From NCBI GenBank assembly GCA_944386525.1, contig CALXBL010000001.1, positions 16,724-80,723 of the forward strand: a stretch of 64,000 nt of DNA, read 5' to 3'. This DNA is from an uncultured Ruminococcus sp. Lineage in GTDB: Bacteria; Bacillota; Clostridia; Oscillospirales; Ruminococcaceae. Each line of letters opens with the position of its first letter. The first letter of the stretch is position 1. Made by a program: the position numbers and the translations under genes. Below the pieces are notes generated by a model, which had not been told where the DNA came from, ran no database searches, and saw only the letters and a program-made list of their open reading frames with translations. Of this stretch, positions 1-64,000 are shown in pieces.

Positions 1-501
1 CAGCCAGAATAGCTTTATTATCTCGCTGCGCATAAGCATATCAAGCCTTGGAGTATCTCCCTTTGCACAGGCAAAGATATTCTCCATGATCACTTCAAAC
101 TCTGAATAGTAGTGGTGCTCTGGCGTTATATGCACCTTTACACGCATACTGCCATTTATCAGTGGCTTTATGCATTCATTGAAATATCTGTCAGTCTCAG
201 TTCCACTGAAAACGTCCTGACTGAAAACAAGGGTATCATACACCTGCCGCTGTCCAGCACAGGAATATATTGAATGCATAACGTTTGGCTGAGTTATGAT
301 AATGTCACCGGCTGTAGATGTGAATTTCTCATCGCCGCAGATAAACTCAGCCGAGCCTTCCCGGATGTAGTTTATCTCAAACTCGCTGTGCCAGTGCATG
401 GGCACATAATCAAAGTACTCCCATATTATACACTTATAGTAGCTGAACGGCTTTATATGAGAGCTGTGTGTACGGTTTTCACGGGAACTTATCGAATTCA
501 T
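1..501 (-). CDS. AraC/XylS-family regulator, N-terminal cupin-type sensor domain (partial; the HTH part lies beyond the window edge)
   Basis: Absent from the ORF track because it runs off the window. The reverse-strand ATG is at 499-501, preceded by a GGAGGAG RBS (507-513). The translation MNSISSRENRTHSSHIKPFSYYKCIIWEYFDYVPMHWHSEFEINYIREGSAEF... has the HWHxxxEI cupin signature typical of AraC effector domains. The gene is divergent from a glycoside hydrolase gene. Confidence 0.7.
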   Translation of the reverse strand, partial: MNSISSRENRTHSSHIKPFSYYKCIIWEYFDYVPMHWHSEFEINYIREGSAEFICGDEKFTSTAGDIIITQPNVMHSIYSCAGQRQVYDTLVFSQDVFSGTETDRYFNECIKPLINGSMRVKVHITPEHHYYSEFEVIMENIFACAKGDTPRLDMLMRSEIIKLFWL

Positions 502-628
502 GTTATCTCCTCCAGAAAATAGAATAGTATCAGTATATAGTAGAATAGCAATAGATTTAAGCGTGAATTTATAGTATTATATCATACAGAAGAATTAATT
601 TCAACCAGTTTTGAAAGGAAGTGCTGTT

Positions 629-2612
629 ATGATAAAAAAATATGTTTTCGGATGTCCCTTCCCTACCGATGCTGTTACCATGGACATTGAAAAAACTGAA
701 GGTAAGCTTCCCTATTTTGAAATCGACAAAAAGGGCGGATTTAACTTCACTCTTGCTGATGAGGACATCGTTTACGGTCTGGGAGAACAGATCCGTGGTA
801 TCAACAAGAGAGGCTGGCAGTATGTAAGCTGGAACTACGACAACCCCAATCATCAGGAGGATACACATTCACTCTACAGCTCTCACAATTTCATAATGAT
901 CTGCGGCAAAGAGATGTTCGGTGCATTTTTTGACTACGCCGGTAAGATGACATTCGACATAGGCTATACAAAATCAAATATCATGCATATAAACGCTGCA
1001 AAAAAATGACCTTATAGTCTACATAATCACCGGCGAAAATGAAAAGGACATTGTAAAGCAATTCAGACAGATGATAGGCAAAAGCTATATCCCTCCGCTA
1101 TGGGCATTTGGCTACGGTCAGAGCCGCTGGGGATATAAGTCCGAAGAAGATATTCGCACAGTAGCTGAAAAGCATAAGACTGCCGGCATACCAATCGACA
1201 GCATATACCTCGATATTGACTACATGGAGCGCTACAAGGATTTCACTGTTGACAAGGAACGCTTCCCGGATCTTAAAAAGCTAACAGAAGATATGAAGGC
1301 ACAGGGTATACATCTTGTACCGATAATCGACGCCGGTGTTAAGATCGAGGATGGCTATGACGTTTATGAAGAAGGCGTAAATAAAAACTTCTTCTGCAAA
1401 AATGCCGAGAACGAAGACTTTGTAGGTGCAGTATGGCCAGGCAAGGTGCACTTCCCGGATTTCATAAATCCCGAGGCAAGAAAGTGGTTTGGTCATAAGT
1501 ATGCAGTTCTTACCGAACTTGGTATTGATGGCTTCTGGAACGATATGAACGAGCCTGCTATTTTCTACACTGAGGACAGACTTGCTGATACCTGTGCAGC
1601 TATTGAAAAACTCACCTCAGGAAACATGGGAATAAATGAGTACTTCACATTCACAGGAATGGTCGCAGGCTTAAACGGAAACATCGGAGACTACGATAAA
1701 TTCTACCACTCCGTGGATGGTAAGATGATAAAGCACAGTGAGATACATAATCTATACGGCATGAACATGACTCGCTCTGCCTTTGAGGCATTACAGGAAA
1801 TATCTCCTGAAAAACGTACTTTGTTCTTCTCACGTGCCTCCTATATCGGAGCTCACCGCTATGGCGGCATATGGCAGGGTGATAATAAGTCATGGTGGTC
1901 ACATTTACTTCAGTCCATGCAGCAGCTTCCGGCTCTCAATATGGCAGGCTTCCTCTTTGTAGGCTCTGATACAGGCGGATTTGGTGCAGACACCACTGAA
2001 GATCTCATGCTTCGTTGGCTCCAGTATTCAATTTTCACTCCCCTGTTCCGCAATCATTCTGCCAACGGCACCCGCTGCCAGGAACTCTATCTCTTTGACA
2101 AGGTTGACACTGCTGCTGAACTTATCAGAATACGCTACAGCCTTATCCCCTATCTCTACAGCGAATTCCTTAAGGCTGCACATAATGATGATATGATGTT
2201 CAAGCCTCTTGCTTTCGACTTCCCCGAGGATAACATGGCAAAGCAGGTAGATGATCAGCTGCTTATTGGTAATGAGATCATGATCACTCCCGTATATAAG
2301 CAGAATACTCTCGGCAGATATGTATATCTCCCTGAGGAGATGATGCTCGTAAGAATGAAGACAAGCAGTAGCTTCACAACATCTATTCTCCCCAAGGGTC
2401 ACCACTATGTTGATATCGCACTTGATGAACTTGTTTTCTTTATACGCAGCGGCAAAGCTATACCGTTTGCAAAAACAGCCGATAATACAGAAATGCTTGA
2501 TACAAGCGCTCTGGAGTCAATCGGTTATGAGGATAGCTCATATGAGCTTTATTCAGATGACGGATATTCATCTGATGTAACCGGCTGCCTAAATATTTCA
2601 ACTATAGAATAA
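629..2612 (+). pseudogene. GH31-family alpha-glucosidase/alpha-xylosidase-type hydrolase, split by a +1 frameshift in an A7 run (1000-1006)
   Basis: The ATG at 629 follows a GAAAGGAAG RBS. The N-terminal ORF ends at TGA 1007-1009. The downstream frame is open from 993 and reads ...DLIVYIITGENEKDIVKQFRQMIGKSYIPPLWAFGYGQSRWGY. The GH31 catalytic signature GIDGFWNDMNEPA is present. Removing one A gives a continuous HINAAKNDLIVYIITG junction. Confidence 0.8.
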
Positions 2613-2666
2613 CATTCCAACCAAGTTGTGCGCTTCTGCGTATAGCGTAGACTTATATAACGCATA

Positions 2667-2699
2667 AAATGAGCAGCCGTTTTTTGCAGCTGCTCATTT
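2667..2699. terminator. Bidirectional intrinsic terminator between convergent genes
   Basis: Stem AAATGAGCAGC (2667-2677) pairs with GCTGCTCATTT (2689-2699) and has A/T-rich flanks. It lies between the stop codons at 2612 (+) and 2715 (-). Confidence 0.6.
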
Positions 2700-2714
2700 C
2701 GTATATCCGTCTGA

Positions 2715-3953
2715 TCAGTCAAGATAAGTCACATAATCGGAATTATAGAATTCCCAGCTATTCGCCGGAACAAGTCCTTCTCCATAATCTACCTGATTAT
2801 TCTTGACTGAAAAATCGCTGTACCAGCCATCTACGACATACATACGCCGCTTTGTATCAACGGCACCATATGGCTGATCCATGTAAAGGGTGTTGTCGGT
2901 GAATGTACAGTGATATCCCCAACCATCAACTTGTTCATGAAGTTCAAATGCTGCAACTATATTGGCATTTCCGTTTCTGTATCCCACATTGTCGTGAACA
3001 TTTACATCATTGCCTGCAATATCAATAAAGCTGCTTGCATAATTTTCACCTGTCATTCCATCGCCATAGAAGGTACAGTTCATGATCTCAGTTCCGGTAG
3101 TATATTCCTTTACATCAACGTGTTCTGCCGCAACATTCTTAAATGTGCATCCGTCGACTGTGTTATAGTCACACTTGTAATCATAACCTGTTACAGATAC
3201 TGCACTGCCTATATACACGCCCTCGCCGTATCCGGGCGTCATTGTTCCTATATCGTGGATATAAGAGTCCTTTACTGTACAGTAGGAACTGCCGTCACGC
3301 AGTGCGATAGCCTCTGAACCAATATTATACACCTCACAATTGCGTATGACAGAGTGATTTGAATTGTCAAGCACAATCCCCTTTTGTGATGTTGTAATAC
3401 AAAGGTTCTCCAATATCCAGTAGTCACCCTTTATCTGGATAACATATCCATTGTCGCAGCTTGAACCTGTAATAACAGGCGGATCTTCCGGATCTGCTGC
3501 TGTAAGAGTTATAGGGGCTTCTGCTGTTCCTGCGGCAGACGTATCTATTTTCTGGGCGCCCTGATAAACAGTATAGTCATACGTTCCGCTTGCAACTCGT
3601 ATGACATCTCCCGGCTGGGCATTGCGCATTGCTAAAAAAAGTTCCTCTATATTTGAAACGTCCACATAATTCTTATTTTCTTCCGATATATCAGAACTCT
3701 TGACAATACTCTTTTTCATAATATTCAAATCAAATATATTAAGCTTGCCGTCGGCATTAAGATCGCCTGCGGTTGGTTCAGCCGTATCTCCACTGCATAC
3801 AAGATACTTCTGGAACGAGATTATATCTGCAATAGTAAATGAGTTATCATCATTAACATTGCCGTTTCCAACCTCAGCCGCATCAATTGGAACAGAATTC
3901 ATAAACAGCATTGATATAGCAATGATCCATGACAAAGTCTTATTGAGTCTCAT
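2715..3953 (-). CDS. Secreted dockerin-containing right-handed parallel beta-helix protein (pectin-lyase-fold polysaccharide-degrading enzyme candidate)
   Basis: It has a signal peptide (MRLNKTLSWIIAISMLFMNSVPIDA). An N-terminal type I dockerin follows (GNVNDDNSFTIADIISFQKYL...GDLNADGKLNIFDLNIMKKSIV). The rest carries repeated beta-helix turns (VIRNCEVYNIGSEAIAL, VKDSYIHDIG, VDGCTFKNV, IMNCTFYGDG, VHDNVGY). Confidence 0.7.
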   Translation of the reverse strand: MRLNKTLSWIIAISMLFMNSVPIDAAEVGNGNVNDDNSFTIADIISFQKYLVCSGDTAEPTAGDLNADGKLNIFDLNIMKKSIVKSSDISEENKNYVDVSNIEELFLAMRNAQPGDVIRVASGTYDYTVYQGAQKIDTSAAGTAEAPITLTAADPEDPPVITGSSCDNGYVIQIKGDYWILENLCITTSQKGIVLDNSNHSVIRNCEVYNIGSEAIALRDGSSYCTVKDSYIHDIGTMTPGYGEGVYIGSAVSVTGYDYKCDYNTVDGCTFKNVAAEHVDVKEYTTGTEIMNCTFYGDGMTGENYASSFIDIAGNDVNVHDNVGYRNGNANIVAAFELHEQVDGWGYHCTFTDNTLYMDQPYGAVDTKRRMYVVDGWYSDFSVKNNQVDYGEGLVPANSWEFYNSDYVTYLD

Positions 3954-4123
3954 AAAAAATCCCCTTTTTCATATAAATCATTACTATTATTGTACCACAG
4001 TTTCCTCCACACGTCAAGGCGATGTGAATACTTTTGTCAACCAAAAGAAATATTTAATATGCTAAACGCTCGCACTTATTATATCTTATATAATAAATAA
4101 TAAAAATCTTACGAAATATCCGA

Positions 4124-4152
4124 TTGACTTACATATATTAAAATGATATAAT
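4124..4152 (+). promoter_or_regulatory. Sigma-A type promoter for the MATE gene
   Basis: TTGACT (4124-4129), a 17-nt spacer, then TGaTATAAT (TATAAT at 4147-4152), about 35 nt upstream of the start codon. Confidence 0.6.
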
Positions 4153-4188
4153 GTAACAGCTGAATAAATTATATGGGGAAGTGCAAAT

Positions 4189-5532
4189 ATGACGTACACC
4201 ACAGATATGACAAAAGGCAGCGAAATTGGACATATACTTAAATTCGCACTGCCTATGCTGGCCGGCAATCTGTTCCAGCAGCTTTATAACATTGTAGACT
4301 CTGTAGTTGTAGGACGACACCTTGGATATCAGGCTCTTGCCGCCGTTGGAGCTACAGGCTCTATAACCTACTTGTTCTATACGCTCTGCATCGGACTATC
4401 GGCAGCAGCAGGTATTCTCATCTCACAGAGCTTCGGCGCAAGACAATATGACGCCGTTAAGAGGTATATTTCCAATTCCGCCTATGTAATTGGTTTATTT
4501 GGAATTTTGCTGAGTATTATCTCTGTAGCGGCAACTCCATTTCTGCTCAGACTTATGAATACTCCTGAATCAGTGTTCGACAACGCCGTTGGTTATATGC
4601 GTATATCATGCGGCGGTACTATTGCAGTTGCTGCCTATAACTGGATAAGCTCAATAATGCGTTCTCTGGGCGATGCTAAGACGCCCCTGCTTTTTTTGAT
4701 ATTTGCAAGCATTGTAAATGTTGTTCTTGACATACTGTTTGTAGTTGGACTTGATATGGGTGTAAACGGAGCTGCATGGGCAACTGTTGCATCACAGATA
4801 CTCTCAGCAGCCGGAAGTATTGTCTTTGCATTTCGGAAAAATCCGATGTTCAAGCTAACAAGAAAAACTGCTGTATTTAATAAGCAAGCCTCGTTTCTAT
4901 GTGTAAAGATGGGCGTACCGCTTGCATTGCAAAACGCCCTCGTATCGGTATCTATGATATATCTCCAGAGAACAGCAAATAGTTTCGGTGATACCATTAT
5001 GGCTGCATATACTGCCACAATGAGAGTAGAACAGCTCATCCAACAGCCATTCTCATCTTTAAGCACAGCTGTATCTTCATTCACAGGACAAAATATCGGC
5101 GCCCAAAAAAAAGAACGTATCAGAATATGCTACAATAAAAGTATGAAAGTCTCGGCTATATTTTCTGCAATAATGCTTGTTGTATTTCTGCTGCTAAGTC
5201 CATATATTATGACCATATTCGTCAAGGATGCTGAAGTAATAGCGATCGGCGCATTTGCTCTTAAAGTATCTGCTTGCTTTTATGTATTTCTGGGTACTAT
5301 TCACGTAACAAGAGGTCTGCTGAATGGTGCAGGTGATGTGAAATTTGCTTTTATGAATGGTGTTACTGAGGTCGTTGGACGCATCGGCTTTGCATCGATC
5401 CTTGTTCATATTCCAGCTGTCGAATATATGGCAGTATGGGGAACTACATGTCTTACATGGGTATTAACTGCGATTATGAGCGTTATCCGTTATAAAAACG
5501 GTAAGTGGAAAGATAAGTTCACTCATTTGTAA
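4189..5532 (+). CDS. MATE-family multidrug/oligosaccharidyl-lipid efflux transporter
   Basis: 447 aa with 12 predicted TM segments. The N-terminus (ILKFALPMLAGNLFQQLYNIVDSVVVGRHLG) and the repeat in the second half (LCVKMGVPLALQNALVSVS) are typical of MATE/NorM-like proteins. Confidence 0.85.
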   Translation: MTYTTDMTKGSEIGHILKFALPMLAGNLFQQLYNIVDSVVVGRHLGYQALAAVGATGSITYLFYTLCIGLSAAAGILISQSFGARQYDAVKRYISNSAYVIGLFGILLSIISVAATPFLLRLMNTPESVFDNAVGYMRISCGGTIAVAAYNWISSIMRSLGDAKTPLLFLIFASIVNVVLDILFVVGLDMGVNGAAWATVASQILSAAGSIVFAFRKNPMFKLTRKTAVFNKQASFLCVKMGVPLALQNALVSVSMIYLQRTANSFGDTIMAAYTATMRVEQLIQQPFSSLSTAVSSFTGQNIGAQKKERIRICYNKSMKVSAIFSAIMLVVFLLLSPYIMTIFVKDAEVIAIGAFALKVSACFYVFLGTIHVTRGLLNGAGDVKFAFMNGVTEVVGRIGFASILVHIPAVEYMAVWGTTCLTWVLTAIMSVIRYKNGKWKDKFTHL

Positions 5533-5640
5533 TTACACGATATTTAAGACAACTACGATAAAAATCAACCTTCCGGCTTTACACGCCATCTGCCTGAGCT
5601 TTTTCCGAAACACATCAACAATTCATGCTCTGACTTAACA

Positions 5641-5674
5641 AAACAAGCAGCCACAGAAATGTGGCTGCTTGTTT
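5641..5674. terminator. Bidirectional intrinsic terminator
   Basis: Perfect 14-bp stem, AAACAAGCAGCCAC / GTGGCTGCTTGTTT, with loop AGAAAT, between convergent genes (stops at 5532 and 5726). Confidence 0.75.
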
Positions 5675-5725
5675 GTAAATTCCATTCCTAAATTTGCTCC
5701 CCACTGTTGTGGCGGCGTGGCTTGT

Positions 5726-6670
5726 CTAATTATCCAAATAAACTTCCACGATAAACTTAGGTCTGTGTTTTGTTTCAAGGTACACCTTGCCTATATACTC
5801 ACCGATAATACCAATGGCCAGCAGTTGAAGTCCTCCTATAGCCCATATTGATACTACCGTGGAAGTCCAGCCAACTGTTGCTTCTCCAGCTGCATATCGT
5901 ATAACTGAATATATCAGCATTATTATGCTTATCAGGAATATAATACTTCCCAGAGTCATGATCATACGTATAGGCTTTATGGAGAGTGATGTAAGTCCCT
6001 CCCATGCAAAGGCGAGCATCTTCTTCAAAGGATACTTCGACTCTCCTGCAAAGCGTTCCTTTCGTGAATAATATACCTTATCACTCTTATAACCTATCAT
6101 AGGCACTATTCCACGCAGGAACAGATTCACTTCCTCAAAGCTTTCCAGACCGTCGAGAGCTCTTTTGCTCATAAGACGGTAATCCGCATGGTTGTAAACA
6201 ATGTCCGCTCCAAGGAACTTCAGAATTTTATAATAGCTTTCAGCAGTCTTTCTCTTGAAAGCTGTGTCTGTATCTCTTGCATTTCTCACGCCGTATACTA
6301 TATCACAGCCTTCATAATACTTCTTAATCATTTCATCTATTGCATCTATATCGTCCTGCAGGTCGGCATCGAGAGAAATTGTCATATCGCATCTGTCCTT
6401 CACTGTCATAAGTCCCGCAAGAAGCGCATTCTGATGTCCCTTGTTGCGTGAGAGTTTCACGCCCTGAAAAATGTTATCCTCCTTGTGAAGTCTCTCTATG
6501 ATCTCCCATGTATTATCCTTTGAACCATCATTTACAAATACAATCCGGCTTTGACTGCTAATCATGCCTTTTTCTATAAGCGTCAGCATTTTAGTGCGAA
6601 GCTGCTTCGATGTTTCCGGTAATACCTCCTCCTCGTTGTAGCAAGGTATAACTAAATATAGTGTATCCAT
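5726..6670 (-). CDS. GT2 polyprenyl-phosphate glycosyltransferase (GtrB/CsbB/DPM1-like) with two C-terminal TM helices
   Basis: YLVIPCYNEEEVLPET, VNDGSKDNT and LDADLQDD (DXD) motifs, plus two C-terminal hydrophobic helices as in GtrB/ArnC-type enzymes. Confidence 0.8.
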   Translation of the reverse strand: MDTLYLVIPCYNEEEVLPETSKQLRTKMLTLIEKGMISSQSRIVFVNDGSKDNTWEIIERLHKEDNIFQGVKLSRNKGHQNALLAGLMTVKDRCDMTISLDADLQDDIDAIDEMIKKYYEGCDIVYGVRNARDTDTAFKRKTAESYYKILKFLGADIVYNHADYRLMSKRALDGLESFEEVNLFLRGIVPMIGYKSDKVYYSRKERFAGESKYPLKKMLAFAWEGLTSLSIKPIRMIMTLGSIIFLISIIMLIYSVIRYAAGEATVGWTSTVVSIWAIGGLQLLAIGIIGEYIGKVYLETKHRPKFIVEVYLDN

Positions 6671-6679
6671 AAAGGCACC

Positions 6680-8935
6680 TCAATTCCAGAATCCTATGAT
6701 ATTCTGCATAGCCCGACAGATCTCAGGGTAATCATTCTCGTAAAATGCAAACGGTATTATCTGAACAACATTTACCACTACCGAAGCCATAACAGATATT
6801 CCCATAAATACTCTAAAAAATTTCTTTTTTGTTTCATTTTTACTTTTTCTGTAGAGCCAGAAAAGTATCAGAAGTGCACCGATAACTATTTCCCATGAAA
6901 AGTCGGCTGTATATCTTATAGCATAGCCGCTTTCCCACACGGAACATATTATCACAAACGGCATAACAACACATGGCAGTCCTATCATTGCAGAATAACT
7001 AAGCTTCGTCCTGCGATCAGGCAGATACCTGAGTGCACGTCCGCTGAGAAGGTAACCAAATGTGGGCAGCGCAAGAAACAGTATACCCGAGGTATTTCCT
7101 GCATCTGCAAAGTAATAGCCGTTTGCATTCAGACGTCCAAAAGGTGTCTTAATATAAGGATATTCAACAGAAAAGTTCGGAACGGCAAATATAAAATTGT
7201 ATATCACAATGAGCATGAATATCAGATGGAATTGTGAATTTATAAAGTCATTGATAGTGAGTGAATACTTGATTCCGAAATCGAACGGAGAACCAAACCG
7301 GGCAGCATTATACCACATCTGGAAACCGCCCAGAGCACAGATAGGTACTGCTGCACAGAATATGTATGCAAGCTTTTCCTTAAGGCTGTCGAAAGATTTA
7401 TTCAGGGACATGATAAGGAATACCACTGCACAGATCGCATATACCGCAAGAGTAGGTCTTGACAAAACAGCCAGTCCCAAAAACAGCGAGCAAAGCGCTG
7501 TTCGCAGGAGAGATATTTTTCCTTTTGAAAGAATGTTTGCAGTAATAAGGAAATATGCTCCTGCTGTAAGATACATAAAGCCTGAGGAAATAGCTATTTC
7601 ATAAAAACTCGTTCTTCCAACGCTGTACCATATTCCGCATATACTCAGGAGTATAATGAAGCCTCCAATAATACAGCCAGACGGCACTCCTCTAAGCCAT
7701 CGCTTTACTATGGCAATATACGTGAGTCCTAAGAATATCAGTCCTATGCAGGAGAATATCCACACAGCCATATCACTTGCAAAGTAATTTCCTGTAAGCT
7801 TGTGATACGGCAGGAAGAATGTCAACACAGGTGCAATGCCATAGTAGGAATAGTAGTTGCCGTCATAGTATACATGATCCCACTCATAGCTTACACCTTC
7901 AAGATTTCTTGCACTCCAGTCGTATGGATTTTCCATGGCGATCAGTTCATCTGAAGGCTCTTTCAGAAGATTTACCTGACCGTTTTCAAATGCATCTACG
8001 AGCTCCTGAGTTATCTGGTCGCCTGCTTTAAGACTCCATCGTGAAGCAAAGCCTTCATCGGGAAGTTTTATCATAATAACAGATGTGGCAAGTACAACTG
8101 CCGCCGCAGTAAGACCGAGGAGACTTCTGATAGTGAAATTACCTGTCTGCCTGAAAGGCTTTTTCAAAAAGCCTGATACTGCTATACCGTAGCACAGTGT
8201 GACCATAAATGTAAGGAACCCAAAGCGTACTGCGGAAATATCAAATGGTATCACTGAATTCAGATGGATAGCTTTTATCGTAACCGAATCACCGTCATTA
8301 AAGCATGAGAATTTGAGCCTGAGCTGAGAAACATTTCCTGAGAACTGACAGGCGGTGTATTCTGAATATTCCGAATCTCTCACAATTACAGCCGATGCAA
8401 CATCTGTACGAGGTTCAATATGTGTTTCGTCAGCCATATCAACTTTAAGCTGAGCTCTCTTTGTATTGTCGCTGAACTCAATATCTGCCATAATAGTACC
8501 GACAGTCATGTCAAGATTCTTAAAATCAAGAGACACCTGTTCCTTGCCGGTTACGGTGACAGATCCGTTTTCGGTGTCAACAATATGTGTACCACCCGAT
8601 ACCTCTGAATCTGCCGGAAATATGATATCCTGTGTATAATCCCCCAAAACCATATTGTATGACGGCAGCTGGAACAGCGTAAGCTCCAGCACAGTGGCAG
8701 CAACCACCATTTTGCAGAAAAAACGAATAGTCCTGCTTTCCTTTTTTCTAAGTATAAAAGCTGATATTGTTATCAGCAGCGCAGCAACTCCTATAAGCGC
8801 AAAACTCCCCTGATATGCGCCCATTTTAATTAAACCAAGAGCATCAAGCAAGCCAAGTATTATCAGTACTAAGGCTGCTGCAAGCTTGATATGATTTTTA
8901 AGATCCTTTATTTTCCTTCCTTTTTCTTCTTTCAT
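6680..8935 (-). CDS. Large polytopic membrane protein, GT-C-fold glycosyltransferase candidate (ArnT/PMT/YfhO-like partner of the GtrB-like enzyme)
   Basis: 751 aa. An N-terminal TM pair is followed by a soluble insert of about 150 aa and then at least 10 TM segments. The gene sits 9 nt upstream of, and co-directional with, the GtrB-like gene, which is the standard two-step extracytoplasmic glycosylation arrangement. The family call is by architecture and context only. Confidence 0.45.
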   Translation of the reverse strand: MKEEKGRKIKDLKNHIKLAAALVLIILGLLDALGLIKMGAYQGSFALIGVAALLITISAFILRKKESRTIRFFCKMVVAATVLELTLFQLPSYNMVLGDYTQDIIFPADSEVSGGTHIVDTENGSVTVTGKEQVSLDFKNLDMTVGTIMADIEFSDNTKRAQLKVDMADETHIEPRTDVASAVIVRDSEYSEYTACQFSGNVSQLRLKFSCFNDGDSVTIKAIHLNSVIPFDISAVRFGFLTFMVTLCYGIAVSGFLKKPFRQTGNFTIRSLLGLTAAAVVLATSVIMIKLPDEGFASRWSLKAGDQITQELVDAFENGQVNLLKEPSDELIAMENPYDWSARNLEGVSYEWDHVYYDGNYYSYYGIAPVLTFFLPYHKLTGNYFASDMAVWIFSCIGLIFLGLTYIAIVKRWLRGVPSGCIIGGFIILLSICGIWYSVGRTSFYEIAISSGFMYLTAGAYFLITANILSKGKISLLRTALCSLFLGLAVLSRPTLAVYAICAVVFLIMSLNKSFDSLKEKLAYIFCAAVPICALGGFQMWYNAARFGSPFDFGIKYSLTINDFINSQFHLIFMLIVIYNFIFAVPNFSVEYPYIKTPFGRLNANGYYFADAGNTSGILFLALPTFGYLLSGRALRYLPDRRTKLSYSAMIGLPCVVMPFVIICSVWESGYAIRYTADFSWEIVIGALLILFWLYRKSKNETKKKFFRVFMGISVMASVVVNVVQIIPFAFYENDYPEICRAMQNIIGFWN

Positions 8936-8964
8936 AAAAACTTCCTTTCTTTTAATAATATTTA

Positions 8965-8993
8965 TGCCGCCTGCTTTATTGAATCAGGCGGCA
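8965..8993 (-). promoter_or_regulatory. GC-rich hairpin in the 5' leader just upstream of the GT-C gene RBS
   Basis: On the minus strand, TGCCGCCTG - 11-nt loop - CAGGCGGCA, followed by TAAATATTATTAAAAGAAAGGAAG and the ATG at 8935. The U-tail is weak, so this may be an attenuator or stability element rather than a clean terminator. Confidence 0.4.
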
Positions 8994-9175
8994 CATATAA
9001 GGGGGACGTTTGCCATTTCGATAGGAAATAGCATATGTAAGCACATTGTACTATTTATAGGTAATGTGTCTCACTTCTATTCTTTCAAAGATCAATTCAT
9101 AAAAAATTCCCTTGCATTCCTGAAATCATATATGTTTAGCTTACTTTTCTGAATACCAATATATGTTGATCACAG

Positions 9176-9238
9176 TCAGAATAGTTGCAGTAGTTTAGCC
9201 AAAAGTCCAAATCTTGTAAACCATTTTTGTATAAACAT
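9176..9238 (-). CDS. Candidate 20-aa small ORF (MFIQKWFTRFGLLAKLLQLF) at the 5' end of the glycosylation-operon leader
   Basis: The ATG at 9236-9238 follows GAAAGG with a 5-nt gap, immediately downstream of a consensus promoter. The peptide is amphipathic and cationic-hydrophobic. There is no homology evidence. Confidence 0.3.
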   Translation of the reverse strand: MFIQKWFTRFGLLAKLLQLF

Positions 9239-9257
9239 GAATACCTTTCTTAGTTTC

Positions 9258-9286
9258 ATTATATCACCTTCATTGTAGAATGTCAA
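9258..9286 (-). promoter_or_regulatory. Near-consensus sigma-A promoter directing minus-strand transcription toward 8935
   Basis: TTGACA (9286-9281), a 17-nt spacer, then TGaTATAAT (TATAAT at 9263-9258). This implies a leader of about 320 nt for the GT-C/GtrB operon. Confidence 0.65.
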
Positions 9287-9526
9287 TGGAGCGAATGCAT
9301 TTTTGTTCATTCCGCCCAATCCTCCGGAGGATATCAGTTCACCTTGAACAACGCTCTAGTTCACAATCGGTTTCCTACATTTTTTGACGATGTCCATGGT
9401 TCTGAGATAGAGTATTTGATCAGCAGTATGAGTAAATGTCGGTAATGAAATTATTCATAGGCATAAAATTCCATATTATTTCTTGAGAAGCAGGCTGTTT
9501 CGCCTTACCACCCCATCCATACACCT

Positions 9527-11044
9527 TTATATCTGAATAACTTTCGTAGCAATAGTTTCTCTGAACGCTTTGTCATGCTCCACAAAAATCATAGTCGGCG
9601 TATATTCTGTCAACAGCTTTTCGATTTGCATACGTGAATAGATGTCGATAAAATTCAGTGGTTCGTCCCAGATATAAAGGTGTGCAGGAGTAAGCAAACT
9701 TGATGCTATCAATACTTTTTTCTTCTGCCCCTCAGAGAAGTTGCTCATATCTTTTGTGAACTGAATGCGTTCAAAATCAAGCTGACGCAACAATGCACCA
9801 AACATTGCTCTATCAAGTCTTTTTTCTTCACAAAAGTCCCAGATGCTGCCTTGCAGAAAAGAAGTGTCCTGACTGATATAGGATATAATCAATCCCGAAG
9901 CCGTTTCGCATATTCCATTTTCAGTAAAACTGCCTAACGATGTTTCAATGCCGCTTTGCTGCAATATTCGTTTGATAAGTGTGGATTTTCCACATCCATT
10001 GCGGCCATCAAGTGCAATTCTGTCGCTTTTATTTACAGTGAAGGATATGTTGTTCAGCACAGCACAGTCTGCACCGCTATAGGTCAAACTGTAATCATGG
10101 AGATAAACAAGAGTATTTTTGTGATGCACCATAGGATTCAGCTTAAGGTCGGCAATGCGTTCAATATCTCCCAGAAGTCCTTCCTTTTTCTCAATTTCTC
10201 GAGCAGTGCGTTTTTCTATATGCTTTACACGACTTTGCATTTTCTTAGTTTTCGACCCGATATACGAACGTGTGCTGATAGAGCGGTCGTGCTCTTTAAT
10301 CGGATCAAAACCAATTTTGGTGCTCTCACTTTTTTCAGCCCATTCGGCAGTACGTTTCGCTGCCTGTTTCAGCTTTTTTATTTCCTTCCGATGCTTTTCA
10401 TCTTCGGCAATAGCAAATTGGTCCTTATACTTTTTATTTTCCCACCATGAGCTGAAATTTCCGTTTTGAACCTCAATATTCATTCTATTGATTGAAAGAA
10501 TATGGTCAACACAGCCGTCAAGAAAATGTCTGTCGTGAGAAACAAGGATAAATCCTTTTTTCTTTTTGAGATAGTCTGAAACAATAACTCTTGCCCTTGT
10601 ATCAAGATGATTTGTCGGCTCATCAATCAGAAGAAAATGTCGCTCATTCAAGAACAACGCCGCAAGCAGTACCTTAGTCTGTTCGCCATTTGAAAGAGTT
10701 TCAAATGGTCTGTAAAGCACTTCTGCATCAACTTCAAGATAATTTAGTTCACGGATAAACTCCCAATCCTGTGCAGAAGATATTTCTGATACGATGTCGA
10801 GTGTCATTCTGCTCTTGTCGGACACCTCATATGGAAAATAGTCGAACTGTAAATCCGAAATGATTTTTCCGCTGTACTCATATTTTCCAAGCAGAAGGTT
10901 TAAAAATGTAGTTTTTCCTCTGCCGTTTCTGCCTATAAATCCGAGTTTCCAATCACTGTCTATCTGAAAACAGGCATTTTCAAATATGTTGTCAAAACTT
11001 CCGGGATACGAAAATGTGAGATTCTCTGCTTTTATCATTGACAT
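9527..11044 (-). CDS. ABC-F ribosomal-protection ATPase, Lsa-like (ARE-type)
   Basis: Two ABC cassettes: GFIGRNGRGKTT with LSNGEQTKV, and LDGRNGCGKST with FSEGQKKKV. A charged interdomain linker separates them (KKYKDQFAIAEDEKHRKEIKKLKQAAKRTAEWAEK) and there is no TM domain. The N-terminus MSMIKAENLTFSYPGSFDNIFENACFQIDSDWKLGFIGRNGRGKTTFLNLL matches the Lsa subfamily as I remember it. I chose the start at 11044 (GGAGG RBS) rather than the track start at 11173. Confidence 0.85.
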   Translation of the reverse strand: MSMIKAENLTFSYPGSFDNIFENACFQIDSDWKLGFIGRNGRGKTTFLNLLLGKYEYSGKIISDLQFDYFPYEVSDKSRMTLDIVSEISSAQDWEFIRELNYLEVDAEVLYRPFETLSNGEQTKVLLAALFLNERHFLLIDEPTNHLDTRARVIVSDYLKKKKGFILVSHDRHFLDGCVDHILSINRMNIEVQNGNFSSWWENKKYKDQFAIAEDEKHRKEIKKLKQAAKRTAEWAEKSESTKIGFDPIKEHDRSISTRSYIGSKTKKMQSRVKHIEKRTAREIEKKEGLLGDIERIADLKLNPMVHHKNTLVYLHDYSLTYSGADCAVLNNISFTVNKSDRIALDGRNGCGKSTLIKRILQQSGIETSLGSFTENGICETASGLIISYISQDTSFLQGSIWDFCEEKRLDRAMFGALLRQLDFERIQFTKDMSNFSEGQKKKVLIASSLLTPAHLYIWDEPLNFIDIYSRMQIEKLLTEYTPTMIFVEHDKAFRETIATKVIQI

Positions 11045-11057
11045 AATATCAACCTCC

Positions 11058-11098
11058 AAAAAATAAAAATAGACTGCAAGAAAGCAATTCTTACAGTC
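11058..11098 (-). terminator. Intrinsic terminator of the ABC-F leader (attenuator)
   Basis: On the minus strand, GACTGTAAGAA - TTGCT - TTCTTGCAGTC (11 bp, one G-U), followed by TATTTTTATTTTTT. This runs directly into the GGAGG RBS of the ABC-F gene. Confidence 0.8.
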
Positions 11099-11216
11099 CA
11101 CATAACAGCATAGTCCGCAGTCAATGACAACAGACAGTATCTCACAGTGAAAAGAATGTGTGCTTTCCTGCAAAAGGATACAATTATGCCGTAAAATAGG
11201 AATAACTGTATTTCAA

Positions 11217-11240
11217 TCATCTGCAAGAAAACTTACGCAT
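11217..11240 (-). CDS. 7-codon leader peptide MRKFSCR of the ABC-F attenuator
   Basis: AAGGAG is 8 nt upstream of ATG (11240-11238) and the stop TGA is at 11219-11217. The ORF overlaps attenuator segment 1. Confidence 0.5.
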   Translation of the reverse strand: MRKFSCR

Positions 11241-11271
11241 CTTTCCATCTCCTTTGTATCAATATGACTCC

Positions 11272-11300
11272 ATTATATCATGAAAACAAATAAAAGTCAA
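11272..11300 (-). promoter_or_regulatory. Sigma-A promoter of the ABC-F leader
   Basis: TTGACT (11300-11295), a 17-nt spacer, then TGaTATAAT (TATAAT at 11277-11272). Confidence 0.65.
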
Positions 11301-11428
11301 TATTAAATAACAATTAAATAAATTACAAACAAAACCCATATGAACTATGGTGTCGAGTTCTATTACACTACATGAAAGCAGATTTCTATTAGACGCTTTA
11401 CAGTAGAAGAACCCGTTAATCAGCACGA

Positions 11429-12976
11429 TTAGTCAAGCTCTGTAGTATAGCACTTAAAAACTTCATCAACAAACGTTTCGTCGGGTTTCTTTGTAAATAT
11501 GCTTACTACAGGCACTACTACAATTGAAAGTATCATTACGATTGCTCCGATATTTATAGGAGACGCCAAATTCAGCGGACAAAGACCTGCAATGTCTGAT
11601 GCAAGCTCCGGGAACAGACCAAAGCCAATCAGGAACATATGAGCCAATGTGAGTCCTATACCAAGCACAAAGCTTGTCCATACAGCAGCTTTTGTAACCT
11701 TCTTGCTGAAAAGTCCCCACATATACGGACCAAGAAACGCTCCTGCAAGTGCACCCCATGAGTAGGACATAAGAGTTGAAATTGATGCGTTCTTATTAAA
11801 CGCTATAATTACTGAGATAACAAGGAACACTGCAATAAGTGCACGCATGATCAGTATCTCTTTCTTCTCGTCATTCTTCTTCATACGAGGCTTTACAAAG
11901 TCGATAGTAAGTGTGGAGCTTGATGTGAGAACAAGTGATGAAAGCGTCGACATCGATGCTGAAAGCACCAGAACTACTACCAGTCCAATAAGTATATCCG
12001 GCAGAGCTGCTTCAAGCATTTCCGGAACAAGATCGTCGTATACAGGTTTTTCACCCTCCGGTACAGTATTGTAAAGTCTGTTGAATCCGCCCATCAGGTA
12101 CGAACCGCCTGCTACTATAAGGGCAAATACTGTGGAAATGATAGTGCCCTTCTTAACAGCGTCGTTATCCTTGATAGCATAGAACTTGTGTACCATCTGC
12201 GGCAAACCCCATGTTCCCAGAGATGTGAGAATGACTACACCCAGAAGATTTATCGGGTCGGGTCCTAAAAGACTTGAGAATGAGCCTTTTGCTGCATTTT
12301 CAGTCTCGATCTCGCTAAGCTTTGATACAGCCTCGCTCCAGCCGCCCTGACCGTTGATAACGCATACAACTACTGCTACAATACCAATGAGCATTACAAT
12401 GCCCTGTACAAAGTCGTTTAGCGCTGTTGCTGTATATCCGCCCATAATTACATAGACAGCTGTGATGACAGCCATTGCCACAATGATAAATCTGTATGCC
12501 GACTCCGACTCAAATCCCAGTGCCATTGCAAAAAGTCTTGACAGACCATTATATACCGACGCTGTATAAGGAATAAGGAATATGAACACTATAAGAGCAG
12601 CCGCAACCTTCAGTCCCTTTGAGTTGAACCTCTTTTCAAAGAACTCAGGCATGGTCTTTGAATTAGTATGCTTAGTCATCATCCTTGTTCTCTTACCCAG
12701 AACCATCCATGCAACAGCACTGCCAAGAATTGCATTGCCTATACCTATCCATGTTGCAGAAAGTCCGTAGTTCCAGCCAAACTGTCCGGCGTAGCCTATA
12801 AATACAACCGCTGAAAAATATGATGTACCGTAGGCAAACGCTGTGAGCCACGAGCCTACTCCTCGTCCGCCAAGTACAAAGTCACTTACGGATCTTGTTT
12901 TTCGTGATGTGTAAAATCCGATGCCCAGCATTACTATAACGTAAATGACAAGCATCGCAATTGTAACCCCTATCAT
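11429..12976 (-). CDS. Sodium:solute symporter (SSS) family transporter
   Basis: 515 aa with about 13 TM segments. The N-terminus (GFYTSRKTRSVSDFVLGGRGVGSWLTAFAYGTSYFSAVVFIGYAG) is typical of PutP/PanF/SSS proteins. The substrate cannot be determined from sequence. Confidence 0.8.
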   Translation of the reverse strand: MIGVTIAMLVIYVIVMLGIGFYTSRKTRSVSDFVLGGRGVGSWLTAFAYGTSYFSAVVFIGYAGQFGWNYGLSATWIGIGNAILGSAVAWMVLGKRTRMMTKHTNSKTMPEFFEKRFNSKGLKVAAALIVFIFLIPYTASVYNGLSRLFAMALGFESESAYRFIIVAMAVITAVYVIMGGYTATALNDFVQGIVMLIGIVAVVVCVINGQGGWSEAVSKLSEIETENAAKGSFSSLLGPDPINLLGVVILTSLGTWGLPQMVHKFYAIKDNDAVKKGTIISTVFALIVAGGSYLMGGFNRLYNTVPEGEKPVYDDLVPEMLEAALPDILIGLVVVLVLSASMSTLSSLVLTSSSTLTIDFVKPRMKKNDEKKEILIMRALIAVFLVISVIIAFNKNASISTLMSYSWGALAGAFLGPYMWGLFSKKVTKAAVWTSFVLGIGLTLAHMFLIGFGLFPELASDIAGLCPLNLASPINIGAIVMILSIVVVPVVSIFTKKPDETFVDEVFKCYTTELD

Positions 12977-13040
12977 TACAATCGCCTCCTTGAATTTAAT
13001 AATTTAAAGTGTTAAAGACTTAAAGCACTAAAACATATTC

Positions 13041-13069
13041 ATTTTATCAGATATTTAAAGCTTTGTCAA
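13041..13069 (-). promoter_or_regulatory. Sigma-A promoter for the SSS transporter gene
   Basis: TTGACA (13069-13064), a 17-nt spacer, then TAAAAT (13046-13041). Confidence 0.55.
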
Positions 13070-13132
13070 TAGCAAGCTAAAAATTCGGCATTATGACAAA
13101 AACTATCATTTTCTTTTATACATAATAACAAA

Positions 13133-13160
13133 GGCGGTGCAAGCATTAGCAAGCACCGCC
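13133..13160 (-). terminator. Intrinsic terminator downstream of the permease gene
   Basis: On the minus strand, GGCGGTGC - loop - GCACCGCC, followed by TTTGTTATTAT, about 35 nt after the stop at 13194. Confidence 0.6.
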
Positions 13161-13193
13161 CTTCAGGCAGAACATACTTGAATATATTCCTGA

Positions 13194-14441
13194 TTACAGA
13201 TATGTCAGGAACTGAGTGCAAAGTACGACTAGTATCAGTGCGATTGGATATGTTGCTGCATATGCAGAAGCAACATTAGGTGTACCTGTAAGGTTAATAA
13301 GTGAACCAAGAGCCGGTGTACTTGTCATACCTCCTGTGATAGAGCCGAGATTGTTGAACAGGCTCAGCTTCAGAACATACTTTGCTACAAAGAAGCCTAC
13401 AAACATAGGAACGATAGTCATGATAGCGCCCCATACGAACAGCATCAAGCCATATTCCTGAAGTGTTGCAACAAAGCCCGCACCGCCGTCTACGCCGGCA
13501 CCGATAAGGAAAAGTACAAGACCAAGTTCCTGGAAGATGCTGAGCATATGCTCGTTTACCTTCAGACTCAGTTTGCCGATCCTGCCAAAGTGACCAAAGA
13601 TAAGACCCATGATCAGCGGACCGCCTGTTGTGCCCAGATTAAATGAGTTGCCGCCACCAAGCGGAATGTTGATAGCACCAATAAGCAGACCAACCATGAT
13701 GACAAGTGCAAATGAACCAAGACCAAACTTGTCCATCTCAAAGAGCTTGAGATCCTTCTTTTCTTCAGATGCGCCGGTATCAACTACAACCAGCTTAGCA
13801 CGTTCTTCGACCATATTTGCCTTCATTACCTTAGGCACGATCTGTACAAAGAGTACAACGCCGATAACGCCAAATGGATATGCTACAGCATGACCTACAG
13901 AAATCTCCTTGAACTGCTCTTCGGAAATAAGTCCCTCTAACGCACCCTGTGCCGCTGCAAATGCCGGTGTACTTGTAAGAGAACCAGACATAAGTCCTGT
14001 TGCCATAGCAGAATTCATTCCCGGTACAAACAGGATTATAAGTGCGCAGCAAAGTGCACCTGTTAAAATTATGATTGCTCCTAAGAATACATAGGACTTA
14101 GCATTCTTCTTCAGATTCTTAAAGAAGCTGGGACCTGCAATAAGACCAACAGATGTCACAAACAATACCAGACCCAGATTCTGTACCAGACTCATGTAGT
14201 CCGCAATCTTATCTGCGCTGTCTGCCCATGCGTGACCTTCGCTTGTCATAATGCCGTTGAAATGACCTGCAAAAAGTGCAACCAGGAAGATCGCCGCTGT
14301 ACCAAGTGATACACCCTTGACCGAAATCTTACCAATTAAATAGCCAACTACGATAATGGCAAAAATAAATAATAATACAATCGCCATTGCCTTCATATTG
14401 AAGATATACGTACCGGCTACTTCGAGAAATTGAAAATTCAT
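13194..14441 (-). CDS. Polytopic permease, AAE/YidE-YbjL-like (aspartate:alanine exchanger superfamily) without TrkA-C domains
   Basis: Internally duplicated hydrophobic halves (GLVLFVTSVGLIAGPSF and GLVLFLIGAGVDGGAGF) as in Asp-Al_Ex repeats. I chose the start at 14441 (AAGGAGAGG RBS) rather than the track start at 14489. Confidence 0.5.
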   Translation of the reverse strand: MNFQFLEVAGTYIFNMKAMAIVLLFIFAIIVVGYLIGKISVKGVSLGTAAIFLVALFAGHFNGIMTSEGHAWADSADKIADYMSLVQNLGLVLFVTSVGLIAGPSFFKNLKKNAKSYVFLGAIIILTGALCCALIILFVPGMNSAMATGLMSGSLTSTPAFAAAQGALEGLISEEQFKEISVGHAVAYPFGVIGVVLFVQIVPKVMKANMVEERAKLVVVDTGASEEKKDLKLFEMDKFGLGSFALVIMVGLLIGAINIPLGGGNSFNLGTTGGPLIMGLIFGHFGRIGKLSLKVNEHMLSIFQELGLVLFLIGAGVDGGAGFVATLQEYGLMLFVWGAIMTIVPMFVGFFVAKYVLKLSLFNNLGSITGGMTSTPALGSLINLTGTPNVASAYAATYPIALILVVLCTQFLTYL

Positions 14442-14806
14442 ACGCCTCTCCTTAATTGTTTTTTCAGGGCGTACCGGAAAACTCTGCATAACAGCTTTCC
14501 GATACGTCCTGCCTGAATTTAGATGACCTCTGACTGAAAGCCTTGAAAATTATATCACAATATGCTAAAATTGTCAATATAAACAAGCAGATGCTTAACA
14601 CAAAATCGGTACTTCTTTTATTTTTCCCCAAATAGTGGGCAAAGTATTGTAACATATGCTAAACCAGTTTTTGCATATTTTTCGGCAGATAATATTTTCG
14701 AGTAAAAATCTGAAAATTCCTCAAAAATCTCTTTTCTCCGCTGATAAAATGTGGTATAATAATAAAATGGAATATCCATCATGAATTTTAGAAAGGAGAA
14801 CTTTTT

Positions 14807-16006
14807 ATGACTAAAAAATCAACACCTAAAACAAAAAAACAAATAAACGAAGCCGCTCGACGCAAGAAAAAAAGAAAACGTGCTTTCCGCAAAGCTATGG
14901 ACGTTACGGCTGCTGTGCTCATTTTCGGGCTGTTCGGTGCTGCCGTAGCATATCCGCTTGCGACTGGCATGATAAGCATAAATCCTATGACCGGTCAGGA
15001 AACGCTTGGCACTGTAAAGGAAACTGATGAAAACGGCGAGTTTATCTTTGAAACTACTGAAGCTACAACCGAAACATTCTACGAAACCGTCACCATCGAT
15101 AATAAGGATATATATAAAGGCGAGCTTATCCTTGTAAATGCAGACTATCCGTTTGAAAGTGCTGCTGATGCAAATATCCTCACGCTTTTTGAGGAAAAGA
15201 CTGACTCCTACAGCGTGAGCGGTATGGATGTTGGTATGCAGGAAGCTGCTGTTGAACCTCTCAACAATATGCTGGACGACTTTTACAGCGAAACAGGGCA
15301 CAACGACATCCTCGTTATCGATGCTTTCCGCACCCTTGAAAAACAGCAGGAGCTCTATGATGCCGATCTTGAACGTACCGGTCTTGATACTTCCACGCTT
15401 GTAGCTCTCCCTGGGCATAGTGAGCATGAATCAGGCTATGCACTCGACTTCTCCCTTTTCTTCCCCGACGGTTCCTCCGGCGACTACGACGGAACAGGCG
15501 ATTATAACTGGATTGATGAACACTGCGCCGACTACGGCTTTATACTCCGCTATCCTGCTGACAAGACAGAGATAACTAAGATCCAGTATGAAGCATGGCA
15601 CTACCGCTATGTGGGCAAACCTCACGCCTACTACATCATGCAAAGCGGCATATGTCTTGAGGAATATATCGACCAGTTGAAGGAGCATACTATTGAATCA
15701 CCTCTTGAGATAGTCGATAGCGATGGTTCAGCATATGCTGTATATTACGTTCCTGCCGAAACAGACAAGACTGTAACATATGCTCCCCTACTGGCAGACC
15801 ACCCATATACCATATCCGGCAACAACGCTGACGGATTCATAATCACCGCAGACCTACAGGAAAAACGTGAGCTTGTATCCTACACAAAACCCGTTGAAGA
15901 AGTAACCGGCATTACTACCGATGAATACGGAAATGTGGTAACATCAAAAACAAGCGACGCTGTATCCTCATCTACAACAACAACAACTGTATATGCTGTG
16001 GGATAA
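14807..16006 (+). CDS. Membrane-anchored M15-family D-alanyl-D-alanine carboxypeptidase (VanY-like)
   Basis: A basic N-terminal tail and one TM segment. The zinc-peptidase motifs are LPGHSEHESGYALD (SxHxxGxAxD) and EAWHYRYVG (ExxH). Confidence 0.8.
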   Translation: MTKKSTPKTKKQINEAARRKKKRKRAFRKAMDVTAAVLIFGLFGAAVAYPLATGMISINPMTGQETLGTVKETDENGEFIFETTEATTETFYETVTIDNKDIYKGELILVNADYPFESAADANILTLFEEKTDSYSVSGMDVGMQEAAVEPLNNMLDDFYSETGHNDILVIDAFRTLEKQQELYDADLERTGLDTSTLVALPGHSEHESGYALDFSLFFPDGSSGDYDGTGDYNWIDEHCADYGFILRYPADKTEITKIQYEAWHYRYVGKPHAYYIMQSGICLEEYIDQLKEHTIESPLEIVDSDGSAYAVYYVPAETDKTVTYAPLLADHPYTISGNNADGFIITADLQEKRELVSYTKPVEEVTGITTDEYGNVVTSKTSDAVSSSTTTTTVYAVG

Positions 16007-16112
16007 AATATTGCCTATTGCATTTTCTCTCATAATAGTGTATAATAATAATGGTGTGTAATACACTTCTGATTTTTTCTTTTTATTTTTTGACGAATGA
16101 CCTCCGTCAGCG

Positions 16113-16152
16113 CCCGATGCCAAACCATATTTTCCGGCATCGGGTATTTTTT
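16113..16152 (+). terminator. Intrinsic terminator after the VanY-like gene
   Basis: CCCGATGCC - loop - GGCATCGGG, followed by TATTTTTTT. Confidence 0.75.
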
Positions 16153-16156
16153 TACA

Positions 16157-16187
16157 CAAAAAAGTGCACCGCCTTAGCGATGCACTT
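16157..16187 (-). terminator. Intrinsic terminator after pfkA
   Basis: On the minus strand, AAGTGCA - 12-nt loop - TGCACTT, followed by TTTTGTG. Confidence 0.55.
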
Positions 16188-16209
16188 TATGATTTATAAT
16201 AATCAGAGC

Positions 16210-17175
16210 TTAGAAAAATGCAATATCCTGAGCAATCTTATGAAGTCTCTCGTCATATGGCTTGCTCATAGAGAGCGCTTCCTGTATGTCGAAGTCAACT
16301 ATCTCATTCTTCTGCATACCAACAACACGATTGCCAATGCCCTGAGACAACAGCTCTACTGCATAATAACCCATTTCGCTTGCTACTACACGGTCACGAA
16401 CTGTAGGTGAACCGCCTCTCTGAACATGACCAAGGATCGTTGCACGAGCCTCAATACCGGTCTTCTCCTGGATAGCAGTTGCAATTTCCTGGGAATGACC
16501 AACGTTTTCAGACACAACAATGATGAAGTTCTGCTTGCCATTCTTCTTGCACTCCAGCATATCCTTGGCAATTTGATCCAGATCATAAGGCATTTCCTTT
16601 GTGATGATATCAATAGCTCCGCAGGCAACTGCTGTATTAACTGCGATAAAACCTGCACCTCTGCCCATAACCTCAACTACACAGCAGCGATCATGAGACT
16701 GACTTGTATCCTGAAGCTTGTCAATCATCTCCATAGCTGTATTCATAGCTGTATCATAACCTATAGTGTATTCAGTACAAGCAATATCGTTATCTATAGT
16801 GCCGGGCAGACCAACAGTCAGAATGCCTCGTGCAGAAAGATCAGCTGCTCCACGGAAAGAACCGTCACCACCAATAACTACGATGCCCTCAAGACCAAAC
16901 TTTTCACAATTAGCCTTTGCGATCTGCATACCTTCTTCAGTACGGAATTCAGCACTTCTTGCAGTGTAAAGCATAGTGCCGCCCTTATGAGTGATGTTGG
17001 AAACACTCATCTCATCCATCTCGATAATATCGCCATCAATAAGACCGCAGTAACCACGACGGATACCGTAAACCTTGATGCCCTTCTTCAGAGCTGCACG
17101 AACTACGGCACGGATAGCCGCATTCATACCCGGAGCGTCACCGCCGCTTGTCAGTACACCAATCGTCTTAATCAT
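16210..17175 (-). CDS. pfkA: ATP-dependent 6-phosphofructokinase
   Basis: MIKTIGVLTSGGDAPGMNAAIRAVVR, IGGDGS, PGTIDND and MGR motifs, 321 aa. Confidence 0.95.
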   Translation of the reverse strand: MIKTIGVLTSGGDAPGMNAAIRAVVRAALKKGIKVYGIRRGYCGLIDGDIIEMDEMSVSNITHKGGTMLYTARSAEFRTEEGMQIAKANCEKFGLEGIVVIGGDGSFRGAADLSARGILTVGLPGTIDNDIACTEYTIGYDTAMNTAMEMIDKLQDTSQSHDRCCVVEVMGRGAGFIAVNTAVACGAIDIITKEMPYDLDQIAKDMLECKKNGKQNFIIVVSENVGHSQEIATAIQEKTGIEARATILGHVQRGGSPTVRDRVVASEMGYYAVELLSQGIGNRVVGMQKNEIVDFDIQEALSMSKPYDERLHKIAQDIAFF

Positions 17176-17339
17176 ATTATTCTCCTCCGATTATCTACAA
17201 AATTTCAGGAAGTGCAAGCACTCCCCGAACTCATAACATTGCATTATATTATAATTATACCTCATATATTTTATTTGTCAAGAACCAACTTTAAAATTTA
17301 ACATTTTATAGCAAATTAAAAAAGAGTCTGTACCTGACT

Positions 17340-20300
17340 TTATATCAGTCCAATATTTTCCTTGCCAACGCTCTCCTCCAATTTACTTATAAATTCCTCT
17401 GTAAGAGATACTCCTGCCCTTGATTTTGGAACTATGGTCTTTTTCAGATCTGTAAGATAAAAACACACACCCGTACTGCCCGGATAATCACTGCACAGAG
17501 CTATTACCTTCTGGATAGTAGCATTATCAGTCGATGCAGCTTTACAGCATAGTCTTTTCCTTTCAATCTCTTTCATACTCAGTATACTGTCGCATAGCAG
17601 GCTTACAGTCTCATCCTTGTGGCTCAGTTTTCCTGTAACATACACCACATTATCCGGCTGGAGCTTTGACTTCGCCGCTGCAAAAAGCTGAGGAAAAACT
17701 ACACAGTCCATCTCTCCCATCATATCCTCACAGGTCATAAAGCACATGATCTCTCCTCTTTTTGTGGTATGTCGCTTTATTCCTCTTATGATAGAAATTG
17801 CGGATACAACAGTTCCGTCAGGATAACTTCCGCTGTCGCCTGTGATCTGACTGAAGTCCGCAGTCCTGAGAAGTTTTGCAAGATGACTGTATTCGGCAAG
17901 AGGATGTCCCGACAGATACATTCCTGCATACTCCTTTTCAAACCTGAGCAGCTCATATCTGCTGAATTCAGCCATTTCCGGAACCAATGCCTCATATACT
18001 CCACTGTCATAAGCTTCCCCGAAGAAATTCATCTGTCCCTCGAGCTGTTCTTTAGCTGCATCTCTGTGCTCTTCCAGTATACCGTCATAGTAGGTTATCA
18101 TCTGTTTGCGGTTAAGACCCAAGCCGTCAAGAGCTCCGCAGTAAATAAGACTTTCAAGTCCTCGCTTATTAAGGTCCGATCCCGCCATACGTCTGCAAAA
18201 GTCACGCAGTCCTGTAAATGAACCCTTTCGCCGACGCTCTGCAATAAGGCTCTCAATAAATGACCTGCCAATGTTGCGCACAGCTAACAGTCCAAAGCGT
18301 ATATCACTGCCGCTCCTCTGAAAGCAGAGTCCGCTTTCATTTACATGGGGCGGAAGTATCCTCACACGCTTATCCTCGCAAAGCTTTATATACGACATGA
18401 GCTTTGGAGTGTCCCCGACAACACTTGTCATAAGAGCTGCCATATAGTCCGCAAAATAGTGATATTTAAGATATGCAGTCTGATACGCAAGATATGAATA
18501 TGCAACAGCATGAGACTTGTTGAATGCATAGGAAGCAAATCCTGCTATCTCGTCAAATATCCTGTCTGCCGCATCCTCCGGGACTCCGTTTGCCACAGCT
18601 CCGGCTATACCTTCGCCGTCGCCGTATATAAAAATCTGACGCTCCTTTTCCATAATATCATGCTTTTTCTTAGCCATGGCACGACGCACAAGATCGGCTC
18701 TGCCATAGGAGTAGCCCGCCAGACTCCGGCATATCTCCATTACCTGCTCCTGATAAACAATACAGCCATTCGTAACTTTGAGTATAGGCTCAAGCAGAGG
18801 GTGAGCGTAGGTTATCATGCTGGGATTATGGCGGTTTTCTATATATTTGGGAATAGAATCACGAGGGCCAGGTCTGTAGAGAGAAAGCACCGCTGTAATG
18901 TCCTCCAAATTTTCCGGCTGAAGCTGCACGAGCACACGTCTCATACCTGCGCTTTCAAACTGGAATACACCTGTTGTCTCGCCCATTGCCATCATCTTGT
19001 AGACATTCTCATCATCAATAGGTATATCATCAATGTTGAATTCCGGCTCTCGTTTATCCACCTCTCTAACGCAGTCTCTTATGACCGTAAGATTCCGAAG
19101 TCCCAAAAAGTCAAACTTCAGAAGTCCCAACGCTTCAAGTGTATTCATGGTGTACTGCGTGACAACAGTCTCATCGTTGAACTGAAGAGGCACTAACTCC
19201 TCAATCGGAAATGCTGAAATTATAACCCCCGCCGCATGAGTAGATGTATGCCTGGGAACGCCCTCAAGTCTCATTGCCATGTCGATAAGAGCTTTTGCAC
19301 TGGAATCAGCTTTGCAAAGCTGTCTGAGGTCCTCTCCGTCCCTGCCCTCAAGGTTATCTTTTATAGTACGTCTTGGGTCGATAAGCTTTGCTATCTTATC
19401 ACACAAAGAATAGGGGATATTCATAGCACGTCCTGTATCACGCACTGCACCTCTCGCCTTCATAACATCGAAGGTAATTATCTCAGAGACACGTTCCTTA
19501 CCATAGCGACTTATTACATAGTCCTTTACAGCCTGTCTGCCCTCCATGCAGAAGTCTATATCAAAGTCGGGCATACTCACTCGCTCGGGGTTGAGAAATC
19601 TCTCAAATAGCAAGCCGTATTTTATTGGGTCGATCTGGGTGATGTCCAGACAGTAGGCACATATGCTGCCTGCACCTGAACCTCTGCCGGGACCTACTGG
19701 TATGCCGTTTTTACGTGCAAAAGCCACATAGTCCCATACTATTAAAAAGTAATCAGCAAAACCCATCTGACTAATAACACGCATCTCGTACTTCATGCGT
19801 TCAATGGCCTCAGCAGGTGGTTGCTCACCGTATTTTCTAATAAGTCCGTCTCTGCAAAGAGAGGCAAAGAGCTTTTTTGGGTCGGTTCCATCAGCAGTTT
19901 TAAACTCAGGCAGATGTACTGCTCCCGTTTCAAACTCCACATTGCATCTTTCAGCAATCTTTGCCGTGTTTGTAACAGACTCGGGACAGGCTGCAAAAAG
20001 CTCTGCCATCTCCTCGGTTGATTTCAGGTAAAACTCATCGGTCTCAAAGCCCATTCCGATTTCATCGTTTATATTCTTTCCCGTCTGTATGCAGAGAAGC
20101 ACCTCCTGCATTGACGAATCCTGTTTTGTTATATAATGAGCATCGTTAGTAGCCGCAAGCGGTATTCCTGTTTCCATCGAAAGCCGGCGCAGCGACGGTA
20201 TTATTCTAAGCTCGTCCTTTATGCCATGGTTTTGTATTTCAAGGAAGAAATTACCCTCACCAAATATCTTCTGGTAGAGCAATGCCGTTGCCTTTGCACG

Positions 20301-20780
20301 CTCATATTGATGATCAATCAGCAGGCTTGATATCTTTCCAGCTATACATCCTGATAAACATATCAGTCCATCACTGTGTTCACGAAGCAGCTCCTCGTCA
20401 ACTCTTGGTCTGTGGTAGAAGCCCTCAAGATGAGCCTTTGTCACCAGCTTTACCAGATTCCTGTAGCCTGTTTCATTCTCGCACAGAAGTATGAGATGAT
20501 AGTTTTTTCTGTCATGCTCATGTTCCTTATCGAATCGTGTACGCTGCGCAACATAGACCTCGCACCCAATGACCGGATGTATACCTGCCGCTTTGGCTGC
20601 CTGTGAAAACTGTACCGCTGCATAGAGATTGCCATGGTCGGTTACAGCAACTGATGTCTGCCCCAGCAACTTTACGTGCTCTATAAGCTCCTCTATGCGA
20701 CAGGCGCCGTCGAGGAGGCTGTATACACTGTGGACGTGAAGATGTGCAAAATCATTGCGCCGTATCAGACCTTGACTCAT
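17340..20780 (-). CDS. dnaE: DNA polymerase III alpha subunit (DnaE type)
   Basis: 1146 aa. The N-terminal PHP domain reads FAHLHVHSVYSLLDGA...VAVTDHGNLYA. The palm/fingers region (PDFDIDF, GLLKFDFLGLRNLT) and a C-terminal OB domain are present. Confidence 0.95.
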   Translation of the reverse strand: MSQGLIRRNDFAHLHVHSVYSLLDGACRIEELIEHVKLLGQTSVAVTDHGNLYAAVQFSQAAKAAGIHPVIGCEVYVAQRTRFDKEHEHDRKNYHLILLCENETGYRNLVKLVTKAHLEGFYHRPRVDEELLREHSDGLICLSGCIAGKISSLLIDHQYERAKATALLYQKIFGEGNFFLEIQNHGIKDELRIIPSLRRLSMETGIPLAATNDAHYITKQDSSMQEVLLCIQTGKNINDEIGMGFETDEFYLKSTEEMAELFAACPESVTNTAKIAERCNVEFETGAVHLPEFKTADGTDPKKLFASLCRDGLIRKYGEQPPAEAIERMKYEMRVISQMGFADYFLIVWDYVAFARKNGIPVGPGRGSGAGSICAYCLDITQIDPIKYGLLFERFLNPERVSMPDFDIDFCMEGRQAVKDYVISRYGKERVSEIITFDVMKARGAVRDTGRAMNIPYSLCDKIAKLIDPRRTIKDNLEGRDGEDLRQLCKADSSAKALIDMAMRLEGVPRHTSTHAAGVIISAFPIEELVPLQFNDETVVTQYTMNTLEALGLLKFDFLGLRNLTVIRDCVREVDKREPEFNIDDIPIDDENVYKMMAMGETTGVFQFESAGMRRVLVQLQPENLEDITAVLSLYRPGPRDSIPKYIENRHNPSMITYAHPLLEPILKVTNGCIVYQEQVMEICRSLAGYSYGRADLVRRAMAKKKHDIMEKERQIFIYGDGEGIAGAVANGVPEDAADRIFDEIAGFASYAFNKSHAVAYSYLAYQTAYLKYHYFADYMAALMTSVVGDTPKLMSYIKLCEDKRVRILPPHVNESGLCFQRSGSDIRFGLLAVRNIGRSFIESLIAERRRKGSFTGLRDFCRRMAGSDLNKRGLESLIYCGALDGLGLNRKQMITYYDGILEEHRDAAKEQLEGQMNFFGEAYDSGVYEALVPEMAEFSRYELLRFEKEYAGMYLSGHPLAEYSHLAKLLRTADFSQITGDSGSYPDGTVVSAISIIRGIKRHTTKRGEIMCFMTCEDMMGEMDCVVFPQLFAAAKSKLQPDNVVYVTGKLSHKDETVSLLCDSILSMKEIERKRLCCKAASTDNATIQKVIALCSDYPGSTGVCFYLTDLKKTIVPKSRAGVSLTEEFISKLEESVGKENIGLI

Positions 20781-21666
20781 TTTCTCTCAGCTCCTTTGCA
20801 ATTGCCGCTATCTTCTGGAACCGGTGGTTTACACCGGAGCGCCCTATGGGTACAGTCAGCAGCTCGCCGATCTCCTTAAGGCTCAGCTCCGGATTTTCAA
20901 GCCTCAGCTTTGCAGCCTCCTGTATTTCCGGCGAAAGGCTCTGAAGCTCGCCGTACTTTATAAGCAGCAGTATGTCCTCTGTCTGCCGCATTGCTGCATT
21001 TACCACCTTGTTTATATTTGCCTCGTCGCAGTTTCTCAGCCGGTTTGCCTTGTTGCGCATATCCTTATGGATCTTTATATTCATAATATCAAGCGTACAC
21101 TGCTGAGCTCCCATAAATGTGAGAGTATCCTCAATGCACTCGCTGTCCTTTATGTAGAGTACATACGACTTCTTGCGCTGTATCATTCTGCCCGATACTC
21201 CATATGAGCCCAAAATAGCATTGAGATCATTACACAACATCTGCGACGGAGTTACAAATTCAAGGTGATATTCTTTGCTCGGATCGGTCACGCTGCCGCA
21301 GATAAAAAATGCTCCTGCAAGAAATGCGCTTGTACTGTTGTTTACTATATTCCTGAGATTTATCTCACGCTCCAGAAAATCAATCTGATATGTACTACGT
21401 ATCTTTTCTATAAGCTGCGGGTCTGTTATGGTAAAGCTGCCATGTCCGCTTTCGCTTTTATCGCTTGCAGTTATATCCACATGAAACACCGACTTGAAAA
21501 GCTCCTGCACAAGTTCGGAAACATCTTCGCTTTCACTCTGGATACATATCTGTTCTTCCGTAAAAACTCTCGTATAGAGCAGCATTCCATAAAGGCAGGC
21601 AAAACGCTTGTCGCCGTCGTTTATAGTCCTGCGTACTTCTCTGCGCACCTGGTCAGAGAATGACAT
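20752..21666 (-). CDS. whiA: DNA-binding cell-division/sporulation regulator WhiA
   Basis: 304 aa. MSFSDQVRREV..., LAGAFFICGSVTDP (degenerate LAGLIDADG) and a C-terminal HTH (LSLKEIGELLTVPIGRSGVNHRFQKI). It sits in the conserved rapZ-(yvcK)-whiA neighbourhood. Confidence 0.9.
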   Translation of the reverse strand: MSFSDQVRREVRRTINDGDKRFACLYGMLLYTRVFTEEQICIQSESEDVSELVQELFKSVFHVDITASDKSESGHGSFTITDPQLIEKIRSTYQIDFLEREINLRNIVNNSTSAFLAGAFFICGSVTDPSKEYHLEFVTPSQMLCNDLNAILGSYGVSGRMIQRKKSYVLYIKDSECIEDTLTFMGAQQCTLDIMNIKIHKDMRNKANRLRNCDEANINKVVNAAMRQTEDILLLIKYGELQSLSPEIQEAAKLRLENPELSLKEIGELLTVPIGRSGVNHRFQKIAAIAKELRENESRSDTAQ

Positions 21667-21740
21667 ACACTTTTCCTCCTCTCAGCATATATAAAACAAC
21701 CGCCTGCTCCGGAAAGAGCAGGACGGCTTTGATATTATAA

Positions 21741-22613
21741 TCATCTGTCCTTGCCTATATCACGATGCTGCTTTATCACACGCATACCCTTTGATATAAG
21801 ATAGTCACCGATAAGTTCAGCAAATGTTATTGAGCGGTGCTTGCCTCCGGTGCAGCCGAAGGATATCACAAGCCTGCTCTTGCCCTCGTGAATGTAGAGA
21901 GGCAGCAGAAAATCAAGCAGCTCTTTAAGCTTATCCATAAGCTCTCTCGACTGCTCGAAGGACATAACGTAATCCCTTACACAGGCATCGCAGCCTGTAT
22001 GAGGACGCAATTCCTTGACATAGTGAGGATTAGGCAGGCATCTCACGTCGAATACAAGATCTGATTCCGTTGAAACTCCATACTTAAAGCCAAATGACGT
22101 TACCTTTATGGACATTGAATCTGTTGCATTGCTCAGAAATATATCACGTATCTGCTCCTTGAGCTGTGAAACAGACTGGTAGGAGGTCTCGATATAATAA
22201 TCAGCTATCCCCTTTATCTGAACAAGCTGCTCACGCTCAAACGCTATCGCATTATGGAGATTACCGCTGAATTTCTCATCGAGCGGATGCTTTCTTCTCG
22301 TCTCCTTATAACGCTTTATAAGCACTTCGTCCTCAGCATCGATATAGAGTATTTTAACATCAAGATCCTTCTGGTGCTCAAGCTCACACATACACTTATA
22401 TGCATCGGCAAACATATCACCTGAACGCAGATCTGCCGCTATGGCTATCTTTTCAAGTCTGTTTTCAGACTCCCTGCAAATTTCGATAAAGCGGCTCATA
22501 AGCTGCGGCGGAAGATTATCAATACAGTAAAATCCTATATCCTCCATAACGTCCATAACGCTGGATTTGCCCGAACCCGACATTCCAGTTACAATAACGA
22601 CCTGCATTTTCAT
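21741..22613 (-). CDS. rapZ: RNase adapter / nucleotide-binding protein RapZ (YvcJ)
   Basis: VIVTGMSGSGKSS Walker A, DVRCLPNPHY, and FGCTGGKHRS at the C-terminus. Confidence 0.9.
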   Translation of the reverse strand: MKMQVVIVTGMSGSGKSSVMDVMEDIGFYCIDNLPPQLMSRFIEICRESENRLEKIAIAADLRSGDMFADAYKCMCELEHQKDLDVKILYIDAEDEVLIKRYKETRRKHPLDEKFSGNLHNAIAFEREQLVQIKGIADYYIETSYQSVSQLKEQIRDIFLSNATDSMSIKVTSFGFKYGVSTESDLVFDVRCLPNPHYVKELRPHTGCDACVRDYVMSFEQSRELMDKLKELLDFLLPLYIHEGKSRLVISFGCTGGKHRSITFAELIGDYLISKGMRVIKQHRDIGKDR

Positions 22614-22626
22614 GTTGCATATCCCC

Positions 22627-23535
22627 TTATCTGAGCACTACAGGCTCCAATTCAAGCTTGTATCCTGTTTTCTCCTTTACGGTTTCAATGACAAATTCAC
22701 AAAGCTCCAGAACATCCTTACAGGTAGCCTTGCCCGTATTTACAATAAAACCTGCGTGTTTTGTGCTGACCTGTGCATCACCTACGCTTGCACCCTTTAG
22801 TCCGCACTGGTCTATGAGGAAAGAGGCATAACTTCCCTCCGGTCTTTTGAAAGTACTGCCTGCACTTGGAAGCTCAAGCGGCTGCTTTGCACGTCTCTGG
22901 CTGAGGTAGCCTTCCATCTCAGTCTTTATAGCGTCATACCTTCCTGCCCTGAGCTGGAATGTAACGCTGATGATTATCTTGTCTGTGCCGCTAAACATAC
23001 TGTGACGATAGGAAAGCTCCATATCTTTTCCCGCAACTGTTTTTACAGAGCCGTCATCGTCTATATATTCTGCCGACAGGACTACATCAGCCATCTCTCC
23101 GCCATAAGCTCCTGCGTTCATGTAGAGTGCGCCGCCTACTGTTCCTGGGATACCTGCAAGGCACTCCATGCCGGAGTATGATTCCTCCAAAGCGGCTTTT
23201 GCTGCTGTCATGAGCATTGCGCCTGCATCGCAGCGTATCTGATAGTCATTCATTATCTCAATTCCGGAAAAATTCTTCCCAACTACAAATACAACTCCGT
23301 CATATCCTTCGTCTGAAACGATAACATTACTTCCGTTTCCAAGAATGAGATACCGAACACCGTTTTCCTTACAGTATCCAACAAGCTCCCTGAGAAGACT
23401 GCTGCTGTTTATATCCACAAAAGCCCTGCATTCTCCGCCAATACGGAAGGTCGTGTGTTTCCTGAGCGGTTCATTTCTCAGCAGAGGGCAGTCATACTTT
23501 TCGCATATAGTCTCCAGCTGATCTATATATTCCAT
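22627..23535 (-). CDS. murB: UDP-N-acetylenolpyruvoylglucosamine reductase
   Basis: 302 aa, with the FAD-binding motifs LGNGSNV, GIPGTVGGALYMNAGAYG and PSAGSTFKRP. Confidence 0.93.
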   Translation of the reverse strand: MEYIDQLETICEKYDCPLLRNEPLRKHTTFRIGGECRAFVDINSSSLLRELVGYCKENGVRYLILGNGSNVIVSDEGYDGVVFVVGKNFSGIEIMNDYQIRCDAGAMLMTAAKAALEESYSGMECLAGIPGTVGGALYMNAGAYGGEMADVVLSAEYIDDDGSVKTVAGKDMELSYRHSMFSGTDKIIISVTFQLRAGRYDAIKTEMEGYLSQRRAKQPLELPSAGSTFKRPEGSYASFLIDQCGLKGASVGDAQVSTKHAGFIVNTGKATCKDVLELCEFVIETVKEKTGYKLELEPVVLR

Positions 23536-23567
23536 TCAAATTCTCCTATATATCTTTGGGGATCTTA

Positions 23568-24527
23568 TCAGAATGCGTCATAATCCTTGATAACTTCTCT
23601 GCTTTCCATATCAAGTCCTAAATGTTCAAGCAGTTCGTTGGCTGCATTGTAGCCCATCTTCTTCTGACGGTTGTTCATGGCTGCAACTTCAAGAATCACC
23701 GCAAGATTTCGTCCGGGTCTTACGGGAATAGTCAGAGAAGGAACTTTTACTCCCAGCAGTGATACATACTGTGTATCCACACCCATACGATCGTAAATCT
23801 TTTCGGGATTCCACTGTTCCATTTCAACTATAAGCTCGATATTCTCACGATTCTTTACCGCACCTATACCAAACAGACGGCGTGCATTGATAATGCCTAT
23901 ACCGCGAAGCTCCAGGAAGTGACGTATATTATCAGGTGATGAGCCTATAAGCGTATCGTTTGATACCTTGCGTATTTCAACAGCGTCATCTGCTACAAGT
24001 CGATGCCCGCGCTTTACAAGCTCAATGGCAGTCTCGCTCTTGCCAACGCCGCTTTCTCCCGTGATGAATACACCCTCACCATATATCTCGATAAGAACGC
24101 CATGGCGTGTGATACGAGGTGCAAGACTCACATTGAGAAACGCAATAAGTCCTGAGATAAAGTTTGATGTGCTCTCCTTACTCCTTAAAAGCGGCACTTC
24201 ATACTTCTTGGCAAGCTCCAGCATCTCTTCAAAATAGGGCAGCTCCCTTGATATTACAAGGGCAGGCATCCTCTGGGCAAAAAGTGTCTCCAGACGCTGG
24301 TATCTTGTGTTTTCGTCTATGGTGGAGAGATATGCAAATTCCATCTTTCCTATTATCTGTATGCGCTCCGGATTAAAATATTCGTAAAAACCCATGAGCT
24401 GAAGTCCCGGTCGTGTTACGTCTGTCTCATCAATAAGTATTTCAGACGCAGCCTTGGGCATATGAATGGTTTCAAGCTTGAATTCATTTATTATCTTATC
24501 AAGACCTACTGTAAATTTACTTGCCAT
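23568..24527 (-). CDS. hprK: HPr kinase/phosphorylase
   Basis: 319 aa, with the Walker A motif [27 protein letters not shown] and [10 protein letters not shown]. Confidence 0.93.
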   Translation of the reverse strand: [319 protein letters not shown]

Positions 24528-24561
24528 AATACTTCCTCTTTCTTATCCCTTAAAGCTTATT

Positions 24562-25860
24562 TTAATAATTTATAACTCTGTGTCCGCTGCCCGTGCCGTC
24601 GGTATAGCTTATGGATACAGTCATATCTCCGCTGTTTGACTCTGCCCAGCTGGATGCTGATGCGGCATTGGCGGAACTTGTGCTGAGCAGCGCATATGAA
24701 ACGTCCAGTTCAGAGGGATCGTATACCGGCTCCAGACCATTCATTGTATAATATGCGCTGAGGTCAAGTACAATGTCTGATGAACCCGATACTGCCTCTG
24801 CAAGAGTATTTGCCAGCTCTATCATGGGAGCAGCGTCCTTTGCATACACGTCCGGATTCAGATACGGCTCGTCCTTCGGCACGAAGTCGGGGTATGTAAA
24901 GCCGCTGCACAAAATCGCTGAAAATCCACCGTCGGAAAGTTCCTCTACAAGAGCCTCAAGGTATGATATTGTAGCGCTGCTGTTCGGGTCGAGCCACGAC
25001 TTGCCGCCGTTTGCAACAGTGTTGTCAAGCCATCTGTCGCCGGTAAGGACTCCATTCTTTTCTACCTTATAGCTTGCATCCCTGTATGTGTCGGCATAGA
25101 TATGGTCATCAAGCAGACTGCATGAAGCGTAGGCATAAAATCCCTCGTCCTGCACGATAGAAGCTATCTCCGCAGCTGTCATGCTGCCCTTGCAAACAGC
25201 CCATGAAGCAGAACCTGCTGCTGATGAATCAAAAGTAAGCTCGCCGCCTGAAAGTTTCATCGGAATAACTACCGCACCTGCATCAGGATACTTTGACTTT
25301 ACGTCCTTAAGCATGGCTCTTAGCGTTGCTTCATCGCTGACTGCATTTTCGGGCAGTCTAACGCTGCACTGTACTTCCTCATATATTCCCGCTGTAGCTA
25401 CTGCTGAACCACCGCTTGAGCCGCCGGTTGAACCACCTGTCGAACCGCCGGTTGAGCCTCCTGTCGAGCCGCCGGTTGACGATCCAGTGTCACCAGGAGC
25501 AAGATCTACACCTGAGCCGCCGCTGTTGCCTGTCTTTATCTCATCATCTGTAGTAGTTGTAGCAGAAGTTGTAGATGTGGTAGTAACCGTAGTTGTTCCG
25601 CCATTGACCAGAACTACATTTGTTGATACAGAAGTAGTTGTTCCGCTCTCATTCTGGGGATTTTCAGCAGACAGATTGTCACTTGATGCTGGCTCATCTC
25701 CGCTGTTCACAATAGGTTTTGCAATGAGATATCCTCCTATACAGAGCAGTCCTGCTGCTGCGATTGTAATAATAGTAGGCATTACTGCATTCGAGGATGA
25801 AAATCCTGCTTTTCTTGTTCGCTTTGAACGATAGACCATGTTTCTTTTCTTATTATTCAT
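24562..25860 (-). CDS. Membrane-anchored extracytoplasmic protein with a Ser/Thr/Gly linker and a GHL/DUF4015-like putative glycoside-hydrolase TIM-barrel domain
   Basis: An N-terminal basic tail and TM segment (IITIAAAGLLCIGGYLIA), a low-complexity stretch (TTSTTSATTTT...GGSTGGSTGGSTGGSTGGSSGGS), and a C-terminal domain with WLDPNSSATISYLEALVEELSDGGFSAILCSGFTYPDF. The family is named from memory. Confidence 0.5.
   Translation of the reverse strand: MNNKKRNMVYRSKRTRKAGFSSSNAVMPTIITIAAAGLLCIGGYLIAKPIVNSGDEPASSDNLSAENPQNESGTTTSVSTNVVLVNGGTTTVTTTSTTSATTTTDDEIKTGNSGGSGVDLAPGDTGSSTGGSTGGSTGGSTGGSTGGSSGGSAVATAGIYEEVQCSVRLPENAVSDEATLRAMLKDVKSKYPDAGAVVIPMKLSGGELTFDSSAAGSASWAVCKGSMTAAEIASIVQDEGFYAYASCSLLDDHIYADTYRDASYKVEKNGVLTGDRWLDNTVANGGKSWLDPNSSATISYLEALVEELSDGGFSAILCSGFTYPDFVPKDEPYLNPDVYAKDAAPMIELANTLAEAVSGSSDIVLDLSAYYTMNGLEPVYDPSELDVSYALLSTSSANAASASSWAESNSGDMTVSISYTDGTGSGHRVINY
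25400..25490. repeat. 12-bp tandem repeat encoding (GGST)n inside the CDS
   Basis: The plus strand reads CCGCCGGTTGAACCACCTGTCGAACCGCCGGTTGAGCCTCCTGTCGAGCCGCCGGTTGA, and the protein reads GGSTGGSTGGSTGGSTGGSSGGS. Confidence 0.8.
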
Positions 25861-25874
25861 CTTAATACTCCATT

Positions 25875-26558
25875 CTATTCAGTCCGGCGCACTGCTTCTC
25901 TGAGAGCCTTTACCCCAAGGGCAACAGTCTCGTGTTTAAAGATATAGCTTCCGGCAACAAGCATATCAGCTCCCGCCTCTGCTGCCATGGCGGCTGTTTT
26001 ATCATTTATTCCGCCGTCGACTTGGAGCTTAACATCAAGCTGCTTTTCGTCTATAATCTTCCGCAGTGATCTGATCTTATCAAGCTGATCCTCCATGAAA
26101 GACTGTCCGCCAAATCCCGGTTCTACCGTCATGATAAGTACGACATCCACAAGACTTAAGAAAGGCAGTGCTTCTTCAAAAATAGTCCTTGGCTTCAGCA
26201 CTATGCCTGCCTTCGCTCCGTTTTCCTTTATTGCACGGATCGTTTCATAAGGATCGCTTTTGCTTTCAAGGTGGAAAGTCACCAGATCTGCGCCCGCCTT
26301 AACTGTTTCGGGAATATATCTCAGAGGGTCGGTTATCATCAGGTGTACATCAAGAAACATATTCGTACTCCTGTTTACCGCCTCTAGCACGGGAAAGCCA
26401 AAGGATATATTCGGCACAAAAACACCGTCCATTACGTCAAAGTGCAGCATATCTGCACCGCTTTTCTCAAGTTCCTTTGAGACCCTTTCAAGATTACCCA
26501 TGTCAGCATTCAGCACCGAAGCGCATATCTCGAGTCCTCTCACACCAGATTCCTCCAT
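25875..26558 (-). CDS. rpe: Ribulose-phosphate 3-epimerase
   Basis: LHFDVMDGVFVPNISFG, DVHLMI, MTVEPGFGGQSF and VDGGIN motifs. Confidence 0.93.
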   Translation of the reverse strand: MEESGVRGLEICASVLNADMGNLERVSKELEKSGADMLHFDVMDGVFVPNISFGFPVLEAVNRSTNMFLDVHLMITDPLRYIPETVKAGADLVTFHLESKSDPYETIRAIKENGAKAGIVLKPRTIFEEALPFLSLVDVVLIMTVEPGFGGQSFMEDQLDKIRSLRKIIDEKQLDVKLQVDGGINDKTAAMAAEAGADMLVAGSYIFKHETVALGVKALREAVRRTE

Positions 26559-26721
26559 CCTATATCATTTGGATTGTGAGTTATACACTTCTATTATATA
26601 ATATTTTTTTCTGTTAGTCAAGTTTATTTCCGGGTATTTTGATTTCCTGTCAAACCGTATTTGCACATATTGCTTTTTCATGAGCGCAAATAAAAAGTAT
26701 TGTGATTTTACAATTAACCAC

Positions 26722-26750
26722 TGGACAAACTATACAAAAAATAGTATAAT
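26722..26750 (+). promoter_or_regulatory. Candidate sigma-A promoter of the fucose operon
   Basis: TGGACA (26722-26727), a 17-nt spacer, then TATAAT (26745-26750), 48 nt before the fucA start. Confidence 0.5.
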
Positions 26751-26797
26751 AATAGGAAAGGCATTAAGCCTTTGAGGAAATATTAGGAGGAACATCA

Positions 26798-27478
26798 ATG
26801 ACTGAAAAAGAAATCAAAGACCAGATATGCGACATATGCCACAAAATGTGGCAGCTTGGCTGGGTGGCTGCAAACGATGGCAACGTATCTGTCAAGCTCC
26901 CCGACGGCAACTTCCTTGCAACACCCACCGGTATGAGCAAATGCTTTATCACACCTGAGAAGCTCGTTAAGATCAACGCTAAGGGTGAAGTGCTTGAAGG
27001 AGCTGAGGGTCTGAGACCTTCATCTGAAATTAAAATGCACCTTTGCTGCTATGCTGAACGTGATGATGTAGGAGCAGTTCTCCACGCACATCCGCCGACA
27101 GCTACAGGCTTTGCCGTGGCAAATAAAGCTCTTGATGAGTACACTATGATAGAATCCGTTATAGCTATAGGCTCTGTGCCCGTAACTCCCTATGGCACAC
27201 CCTCTACTGAAGAAGTTCCGGACGCTATACGCCCCTATCTCCCATACCACGATGTAATGCTGCTCCAGAACCACGGCGCACTTACCGTGGGCGCAGACCT
27301 TATAACTGCATACTACCGCATGGAAACTCTCGAAATGTTTGCAAAGATAACTCTTACAGCCCATCTGCTGGGCGGCTCTCAGGAGATACCCCGTGACCAG
27401 ATCGAAAGGCTCTGCGGCATGAGACCTAAATACGGAGTTACAGGCAAGCACCCAGGCTATAAAAAATATAACAAGTAA
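26798..27478 (+). CDS. fucA: Class II aldolase, L-fuculose-1-phosphate aldolase by context
   Basis: Class II aldolase/adducin fold motifs are present (GNVSVKL, PSSEIKMH, VLHAHPP, LLQNHGALTVG). It is the first gene of an operon that also contains fucU and fucI. Confidence 0.7.
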   Translation: MTEKEIKDQICDICHKMWQLGWVAANDGNVSVKLPDGNFLATPTGMSKCFITPEKLVKINAKGEVLEGAEGLRPSSEIKMHLCCYAERDDVGAVLHAHPPTATGFAVANKALDEYTMIESVIAIGSVPVTPYGTPSTEEVPDAIRPYLPYHDVMLLQNHGALTVGADLITAYYRMETLEMFAKITLTAHLLGGSQEIPRDQIERLCGMRPKYGVTGKHPGYKKYNK

Positions 27479-27516
27479 AAGAAACACTGAATCTTTACGC
27501 AAAGGAGGCAGAATCT

Positions 27517-27960
27517 ATGCTTAAAAATATCCCACCTATACTCTCACCGGAACTTCTGAAAATACTCATGGAAATGGGTCATGGCGATGAGATCGTTATT
27601 GCCGACGGAAACTTCCCCGGTGCCGCTGTCGCACAGAGACTTGTTAGACTCGACGGCCACGGCGTACCGGAAATACTCTCTGCCATTATGAAATTTTTTC
27701 CGCTTGATTCATATACGGACAAACCCGTGGCTCTTATGGAAGTAGTCAATGGTGATCCTGTCTCTCCGACTATATGGGATACATACAAGGAGATAATCTC
27801 AGAATATGAACCAGAAAAATGCAGAATCGAGTTTGTTGAAAGATTCGATTTCTACGAAAGAGCCAAAAAGGCTTACGCTGTAATAGCTACGGGCGAGACT
27901 GCAATATACGCAAACATCATTCTGAAAAAAGGCGTTGTTCTGCCGGAGGATAAGGCATGA
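27517..27960 (+). CDS. fucU: L-fucose mutarotase (RbsD/FucU family)
   Basis: MLKNIPPILSPELLKILMEMGHGDEIVIADGNFP is the characteristic FucU N-terminus. 147 aa. Confidence 0.88.
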   Translation: MLKNIPPILSPELLKILMEMGHGDEIVIADGNFPGAAVAQRLVRLDGHGVPEILSAIMKFFPLDSYTDKPVALMEVVNGDPVSPTIWDTYKEIISEYEPEKCRIEFVERFDFYERAKKAYAVIATGETAIYANIILKKGVVLPEDKA

Positions 27961-29429
27961 TGCGCCACGTACTCGCCTTCGACTTCGGAGGCAGCTCGGG
28001 ACGTGCTGTTCTCGCACACTTCGATGGAGCTAAAATAGAACTTGAGGAAATACACCGCTTTGAAAATAATCCCGTTATGGCAGGCGGAAGACTCTACTGG
28101 GATGTACTGAGACTTCTCCATGAGCTTAAAACAGGTATCGTGAGAGCTGTGCACATATGTAAAGTTGAATGTATCGGAATAGATACGTGGGGCGTTGACT
28201 TCGGTCTGCTGGATGCCTCTGGTCAGCTCCTGAGCAATCCGTCTCACTACCGTGATACCAAGAATCAGGGTTATACTGAAAAAGCAAATTCTGTTATGTG
28301 CCGCGAGGAGCTCTACGCAGAAACCGGCACTCAGATAATGGATATAAATACCCTGTTCCAGCTTCTGTCACTCTATGATATGAGACCTGAAATATTAGAG
28401 GCTGCCGATAAGCTGCTGCCTATGCCAGACCTGCTCGGCTGTTTCCTGACAGGAAAATGCACCTGCGACCGCTCAATGGCAAGCACCACTTCTATGATGG
28501 ATATATCTTCCCGAAAGTGGTCGGAAAAGATAACAAAGGCTTTTGATATAGACAGCCGTATCCTGCCGGATATAACCGAAAGCGGTACTATCAAAGGCAG
28601 TCTCTCGCCTGAAGTATGTCAGGAACTGGAGATAGAGCCTATACCCGTTGCAGCTGTATGCGGTCACGATACTCAATGTGCTGCATTTGCCGCTCCGTCA
28701 AAGCCAGGCAGCGATACTATTTTTATAAGCTGCGGTACATGGTCACTGTTCGGCACTGAACTCCCAGAGCCTATACTCACAGAAGAATCTGCAAGACTCG
28801 GTCTGTCAAATGAGGTCGGATTCGGCGGAAAGATAACTTATCTCAAAAACATCATAGGTCTTTGGCTCATTCAGGAGACAAGACGCTATCTCCACAGCAG
28901 TGGCAAAAGCTACTCCTACGCCGACCTTGAAACTATGGCTCTTGAGGCTGAACCACTGAGATTCTTCATAGACCCCGACGATCCGGTATTCGTTCCGCCC
29001 GGAAATATCCCTAAGCGTATACAGGAATACTGCGAAAAAACAAATCAGGGCATCCCGCAGTCCACAGGCTCAATAGTGCGCTGCATCTACGAGAGCCTTG
29101 CACTGAAGTACAAAATGGCTCTGGAAGAGATTCGAATCTGCACAGGAAAGGAATTTTCCGCTATACACATGCTTGGCGGAGGAACTAAAGACAGGCTGCT
29201 CTGTCAAATGACCGCCGATGTTTGTGCTCTGCCGGTATACGCCGGACCTAAAGAAGCTACAGTCTACGGCAATGCAGCAATGCAGCTTATGGCGATAGGT
29301 GCTATCGTAAATGAAAACTATGCAAAAAAAGTCATAGCAGAATCAGAGCCTGTTACTATCTATGTACCTCGTGATGACTGGTATGATGCATATGAGCGAT
29401 TTAAAGATATTATAAAAAATAAAAAATGA
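27957..29429 (+). CDS. fucK: FGGY-family sugar kinase (rhamnulokinase-like), L-fuculokinase by operon context
   Basis: VLAFDFGGSSGRAVLAHFDG...HRFENNPV..GGRLYWDV resembles the RhaB type. It has an ATGA overlap with the fucU stop, indicating translational coupling. Substrate assignment is by context only. Confidence 0.65.
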   Translation: MMRHVLAFDFGGSSGRAVLAHFDGAKIELEEIHRFENNPVMAGGRLYWDVLRLLHELKTGIVRAVHICKVECIGIDTWGVDFGLLDASGQLLSNPSHYRDTKNQGYTEKANSVMCREELYAETGTQIMDINTLFQLLSLYDMRPEILEAADKLLPMPDLLGCFLTGKCTCDRSMASTTSMMDISSRKWSEKITKAFDIDSRILPDITESGTIKGSLSPEVCQELEIEPIPVAAVCGHDTQCAAFAAPSKPGSDTIFISCGTWSLFGTELPEPILTEESARLGLSNEVGFGGKITYLKNIIGLWLIQETRRYLHSSGKSYSYADLETMALEAEPLRFFIDPDDPVFVPPGNIPKRIQEYCEKTNQGIPQSTGSIVRCIYESLALKYKMALEEIRICTGKEFSAIHMLGGGTKDRLLCQMTADVCALPVYAGPKEATVYGNAAMQLMAIGAIVNENYAKKVIAESEPVTIYVPRDDWYDAYERFKDIIKNKK

Positions 29430-29456
29430 ATCCTATGAAAGTGAGGAAAACTTAAA

Positions 29457-31259
29457 ATGAGTTACCCAAAAATTGGTATACGTCCTGTTATTGACGGCAG
29501 ACAGTTTGGCGTTCGTGAAAGTCTCGAAAACCAGACTATGAATATGGCAAAAGCTGCAAAAGAGCTTATTGAAAAGAACGTATTCTATCCCGATGGCACT
29601 CCTGTACAGTGCGTGATTGCTCCATCTACAATAGGCGGCGGTGCAGAAGCTTTTGCTGCTGAAGAATTCTTCCAGACTCAGAATGTTGTTGCTACTCTCT
29701 CTGTAACTCCATGCTGGTGCTACGGCAGTGAAACTATGGACCTCAATCCAACGACTATCAAGGCTGTTTGGGGCTTCAACGGCACTGAGCGCCCCGGTGC
29801 AGTTTATCTGGCTGCGTGTATGGCAGCTCATGCTCAGAAGGGTCTGCCTGCATTCTCCATCTACGGTCACGATGTTCAGGATATGGGCGATACCTCAGTT
29901 CCCTCTGACGTTCAGGAGAAGATAATCCGCTTTGCTAAGTGTGCTGTTGCTGTAGGCGTTATGAGAAATAAGGCTTATGTAAACCTTGGTAGTGTCTCCA
30001 TGGGTATCGCCGGTTCTCAGTGCAACCCAGACTTTCTCCAGAATTACCTTGGCATCCGTGCAGAATATGTAGACCTGGTGGAGATACTCCGCCGCATGAA
30101 GCTCGAAATATATGACAAAGACGAATACACTAAGGCTTTGGCATGGGTAAAGGAAAACTGCAAGCTCGGCTTCGATGTAAACGAAGAAACTCCTATCGAC
30201 AAGGAGATAGATCCGTTTGGTATCAAGATCCCACGCACTCCTGAGGAAAAGGACAAAGAATGGGAGTTTATAGTAAAATTCACCCTCATTGTACAGGATA
30301 TTTTCTTCGGCAACCCAAAGCTCAGAGAAATGGGCTGGAAGGAAGAATCAAACGGCAGAAACGCTGTCCTGGGCGGTTTTCAAGGTCAGAGAATGTGGAC
30401 CGACTGGCTGCCTAACGGCGACTTTACCGAGGCAATCCTCAACTCCAGCTTCGACTGGAACGGCAAGAAAGAGCCAACAATCCTTGCAACTGAAAACGAC
30501 GGTCTAAACGGCGTTGCAATGCTCTTCGGCAAGCTGCTCACAGGCGGTGCATCAATATTTGCAGACGTCCGCACATACTGGAGTCCCGAGGCTGTTGAAC
30601 GTGTGACCGGTGTAAAACCCTCAGGCAAGGCTGCCGGCGGTTTCATTCACCTTATCAACAGCGGTGCCGCTGCTCTCGATGGCACAGGTGCATCAAAGGA
30701 CGAAAGCGGCAATGCCTGCATGAAGAAATGGTGGGATGTCACTGACGAGGACATCAAGGCTATGCTCGATGTTACCGACTGGTGTCCTGCAAATCTTGGC
30801 TACTTCCGTGGCGGCGGATTCTCCTCTCACTTCCGCACACGTGCTGAGATGCCCGTTACTATGATACGTCTCAACATCTTAAACGGCAATCAGCCTTTTC
30901 TCCAGATCGCTGAGGGATACACTGTCGACCTGCCTGATGAAATACACACTCCTCTCGACCTGCGCACCGATAAGGCATGGCCTACAACTTGGTTCGTTCC
31001 CACCACTACAGGCGAGGGTGCATTCCGTGATGTATACAGCGTAATGGCAAACTGGGGCGCAAACCACGGCTGTCTGGCATATGGCCACATCGGCGCAGAC
31101 CTTATAACTCTGGCAAGTATGCTACGCATACCTGTTTCAATGCACAACGTTCCCGATGAAAAGATATATCGTCCTCACACATGGGCTGCTTTCGGCACAA
31201 AGGATCCTGAATCAGCTGACTACCGTGCCTGTGAGGCTTATGGTCCGATCTATAAGTAA
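29457..31259 (+). CDS. fucI: L-fucose isomerase
   Basis: 600 aa. The N-terminus is [21 protein letters not shown] and typical FucI features run through to the C-terminus (ANWGANHG...[18 protein letters not shown]). Confidence 0.92.
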
Positions 31260-31266
31260 TAAATCA

Positions 31267-31295
31267 ACCGTCTGTTCCGGCGTGGAACAGACGGT
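31267..31295. terminator. Bidirectional intrinsic terminator
   Basis: Perfect 12-bp stem, ACCGTCTGTTCC / GGAACAGACGGT, followed by TTTTCTGTTT, between convergent stops at 31259 and 31333. Confidence 0.8.
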
Positions 31296-31332
31296 TTTCT
31301 GTTTAATTATGATATTATGAGCTTTGTCCCTG

Positions 31333-34300
31333 TCACATCATCTCAAGAGCATCTGAAAGAGGAAGTACAGGTAAATCAAGCACAAGAAAACGTAAAATAA
31401 GCTGAGCGTCAACAGCATTTATACGCATATTCTCATCACAGTCAGAATTCATAAGTGCCTCTTCATTGAGTATTATGAAGTCAGCTATATACTTATTTAC
31501 CGTCAAAAGATCTTTCATTGAAATAATGCCGTCGAGATTTACATCTCCGTATTCCACATCAGATGAACCCGATTGATAGCCGCTAAGCAGAGTCTCACAC
31601 TGACCGTCGCCATCGGTATCTGCATATATCACCATATTTCCATCTGTATCAGCACTTATAAGAACAGCCGTATACATACTTCCATCAGGTAGACTTTCAA
31701 GCGTCCTGCTTGTACTTCCTGCAATTATAACAGCACCCTCAAGACTGTCACCCTGTAAAAGCAGTCCTTGCTCAATATTTTCTGCAGAAAATGCTCCGCA
31801 GCCTGTTCCGCTTACCGATATGCTCTCCCAAGGAAGCTCTGTTTCCGCAGTGATGGAAAACTCGTACGAACTATTGTTTCCCATAATTGTTGTTTCACCG
31901 TTGGCCATCATAAATATCTGTTCTGCATTGTCAGCACGTACTGAAATAAGGCAGTCTTCATACGACATCTGATATACGACCGTCTCAGCAGACAACGGCT
32001 TAATAATATAACCTTCCGCCAGATAGTCCAGTCCTGCACGTTTATGCGTCACCATAGACGCAATTGTGCTGAACCAGTTAAGCTCAGTGCTTGCTTTATC
32101 TTCGATATCATCAGTTCCTATAGGAGTAAGCGTAAACTCGGAACTGTCTGCCGGAACTTCGATAATGGGTACATATGGGTGCTCACTCACAAGTGAGTCT
32201 GTTCCCATGAAATAACCGCCTGTATTCATGGTAGAAAGGGAATTTGAAGCAAGTCCTATCCTGTATCCCCCTGAGGAACTCATGTTCCACATCGGAACGC
32301 TCCATTCAAGAGTGCTGCTGCTGAAGTAGAGACATGCCTCATGCGAAAAAGCTTCAAGATAAGGATCAGCCACAAGTATTCTGCCGTCGTAAGTCTTATC
32401 GCCAAGCTTCCATAAGCCATATTCCACATCGTATGCAATGGCTGCATGGGCATAATTTTCTCCGAAGAATGCTGCTATTGCCATATTTCCGCCTTTTCCG
32501 GCAGCGGCTGCCTGGTCGATAAGGTTACTCAGCACCGACTTCTGCGTCATATATGCACTTGTCCAGGCAATCTCCTGCTGCACTGCATCAGTCTCCTGTA
32601 GCAGCTGATAATACGATATGATTGACAGATTTCTCTCGTCGTCAAGATTTAGATTATATATCGTATCGGCACTCGGATCCCACATGGAAACATCAAAAAC
32701 TCCGCTTTTTGCAAGTATCTCTGTAACAGCCATACCATACTCAGCTCCAAGCCATTCGCTTTCCTCAACATTTTGTATTCGCACACGCTCCATCGCACTG
32801 AGAGATGCATTCAGATTTTCAGCGTGCTCCTCCATAAGTCCATAGCCATTTTCTATGTACTGTAAGCCAAGATAATCATACGCCATAGACCAGTTATCTG
32901 TTCCCCATTCAAATTCTTGTCTTGCAGTACTTGCAGTTGTTGTCATAGTTGACAATTCTGTGGATGCAGCTGTGGTTGTTGAAGATGTTGTCTTTTTTGT
33001 GGTTGCTGTGGTTTTGGTTGACTCGGCAGTCGTAATTGAAGTGATTCCGGAACTGATTGAAGATGTAGATTTTCTCGTTGTAGACGAAGTTGAAGATGTA
33101 GTAGTCTTTGCTGCTGACGAAGTAGTTGTTGCTTTTGTCGCTGTTGTAGTTACGGTGGTAGTAGTGGTAGTTGCTTTAGTGGTGGCGGTTGACGCTTTGG
33201 TAGTGGTCGTTGCTTTTGCGGTTGTTGTTGACGCTTTGGCAGTAGTAGTTGCTTTAGTGGTGGTGGTTGACGCTTTGGTAGTAGTCGTTGCTTTTGTGTT
33301 GGTGGTTGACGCTTTGATACTGGTAGTTGAAGCTTTGGTAGTTGTGGTGGTTGTCGTCGTTGTTGTTGTTTCCTGAGGCTCCATAACTACATATATCTGG
33401 CTGTTCATCAGAAGCGGAAACTCATCACTTTCAAATATGTCTGCATAATAGCTGCTCATACCGTCGGTGTTGAAATACATGGGGAATGCATAGTAATCAC
33501 CAAGTTCAGAACTGTTTTGCAGAGTCAAGCCATACTTCTCAGCAACATCCTCAACTGTTTTGTAATCTGCTGCATCCATAAGAAATGAGATGATGGGACT
33601 ATAGTCCGAACAGATTATACCGCTTGAGGCAGTGGCACTGATAACAGCAGTACATATAAGCTGTTGTTCATTCACGTGTGATGTGCAGCCAACTACAGGC
33701 AGAGCATTTCCCATATCATATGATTCTGTATCATAGCTAAGGCTGAATATCTCCTCAGCCGCCGGGCACAAATCCGCATTCATGCTTATGCCGTAAGATT
33801 CCGGAATACCTGCCTGCATCATAGTTATCGGGATATCAGTCTGTCCGGGATATGCAACAACAGGCTCCAGTATCAACCTTGGAAGCTTTGAAGGATCGTA
33901 TCCATATTTGTTGAGCAGTTCTACGTCATTTATCACAACTCCCAGAACAGCGCCATTTTCTGAAGACATATCAAGCTCCGGAATTATCCACTTTCCGCTG
34001 CTGCTGTCAAAATAAATGCCGCTGCTATCAGAAAACTCTGTATTCCCGGGATCGGCGGCAAGTATACGACTTGTATAGTCGCTTCCCGACCAGTTCCATT
34101 CTCCGCTTTCAACACCGTATATCAATAGTGTGACAGGCTGACTTTCCGCATTTTTGAAAACTCTGAGCAAAGCTGTCCCCGTCTGAACGGCAGAAACAGT
34201 CTTGTCAAGCACAGCTGAAGCATCATTTTCTGCTATGGCCGCATTGTCGAGCGCTGCGATATCGTCTGTATATTGCAGCATATTGTAATAATTTATCCAG

Positions 34301-34692
34301 CTGACAAGAGCGTCCTTGCGCACAGGAGCCTCCGTTTCATGAAGAGATGACGCCGTATTGGAAATTTCGTCAACACTCCAGACACCATTATAGCAGAGCA
34401 GCGTCAGCAGTGACATACCATATGAAATATCACTAAGCGGACTTGCGAGAGCTGTTTTTATCCTTTCTGTCTCTGTTTCACCGAACTGAGTAAGCAGTTT
34501 CTGTCTCAGCGTTGTGGTGACATACGGGTTTTCTCCGTCTATCAGCTCATCTGAGGAAAATCCCCATGTATCTTCGCTGTATGTAAATGTATCATCTGCC
34601 GCATATGAATCAAGACTCATATAAGCGGAAAGATCCATGCTCCCTGCCAACAAGCACACAACTGTAATTATTGCAAATATATTTCTCCTCAT
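31333..34692 (-). CDS. Large secreted dockerin-bearing protein of unknown function with two paralogous halves of about 400 aa separated by a Thr-rich linker
   Basis: A signal peptide (MRRNIFAIITVVCLLAGSMDLSAYM) and a C-terminal type I dockerin (GDVNLDGIISMKDLLTVNKYI...NAVDAQLILRFLV). The internal duplication is described in the findings. I chose the start at ATG 34692 (AAAGGTG RBS) rather than GTG 34704. Confidence 0.75.
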   Translation of the reverse strand: MRRNIFAIITVVCLLAGSMDLSAYMSLDSYAADDTFTYSEDTWGFSSDELIDGENPYVTTTLRQKLLTQFGETETERIKTALASPLSDISYGMSLLTLLCYNGVWSVDEISNTASSLHETEAPVRKDALVSWINYYNMLQYTDDIAALDNAAIAENDASAVLDKTVSAVQTGTALLRVFKNAESQPVTLLIYGVESGEWNWSGSDYTSRILAADPGNTEFSDSSGIYFDSSSGKWIIPELDMSSENGAVLGVVINDVELLNKYGYDPSKLPRLILEPVVAYPGQTDIPITMMQAGIPESYGISMNADLCPAAEEIFSLSYDTESYDMGNALPVVGCTSHVNEQQLICTAVISATASSGIICSDYSPIISFLMDAADYKTVEDVAEKYGLTLQNSSELGDYYAFPMYFNTDGMSSYYADIFESDEFPLLMNSQIYVVMEPQETTTTTTTTTTTKASTTSIKASTTNTKATTTTKASTTTTKATTTAKASTTTAKATTTTKASTATTKATTTTTTVTTTATKATTTSSAAKTTTSSTSSTTRKSTSSISSGITSITTAESTKTTATTKKTTSSTTTAASTELSTMTTTASTARQEFEWGTDNWSMAYDYLGLQYIENGYGLMEEHAENLNASLSAMERVRIQNVEESEWLGAEYGMAVTEILAKSGVFDVSMWDPSADTIYNLNLDDERNLSIISYYQLLQETDAVQQEIAWTSAYMTQKSVLSNLIDQAAAAGKGGNMAIAAFFGENYAHAAIAYDVEYGLWKLGDKTYDGRILVADPYLEAFSHEACLYFSSSTLEWSVPMWNMSSSGGYRIGLASNSLSTMNTGGYFMGTDSLVSEHPYVPIIEVPADSSEFTLTPIGTDDIEDKASTELNWFSTIASMVTHKRAGLDYLAEGYIIKPLSAETVVYQMSYEDCLISVRADNAEQIFMMANGETTIMGNNSSYEFSITAETELPWESISVSGTGCGAFSAENIEQGLLLQGDSLEGAVIIAGSTSRTLESLPDGSMYTAVLISADTDGNMVIYADTDGDGQCETLLSGYQSGSSDVEYGDVNLDGIISMKDLLTVNKYIADFIILNEEALMNSDCDENMRINAVDAQLILRFLVLDLPVLPLSDALEMM
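32950..33380. repeat. Degenerate tandem repeats (about 21 bp) encoding a Thr-rich K-A-[ST]-T-T-T-T linker
   Basis: The protein segment reads TTTTTTTTTTKASTTSIKASTTNTKATTTTKASTTTTKATTTAKASTTTAKATTTTKASTATTKATTTTTT... The region coincides with the stop-free antisense ORF at 32960-33376. Confidence 0.8.
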
Positions 34693-34739
34693 TATACAAC
34701 ACACCTTTACATATCATATATTGTAAAAAATACAAATTT

Positions 34740-34768
34740 ATTTTATCACTTTTGAATATAATTGTCAA
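34740..34768 (-). promoter_or_regulatory. Sigma-A promoter for the dockerin-protein gene
   Basis: TTGACA (34768-34763), a 17-nt spacer, then TAAAAT (34745-34740). Confidence 0.55.
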
Positions 34769-34799
34769 GATATACAATGTAAATTTTATAAATACGAAA

Positions 34800-34829
34800 A
34801 GTGCACCCACGAAAATACGCAAGTGCACT
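34800..34829 (-). terminator. Intrinsic terminator after the lysozyme-like gene
   Basis: On the minus strand, AGTGCAC - 16-nt loop - GTGCACT, followed by TTTTCGTATTT, just after the stop at 34843. Confidence 0.5.
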
Positions 34830-34842
34830 CTATATGGATTAT

Positions 34843-37017
34843 TCAGTTTTCCTGGGAAACGCTCTGTTTTTTGGCAGCCAGCACAGACTTCATCGAAACA
34901 ACTCCTGCACCGTCTTCGTTTTCTTTAATTGTTATTTCTGTTCCCTCAGATCTTATTGAGCCTTCCTCATTATGTGCTGTTACAGTTAATACATATTCAC
35001 CCGCTTTGAGTATAAGCTTATCAGAACAGCCCTTTACACTCCGCTTTTGCTTTATAGTCTCGCCTGTTTCAGCGTCTTTTATTACATAGGAGTATCTGTC
35101 GGCTGTATTGCTCTTCTCCCATTTGAATGAAAGCTCCATTGGATTTGAGCTTATTTCAAGCTCGACGTACGGCCTTTCAGGCAAAGCCTTAACTTCAAAC
35201 TCTGTCTCATCACTTTCAGTCCATTCGCCTGTTACCTTACTTTTAGCTGCAATAACTGCTGAATATTTTCCCTCGGGGAGAAGGATATCCGCCTCATTAT
35301 CATTATCTCTTATATTGAGAGTAGCTGTAACATCACCGCTCTCGTCCATAACTTTAAGAGTATATCCATCAACCGAATCTGCCTTTGTCCATGCAAAAAT
35401 TACCGGTTCTGAAATTCCTCCCGATGCATCTGCACCTAAAACAGGTTTTTGAAGAACATAGTCTTTTATCTCAAATTTCTGCCCACTTAAAGCACCATAT
35501 TCACTCACTTTATACGCAGCTTGTTCAGCCGCAGACAGCACCAATTCCTTTTCAGAGCTTTCAAGTATATATCCCTGCTCCTGACTGCCGTATATTACCC
35601 ATGTCTCCTCTTCATTCTGAAGAGAAGCAATATTCTCATCATCTGATGTCAGTGTTTTACCGCTGTCGTATGCGCTTATCTTATAACTGCCATCATCGCA
35701 TCTTACAAATTTCCAAAGCTGATTTGTCTCATAGTCTGCCGCTCCGCTTTTCACTTCCAGATCGTCGGTAACTGTGAGATACTGCTTTTCATTATTCCAC
35801 GATATCTTAGCCGTAAACTCATCACCAAGATCGGCTGTCTCCTGCTGCTCGATGGTAAATTTAACAGGATCACTCTCGGTATATCCGCATTCATTCACCG
35901 ATTCCACTACTGCTGCATATTCGCCCGATTTAAGACTAACACTGCACTGAGTCTCTGTTATATTGCCCACCACACGTACCGGCGTACCATCGACACTGCT
36001 GCCGCGATATATTTTCAGCCTGTATGAATCAGCTCCCTCAGCCGGCTCCCAGCTGAAGTCCGTGACAGATGGTGCAGCGTCATAATAAGCCCAAAGCTCC
36101 TCGGATGCCTTTGCAGGTGTAAATTCCTCTATATTAAAGCATTGAGAGCTTGCATTTGTGCCGTCCTGAAGCTGCAGATCTCCAGCCTGAGATACTCCAA
36201 GCACCTGACCTGAATTTTCCTCCTCAAGGATATAGCCATTATCATTCTTTACAAAATGCCATTTATATTTATTTCCGTCTATTGAAAGCGGTTGACCTGT
36301 AACTGCATTTTCAGCCTCGTATGTACACGTTCCGGTGCGGGTAAATTTCCACACCTCCGCCTGCTCACCAGACCTGTATACAGTTGCTCCCCTTTCTCCC
36401 TGAGCAAGATAATTTCCTGTTTCAGCGTTAGTAAGGCTTATATAAAGCTCCTCGCCCATCATTTCAGCAGTAACAGGCGCATAACCCATAAACTCCGGAT
36501 AATAAAAATCCCTTGCAAGTTCAGCTCTTGGAACAACATACTTCCTGCTGCACACCTCATACTCGGTCGCCCAGAAATATGCCGCATCATATGCACCCTC
36601 AGCCGTATCAGGAATACACGTAAGCAGATAGTCATAATAGCCGCTGTAAGCTCCTGTAAGATCATTTTCTATGTATGCAAGCTGACCCTCAAGAGTATCA
36701 TACCCATATCCGTTCGACTGACAGAAAGACTTCAGATCCTCAAATCTGGAGCCGTTCCACTGCATGAGACCATAGCTTATCTTTCCGTTGGTATCAACGC
36801 ATGACGCAGTCGGAATAAACGAACTCTCTTTATATATATTTGCCATAAGTCCGCTGGCGGATGCATGATTAAGCCCTAAGTCGTCGGTAAGGAACTGATA
36901 TACATACACATCGTTTGCAATATCCTGTCCGTAAGCCTCAAACGGCGGTATCATCGAAACTGATAACACAATGCTCACAGGCAGTGATATTATAGTTTTA
37001 TAACTTAACTTTTTCAT
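34843..37017 (-). CDS. Secreted multidomain protein: N-terminal lysozyme-like (phage-tail-lysozyme type) domain, two ricin-type beta-trefoil lectin modules and three Fn3-like modules
   Basis: A signal peptide, then GLMANIYKESSFIPTA...YGLMQWNGSRFEDLKSFC...LEGQLAYIENDL (lysozyme-like, recalled from memory). Beta-trefoil motifs EVWKF / YKWHF / QCFNI and QLWKF / ETWVIY / QKFEI follow. Fn3-like modules each carry D[SGR]Y.L[KV] strands. There is no dockerin or wall anchor. Confidence 0.6.
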   Translation of the reverse strand: MKKLSYKTIISLPVSIVLSVSMIPPFEAYGQDIANDVYVYQFLTDDLGLNHASASGLMANIYKESSFIPTASCVDTNGKISYGLMQWNGSRFEDLKSFCQSNGYGYDTLEGQLAYIENDLTGAYSGYYDYLLTCIPDTAEGAYDAAYFWATEYEVCSRKYVVPRAELARDFYYPEFMGYAPVTAEMMGEELYISLTNAETGNYLAQGERGATVYRSGEQAEVWKFTRTGTCTYEAENAVTGQPLSIDGNKYKWHFVKNDNGYILEEENSGQVLGVSQAGDLQLQDGTNASSQCFNIEEFTPAKASEELWAYYDAAPSVTDFSWEPAEGADSYRLKIYRGSSVDGTPVRVVGNITETQCSVSLKSGEYAAVVESVNECGYTESDPVKFTIEQQETADLGDEFTAKISWNNEKQYLTVTDDLEVKSGAADYETNQLWKFVRCDDGSYKISAYDSGKTLTSDDENIASLQNEEETWVIYGSQEQGYILESSEKELVLSAAEQAAYKVSEYGALSGQKFEIKDYVLQKPVLGADASGGISEPVIFAWTKADSVDGYTLKVMDESGDVTATLNIRDNDNEADILLPEGKYSAVIAAKSKVTGEWTESDETEFEVKALPERPYVELEISSNPMELSFKWEKSNTADRYSYVIKDAETGETIKQKRSVKGCSDKLILKAGEYVLTVTAHNEEGSIRSEGTEITIKENEDGAGVVSMKSVLAAKKQSVSQEN

Positions 37018-37259
37018 ATTATATCAATATTCTCCTATTGTTAATCCTATAACAAATATCTGTGCTTATGTTAATAACCCACAGCTTTACTTGGCATAAT
37101 TATATATCAGTTTGTAACAGTTGTCAATAGCCTTAACCACATTTTCCATTATTTTTCACATTACGCTGACACAATCCTCACCTTTTGGGAAAATGCATGA
37201 GCTCAGGCTAATTCAGCAGGAAACTGCCGGCAGGAAGATTTCATAAAAATTTTTTATAT

Positions 37260-37274
37260 CTTATTGCGAATAAG
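37260..37274. promoter_or_regulatory. Perfect 6-3-6 palindrome CTTATTGCGAATAAG abutting the -35 box of the rubrerythrin promoter (candidate Fur/PerR-family operator)
   Basis: The palindrome is read directly from the sequence. It ends 2 nt before the -35 hexamer. The regulator assignment is inference. Confidence 0.35.
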
Positions 37275-37276
37275 TA

Positions 37277-37305
37277 TTGACAAGTGCTGTGGGTTGTGAT
37301 ATAAT
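37277..37305 (+). promoter_or_regulatory. Consensus sigma-A promoter for the rubrerythrin gene
   Basis: TTGACA (37277-37282), a 17-nt spacer, then TGaTATAAT (TATAAT at 37300-37305). Confidence 0.7.
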
Positions 37306-37363
37306 ATACCATGTAATCAGGGATTACACTAAAATAAATTATAATTTACGGAGGATCACTATT

Positions 37364-37906
37364 ATGAGTAAATATGTATGTTCAATATGCGGCTATGTAC
37401 ACGAAGGCGACAGCGCTCCTGATGCATGTCCTATCTGCAAGGCTCCTGCTGATAAGTTCACTAAGCAGGACGAAACTATGACTTGGGCTGACGACCACGT
37501 AGTAGGCGTTGCTCAGGGTGTTGATGAAGATATCATCGCTGGTCTGCGTGAGAATTTCACAGGCGAGTGCACAGAAGTTGGTATGTACCTTGCTATGGCA
37601 AGAGTTGCTCACCGTGAGGGTTATCCTGAGATCGGTCTCTACTGGGAAAAGGCTGCCTACGAGGAGGCAGAGCACGCTGCTAAATTTGCAGAGTTGCTTG
37701 GCGAAGTTGTAACTTCTTCCACAAAGAAGAATCTGGAAATGCGTGTGGCTGCTGAATCCGGCGCTTGTGCAGGCAAGAAGGCTCTGGCTGCAAAGGCTAA
37801 GGCTCTCAATCTGGACGCTATCCACGATACAGTTCATGAAATGGCTAAAGACGAAGCAAGACACGGCAGAGCGTTTGAAGGTCTGCTTAAGAGATACTTC
37901 GGTTGA
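37364..37906 (+). CDS. rbr: Reverse rubrerythrin (N-terminal rubredoxin-like CxxC...CxxC, C-terminal ferritin-like diiron domain)
   Basis: [28 protein letters not shown] is followed by the diiron helices ([30 protein letters not shown]). The start at 37364 has a GGAGGA RBS; the track start at 37277 lies inside the promoter. Confidence 0.85.
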
Positions 37907-37941
37907 TCGTAAGCGTCATATTTGTATATAATAAAACATAT

Positions 37942-37970
37942 GAGCTGTCTATAAACGGACAGCTCTTTTT
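37942..37970 (+). terminator. Intrinsic terminator after rbr
   Basis: GAGCTGTC - loop - GACAGCTC, followed by TTTTT. Confidence 0.75.
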
Positions 37971-38062
37971 CATGCCAATCAAAATGAACCTCACTTGACA
38001 ACAATAGCTGATTATGCTATGATTTTTTTATTAGTCTATATGCATTTTGTAGGAGGGAAAGT

Positions 38063-38806
38063 ATGTCCAAAGAACGCTACACCATACCAGACGCCCTAAG
38101 AGGCTTTTCTCTTGTGAGCATGATAATATACCACGCCATATGGGATCTCATATACATATTCGGAATTTCAGTCCCCTGGTATACGTCGCAGGGAGCTTAT
38201 GTGTGGCAGCAAAGCATATGCTGGACATTTATTATACTGTCGGGCTTCTGCTGGCACTTCGGCAGACATAAGCTGAAACGTGGACTTATAGTTATGGGCT
38301 GTTCCGCCGTGATAAGTATAGTTACCCTTCTGATAATGCCGGAAAACGCAGTTCGCTTTGGAGTACTTAGCCTTATTTCCGCCGGTACGCTGCTGCTCAT
38401 TCCGCTTGATAAATTACTGTCGAAAGTAAACCCGACCGCAGGACTTTTCGTATCCTTTTTATGCTTCTTTTTAACAAGAAACGTTTACTATGGATATATA
38501 GGATTTGAAAGCCTTGACCTCATCAAGCTGCCCACTTTCCTCTATAGAAACAGTTTCACTGCATGGCTCGGATTTCCCGGAGCTGATTTCAATTCGACTG
38601 ACTATTTCCCGATTCTGCCATGGATATTTCTCTATATCTTCGGATATTTCCTCTACAGACTGATGAAAGAAAAGAATATGCTGCCATACCTCTCAGTTGT
38701 AAGCATACCACCGCTGGAACTGATCGGCAGACACTCACTTATAATATATATGCTCCATCAGCCTGTGATATATATCATATTGCAGATCGTTTTCATGTTT
38801 GTATAA
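38063..38806 (+). CDS. Integral membrane protein, DUF1624 / heparan-alpha-glucosaminide N-acetyltransferase-like acyltransferase family
   Basis: RYTIPDALRGFSLVSMIIYHAIWDL at the N-terminus and about 8 TM segments. The family is named from memory. Confidence 0.5.
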   Translation: MSKERYTIPDALRGFSLVSMIIYHAIWDLIYIFGISVPWYTSQGAYVWQQSICWTFIILSGFCWHFGRHKLKRGLIVMGCSAVISIVTLLIMPENAVRFGVLSLISAGTLLLIPLDKLLSKVNPTAGLFVSFLCFFLTRNVYYGYIGFESLDLIKLPTFLYRNSFTAWLGFPGADFNSTDYFPILPWIFLYIFGYFLYRLMKEKNMLPYLSVVSIPPLELIGRHSLIIYMLHQPVIYIILQIVFMFV

Positions 38807-38901
38807 TAACAAGTTGTAATTTTATGCTAAAATCATTGCCGCATATACGTAATATCGGTAAAAATATATTATGATAATTATACTTTTATGCTGTTTTCTT
38901 C

Positions 38902-38930
38902 TTGACACAAACCAATCATGATGGTATACT
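38902..38930 (+). promoter_or_regulatory. Sigma-A promoter for the AraC-family gene
   Basis: TTGACA (38902-38907), a 17-nt spacer, then TATACT (38925-38930). Confidence 0.5.
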
Positions 38931-38948
38931 ATTTAAGAGGTGTTGAAT

Positions 38949-39764
38949 ATGCGTATCGACGAAATCGGATATAATCACAAGCACGACGAAACATTCCATA
39001 TAGACAGACCCGAAGGCACAGGCGACTGGCTCATGCTCATTATCAAATCACCAGTCCGTTTTAAAATCGAAGACAAGGATATACACGCTCCGGCGTGCTC
39101 TTTTATCATATATGAACCCGGATATCCACAGTTTTACTACGCAGATTCAAGTGTTTACTACGACGATTGGCTCCACTTCGTTCCCGACGAAAACGAAATC
39201 CAGCTTATGAAGTCGCTGAATATTCCTCTTAATAATCCGGTGTCGGTTTCTGAGGTTACTGATATTTCATCTATCGTCAGAAATATGTGTTTCGAACACT
39301 ACTCCACCAATAAAAACCGCCGACAATCGGTGGATATGTACTTCCGCCTGCTGCTTTACAAAATGAACGAAAAGACCCTCACCATTTTCAGCTCCATAAA
39401 ATCAACCGAAAGACCATACTTCCAAAAGCTCCTCTGGATTCGTGAATCCATCTATCGCTGGCCGGGCAGAGATTACTCCATTGACGATATGGCAAGAGAG
39501 CTTTCCCTCAGCCGCTCAAGATTCCAGCATATATATACCGACACGTTCGGCATAAGCGTAAACAAGGACATAATAAACAGCCGCATCGAAAAGGCAGCAG
39601 AACTGCTCAGAAACTCAGATATGCCCATCACTGAGATAGCCAATATCGTAGGCTACAGCAGTATACAGTACTTCACACGGCAATTCAAAAATGAGCTTGG
39701 CATCACTCCTGTCCAGTACAGGATAAATGAAAAATCCACTGGCTCTGAGATAGAATCAGAATAA
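38949..39764 (+). CDS. AraC-family transcriptional regulator (cupin sensor plus C-terminal double HTH)
   Basis: The C-terminal part (LSLSRSRFQHIYTDTFGISVNKDIINSRIEKAAELLRNSDMPITEIANIVGYSSIQYFTRQFKNELGITPVQYR) is a canonical AraC HTH. The ATG at 38949 follows AAGAGGTG. Confidence 0.85.
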   Translation: MRIDEIGYNHKHDETFHIDRPEGTGDWLMLIIKSPVRFKIEDKDIHAPACSFIIYEPGYPQFYYADSSVYYDDWLHFVPDENEIQLMKSLNIPLNNPVSVSEVTDISSIVRNMCFEHYSTNKNRRQSVDMYFRLLLYKMNEKTLTIFSSIKSTERPYFQKLLWIRESIYRWPGRDYSIDDMARELSLSRSRFQHIYTDTFGISVNKDIINSRIEKAAELLRNSDMPITEIANIVGYSSIQYFTRQFKNELGITPVQYRINEKSTGSEIESE

Positions 39765-39770
39765 AAACAA

Positions 39771-39812
39771 AATCAGCTGTACCTGGTGAGGAATCAGGTA
39801 CAGCTGATTTTC
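39771..39812 (+). terminator. Intrinsic terminator after the AraC gene
   Basis: Perfect 15-bp stem, AATCAGCTGTACCTG / CAGGTACAGCTGATT, followed by TTC. Confidence 0.7.
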
Positions 39813-40144
39813 ATAAGTGAGGACTACAGCATTTTTGCGAATTAAAACCAGACGCCACATAATATCTGCAGACGCCCGAATACAAATATGCTTACACATA
39901 TCTTGCATAACAAGACTATTTCTATTATAATATATTTCCAGACCGCAGGTCAATACACATTCCTGCTAATGTTTTGCATTTTTGTGCTATTTTCGTTTTT
40001 TTTACACCTTGCTAAATTTATATAATATTTCAGCAGAGTTTTATATGTTTGATTCTCCGCAGAATTCAAACACATTTTATATGCATCTGAATAAATACAC
40101 TTCATAAATTTCTCCGTAAGCCTTAAAGTAATTTTATGCTAAGA

Positions 40145-41983
40145 TCATATGACAAGCTTCACATCATAACGTTTCAGCCACTCGTTTAGCTGCACAAAAT
40201 ATGCGATAGTCTGCGGCTTTGCCATAAGCTGACCATACCACTGCACCTGTTCGCTGCCGCTTAGGAGCTCCTCCAATCTTGACTTTTTCACCAGCTTCAG
40301 AAGCGGTGCGTCCGGCTGGGATATTATGCTCCGCAGCATTCTCGACACTGCAAGGAAATACGCCGGATTATGCGTCTTTGGATAGGGGCTTTTCTTTCGC
40401 CAGAGTATATTCTCCGGCAGATAGTCCTTCATAGCCTCACGAAGAAGGCCCTTTTCGTATCCTCGGTAGTCCTTGTATTCCCACGGAACATTATAAAGAT
40501 ACTGAGCTATCCTGTGGTCGCAGAACGGAACACGCACCTCCAGAGAGCTGTACATACTCATTCTGTCTTTCCTGTCAAGGAGATTCTGCATGAACCAGTC
40601 CATATTGAGCAGCATCATCTCTCTCGTCCTGCTGTCGGCTGCATTTTCCCCAGGAAGCTTTTCAGCCTGTGATATCGTATACCTGTAGGCTGCATCAACA
40701 TAAGCCTTTCCGTCAATAATCTCACTTAGCTCATCAGTCAGGAACGACTGCCTATATGAGGTGCTCTGCGCCCATGGAAATCCCTCGCTCATGCGTATAG
40801 TTTCATCTCTGTACCAGGGATATCCGCCGAATATTTCATCCGCACATTCGCCGGAGAGTGCAACTGTAACTGATCTTTTTATATCACGGCAGAAAAGCAG
40901 CAGTGAGCTGTCCACATCAGCCATTCCCGGAAGAGCCCTTGCCTCCATAGCCGGGATAAGTGCGCCTGCAAGCTCAGGTATGTCAAGAACTGTAACATGG
41001 CTTTTGCTTCTGAGATATTCAGCCATACTTCCTATAAACTCTGTATCGCTGGTAGGCTGAAACTTGCTTTTATGAAAATACCTGTCATTGCTCTTATAGT
41101 CAAGTGAAAAAGTTGAAAGCTGCCTGCCCTCCTCTGCAAAGGTGCGTGACGCCACTGAGGAGATTATACTTGAATCAAGTCCTCCAGACAGAAATGTTCC
41201 CACGGGTACATCAGATACAAGCTGCCTTGTAACAGCATCCTCCACCAGAAATCTGACGTGCTCTGCTGTCTGAGTTATATTTTCAGTGTGGGGGAACGCC
41301 CTTAGTTTCCAATAGTTTTTTTTACTTAGACCTGTTCTGTCGTAACACGCCTGTTCTGCACGTTTCAGCTCACAGACCGTCCTGAAAACTCCACAGCCTG
41401 GAGTTCTTCCGGGCATCATCAGTATAAGCTCGGAAAGACCCTTCCTATCGATCTCATGAGGAACAGCCGGGTGCTGCATAAGGGAATTTATATCCGAGGC
41501 AAAAACAAATCCCTCCTGAGTCTCCGCATAAAAAAGAGGCTTGACACCCATTCTGTCACGGGCAAGCCACAGCCTTTCTTTTTTATGTTCCCATATGGCA
41601 AAAGCATATATACCGTTGAAGCCCTCCAGACATCTTTCGCCCAGAAGAATATAGCTCCAGAGAAGCACCTCGGTATCGCAGCTTGTTTTGAAAACCGCAC
41701 CAAGGCTCATAAGCTCACGTCTCAGCTCCTTTGTATTATACAGCTCTCCGTTGTATACTATAGTATACGTTTCATCTCCATAATTTATAGTCATAGGCTG
41801 TCTGCCATTTTGAGGATCTATGACAGACAGCCGTCTGTGCGCCATGATGCAGTGCTCTTCCGTATCGAACACACCCTCCTGGTCGGGACCTCTCCGGAGA
41901 AGTGCATTCTGCATCCCCAGAAGGATCTTCCGCTCACGTCTAATATCCTGTTCAAACCCTACAATACCGCAAATTCCGCACAT
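40145..41983 (-). CDS. asnB: Asparagine synthase (glutamine-hydrolysing)
   Basis: N-terminal nucleophile MCGICGIV (Ntn amidotransferase) and the PP-loop SGGLDSS. About 612 aa from the ATG at 41983 (GGAGGA RBS). The track start at 42055 is an upstream in-frame extension. Confidence 0.88.
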   Translation of the reverse strand: MCGICGIVGFEQDIRRERKILLGMQNALLRRGPDQEGVFDTEEHCIMAHRRLSVIDPQNGRQPMTINYGDETYTIVYNGELYNTKELRRELMSLGAVFKTSCDTEVLLWSYILLGERCLEGFNGIYAFAIWEHKKERLWLARDRMGVKPLFYAETQEGFVFASDINSLMQHPAVPHEIDRKGLSELILMMPGRTPGCGVFRTVCELKRAEQACYDRTGLSKKNYWKLRAFPHTENITQTAEHVRFLVEDAVTRQLVSDVPVGTFLSGGLDSSIISSVASRTFAEEGRQLSTFSLDYKSNDRYFHKSKFQPTSDTEFIGSMAEYLRSKSHVTVLDIPELAGALIPAMEARALPGMADVDSSLLLFCRDIKRSVTVALSGECADEIFGGYPWYRDETIRMSEGFPWAQSTSYRQSFLTDELSEIIDGKAYVDAAYRYTISQAEKLPGENAADSRTREMMLLNMDWFMQNLLDRKDRMSMYSSLEVRVPFCDHRIAQYLYNVPWEYKDYRGYEKGLLREAMKDYLPENILWRKKSPYPKTHNPAYFLAVSRMLRSIISQPDAPLLKLVKKSRLEELLSGSEQVQWYGQLMAKPQTIAYFVQLNEWLKRYDVKLVI

Positions 41984-42062
41984 ATAAAAATCCTCCTGCC
42001 ATACGATATTTATACAATACAGTATAGTATATGCAGATTTTCTCAGAATGTGCACATTTTTC

Positions 42063-42653
42063 TCAGGAAAGCATTGCTATTATCTCCTCAGCAGTTGCCT
42101 CACGGGTACGTCTTGTATCCATGGAGTGCTTTTCGATATAGCGGTGAGCCTCCTGCTCGGTCATTGAGTTCTTTTCAATAAGAAGGCACTTTGCACGTGA
42201 GACAGCCCTCATCTCACTGAGCTTTCTCTGAAGACAGTAATTCTCCTCTTTGATATGCTGTATCCTGCTCCTTACAGCAAGTCCGGAGCTTATTGCCTGA
42301 TGGAATGCCATCTTGTGAATGGGCTTTGAAACTACGGTTACGCCATATCTTATAGTACGGTTGGTCATATCATCAGCAGCGTCCGCACGGCACAGCAGTA
42401 TAATACCTGCACTGGTGGCATCGCTGAGCTGTCCGGCAAGCATATCTCCCGGCTCATCTGGAAGCGGCATATTTACAAGTATAAGATCAAAAACGTCCCT
42501 GCCGGTACATCGTCTTGCCTCTCCTCCGCTGCCTGCTGTGCAAATATCGCTGAATCCGCACTGACGCAGAAACGAAATAGCAGCAGTTGATATATCAGTT
42601 CCGGCTGTCACAAGTAACGCTCGTTTGCCCTGCACGCCAATCACTCCTTTCAT
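42063..42653 (-). CDS. ANTAR-domain RNA-binding antiterminator with a degenerate (pseudo-)receiver domain
   Basis: The C-terminal ANTAR domain reads LQRKLSEMRAVSRAKCLLIEKNSMTEQEAHRYIEKHSMDTRRTREATAEEI. The N-terminal CheY-like fold has LLVTAGTD and LILVNMPLP in place of the acidic pocket and the phospho-acceptor Asp. Confidence 0.8.
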   Translation of the reverse strand: MKGVIGVQGKRALLVTAGTDISTAAISFLRQCGFSDICTAGSGGEARRCTGRDVFDLILVNMPLPDEPGDMLAGQLSDATSAGIILLCRADAADDMTNRTIRYGVTVVSKPIHKMAFHQAISSGLAVRSRIQHIKEENYCLQRKLSEMRAVSRAKCLLIEKNSMTEQEAHRYIEKHSMDTRRTREATAEEIIAMLS

Positions 42654-42663
42654 GCAAGACCAT

Positions 42664-43836
42664 TTACGCTTTGTGATGACTCATTTTTCTGATAAAATTC
42701 CTTGTGCATACAGCCGGCACACAGCGAGCTGTAAATTCACTTTCGCTGGTAAGTCTAAAAGCCTCTTCCAAAGTCACGGGCAAAGCCGGCGTGTGATTCA
42801 AGCCTGATATCTCGCCATTTTCAATCCCCTCCAGACCTGCTTCAAGAAGAAGCTGTATCGTAAGATACGGATTGCAGCACGCATCGGCAGAACAAACCTC
42901 CAACTCCGGCTCACAGCCCGGCAGCTCAAATTGTTTGAGTGGTGCAAGATTTCCGTTTCTCCTCATAACATCGAGACGGCAGAATGAATTCTCCGTTGGA
43001 TTCATGAATGATGTAAATTCCGGCATACGCTTTGCAACTCCTGCGGCAAAGCACTTGCCCAGTTCATTGTCCTTTGTAAACAGCGGAACTCCATCCTTTT
43101 TAATGCTGATGTATATCTTCAGGGCACTGCCTATCTCATCAGGCAGAGGCTTTGGTATGAACGAGGCATACAGCCCATGCGCTGCCGCTATGGTTTCTAC
43201 AACAGTCTTGTAGTGCATCATATTATCAGCAGCAGTGAGCGGATCGCTGCTTGCAAAATCAATCTCATTCTGTCCAGGACCAGACTTATGGCATGAGGAT
43301 ATCGGACGAAGACCCATCTCCTCAAGAGCCAGACATATTTCACGTCGTGCATCCTCACACTTATCAAGAGGCGCTATATCAAGATATCCTCCGTTATCAT
43401 AGGGTATCTTTGTAGGATTGCCCTCCAGATCCATTTTAAACAGATAAAACTCACAGCGTGTGCTGACTTCGCACTGATATCCCATTGATTTAAGCTTTTC
43501 CACAGTATTCCTGAGATTGCGTCTCAGGTCTCCCTCGTACGGCGTACCGTCTGTACAATAGAGATTACACAAAAAGCGTACAACCCTTCCTGACTGAGGT
43601 CTCCACGGAAGAACCGACAGCGAACCTGTATCAGGTTTCAGCATAAGTATATCCGGTATCTCCTCCAGCATATCAGACGTATAAAACGGTATGCCATATT
43701 CTACAGCTCTGGAAAGCTCTCCCGGCATAATGGCTATGTTTTTCATATTTCCTGTGGTGTCGCAAAATGACATTCTGATAAATTTTATATCATTATCCTC
43801 AATAAATCCCTGAGTGTCGTCTGCTGAAAAATACAT
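42664..43836 (-). CDS. Glutamine-synthetase-fold protein with substituted catalytic residues (probable pseudoenzyme)
   Basis: It has a GS N-terminal beta-grasp and a catalytic-domain scaffold (GQNEIDF, NSFCRL, CNPYL). Canonical ligand positions are replaced, as detailed in the finding. 390 aa, against about 440-450 aa for GSI. Confidence 0.7.
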   Translation of the reverse strand: MYFSADDTQGFIEDNDIKFIRMSFCDTTGNMKNIAIMPGELSRAVEYGIPFYTSDMLEEIPDILMLKPDTGSLSVLPWRPQSGRVVRFLCNLYCTDGTPYEGDLRRNLRNTVEKLKSMGYQCEVSTRCEFYLFKMDLEGNPTKIPYDNGGYLDIAPLDKCEDARREICLALEEMGLRPISSCHKSGPGQNEIDFASSDPLTAADNMMHYKTVVETIAAAHGLYASFIPKPLPDEIGSALKIYISIKKDGVPLFTKDNELGKCFAAGVAKRMPEFTSFMNPTENSFCRLDVMRRNGNLAPLKQFELPGCEPELEVCSADACCNPYLTIQLLLEAGLEGIENGEISGLNHTPALPVTLEEAFRLTSESEFTARCVPAVCTRNFIRKMSHHKA

Positions 43837-43877
43837 TTCAATTCTCCTTCTTATATTTATATAAGTTTTGTCGGCTC

Positions 43878-43910
43878 AAAAAAGCTGCTGCATCCATCAG
43901 GAGCAGCAGC
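43878..43910 (-). terminator. Intrinsic terminator between the L,D-transpeptidase gene and the GS-like operon
   Basis: On the minus strand, GCTGCTGC - 11-nt loop - GCAGCAGC, followed by TTTTTT. It begins 10 nt after the upstream gene's stop codon (43921-43923) and the U-tract ends 41 nt before the GS-like start codon (43836). Confidence 0.8.
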
Positions 43911-43920
43911 CTAAGCACTA

Positions 43921-45801
43921 TTACGGAATGATAAGCACCGGAATACCTACCTCGATCGCATTGAACAGATCCGCAGCGAAATCCGGCGGCAGATTAATAC
44001 AGCCATGAGAACCATTATACATATAGATATCTCCGCCGTATGCTGAACGGTTAAGGTCGTGGAGACCTACGCCGCACCAGGAAACATTCATCCAGTAAGA
44101 TACAGGCGCTGAGTAACCCTCACCCTCAAGATTTCTGTCTCGCTCTTTTGTCCACACCTGAAATACACCTGTTGGAGTAGCTCGATCCGGATTGGTTTGA
44201 GTACCTGTTACACAATCAGAATCCATAACCATTTGGCCGTCTTTATACAGCCATACGTGCTGATTGGTGATATCTACCTCAATATATGTATCGCCGATAT
44301 CATCTATTCCACGGCAGTAGCCTTCCTGACTATATACCGGCTCGACTGTACAGCTTTCACCGGTCTTTATAAGCTCAATGAGAGCTGCTGTAGTCTCAGA
44401 TACATCAGTTTTCCACCCGTAAATTCCCTGTGCACCTAAAGGCAGCTCGATCGTTCCCTGAAGTGTGGAATTGAATGTACGTGTATAGCCTGCAACATAT
44501 GTATCGTACTTATCCGCAAGATTAGCCTGTACCCAAGCCTTTGCTGCATTTTCATCAACAGTTACATTTCCGTCAGCGTCTGAAGATACCCATTCTACAA
44601 TAGTAGAGGCTTCAAGCACTTCCTGACGATCCTCAAAATCATATGTGATAGTAAGTCCCATAAGAGCATTTGCCTCTTCACACGCAGACTGCAGACTCAC
44701 CGCAGTAACTTCAGCAGTAAGATAACAATCACAAGCATTGAGTTCAATAGTTGTGTTGCCGCCTCGAACCTGCTCCAGAGCATATTCAACAAGAACATCA
44801 ACATCTATCATATCGCCATCGTCCTCAGGTATGACAACGTATGTGCCATCGCTCTGCTTCTGGAGATATGCATCGGTTGGAGGTGCAGTGCCCCATGTAT
44901 ACGAGCCAATAAGCTGAGCCAGCTCATCCTCATCGTAGGTATTTATAAGTCTTGTCTCATACTCCGACTTGCTAAAAAGACTGACAAACCAAAGCATAGC
45001 ACTCCTTGAGGCAGCTTCTTCAAAAGCCTCATCGTTTTCAAGCGAAACAGCAGAACCGAACTCTTCGCCATTGAAATGAACTTCATCACCATTTTTCTTT
45101 ATGAAAGTAAGTCCTTGAACATTGCCCTCATGAATAACGGCTTCCTTTGCCTCGTCCATAGTCATGCCGCTTATATCAACGCCGTTCATATATGTATTGG
45201 GAAGAAAACCATTGCTGCAAACAAGCATACCTATAACATACGCAATAATAAGCAGCATAATAACTGCAAATACTATTATTATACCAGCTCTGCCCTTTCT
45301 GTCGGCAGCTGCCTGCTGCTGCTGATAATTGATGTTCTGTCGGTAGTCCCTTGGTATTTCGTAATCATATGCGTCGTCCTGACGTCTGCGCCGCTGAGGA
45401 GATGACTGACGCTGCACATAGCGCTGAGCCTCTGCTGCTGTAGAAGAAGGAGCTGATGTTCTTCTGGAGGAACGGGGTTCGCTGTCCATATAACTTATAG
45501 ACTCCTTGATACGGCGCATCTTTTCCACCTTATCGTCCGAAGCCGGAGCTGATGCAGCTTTTCCTGCCGGCTTTGATGTACGCTTTTTAACTGCTGTTGA
45601 AGCAGCCGGTCGGCCTGAAAGCTGAGATACGCTTTTGTTGCTTGAAGCTTTGCGCTGCTGCGGCTGAGACGACTTTTTCTGTCCGCCTGAAAGAGAGCGC
45701 TCCATCTGGCGGTGGAGTTCCTCCATACTCATTTTCTGCGGCGCAGCAGCGGAACTACGCTGACCTGTCTTGGGATTTCTGCTTTCGTTCAAAAAAATCA
45801 T
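43921..45801 (-). CDS. L,D-transpeptidase (YkuD family) with a long disordered cytoplasmic N-terminal tail, one TM segment and PG-binding-type repeats
   Basis: The C-terminal catalytic motif is GVGLHDLN...YNGSHGCINLP. The TM segment is IIIVFAVIMLLIIAYVIGMLV. The N-terminal 160 aa or so are rich in S, Q, R, P and A. Confidence 0.85.
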   Translation of the reverse strand: MIFLNESRNPKTGQRSSAAAPQKMSMEELHRQMERSLSGGQKKSSQPQQRKASSNKSVSQLSGRPAASTAVKKRTSKPAGKAASAPASDDKVEKMRRIKESISYMDSEPRSSRRTSAPSSTAAEAQRYVQRQSSPQRRRRQDDAYDYEIPRDYRQNINYQQQQAAADRKGRAGIIIVFAVIMLLIIAYVIGMLVCSNGFLPNTYMNGVDISGMTMDEAKEAVIHEGNVQGLTFIKKNGDEVHFNGEEFGSAVSLENDEAFEEAASRSAMLWFVSLFSKSEYETRLINTYDEDELAQLIGSYTWGTAPPTDAYLQKQSDGTYVVIPEDDGDMIDVDVLVEYALEQVRGGNTTIELNACDCYLTAEVTAVSLQSACEEANALMGLTITYDFEDRQEVLEASTIVEWVSSDADGNVTVDENAAKAWVQANLADKYDTYVAGYTRTFNSTLQGTIELPLGAQGIYGWKTDVSETTAALIELIKTGESCTVEPVYSQEGYCRGIDDIGDTYIEVDITNQHVWLYKDGQMVMDSDCVTGTQTNPDRATPTGVFQVWTKERDRNLEGEGYSAPVSYWMNVSWCGVGLHDLNRSAYGGDIYMYNGSHGCINLPPDFAADLFNAIEVGIPVLIIP

Positions 45802-46064
45802 CCTTTCTCACATCTATTCTATTATCCGTTCAGTTTTATACCGATCGGCACATCTTCTCAGGATTTACCTATTCATTATATAATACACGTTTCATTTTGT
45901 CAACCATTTTCGACAACTAAACTGTATTGATTTCATTATGTAACCGTATTGTTTCCATTTCGTTTACCTATCCCACGCAAACAAAGTGCAAGTGTATCAA
46001 ATTAAAAACTGTTTTTTTGTGTACAGTGCATAAATGTGGGACAAATCTTTGGTGAATGTTGCAA

Positions 46065-46094
46065 TTGACAAATTGTACATAAAAGTATTATAAT
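46065..46094 (+). promoter_or_regulatory. Sigma-A promoter for the pectate lyase gene
   Basis: TTGACA (46065-46070), an 18-nt spacer, then TATAAT (46089-46094), leaving a 5' UTR of about 85 nt. Confidence 0.55.
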
Positions 46095-46184
46095 TACAGA
46101 TGGGTAGATTTGGCATTGAGGAGTGCTTTCATATATCTGCCTTAAAAATATAATCAATTGGTTTTATTGTAGGAGGTATTACCA

Positions 46185-49100
46185 ATGGAAATCAAGAATT
46201 TCAAAAAAACGCTTGCTGCTATATTGTCAGTAAGCACACTGGCATCAAGCCTTGCCGCAACAGTAGTTAGTGCTTATGATGCCTCATCTGTTGATTCTGT
46301 CAACATGACCATGCCTTTGACAACTGCAGGTACAGTTTCAATCGTTGCTTCGTCCGGTTACGAAGAAGGCGCATATGTAATCTGGGCTCCGGTAAGCGAT
46401 GCCGACGGCTATAATGTTTACTGCGACGGCGTTCAACTCGATTCCAGTCTCATCCGTCAGTATTCCGACGGTTCTTTCCGTGCTGACGCTGTAGGCATAA
46501 AGGCTGGCAGCCACACTCTGAAGATAGTCCCCACAAGCGGCGGCTCTGAAATAAGCTCAGCTGCTAATGAAGCAACCGTAACCTCTGTTGCACATGACAG
46601 ATCCGGTTTCGCTTTTGAAAATGGTAAGTCTGCTGTAGGTGCATACAACGAAGACGGTACTCTCAAATCCGGCGCAGTTGTTGTTTATGTAACTGATGAA
46701 AACAAGAATTCTGTATCAGCTAATATCGGAGGAACAACAGCTACAGGTCTACAGGGTATTCTCGACGCTGCTCAGGATAGCTCAGTTCCTGTTGTTGTAA
46801 GAATAATTGGCAACATAACCGACCCATCTACTTTGGATAAAGGTGATATTCTCGTTGATGATGTTACCTGTGGTCTTACCATCGAAGGTATCGGCAGCGA
46901 CGCTACTCTCAACGGCTTTGGTCTGCGTATCAAGAACAGTTCTTACGTTGAGGTAAGAAACCTGGGATTCATGAACTGCGACAGTACTGAAGGCGACTGC
47001 TGCGGTCTCCAGCAGGCAAATACATACTGCTGGGTACATAACTGCGACTTCTTCTATGGCGAACCCGGCTCCGATGCTGACCAGGTAAAGGGCGATGGTT
47101 CTCTTGATACAAAGAAATCCCAGTATATCACCCATTCCTATAACCACTTCTGGGATAGCGGAAAATGCAACCTCCAGGGTGCAAATTCCAGCGATACTTC
47201 AAATTACATCACATATCACCATAACTGGTACGATCACTCCGACTCACGTCACCCAAGAGTAAGAGTGGCTACAGTTCATGTTTATAATAACTACTACGAT
47301 GGCAATGCTAAGTACGGCATTGGCTCTACAACTGATTCTGACGTTTTCGTTGAAAATAACTACTTTAGAAACTGCTCCAAGCCTATGATTATCTCTACAC
47401 AGGGTTCGGATACTGATGAAACACTGTCAGGTGAAACCGGCGGTATGATAAAGGCTTATGGCAACTACATCGACGGCGCTGATTCATACATCACCTACGA
47501 AGGTAACAGCTCAAGCTTCGACTGCTATGAGGCATCTTCAAAGACCGAGCAGGTGCCTGAAAGCGTAAAGGCAGCAAGCGGCGGCGCTACATATAATAAC
47601 TTTGATACTGCAAGCACCATGTACAGCTACGATCTCGACGCTGCAGCAGATGTTCCCGGCATTCTGGCAACATACGCTGGTCGTGTTGACGGCGGCGACT
47701 TCAAGTGGGAATTCGACGATGCTACTGAAGATGATAACTCCGATGTTATTGCAGAGTTGAAGTCAGCACTGCTTTCATACGACGATTCAATCGTTGCTAT
47801 CGGCAGCGGCTTTGAGAACATCAGCGGAGATATCACTACACCCTCTACAACTACTTCCACAACAGGTCAGCAGGGTCAGACCACAACTACTAACGGCGGA
47901 AGCGTTTCCACCGGCGGCTACGCTCACAACTTCACAGAAAACGGAACTACAAGCTCCTTCTATAGCATAACAGGTAATCTGTCCACCTCCAAAGGCACTG
48001 TTACATACAACGGTATGACTCTCACTCAGTGCCTGAAGATTGAAACCTCTACATCTATCAGCTTTAATGCTGGTTCTGCCGGCAAACTAACCATGGTATT
48101 CCTGGAGCCTGAGGCAACTATTAAGGTTGACGGCACTAAGTATGTAGCAAGTGGCGACAGAATCATCTCTGTTGATCTTTCTGCCGGTGCTCACACTATA
48201 ACAAAGGCTAACACAGCTAATATGTACTATATGGTATTCTCTGGCGAAGGCGGCTCTGTTGTTACAACTACTGCATCAAGTACTACTCAGGGCAGCAACA
48301 CAACTACTGCTTCTACAACCAAGACTTCCGGCTCCTCCACAACAAATCAGGTATCCGGCGATCTTGAGGTTGTAAGCTCCGGCGGCTGGAACGAAATGAT
48401 GTATCTGGTAGTATCCGGTATATCCGACTCCGACGTAACTGCTGTTTCCTACAGCGGCCCTGTAACAGGTTCACTCTCCGGCGAAGACTTCCAGTATCTG
48501 GTAAGAGACGTTTCTAACGGCACACGTGTTGATATCACTGGTCTGACTGCCGGTGTATACTCTATCACTATGCAAACTACAAAGGGAGATGTAACAGTTT
48601 CTAACATCGGCGTAAGCGAACAGGATCGTTCCGGTTATGCTCACTTCAACTACACTTCTGGCGTAGGCGCATATAATGATGACGGTACTCTAAAGGATAA
48701 CGCTATTGTACTCTATGTGACAAATGAAAATAAGGACACTGTAACAGTTACATCCAAGGACGGCACATCAGTTTCCGGTATAGGCCATATCCTCAATTCC
48801 GCTGGTAAGGACGCAGGCTCCGGCACAACCTCTAAGGGCGGTATTGCAAACAACAATAACAACATCATACAGAAGCTTGCTGAAGACGGCACTCCACTGG
48901 TAGTAAGAATCATCGGCAACGTTGAAGCACCTGCCGGCCTTACAGCTTATGACTCTGTAGACTACGGCGGTTCTGTTGGTGACAACGGCTTTATGGCAAG
49001 AATGCAGTCCGGTAAGGACGTTACAATTGAAGGTATCGGTACTGACGCTACTATCAATGGCTGGGGTATCCACTTCATCGCACAGTCCTCTGCTCCTGAG

Positions 49101-50273
49101 CTTGGCAAGAGCTTTGAAGTAAGAAATATCGCATTCAGAAACGTTCCTGAAGACTGCCTCGGTATGGAAGGCGTCCAGGAGGATACAACCCTGACAGCTG
49201 CTGTTGAAAGATGCTGGATCCATAACTGTGAGTTCTATGCTCCTACTATTGCAAATCCTGCTGAATCCGACAAGGACGGCGGCGATGGCGCTTGCGACTT
49301 CAAGCGCGGTCAGTACTTCACAAACAGCTACTGCTACTATGAAGGCTATCACAAAACTAACCTGGTAGGTTCTTCCGACTCCAGTCTCCAGTATCACCTC
49401 ACATATCACCACAACTACTGGAAGGACTGCGAATCCCGTGGACCTCTGGCTCGTCAGGCAGACATCCATATGTACAACAACGTATTTGAAGGTCAGACCA
49501 GCTACTGCATGAACCCAAGAGCTAATGCTTATATCTTCTCTGAATACAACTACTTCCTCAATTCCAAGGATCCTATGGAGATCAAGCTGGGCGCTATCAA
49601 GAGCTACAACGACGTATTTGAAAACTGCAAGGGTAATATGCAGGGTACTATCGTAAGCAGCAAGGATGAAGTTGTTTCCTGCGATTGTCTGTATGCAAGC
49701 TTTGAGCTTGATCCCTCTATCAGCTACGTTGCTTCCAACGACTACCTGCTCCATACTGACGTTTATGAACTGAAGAGCATCTTTGAGACTGACGGTGGCT
49801 GCATGGATGAAACGAGCCTCTCCGGTGATGTTGAACCGGGCACAACTACTTCGCCCATAGATACAACAACTACTACAACTACAACAACTACTACCACTGC
49901 TACTACTTCTTCTACTTCTTCCAATACAACTTCAAGCACTACAAATACAACCGGATCTGTTTCCAATACAACTTCAAGCACTACTAACACAACTTTAACC
50001 GTTTCCAGTACAACTACAAGCAAAACAACAGTATCAACAAGTACCATCCAAGTCATTCCAGCTTCTAAATACGGCGACGTCAACCTTGATGAAGTTACAT
50101 CAATGGTAGACCTCGTATACATCAACAAGTATCTTGCTAAGGTTATTACTCTCAACAACCAGCAACTCGCAAATTCTGAGTGCGTAACAGACGGCACTAT
50201 AAATGGCAGCGATGCTCAGGCTCTCCTGAAGTTCCTCGTTCTTGCTATTGATTCACTGCCTATCAATGCATAA
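46185..50273 (+). CDS. Cellulosomal double pectate lyase: Fn3-like + PL1 module, CBM-like beta-sandwich, second Fn3-like + PL1 module, Thr-rich linker, C-terminal dockerin
   Basis: A signal peptide. PL1 signatures occur twice: WVHNCDFFYG...YHHNWYDHSDSRHPRVRVATVHVYNNYY, and WIHNCEFYAP...YHHNYWKDCESRGPLARQADIHMYNNVF. The dockerin reads GDVNLDEVTSMVDLVYINKYL...INGSDAQALLKFLV. Confidence 0.85.
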   Translation: MEIKNFKKTLAAILSVSTLASSLAATVVSAYDASSVDSVNMTMPLTTAGTVSIVASSGYEEGAYVIWAPVSDADGYNVYCDGVQLDSSLIRQYSDGSFRADAVGIKAGSHTLKIVPTSGGSEISSAANEATVTSVAHDRSGFAFENGKSAVGAYNEDGTLKSGAVVVYVTDENKNSVSANIGGTTATGLQGILDAAQDSSVPVVVRIIGNITDPSTLDKGDILVDDVTCGLTIEGIGSDATLNGFGLRIKNSSYVEVRNLGFMNCDSTEGDCCGLQQANTYCWVHNCDFFYGEPGSDADQVKGDGSLDTKKSQYITHSYNHFWDSGKCNLQGANSSDTSNYITYHHNWYDHSDSRHPRVRVATVHVYNNYYDGNAKYGIGSTTDSDVFVENNYFRNCSKPMIISTQGSDTDETLSGETGGMIKAYGNYIDGADSYITYEGNSSSFDCYEASSKTEQVPESVKAASGGATYNNFDTASTMYSYDLDAAADVPGILATYAGRVDGGDFKWEFDDATEDDNSDVIAELKSALLSYDDSIVAIGSGFENISGDITTPSTTTSTTGQQGQTTTTNGGSVSTGGYAHNFTENGTTSSFYSITGNLSTSKGTVTYNGMTLTQCLKIETSTSISFNAGSAGKLTMVFLEPEATIKVDGTKYVASGDRIISVDLSAGAHTITKANTANMYYMVFSGEGGSVVTTTASSTTQGSNTTTASTTKTSGSSTTNQVSGDLEVVSSGGWNEMMYLVVSGISDSDVTAVSYSGPVTGSLSGEDFQYLVRDVSNGTRVDITGLTAGVYSITMQTTKGDVTVSNIGVSEQDRSGYAHFNYTSGVGAYNDDGTLKDNAIVLYVTNENKDTVTVTSKDGTSVSGIGHILNSAGKDAGSGTTSKGGIANNNNNIIQKLAEDGTPLVVRIIGNVEAPAGLTAYDSVDYGGSVGDNGFMARMQSGKDVTIEGIGTDATINGWGIHFIAQSSAPELGKSFEVRNIAFRNVPEDCLGMEGVQEDTTLTAAVERCWIHNCEFYAPTIANPAESDKDGGDGACDFKRGQYFTNSYCYYEGYHKTNLVGSSDSSLQYHLTYHHNYWKDCESRGPLARQADIHMYNNVFEGQTSYCMNPRANAYIFSEYNYFLNSKDPMEIKLGAIKSYNDVFENCKGNMQGTIVSSKDEVVSCDCLYASFELDPSISYVASNDYLLHTDVYELKSIFETDGGCMDETSLSGDVEPGTTTSPIDTTTTTTTTTTTTATTSSTSSNTTSSTTNTTGSVSNTTSSTTNTTLTVSSTTTSKTTVSTSTIQVIPASKYGDVNLDEVTSMVDLVYINKYLAKVITLNNQQLANSECVTDGTINGSDAQALLKFLVLAIDSLPINA

Positions 50274-50279
50274 TTCAAT

Positions 50280-50315
50280 ATGATAAATTGCGGCTGTACC
50301 GGTTTTCGGTACAGC
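50280..50315. terminator. Intrinsic terminator between convergent genes
   Basis: Perfect 12-bp stem, GCGGCTGTACCG / CGGTACAGCCGC, followed by TTTTTTT. Confidence 0.85.
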
Positions 50316-50323
50316 CGCTTTTT

Positions 50324-51097
<774 letters not shown>

Positions 51098-51119
51098 AAG
51101 CATTCTCCTTTCCCCGGCA

Positions 51120-52193
51120 TTATTCATTATGCCGGATTTTTCTGAAATATTGTTCGTTGTACACACACGCCGGATGGTTTGGACGTTCCTCCATTGCCTT
51201 TTTATGCCAGTAGTATGCTTCCTCACGTTGTCCCATTCTGTCATAGCAAAGACACAGCTGCACTGCCGGCAGAAAACCACTCAGCTCCGGACGCACAAAC
51301 ACCTGTGATGACCCCGCAGCTCCGGAGTCTATCGCAGCCCTGTACCATACCGCAGCACCTTTATAATCATTCACCCTTAGTCTTATCTCACCCAGACGGC
51401 AGCATATCTCAGGTGTAGGTCCACCGTACACAAGACTTTCTGCCGCCGCACTGTCCGCCTGCAAGGTGTTGCCTAATGCCATATAGCAGTCGCTCATGCG
51501 CAAGCACGCTTCCTGACAGTCCGGCTGCCATCTGTCGCTTCTCCCGAGATATTCACGGAATACTCCTATTGCAGCTTTATATGCCCTGTTATCAGCAAGT
51601 TCTCTGCCGTAGTAGTAAAGCTCTCTTGCGGAAAACTCATGACCATTTGCTTTAAGCTTCTGGTATATCCTTAGATTGCGGCTGCCGCTGCCTTCACCGT
51701 TTTTTCTGTGGGAGACTGCCGCATCACCGTAGATTATATCCCCATAAGGAACGATACACTCGTGCACCGCACCCACCCACTTAAATCCCCTTTCCCGACG
51801 AAGCAGCCTCTCCCTGTAAAACACAAGTGTAGGCACTCCATCTGAATCAAAGCCCGCCTTGTAAGGAAGCATAACAACGTCGGCACTAAGCCCTTCTTTC
51901 AGCCTGAGAAAACGCTCACGGTTCTCTCCCTCGATAACATCATCTGCGTCGAGCCACAGCTGATAGTCACACTCCGCCTTTGAAAAGGCAAAGTTGCGGG
52001 CTGCTGAAAAATCATCGGTCCACGGAAAATCATAAATCCTTGCTCCATATGCTTCTGCCACTGCTTTTGTATTATCTGAGGATCCGGTATCGACAACAAC
52101 AATCTCATCGGCAATTTCTTTCACTGATTCAAGACATCTGCCCAGCACATCTTCCTCGTTCCGCACTATCATACACAGACTTACCGACGCCAT
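51120..52193 (-). CDS. GT2 (GT-A fold) glycosyltransferase fused to a C-terminal TPR-like helical domain (SunS-like protein/peptide glycosyltransferase family)
   Basis: [18 protein letters not shown]...[31 protein letters not shown] (DXD) and FKWVGAVHE, followed by TPR-like helices ([26 protein letters not shown]...). I chose the start at 52193 (AAAGGAG RBS). Confidence 0.75.
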
Positions 52194-52378
52194 AGCTATG
52201 CTCCTTTCTTCATGCAGGCTTACTTTCAGTTTATGCTGCTTTCCCGGATTCGTGAATTGATATGACAGATGAGGAATCTGCAAAGCTGCGTCTTTTACCA
52301 TAATGACTGTCGATGAAACCGGACTCCCTCTGTTTGTGGGTATTGTTAACGATCCGGCTTGACTTTAAAATTATCCAT

Positions 52379-52412
52379 AAAAAAACAGGCAGCTGATTTT
52401 CACAGCTGCCTG
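52379..52412 (-). terminator. Intrinsic terminator after leuA
   Basis: On the minus strand, CAGGCAGCTG - 7-nt loop - CAGCTGCCTG, followed by TTTTTTT. Confidence 0.85.
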
Positions 52413-52426
52413 CTTCATATTTATTC

Positions 52427-54097
52427 TTATGCTATCTCGTGGAGCATACGGTTCAGCGCACTGAGCAGCGCCTTGATAGACGATGTCGCAATATCAGAAT
52501 GAATACCAACACCCCAATATGTTCTGCCGTCTCGCTCGATGCCAACATAGGATACTGCACTTGCTGTAGCCGCTACCTCAAGAGCGTGTTCGGTGTATGT
52601 AGTCAGCACAAACTCCACTCCGATATGAGCCTTCAGTGCATTGTGTACAGCATTGAGTCTGCCGTTGCCTATGCCCTGCACCACCTGAGTATCACCATTA
52701 TGGTTTACTGTTACAGCAGCCTCGATGATGCCGCCATCCTTCTGCACGTAGTGTATCTCAGGTACAGATACGATATCATCTATGTTTACATAAGTCTCCA
52801 TGAATATCTTCAGCACTTCTTCAGGCTGAAGCTCCTTATGTGCTCTGTCGGAGACACCCTTTACCAGATAGCCGAAAGATTCTCTCATTTTTGCAGGGAT
52901 ATCATAGCCATACTTAGTCTCCATCAGATAGCCGATGCCGCCCTTGCCGGACTGGCTGTTGATACGGATAACATCAGCCTCATATTCTCTGCCGACGTCT
53001 GTCGGGTCGATGGGCAGATATGGCACTGTCCAGTGTTCACGCTTCTCTGCCTCTCTCCACTTCATGCCCTTTGCAATAGCGTCCTGATGTGAACCGCTGA
53101 ACGCTGCAAATACAAGCTGTCCGCTGTACGGTGAACGCTCATATACACGCATACGTGTAACACGCTCGTAAACCTTTGTTATCTCCGGCAGATTGGAGAA
53201 ATCCAGTCCCGGCTCAACACCCTGTGAATACATATTCAGTGCCAATGTTATAATGTCAACATTACCTGTTCTCTCGCCATTTCCGAAGAGTGTGCCCTCG
53301 ATCCTGTCGCCGCCTGCCAGCAGTCCCATTTCACTGTCTGCTACAGCGCAGCCTCTGTCGTTGTGCGGGTGGAGTGAGATTATAACGTTCTCCCTGCGGT
53401 TGAGGTGGTCGTTCATATACTCAACCTGGTTTGCGTATACGTGAGGCATTGAATGAGATACTGTTACAGGCAGGTTGATTATAACCTTGTCATCCTCAGT
53501 AGGCTCCCATATATCAATTACCCTATTGCATATCTCCAGCGCAAATTCAGGCTCTGTACCTGTAAAGCTCTCGGGAGAATATTCAAATGTGAAGTGCCCC
53601 TCGGTCTTGGCACGGTACTCCTTGCACATATTAGCACCAGCCTCAGCTATAGCTATTATCTCCTCCTTGCTGCGCTTGAACACCTGCTCACGCTGTGCCA
53701 GTGATGTTGAGTTATAGAGGTGTACTATAGCATGCTTTGCGCCCTTGAGAGCCTCAAATGTCTTTGCAATAATATGCTCTCTTGCCTGTGTGAGTACCTG
53801 GATAGTAACGTCGTCCGGGATCATATCCTGCTCGATAAGCGTACGGCAGAAGTCATACTCCGTATCAGACGCAGCCGGAAAACCAATCTCGATCTCCTTA
53901 AAGCCTATTTTAACCAGAACCTTGAAAAATTCCAGCTTTTCCTCCAGACTCATTGGTGTGATAAGAGCCTGATTGCCGTCTCTCAGGTCAACGCTGCACC
54001 AGACAGGCGCCTTTTCAATATAGTTCTTGCTTGCCCATCTCATAGGCGGATTTTCTACTGGGAAGAACTGTCTTGTGTACTTGTTTACGTTTTTCAT
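52427..54097 (-). CDS. leuA: 2-isopropylmalate synthase (long, LeuA type 2 form)
   Basis: APVWCSVDLRDGNQ, HPHNDRG and a C-terminal LeuA dimerisation/regulatory domain. The start at 54097 has a GAAAGGAA RBS. The track ORF start at 54229 lies inside the T-box leader. Confidence 0.9.
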   Translation of the reverse strand: MKNVNKYTRQFFPVENPPMRWASKNYIEKAPVWCSVDLRDGNQALITPMSLEEKLEFFKVLVKIGFKEIEIGFPAASDTEYDFCRTLIEQDMIPDDVTIQVLTQAREHIIAKTFEALKGAKHAIVHLYNSTSLAQREQVFKRSKEEIIAIAEAGANMCKEYRAKTEGHFTFEYSPESFTGTEPEFALEICNRVIDIWEPTEDDKVIINLPVTVSHSMPHVYANQVEYMNDHLNRRENVIISLHPHNDRGCAVADSEMGLLAGGDRIEGTLFGNGERTGNVDIITLALNMYSQGVEPGLDFSNLPEITKVYERVTRMRVYERSPYSGQLVFAAFSGSHQDAIAKGMKWREAEKREHWTVPYLPIDPTDVGREYEADVIRINSQSGKGGIGYLMETKYGYDIPAKMRESFGYLVKGVSDRAHKELQPEEVLKIFMETYVNIDDIVSVPEIHYVQKDGGIIEAAVTVNHNGDTQVVQGIGNGRLNAVHNALKAHIGVEFVLTTYTEHALEVAATASAVSYVGIERDGRTYWGVGIHSDIATSSIKALLSALNRMLHEIA

Positions 54098-54138
54098 ATC
54101 AACCATTCCTTTCAATAAACCGAATGTGAACACGCAAT

Positions 54139-54445
54139 AAAAAAAGCCTCTTCTATGCCAGATATAGCATAAAAGAGACGAAGATTTGCTTTCTCCGTGG
54201 TACCACTCTTCTTGACGAGAACCGTCCACTCAGTCACATCCTATAATGCGCTTCTCTGTAACGGGAGAAACCCGTTGCCGCCTACTTTAAAATTTCAGCT
54301 GCAAGGCTCAGGGAGGAGTTATCCTGCTTCTACCGTACTGTCTCACACCAAACAACAGCTCTCTGACACGGCTGGAAACATCTTTTTTCCCGTCTTTGCC
54401 TTTTACAATAATTCCGGAGCAGCTATTCCTACACCACTCCCTTTC
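54139..54445 (-). promoter_or_regulatory. T-box riboswitch leader (Leu specifier candidate) with terminator
   Basis: On the minus strand: stem I elements AGAGAG...TGGTGTGAGA...AGTACGG. A specifier-loop candidate ...AACUCCUCCCUGA follows (CUC or CUG, both Leu codons). The conserved T-box sequence is GAGTGGTACCACGGAGA (plus strand 54195-54206). The terminator is CTCTTTTATGC - loop - GCATAGAAGAG, followed by GCTTTTTTT. Confidence 0.8.
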
Positions 54446-54450
54446 CTATA

Positions 54451-54479
54451 ATTTTATCTGATTATTTGTGATTTGTCAA
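54451..54479 (-). promoter_or_regulatory. Sigma-A promoter of the leuA T-box leader
   Basis: TTGACA (54479-54474), a 17-nt spacer, then TAAAAT (54456-54451). Confidence 0.6.
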
Positions 54480-54588
54480 GACCTTTAGACCATTTTTTTC
54501 ATTTTTTTAATTTATGTCCGGCTTTTCTTTAAATATTGTAATAAGATGTATCTCATATTGACAAATTGTAAAAACAAACGTGTGCACC

Positions 54589-54617
54589 TTGCAATCAGCA
54601 AGTTAAAGTGATATACT
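54589..54617 (+). promoter_or_regulatory. Candidate sigma-A promoter for ilvB
   Basis: TTGCAA (54589-54594), a 17-nt spacer, then TGaTATACT (TATACT at 54612-54617). Confidence 0.45.
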
Positions 54618-54705
54618 AAATATTAGGTATTTTTCGGGTATGCTTTATCTGCCGGTCAGTCAGACTATGCCCGATCACACATCAATTACATAAGGGTGAA
54701 AAATA

Positions 54706-56454
54706 ATGAAGTTAAAAGGCGCACAAATCATTATCGAGACCCTGATCGAACAGGGTGCAAAAACTGTATTTGGCTATCCCGGCGGTCAGGTCATTGATAT
54801 ATATGATGCACTTTATCTTGCTAAAGACAGAATTAACCATATAATCACCGCTCATGAGCAGGGCGCATCCCATGCGGCTGACGGCTTCGCACGTGCAAGC
54901 GGTGAGGTAGGCGTTGTTATTGCAACATCAGGTCCTGGTGCTACAAATCTGGTAACAGGCATTGCTACTGCTTATCTTGACTCAGTTCCGCTTGTAGCTA
55001 TCACCGGCAACGTCCCCAACTCTCTCATCGGCAGAGACAGCTTCCAGGAAGTTGATATAACCGGCGTTACCCTGCCCATAACAAAACACAATTTCTTTGT
55101 AAGGAATATCGAAGAACTTGCACCTACTATCCGTGAGGCGTTCCGAATTGCAAAATCCGGCAGACCAGGCCCTGTTCTGGTAGACATCCCCAAAGACGTA
55201 CAGCAGGCTATATATGAATATGAGGCTGCTCCCGTCGTTGAAAAAGATCCTATACCGGAAGTCGACATGGACGCTGTTGCAGAGGCTGCTAAGATGATCA
55301 ATGCTTCTGAAAAACCATACATCTATATCGGCGGCGGCGCTATCACTGATAATGCAGGCAGCGAAATCGCTGCTCTTGCTGATAAGATCGATGCTCCTAT
55401 CGGCTGCACTATGATGGGTATATCCGCAGTTCCCACCAGCAACCCAAGATGGCTCGGCATGGAGGGTATGCACGGTCATTACGCTTCATCTATCGCTCAA
55501 AACGAGGCTGACCTTATTATTACTGCCGGCTGCCGTTTCAGCGACAGAGGTACTGGCAATGTGTCTAAGTATGCAAGAAACGCCAAGATAATCCATATTG
55601 ATATAGACGCATCTGAGCTAAACAAGAATATAAAGGCAAATCTCGGTCTTACAGGCTCTATAAAGAAGGTTTTTGCAGCTCTGTGTGATGCTGTTGAGGA
55701 GAGAAAGCTCCCTCAGTGGAACGCTCGCATTGATGAACTGAAGGCCTATACCGAAGATCTGGAGCGGCAGGGTGATGTGATAACTCCTTTTACTGCCATC
55801 GACGCTATCATGGAGACTGCTGAAAATGCAGGCGAAGATATTATCGTAGCTACAGACGTAGGACAGCACCAGATGTGGGCTGCTCAGCGTTTTGATTTCA
55901 AGACTCCACGTACATTTATCTCAAGCGGCGGCCTTGGAACTATGGGCTTTGGTATGGGCGCTGCTATAGGCGCATCTACCGCCACCGGCAAGAAAACTGT
56001 ACTTATCACAGGCGACGGCAGCTTTGGCATGAATCTAAATGAACTGGCTACTGCTGTTACAAATCAGTCCCCTGTTGTGATATTCGTTATGAACAACGGC
56101 GTACTGGGCATGGTTCGTCAGTGGCAGACTCTGTTCTTTGACAAACACTATTCAAACACAACTCTCCAGAGAAAAACAGATTTTATAAAGGTCGCTGAGG
56201 CTTTTGGACTTCCTGCGTTCCGTGTAGGAAATATTCCCGGTCTCACTTGCTCAAGCAACTGCGGCGACTGCTCCAATATGGACAGCTGCATTGGTACTCT
56301 CGACGAGCTTAAGGCTGTGCTGAAAAAGGCTTTTGAGGTTAAGGGGCCCGTACTTATTGACTGCACTATCGACTGCGACGCCTTTGTACTTCCTATGCTC
56401 CCGCCCGGCGGCTCTATTGACGATATCATCGTAGATCCCACATCTAATGACTAA
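54706..56454 (+). CDS. ilvB: Acetolactate synthase (AHAS) large subunit, with a Cys-rich insertion near the C-terminus
   Basis: Thiamine-diphosphate enzyme motifs are present (GYPGG, HEQGAxHAADGFARA, GLGTMGFGMGAAIGA, ITGDGSFGMN). 582 aa. Confidence 0.92.
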   Translation: MKLKGAQIIIETLIEQGAKTVFGYPGGQVIDIYDALYLAKDRINHIITAHEQGASHAADGFARASGEVGVVIATSGPGATNLVTGIATAYLDSVPLVAITGNVPNSLIGRDSFQEVDITGVTLPITKHNFFVRNIEELAPTIREAFRIAKSGRPGPVLVDIPKDVQQAIYEYEAAPVVEKDPIPEVDMDAVAEAAKMINASEKPYIYIGGGAITDNAGSEIAALADKIDAPIGCTMMGISAVPTSNPRWLGMEGMHGHYASSIAQNEADLIITAGCRFSDRGTGNVSKYARNAKIIHIDIDASELNKNIKANLGLTGSIKKVFAALCDAVEERKLPQWNARIDELKAYTEDLERQGDVITPFTAIDAIMETAENAGEDIIVATDVGQHQMWAAQRFDFKTPRTFISSGGLGTMGFGMGAAIGASTATGKKTVLITGDGSFGMNLNELATAVTNQSPVVIFVMNNGVLGMVRQWQTLFFDKHYSNTTLQRKTDFIKVAEAFGLPAFRVGNIPGLTCSSNCGDCSNMDSCIGTLDELKAVLKKAFEVKGPVLIDCTIDCDAFVLPMLPPGGSIDDIIVDPTSND

Positions 56455-56466
56455 GAGGTGAACATT

Positions 56467-56961
56467 ATGGAAAACTTTGTAATTTCAATTCTGGTTACCA
56501 ACCGCTCCGGTGTGCTGACTCGTGTTTCCAGTATGTTCACACGCCGCGGCTTCAATATCGACACCCTAACTGTTGGCGAAACTGAATCACCTGAATTCTC
56601 ACGCATTACCGTAACTCACCGAGGCGATAAGGCTGTCTGCGAGCAGATAGTAAAGCAGCTTGAAAAGATGTATGACGTTCAGAAGGTGCAGGTAATGCAG
56701 CGTGATACTACAGTTGCACGTGAGCTGCTCCTCATAAAGGTAAAGCACTTCTCAGAGCAGCGTCAGGACATTATGTCTATTGCGGATGTTTTCCGTGCAA
56801 AGATCATTGATTTTTCACAGCAGGCTCTGGTTATCGAGCTTCAGGGTGCAACATCCAAGATTAACGCTTTTATTGAGCTTCTCAAACCCTACGGCATTCT
56901 CGAAATGTGCCGCACCGGTCTTGTGGCTCTTGAAAGAGGCGGCAATTGTCTTAAAGACTAA
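56467..56961 (+). CDS. ilvN: Acetolactate synthase small (regulatory, ACT-domain) subunit
   Basis: ISILVTNRSGVLTRVSSMFTRRGFNIDTLTVGETE is the typical IlvN/IlvH ACT domain. The ATG at 56467 follows AAGAGGTG. Confidence 0.9.
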   Translation: MENFVISILVTNRSGVLTRVSSMFTRRGFNIDTLTVGETESPEFSRITVTHRGDKAVCEQIVKQLEKMYDVQKVQVMQRDTTVARELLLIKVKHFSEQRQDIMSIADVFRAKIIDFSQQALVIELQGATSKINAFIELLKPYGILEMCRTGLVALERGGNCLKD

Positions 56962-56971
56962 CCGCCCGTAA

Positions 56972-58048
<1,077 letters not shown>

Positions 58049-58109
58049 TCTCTTTGCAGAATAAAATTTCATAAAATATCCGTTTGCATTGTGTGATCGG
58101 ACTGTACTT

Positions 58110-58149
58110 GCTGCTTTCCCGATTTTTATGGAAAAGCAGCATTTCTTTT
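58110..58149 (+). terminator. Hairpin plus U-tract between ilvC and ilvD (internal terminator or attenuator)
   Basis: GCTGCTTTCC - loop - GGAAAAGCAGC (one bulged A), followed by ATTTCTTTT. Confidence 0.4.
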
Positions 58150-58205
58150 ACTTACTCAACTCCTTTGAAAATAGATTTGAAAGTATAATAAATTGAGGTG
58201 AAAAT

Positions 58206-59867
58206 ATGAGCAGTAATTTCTATTGTGACGGCGTTGACATGGCGCCTCAGCGTTCACTGCTGAATGCCCTTGGTATGACTAAGGAGGAAATGCAGCGACC
58301 TATGGTTGGTATCGTTTCCTCATATAATGAGATAGTTCCCGGACATATGAATATCGACAAAATCGTTGAGGCTGTAAAGCTGGGCGTTGCTATGGCTGGC
58401 GGTACTCCTGTTGTGTTCCCGGCAATTGCAGTCTGCGATGGCATTGCTATGGGTCATGTGGGCATGAAATATTCTCTTGTTACACGTGACCTTATTGCAG
58501 ATTCCACTGAGTGCATGGCTCTTGCACATCACTTCGATGCACTCGTTATGATCCCTAACTGCGATAAGAATGTTCCCGGTCTGCTTATGGCTGCCGCAAG
58601 AGTTAATGTCCCCACTATATTTGTAAGCGGAGGACCTATGCTGGCTGGTCATGTTAAAGGCAATAAAACAAGCCTATCCAGTATGTTTGAGGCTGTAGGC
58701 TCCTATTCAGCAGGCAAGTTCACTCTGGAGGACGTTGAAGAATTTGAAAACAAAGCTTGTCCTACCTGCGGTTCATGTTCTGGTATGTATACTGCAAACT
58801 CCATGAACTGCCTTACTGAGGTGCTGGGTATGGCTCTCCGTGGAAACGGCACAATCCCGGCTGTATATTCCGACAGAATAAAGCTTGCTAAACACGCCGG
58901 TATGGCTGTTATGGAGCTTTACAGAAAGAATATCCGTCCTCGTGACATTATGACTGAAAAGGCTTTTGAGAACGCCCTCACTGCTGACATGGCTCTGGGC
59001 TGCTCAACAAACAGTATGCTCCATCTGCCGGCTATAGCTAATGAGTGCGGCATAAAGATAAACCTTGACATGGCAAACGAGGTCAGCGCAAGAACTCCCA
59101 ATATCTGTCACCTTGCTCCGGCAGGTCACGCTTACATGGAGGATCTTAATGAGGCTGGCGGCGTATATGCTGTCCTCAATGAGCTTAACAAGAAAAACCT
59201 AATCCATACAGACGTTCTCACCTGCACAGGCAAGACTCTGGGCGAAAATATCAGCGGTGTGATAAACAAGAACCACGACATAATCCGTCCTATCGAAGAA
59301 CCATACAGCCAGACCGGCGGTATTGCTGTACTTAGAGGAAACCTCGCTCCAGACGGCTGCGTTGTAAAGAGAAGCGCAGTTGCTCAGGAAATGATGCAGC
59401 ACAAGGGTCCCGCTAAGGTATTCGACAGCGAGGAAGACGCTATTGCTGCTATTAAAGGCGGCGATATAAAGGCTGGAGATATCGTTGTTATACGCTATGA
59501 GGGTCCGGCTGGCGGCCCCGGCATGAGAGAAATGCTCTCACCTACTTCTGCGATCGCAGGCATGGGTCTTGATAAGGAAGTCGCTCTCATCACCGACGGA
59601 CGCTTCTCAGGTGCAACACGTGGAGCTGCTATAGGTCATGTTTCTCCTGAGGCTGTAAGCGGAGGTAATATCGCCTATGTAAAGGACGGCGATATCATAT
59701 CCATCGATATCCCCAACTACAGGATAAACCTTGAGGTATCCGACGAAGAACTGGAAAACCGCAAGAAAACTATGAAAATCAAGGTCAAGGAAAATCTCAC
59801 CGGCTATCTCAGACGCTATTCAAAAATGGTTGCGTCTGCTGATAAGGGTGCTATCATAAATTACTAA
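58206..59867 (+). CDS. ilvD: Dihydroxy-acid dehydratase
   Basis: [21 protein letters not shown] and [10 protein letters not shown] motifs. 553 aa. Confidence 0.95.
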
Positions 59868-59885
59868 GAAAGAGAGTGAATATTA

Positions 59886-61148
59886 ATGGGCATGACAATG
59901 ACACAAAAGATCCTGGCTGCACACGCCGGTCTCGACAGCGTTGAGGCAGGTCAGCTGATCCTGGTAAACCTGGACAGAGTTCTGGGCAACGATATTACAT
60001 CTCCCGTTGCTATCCGTGAATTCGATAAGCTGGGTATAGACAAGGTATACGACAAGGACAAGGTGACTATGGTCATGGATCACTTTGCTCCGAATAAGGA
60101 CATCAAGGCTGCTACTCAGTGTAAAATGTGTCGTGATTTCTGCGCTGAAAAGGAAGTTACACACTTCTATGATGTAGGTCAGATGGGTATCGAACACGCT
60201 CTGCTGCCGGAAAAAGGTCTGGTAGTTTCAGGCGATGTCGTTATCGGTGCCGACTCCCACACCTGTACTTACGGCGCACTGGGCGCTTTCTCCACTGGCG
60301 TAGGCTCTACTGATATGGCCTGCGGCATGGCTATCGGCAAGGCTTGGTTCAAAGTTCCATCTGCTATCAAGTTTGAGCTGAAGGGTAAGCTCAACCCCTA
60401 TGTCTCCGGCAAGGACGTTATCCTCCACATAATCGGTATGATAGGTGTGGACGGCGCACTCTACCGCTCTATGGAGTTCACCGGCGAAGGCGTTGCAAGC
60501 CTCTCCATCAGCGACAGACTGACTATGACTAACATGGCTATAGAGGCTGGCGCTAAGAACGGTATATTTGAAGTTGATGAGCAGACTCTTGCATACATAG
60601 CTGAGCACAGCAACCGCAAGCCTGTTGTATACAAGGCCGACGAAGACGCTGTTTATGACGAAACGTATGTTATCGACCTTTCTGAGATAAAGTCTACTGT
60701 TGCATTCCCGCACCTGCCTGAAAATACACGCACCATCGACAACGTTGGCGATGTGAAGATCGATCAGGTAGTTATCGGCTCCTGCACAAACGGCTTCTAC
60801 CGTGACATCGAGGAGGCTGCATCTATTTTCAAGGGCAAAAAGGTTGCCAAAAACGTACGTGCCATCATAATTCCTGCAACTCAGGACATCTACCTGAAGG
60901 CTATGGAAAATGGTCTGCTGAAAATATTCATTGAGGCCGGATGTATTGTTTCCACACCTACCTGCGGTCCATGTCTGGGCGGTCATATGGGAATCCTGGC
61001 AGCCGGCGAACGTGCTGTTTCCACAACTAACCGCAACTTTGTGGGAAGAATGGGTCACCCCACATCTGAGGTATATCTGGCAAGTCCGGCTGTTGCTGCT
61101 GCAAGCGCTATAACCGGTAAGATTTCTGGTCCTGAGGAGGTAATGTAA
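59886..61148 (+). CDS. leuC: 3-isopropylmalate dehydratase large subunit
   Basis: Aconitase-family motifs are present (GADSHT, IGSCTNG, CGPCLG). 420 aa, followed immediately by the small subunit. Confidence 0.92.
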
Positions 61149-61149
61149 C

Positions 61150-61644
61150 ATGAAATTTGAAGGTACTGTCATAAAGTACGGCGATAATGTTGATACAGAC
61201 GTTATTATCCCTGCAAGATACTTAAATACTATTGACGTAAAGGAACTTGCCTCCCACTGCATGGAGGACATCGATACTACATTTACAAGCCGTGTCAAGG
61301 AAGGCGATATCATGGTTGCCGGCGAGAATTTCGGCTGCGGCTCCTCCCGTGAACACGCTCCTATTGCTATCAAGGCAAGCGGTATATCTCTTGTAATAGC
61401 TAAGAGCTTTGCAAGAATCTTCTACCGCAACTCAATAAACATCGGTCTTGCTATCGTTGAGTGTCCCGAGGCTGCTGAGGCAATCGAAGAGGGTCACATT
61501 GTAGAGGCCGACCTTGACAACGGTATACTCCTTGACAAGACAACAGGCGCTTCCTACAAAACTGCCCCGTTCCCGGCATTTATACAGACCATTATCGAAA
61601 ACGGCGGTCTGATCGAATCCATACGCAAGGGCGCAGTAAAGTAA
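61150..61644 (+). CDS. leuD: 3-isopropylmalate dehydratase small subunit
   Basis: [14 protein letters not shown] motif. 164 aa. The start is 1 nt after the leuC stop. Confidence 0.92.
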
Positions 61645-61667
61645 TTTTTTTCAAGGAGGAATCGCAG

Positions 61668-62750
61668 ATGACTTATAATATCGGTCTGCTCAGAGGCGAT
61701 GGTATCGGTCCGGAGATCGTTGACAGCGCTGTAAGAGTTCTGGAAGCTGTAGGCGAAAAGTTCGGCCATACATTCAATTTCACAAAATACCTTATCGGCG
61801 GTGCTGCCATTGACGAAACAGGCGTTCCGCTGCCTGAGGAAACTGTCAAGGGCTGTCTGGCAAGCGACAGCGTACTGCTGGGCGCAGTAGGCGGAGCAGT
61901 AGGCAATTCCAAGTGGGATACACTTCCGCCAAATCTCCGTCCTGAAAAGGCTCTGCTTGGCATACGTGAGGCTATGGGACTCTTTACAAATCTCCGTCCG
62001 GCAAAGCTCTACCCTGCTCTCAAGGGCGAGTGCCCTCTCCGTGAGGATATTGTAGCCAAGGGTTTTGACATCATGATTGTGCGTGAACTTACCGGCGGCA
62101 TCTACTTCGGCGAAAGAGGCAGACGTGACGGCAAGTACGGCGCTGAGGCATACGATACAGAATGCTACAGCGAAATGGAAGTTGAACGCATTGCAAGAGT
62201 TGCCTTTGAAACTGCTCAGAAGAGAAACAAGAATGTTATTTCCATCGATAAGGCAAACGTTCTGGAAAGCTCCAGACTTTGGCGTGAGGTAGTACACAGA
62301 GTTGCTGCTGAATATCCGGACGTTACTGTTACTGATATGCTGGTCGATAATGCCGCTATGCAGCTTGTAAAGAATCCAAGACAGTTCGACGTTGTTGTAA
62401 CTTCAAATATGTTCGGTGATATCCTCTCCGACGAGGCTTCTCAGATAACAGGTTCTATCGGTATGCTCCCGTCTGCATCACTCGGCAGCACAAAGAACGG
62501 ACTCTATGAGCCTATCCACGGTTCTGCTCCTGATATTGCAGGTCAGAATAAGGCTAATCCTATTGCTACTATTCTTTCAGCGGCAATGATGCTCCGCTAC
62601 TCCTTCAACCTTATGGACGAGGCTCAGGCTATTGAGGTCGCTGTTGACAAGTATCTTGAGGCAGGCTACAGAACTGTCGATCTGGCTGGCAATGGCACAA
62701 CTCCCCTGTCAACCACTGAGTGTACTGACAAGATACTGGAGCTTCTATAA
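61668..62750 (+). CDS. leuB: 3-isopropylmalate dehydrogenase
   Basis: [22 protein letters not shown] (here [12 protein letters not shown]) and GSAPDIAG motifs. Confidence 0.95.
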
Positions 62751-62757
62751 AAACTAA

Positions 62758-62785
62758 ATGCCATCCGGTCAAAATCGGATGGCAT
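62758..62785 (+). terminator. Hairpin after leuB (weak U-tail)
   Basis: Perfect 10-bp stem, ATGCCATCCG / CGGATGGCAT, followed by ATCTT. Confidence 0.45.
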
Positions 62786-62818
62786 ATCTTAAATTCAGAA
62801 AAGAGATGGCCATATATT

Positions 62819-64000
62819 ATGAATCTCAAAGATAAACTTGCATGGGGCTTTGACTCTCTGGTAATATTCCGGGGGATACTAAACGACCCGGTTATCGGTG
62901 CAATGTCTGCATTATGCCACACTGACGATAATGATATGTCCGCCAAAATGAAACGCTACAGCGAAATGGTATCTGCTCTCTACGAAAAGACCGACTGTCT
63001 CACCGACTATATCCAGGAGCTTGTGCTGGAGCACGAACACTCATGTATCGTCCGTGCAGGCGCAGGCGTGGAAGTTCCTGATGTTATGAGAAGGACTCTT
63101 GACAGTGAACTTGAATTTCTCGGCATGACGGCGGCTATTACTCCAGCAGAGCTTATGGGTGAAAATATTCCTGCTGCCTTGTGGAATACAAGGAAAATAG
63201 ATCTCAAAAACGCATACTATAAACGTGAAGCTGCTGTTGATAAACACGGCTACGGCATCTTTGCAAAGTATCATATGTTCACTGTGAATAATAAGGGCGA
63301 TATTACACCTGTTCTCCACCCCGACCCTGTCACCTTCGATCAGCTTGTAGGCTATGAGCGTGAGCGAAAAACTGCTGTGGACAACATAAAGGCTCTCCTT
63401 GCAGGAAATTATGCGGCAAACGTCCTACTCTCAGGAGACGCAGGAACCGGTAAATCTGCTACAGTCAAGGCTATTGCAAATACATACCGTGAACAGGGAT
63501 TAAGACTCATTGAGCTTAACAAGTCGGAGCTTTGTTTTATTCCGCGCATAATGGACAGACTTTGCAAAAATCCACTGAAGTTCATTATATTTATAGATGA
63601 CCTTACATTCTCCGAAGACGACCCGAACTTCGGAACACTGAAGGCTACATTAGAAGGCAGCATCTCAGCAAGAATGAGTAATACTGTTATCTACGCCACA
63701 AGCAACCGCCGTCATATCGTTAAAGAAACCTTCAGCGACGGCAGCGATAAACACGAAAACGATACCGTTCAGGAGAGAATATCTCTTTCAGAACGATTTG
63801 GTATCACTATCACATTCCAGCGTCCTCAGAAGAAGCTATACCTTGAGATCGTCCATGAGCTTGCACGTCAGGCTGGTCTGAAAATAGATGAAAGTATTCT
63901 TGATGCCAAGGCTGAACAGTTCGCCCTCTGTAAAAGCGGCAGAAGCTCACGTGCGGCAAGGCAGCTCATAGACCAGCTCATCGTGGAACAGAATAACGAA
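62819..64000 (+). CDS. AAA-type ATP-binding protein, DUF815 family (partial; runs off the window end)
   Basis: Absent from the ORF track because there is no stop inside the window. The ATG is at 62819-62821 and the frame is open to 64000 (394 codons). Walker A is VLLSGDAGTGKSA, Walker B is FIIFIDDL, and ATSNRRH follows. The family is named from memory. Confidence 0.65.
   Translation, partial: MNLKDKLAWGFDSLVIFRGILNDPVIGAMSALCHTDDNDMSAKMKRYSEMVSALYEKTDCLTDYIQELVLEHEHSCIVRAGAGVEVPDVMRRTLDSELEFLGMTAAITPAELMGENIPAALWNTRKIDLKNAYYKREAAVDKHGYGIFAKYHMFTVNNKGDITPVLHPDPVTFDQLVGYERERKTAVDNIKALLAGNYAANVLLSGDAGTGKSATVKAIANTYREQGLRLIELNKSELCFIPRIMDRLCKNPLKFIIFIDDLTFSEDDPNFGTLKATLEGSISARMSNTVIYATSNRRHIVKETFSDGSDKHENDTVQERISLSERFGITITFQRPQKKLYLEIVHELARQAGLKIDESILDAKAEQFALCKSGRSSRAARQLIDQLIVEQNNE

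Follow-up and report, generated by a model that had tools for sequence, protein, structure and literature searches.

The window analysed here, a 64,000-nucleotide stretch of DNA from an uncultured Ruminococcus sp. of the gut or rumen, carries three neighboring genes on the minus strand that encode a protein with the fold of glutamine synthetase (GS), a protein that joins a receiver to an ANTAR domain, and asparagine synthetase B. The first gene (42664–43836, −) specifies a GS-like protein of 390 aa with the GSI-alpha fold, assigned from Pfam, NCBIfam, PDB alignments, an AF2 model, and dN/dS. The second (42063–42635, −) encodes a NitR/AmiR-like antiterminator, assigned from Pfam, PDB matches, and start-site analysis. 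Its longest ORF spans 42063–42653 (−) and opens at ATG 42653; the most likely start is GTG 42635, which lies 7 nt past the ribosome binding site AAAGGAG and yields a 190-aa protein, the same length as P0121. With this start, the gap to the GS-like stop codon is 28 nt and not the 10 nt originally given, while the 79-nt gap to the third gene stands. The latter, asnB (40145–41983, −), encodes a glutamine-hydrolyzing asparagine synthetase of 612 aa that starts with MCGICG (N-terminal Cys nucleophile) and scores 484.9 bits on TIGR01536 (cutoff 267). Upstream of the GS-like operon lies a YkuD L,D-transpeptidase gene (43921–45801, −; Pfam YkuD, 5.9e-21; synteny with L006/L007), followed by its intrinsic terminator (43878–43910, −).

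The GS-like protein matches both Pfam GS domains (Gln-synt_N, 1.2e-9; Gln-synt_C, 1.1e-54) and reaches 207 bits on TIGR00653, below the cutoff of 429. Its AF2 model (pLDDT 82, pTM 0.86) superimposes on the Methanosarcina mazei and Bacillus subtilis GS with a TM score of 0.88, and its top fold matches include PDB 4s0r and 7tfa, which are GS–GlnR/TnrA complexes. Residue equivalences were tabulated from a HMMER alignment to B. subtilis GS (4lnf) and from MAFFT, with E. coli numbering, and they bear out the original prediction of a degenerate catalytic site. Substitutions affect D50 (Y52), E129 (R127), H210 (C182), E212 (K184), N264 (I235), H269 (K240), H271 (Y242), R355 (E311), and R359 (C315), and, by alignment, R339 (L297 or N296) and R344 (Q302 or K301); the E327 flap is deleted. 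Three of the six metal ligands are gone, as are Asp50, the Glu flap, and the ATP/phosphate residues. Kept are E131 (E129), Y179, E220 (E191), G265, R321 (R287), and E357 (E313). The NRSAxIRIP segment, reported earlier as absent, is in fact present though degenerate (GNLAPLKQF), and GQNEIDF is presumably not a loss, E. coli GS reading GQNEV.

The same pattern recurs across the 88 members of the family: E129 is replaced by Lys or Arg in 87/88, E212 by Lys and H210 by Cys in all 88, and the H269 position is never His (Lys in 33/88). R339, R344, and R359 decay as well in the 390-aa subclade. The gene is under purifying selection, with a dN/dS of 0.09–0.15 similar to that of the ANTAR and asnB genes. 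These alignments support the assignment of the GS paralogue as a pseudoenzyme that keeps the GS fold and has lost the metal, ATP, and ammonium machinery. Vertebrate lengsin likewise keeps a GSI-type fold with its catalytic residues lost; it is a eukaryotic lens structural protein and, unlike the protein described here, has no linked regulator. Literature searches turned up no bacterial GS pseudoenzyme coupled to a regulator.

The second protein is recognized by Pfam through its ANTAR domain (7.9e-16) and, closer to the threshold, its Response_reg domain (33.8 bits vs a cutoff of 30.2). It matches PDB 1s8n, 6wsh, and 1qo0, the last of which (AmiR) aligns with the ANTAR half. As predicted, the receiver has Asn in place of the phospho-acceptor and is missing the acidic pair: relative to CheY, D57 becomes N61 and D12/D13 become T16/A17, while K109 is kept. 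The comparison supports a receiver that would be unable to take a phosphoryl group on Asp. Consistent with the original prediction, the ORFs examined within ~12 kb of the locus contain no histidine-kinase domain, and the window shows no linked kinase, nor do the loci for which gene tables were examined. Among the ANTAR receivers compared, the D57 position is Asn in 69/85 and Asp in just 6, and none has acidic residues at the acidic-pair positions. The ANTAR partners of intact-GS relatives also have a non-phosphorylatable receiver, with Asn or His for the phospho-acceptor Asp. Judged from these alignments, the trait is one of the whole NitR-like family and not peculiar to the degenerate-GS lineage.

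The degenerate GS-like gene is directly followed by the ANTAR gene in 87/87 Ruminococcus loci, which come from 80 species-level genomes and from metagenome contigs, while the flanking contexts vary and no other neighbor is conserved. Among five representatives at 50% identity, the GS gene is directly followed by the ANTAR gene in four (three with a degenerate and one with an intact GS); in the fifth, with a degenerate GS, the contig ends inside the downstream ORF. Thus, the GS-like and ANTAR genes behave as what appears to be an obligate two-gene module, as expected from a sensor-plus-effector partnership of the AmiC–AmiR type. The suggested co-occurrence of the trio holds for this pair, whereas asnB is linked in only 9/87 loci, a small subclade.

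The pair resembles glnA–nitR of Clostridium saccharobutylicum and C. thermocellum, in which a GSI-alpha-type gene lies immediately upstream of a ~190-aa receiver and ANTAR gene of the same subfamily, with Asn or His at the phospho-acceptor position and a nitrogen-assimilation theme. NitR, an ANTAR antiterminator, switches on GS/GOGAT genes when nitrogen is limiting, through a mechanism described as “not fully understood” (PMC6316151), and the type I GS of C. thermocellum (Clo1313_2031) adjoins an ANTAR gene (Clo1313_2030) and GOGAT (PMC4676874, PMC9888227). The original statement that clostridial glnA–nitR pairs involve an intact GS is true of the three non-Ruminococcus relatives examined (L088, L089, and L095), where an intact GS adjoins the same ANTAR family and GOGAT, GSIII, amtB, and asnB genes lie beside it. 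An intact GS next to the ANTAR gene is presumably the ancestral state. In Ruminococcus sp. L049, the GS-like gene encodes a degenerate protein (TKCEFY, CHK, GSALS) and lies downstream of GOGAT and opposite amtB, so that the order GOGAT–GS–ANTAR is still present in L049 and L088. In contrast to glnA–nitR, the GS in Ruminococcus is dead, the pair in most genomes lies outside the GOGAT cluster, and no NitR-type leader precedes the operon itself.

In the AmiR and NasT systems, the target is a hairpin with an A..G.. hexaloop, located in the leader either ahead of a terminator or overlapping it (PMC3369936, PMC3795266), and ANTAR RNA matches have been listed upstream of GS and ANTAR operons and of asparagine synthase genes (PMC3369931 Table S2). 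Eight target leaders were found in relatives, by eye or with a custom scan: L088:172, L089:2314, L089:5713, L095:3886, L095:3688(-), L095:1532(-), L049:515(-), and L049:739. Each is promoter-proximal and has a single C[AANGRY]G hexaloop hairpin that overlaps the 5′ arm of an intrinsic terminator, where the published ANTAR model has two hexaloops. They precede amtB, GOGAT, GSIII, and GS–ANTAR operons, and those of L049 occur in a Ruminococcus with a dead GS. No such leader was found in the 64-kb window or in the vicinity of the 86 other Ruminococcus loci; the hexaloop motif that had been anticipated around 43878–43990 did not appear in the window scan.

Because adjacency alone is no proof of interaction, the GS-like protein may not be the sensor of the ANTAR protein at all, and could instead be a neofunctionalized enzyme, a GSIII/PII decoy or modulator, or a scaffold. 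The ANTAR protein would then sense directly or via an unlinked partner, with the adjacency inherited from an ancestral glnA–nitR operon. The ancestral GS was itself a target, as the NitR-type leaders ahead of the GS–ANTAR operons of L089 and L095 indicate, and GSI-alpha enzymes bind other partners (GlnK1, sP26, TnrA). However, the pairing has outlived the loss of catalysis by a long time and has come through repeated moves to unrelated neighborhoods. A plain promoter usually precedes the operon, which has ceased to be an antitermination target itself; therefore, a regulator kept next to its target fails to explain the pairing. A dead enzyme as the sole co-transcribed cargo of a regulator is otherwise hard to rationalize, and we regard this alternative as improbable. 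The proposed role of the GS-like protein as the sensing partner of the ANTAR protein is well supported by comparison.

The structures of archaeal GS point to 2-oxoglutarate as the candidate ligand. Its pocket is formed by F18, R20, A34, R88, R174, R175, and S191 in the M. thermolithotrophicus GS (PMC10799026) and by F24, R26, S38, R87, R172, R173, and S189 in the M. mazei GS (PMC11957540). The equivalents in the GS-like protein are F19, R21, N33, A35, R79, R164, R165, and S181, and all eight positions are invariant in 88/88 members while the catalytic site decays, which makes the pocket the one functional patch of the protein that is invariant throughout. The motif FRN[A/S]RRRS is found in 92/122 divergent representatives, only 27 of which have the E129/E212/H269 triad. 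The B. subtilis GS is described as incompatible with 2-oxoglutarate, which clashes when modeled. Four of the eight positions, equivalent to R20, R174, R175, and S191, are conserved in that enzyme too, so that only F19, A35, and R79 discriminate, where it has Tyr, Glu, and Thr. The archaeal GSI-alpha enzymes (M. mazei GlnA1 and the M. thermolithotrophicus GS) show the greatest structural similarity (TM 0.88) and have all their pocket residues matched, including the three that B. subtilis lacks; they differ in that 2-oxoglutarate switches their own activity or assembly, whereas the GS-like protein is predicted to be inactive. The dead GS is likely a dedicated nitrogen sensor by way of this pocket. 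Against this assignment, the pocket is inter-subunit and would need a GS-type oligomer, and the 390-aa subclade has lost ~40 C-terminal residues that aid ring stacking in real GS.

The same partner switch could instead respond to glutamine or glutamate bound in what is left of the active site. Six residues of the glutamate site (E131, E220, G265, R321, Y179, and E357) are invariant in 88/88 members, and the lost metal ligands have mainly become basic residues, such that Arg or Lys would replace the cations. Feedback-inhibited B. subtilis GS binding GlnR/TnrA serves as a model, with the GS–GlnR/TnrA complexes (PDB 4s0r and 7tfa; PMC9249791) as precedent. However, the glutamine-feedback arginine (R62 in B. 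subtilis, R66 in M. mazei) ranks outside the six most frequent residues at its position in the family, the segment that harbors it (GFVR in B. subtilis, after the Asp50 region) is 3–4 residues shorter, and the Glu327 flap is deleted. The cavity is also unevenly conserved, with R339, R344, and R359 decaying in the 390-aa subclade, while the 2-oxoglutarate pocket is uniformly so. Glutamine or glutamate is accordingly an unlikely ligand, if a less remote one than a GS-like protein with no sensing role.

On balance, we lean toward reading the locus as the Ruminococcus form of the clostridial glnA–nitR module, in which a GSI-alpha paralogue that has lost catalysis would be kept as a regulatory subunit and gate the ANTAR protein via 2-oxoglutarate. 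With no GS activity to switch, another protein would have to read the conformational change. It is proposed that a GS-like oligomer docks on the pseudo-receiver or the coiled coil of the ANTAR dimer and keeps the dimer inactive. Under nitrogen limitation, 2-oxoglutarate would fill the allosteric pocket and remodel the oligomer. The freed ANTAR protein could then bind the hexaloop hairpin and block terminator formation, turning on ammonium-assimilation genes elsewhere in the genome. The direction of control, with 2-oxoglutarate releasing a sequestered ANTAR protein, is suggested by analogy and by work on C. thermocellum: deletion of its type I GS reportedly “deregulates nitrogen metabolism”, in the title wording of Rydzak in 2017, and nitrogen-assimilation genes are reported to be up-regulated in the deletion mutant.

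Two groups of systems offer the analogy. As in AmiC–AmiR of Pseudomonas aeruginosa and NasS–NasT of Paracoccus denitrificans, an ANTAR protein with an unphosphorylated receiver-like domain would answer to a ligand-binding partner encoded alongside it instead of to a kinase. However, that partner would be a GS-fold protein, probably an oligomer, and not of the periplasmic-binding-protein fold, and the candidate ligands, 2-oxoglutarate or glutamine, are central metabolites in place of an amide or nitrate. As in the GS–GlnR and GS–TnrA pairs of Bacillus, a GSI-alpha oligomer may act as a nitrogen-status sensor that contacts a gene regulator. The Bacillus GS is a working enzyme whose active site binds glutamine as the signal, with R62 and the Glu flap, neither of which the GS-like protein has; its partner is a MerR-type DNA-binding repressor, whereas here it is an RNA-binding antiterminator.

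In the original prediction, control was exerted in cis, by autoregulatory antitermination at 43878–43910 and by regulation of asnB. The terminator (GCUGCUGC-N11-GCAGCAGC-U6; 8-bp GC stem, 11-nt loop) is as strong as had been claimed, with a ΔG of −25.3 kcal/mol and a z of −4.4, and its structure is kept with compensatory changes in L006, L008, L009, L010, and L011. The 41 nt from the hairpin to the GS-like ATG contain no promoter-like site, as also claimed, nor is there a promoter in this interval in L006–L011, which would favor cis control. In the window, transcription into the GS-like operon has no evident source other than the transpeptidase transcript, and read-through from that gene probably sustains a low level of expression. 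However, the hairpin lies 10 nt past the transpeptidase stop codon and reads as the terminator of that gene, and no ANTAR-type A..G.. hexaloop hairpin is found over it in the window or over its homologues in syntenic relatives. Most Ruminococcus orthologues, and L013 and L014, have an ordinary promoter and no attenuator, commonly a plain TTTACA-N17-TATAAT followed by a short unstructured leader. Regulated read-through is thus not borne out.

For asnB, cis control draws on a strong terminator hairpin in the leaders of L006, L008, L009, and L011 (in L006, ΔG −21 kcal/mol and z −5.7; the L008 contig ends inside the hairpin). The apex can form an AAA[AAAGGC]UUU-like hexaloop in L006, L007, L011, and L012, and two other Firmicutes have asparagine synthase among their listed ANTAR targets. 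This hexaloop is not conserved in L008 or L009, however, and in the window the 79-nt leader lacks a terminator and does not fold significantly (z −1.2). Together with the rarity of its linkage, these observations leave asnB unsupported as an output, and cis wiring of the locus is very unlikely. Instead, asnB is probably a subclade-specific neighbor with its own promoter. The promoter-like site (TGCACA-N17-TATACT; 42026–42054, −) has a −10 element and a preceding CTGCA that are conserved in six relatives, and the palindrome ATGTGCACAT (42048–42057) overlaps its −35 element.

The GS-like gene (42664-43836, minus strand) encodes a 390-aa paralogue of type I glutamine synthetase (GS) of the GSI-alpha kind and is followed by an ANTAR antiterminator gene and asnB, the three lying co-directionally on the minus strand as the original prediction described. 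Its product harbors both GS domains, a beta-grasp N-domain (PF03951 Gln-synt_N, 1.2e-9) and the catalytic C-domain fold (PF00120 Gln-synt_C, 1.1e-54), in Pfam as well as in the AF2 model. Against the type I GS equivalog TIGR00653 (NCBIfam), it scores 207 bits, below the cutoff of 429. Its residue table, given here in E. coli GS numbering, derives from an HMMER alignment to B. subtilis GS (4lnf) and from MAFFT alignments, which agree. Three of the six metal ligands are lost, and each is now basic (E129 is R127, E212 is K184, and H269 is K240); E131, E220, and E357 remain. The residues for ATP/phosphate and ammonium are replaced as well: H271 by Y242, R359 by C315, D50′ by Y52, and R339 and R344 by non-arginine residues that depend on the alignment (L297 or N296 and Q302 or K301, respectively), while the E327 flap is deleted. 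Further substitutions are H210 to C182, N264 to I235, and R355 to E311, and Y179, G265, and R321 are kept. The expectation of a GS-fold paralogue with substituted catalytic residues is thus borne out, and the protein is predicted to be catalytically dead. Two points of the original description call for revision. GQNEIDF should not be counted among the losses, since the corresponding sequence in E. coli GS is GQNEV, and the NRSxxIRIP segment, reported as absent, is there in the degenerate form GNLAPLKQF.

The AF2 monomer model (pLDDT 82, pTM 0.86) superposes on the GSI-alpha structures of M. mazei and B. subtilis with TM values of 0.86-0.90, and the GS fold is intact as modeled. Its low-confidence stretches (150-156, 181-183, and 231-236) lie at or beside the active site segments Tyr179, CHK, and GSALK.

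A protein search retrieves a graded Ruminococcus series of 390, 408-415, and 427-432 aa, all of which share RCEFYLF or KCEFYLF, CHK, and GSAL(K/S). Across 88 aligned Ruminococcus members, E129 is replaced by K or R in 87, E212 by K and H210 by C in all 88, no member has His at H269, and the Glu flap is missing throughout; E131, E220, E357, and R321 do not vary. Catalytic decay is progressive: the longer members still hold NRxxLIRxP and RxExR, both gone from the subclade of the window. Cys at R359 is confined to this 390-aa subclade. The subclade also carries a 9-residue deletion at the Glu-flap region (columns 306-314 of alignment A1) and a 10-residue deletion further on, and does not have the ~20 C-terminal residues of the 427-432-aa members; these changes may have altered the oligomeric state. 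All three genes are nevertheless under purifying selection, with dN/dS values in unsaturated pairs of 0.09-0.15 (GS-like gene), 0.06-0.11 (ANTAR gene), and 0.07-0.12 (asnB).

The second gene encodes a REC-ANTAR protein of the NitR/AmiR kind. Its longest ORF spans 42063-42653 (minus strand), but GTG 42635 is the most likely start since the opening codons of the long ORF contain a ribosome-binding site, AAAGGAG. This start yields a 190-aa protein, as in the database protein P0121, and widens the gap from the GS-like stop codon from the originally noted 10 nt to 28 nt. The ANTAR domain is full-length (PF03861, E 7.9e-16, positions 3-54 of 54), and the receiver scores 33.8 bits, slightly over the threshold of 30.2. 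In an alignment with CheY and 85 orthologues, the acidic pair is T16/A17, the phospho-acceptor D57 is N61, and K109 is retained. Alignments to Rv1626, the EutV-like structure 6wsh, and AmiR also place Asn at the phospho-acceptor, in accord with the Asp-to-Asn change first noted. Of the 85 family sequences, 69 have N at the D57 position, 6 have D, and 10 have another residue, and in none is the acidic pair acidic. By these residues, the receiver of the window should not be phosphorylatable on Asp. The ORFs examined within ~12 kb of the locus, which include cellulosomal dockerin proteins, a rubrerythrin, and an AraC regulator, contain no histidine-kinase domain, as anticipated, and no adjacent cognate kinase occurs in those loci of relatives whose gene tables were inspected. 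The ANTAR output domain is common to this protein and to the phospho-dependent EutV/PdtaR type; the acidic pair, the phospho-acceptor Asp, and the adjacent kinase of the latter are all lacking here.

A scan of species-representative genomes finds a GS-like relative in at least 504 genomes. Among the best 80, almost every label is Ruminococcus or its family, with R. bromii, R. callidus, and R. flavefaciens represented; a single contig is labeled Alistipes. The original prediction had called for a co-occurrence check of the trio, and for the GS-like/ANTAR pair the association is strict, with the REC-ANTAR gene directly after the GS-like gene in 87 of 87 loci. In contrast, asnB comes next in just 9 of the 87, which form the 390-410-aa subclade that includes the window. 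The genes flanking the pair vary by lineage.

Beyond this group, an exhaustive HMMER search of 1.84 billion representatives returns 356 relatives at E < 1e-30. Among the 122 full-length relatives drawn from the best 150 of the 356, 27 keep the E129/E212/H269 triad. Of five representatives looked up, three degenerate ones and one intact one have an ANTAR gene immediately downstream, and the fourth degenerate one (locus L092) sits after GOGAT on a contig that ends inside the next ORF; GOGAT, carAB, pyrG, GSIII, and amtB-PII are among the neighbors of the five. Two giant proteins carry tandem GS-like domains in a single polypeptide, with 9 separate GS-like stretches in P0332 (4424 aa) and 5 in P0432 (2757 aa). 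The GS-derived variant, a presumptive sensor, is widespread in Ruminococcus, with varied degenerate forms among metagenomic relatives.

The gene order is that of the glnA-nitR module of Clostridia, in which a GSI-alpha-type gene precedes a ~190-aa REC-ANTAR gene; it is found in the window and in the relatives' loci L088, L089, L091, and L093-L095. Outside Ruminococcus, ANTAR homologues also directly follow a GSI-alpha-type gene, for example in a Clostridia bacterium (P0189, L088) and an Oribacterium-like genome (P0199, L089), where both genes adjoin GOGAT, GSIII, aminotransferase, and asnB genes. The original prediction held that such pairs involve an intact GS, and this proves right for L088, L089, and L095, with the motifs TEAEFY, SHHE, GSGLH, RSALIRIP, and RIEIR in L088 and L089. 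The GS of these modules is catalytically intact, whereas that of the window is degenerate. The receivers of the L088 and L089 ANTAR proteins have N or H instead of Asp, which argues that kinase independence is older than catalytic loss.

To our knowledge, how the clostridial NitR-type ANTAR regulators, which have no kinase, sense nitrogen has been an open question since the 1990s. The ANTAR antiterminator NitR induces GS/GOGAT genes when nitrogen is limiting, through a mechanism that a 2018 review called “not fully understood” (PMC6316151). In several Firmicutes, GS+ANTAR operons and asparagine synthase genes have been described with ANTAR RNA motifs upstream (PMC3369931, Table S2). In C. thermocellum, the type I GS Clo1313_2031 adjoins the ANTAR gene Clo1313_2030 and GOGAT (PMC4676874, PMC9888227), and deletion of this GS “deregulates nitrogen metabolism” according to the title of Rydzak et al. 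2017. Our literature search found no description of a degenerate GS partner or of a GS sensing role in the glnA-nitR module, and a 2025 review of GS regulation mentions neither ANTAR nor pseudoenzymes. With AmiC-AmiR and NasS-NasT, the system shares a non-phosphorylated ANTAR protein and a co-encoded, co-inherited putative sensor. It probably belongs to the known glnA-nitR or ligand-gated ANTAR kind, with a dedicated GS-derived pseudoenzyme as the presumptive sensor.

The strongest clue to the function of the GS-like protein, as judged from its residues, is an allosteric pocket that is conserved while the active site decays. Its best structural matches are archaeal GSI-alpha enzymes that are switched on by 2-oxoglutarate in a pocket between neighboring subunits (PMC10799026, PMC11957540). 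This pocket consists of F18, R20, R88, R174, R175, and S191, with a small residue at A34, in M. thermolithotrophicus (PMC10799026) and of F24, R26, S38, R87, R172, R173, and S189 in M. mazei (PMC11957540). In Bacillus GS, Tyr and Glu occupy the first and third pocket positions and Arg88 is missing, which prevents 2-oxoglutarate binding. In an HMMER alignment to M. mazei GS, the corresponding residues of the window protein are F19, R21, N33, A35, R79, R164, R165, and S181. All listed residues of the 2-oxoglutarate-binding enzymes are thus matched in sequence; the pocket is inter-subunit and needs an oligomer, and the AF2 model is a monomer. The eight positions are invariant in 88 of 88 Ruminococcus members, four of them being conserved also in the Bacillus GS that is described as unable to accommodate 2-oxoglutarate. 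Among the 122 divergent representatives, 92 carry FRN[A/S]RRRS and most others nearly so, and in these same representatives the catalytic residues are scrambled. The main alternative, which we consider unlikely, is that the ligand is glutamine bound in the remnant active site. The glutamine-feedback arginine (R62 in B. subtilis, R66 in M. mazei) is not among the commonest residues of the family at its position.

A scheme can be proposed that joins the observed pseudoenzyme, pseudo-receiver, strict pairing, purifying selection, and conserved pocket with the leaders found in relatives. By analogy to AmiC and NasS, the GS-like oligomer would bind and silence the ANTAR dimer, a step that we regard as somewhat favored over its opposite. 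Deletion of the C. thermocellum GS reportedly raised the expression of nitrogen-assimilation genes despite an increase in glutamine, as though the response had lost a repressor. In the preferred reading, 2-oxoglutarate, the nitrogen-limitation signal, would release the ANTAR protein; this choice of ligand is put forward tentatively. The released protein would bind a hexaloop hairpin and prevent termination ahead of amtB, GOGAT, and glnN, as suggested by EutV, NasR, and AmiR and by the leader anatomy. The original idea that the GS-like protein is the sensing partner of the ANTAR protein emerges stronger and more specific.

The leaders of nitrogen genes beside the module in relatives, when folded, reveal a recurrent architecture. 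A consensus sigma-70-type (sigma-A) promoter is followed, ~5-15 nt from the predicted transcription start, by a 3-5-bp C-G-closed hairpin with the hexaloop AANGRY, and a long intrinsic terminator takes its 5′ arm from the loop and 3′ strand of this hairpin. ANTAR proteins require A at position 1 and G at position 4 of the hexaloop. Six such leaders precede GOGAT at L088:172 (GAC[AAAGGC]GTC), the aminotransferase-GS-ANTAR genes at L089:2314 (GGAC[AACGGC]GTCC), GSIII at L089:5713 (GGAC[AATGGC]GTTC), GS-ANTAR at L095:3886 (TGGAC[AAAGGC]GTTCA), GSIII at L095:3688(-) (ACAGC[AAGGGC]GCTGT), and amtB-PII at L095:1532(-) (ACAC[AAAGAC]GTGT). They served as positive controls for a structural regex scan, used instead of a covariance model because a 14-16 nt hairpin is too information-poor for useful E-values. 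The scan found one further leader, L049:515(-), and a broader scan flagged L049:739, bringing the total in relatives to eight, two of them in Ruminococcus sp. U.2_2 (L049). This pair comprises an amtB leader (TTGACA-N17-TATACT, CAGC[AAAGAC]GCTG, terminator) and the leader of a divergent GOGAT operon (TTGACA-N17-TATGAT, GAAC[AAGGAT]GTTC, terminator) that runs into a degenerate GS-like gene (TKCEFY, CHK, GSALS) and its ANTAR gene. Therefore, the dead-GS lineage still has a plausible ANTAR regulon. Since there is no space for an upstream second hairpin (P1 of the published model), the ANTAR target in these leaders seems to be a one-hairpin variant.

No one-hairpin leader of this type occurs on either strand of the 64-kb window, so the regulon of its ANTAR protein would lie elsewhere in the genome. 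The published two-hairpin model gives nothing convincing in the window or the loci. A strict scan of both (two A..G.. hexaloops at most 25 nt apart, then a T-run) returned coding-region or AT-rich chance matches; the sole two-hairpin candidate, 16032-16059, lies between convergent genes. Rfam searches of the window (gathering threshold) and of 39700-46300 (E up to 10) report only a T-box and nothing ANTAR-like. Occurrences of GACAACGGCGTT inside ANTAR genes (L006, L014, L038, and others) and at L079:542 were dismissed as coding coincidence (a D-N-G-V codon run or an upstream ORF end). The L089 GSIII was used as a route to Ruminococcus GSIII leaders, and the 120 matches listed all belong to Oribacterium or other Lachnospiraceae.

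More broadly, it is possible, though short of probable, that clostridial GS-derived pseudoenzymes that keep only the inter-subunit 2-oxoglutarate pocket are dedicated receptors gating kinase-independent ANTAR antiterminators, and that they make up an extensive clostridial family, not yet described and present throughout Ruminococcus. If so, carbon/nitrogen-status sensors such as PII, NtcA, and NrpR would be joined by a new class, and NitR-type regulators would gain their missing signal-input device; in other clostridia, the working GS would have this sensor role too and remain an enzyme. The Ruminococcus lineage offers a natural experiment in which catalysis of the GS partner is gone while the pairing and one allosteric pocket are kept without exception, which suggests the GS subunit as the sensor and 2-oxoglutarate as a specific, testable ligand. 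In the rumen and human colon, where nitrogen comes mainly from ammonia, Ruminococcus species are keystone degraders of fiber and starch, and the module would then be their central nitrogen switch. A bacterial case of an enzyme turned sensor pseudoenzyme and a one-hairpin ANTAR RNA target would be added as well. Hundreds of genomes and metabolic reconstructions list the GS-like genes as “glutamine synthetase”; going by their residues, the proteins are almost certainly unable to produce glutamine.

A YkuD L,D-transpeptidase gene precedes the GS-like gene. Its intrinsic terminator (43878-43910, minus strand; dG -25.3 kcal/mol, z -4.4) is strong, starting 10 nt past the stop codon and leaving 41 nt to the GS-like ATG. 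No credible promoter is present in these 41 nt, in line with the absence of a sigma-A promoter noted earlier; TTGAGC-N18-TATAAG was rejected, its -10 abutting the ribosome-binding site with a ~9 nt 5′ UTR. The same arrangement recurs in L006 and L008-L011 with differing stem sequences, which indicates structural conservation of the terminator. Regulated read-through of 43878-43910 had been suggested, with 43878-43990 as a place to search for an ANTAR motif, and the idea finds no support: Rfam, the structural scan, and inspection by eye detect no such motif there, no hexaloop hairpin overlies the terminator or its homologues, and L013, L014, and most other Ruminococcus orthologues have a plain TTTACA-N17-TATAAT promoter and a short unstructured leader. 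The simplest reading is constitutive low expression of the regulatory operon, in the window via read-through of the transpeptidase terminator.

The third ORF, whose real start is ATG 41983 (minus strand), is predicted to be a bona fide glutamine-hydrolyzing asnB (MCGICG Cys nucleophile, PF13537 and PF00733, TIGR01536 at 484.9 bits vs a cutoff of 267). The proposal that asnB is an output of the module gains no support, as its spacer has its own conserved -10 region (CTGCATATACT/AAT), the window spacer is unstructured (z -1.2, not significant), and linkage is restricted to the nine loci; asnB is a thematically related neighbor, not a demonstrated output. The -10-like CTGCATATA(C/A)T precedes asnB in all syntenic relatives (L006, L008, L009, L011, L013, and L014) and at 42026-42057 (minus strand) of the window, where the -35 is overlapped by a perfect palindrome, ATGTGCACAT, that could be an operator. 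On inspection, the spacer matches neither the CodY-box nor the TnrA-box consensus. An asnB-leader terminator hairpin occurs in four close relatives (L006:7800-7855, dG -21 kcal/mol, z -5.7; its equivalents in L009 and L011; and L008, whose contig ends inside it) and not in the window, L013, or L014. The hairpin apex can form an AAA[AAAGGC]UUU-like hexaloop in L006, L007, L011, and L012.

Elsewhere in the window, a T-box leader (54171-54405, minus strand; RF00230, 107.5 bits) lies upstream of a 2-isopropylmalate-synthase-like gene (52427-54229), divergent from an ilv/leu cluster (54706-62750). Large dockerin-bearing proteins are encoded at 31333-34704 (minus strand) and 46185-50273 (plus strand), one with two pectate-lyase domains and a CBM77 module, and indicate a cellulosome-producing Ruminococcus as the source. 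REP-like repeated hairpins, GGAACGCCGAGGNCGGCGTTCCCTACA, in one or several copies, fill the intergenic space upstream of the GS-like gene (~5850-5990 of the locus) in the R. flavefaciens-group genomes L038, L042, L052, L053, L066, L068, and L069.
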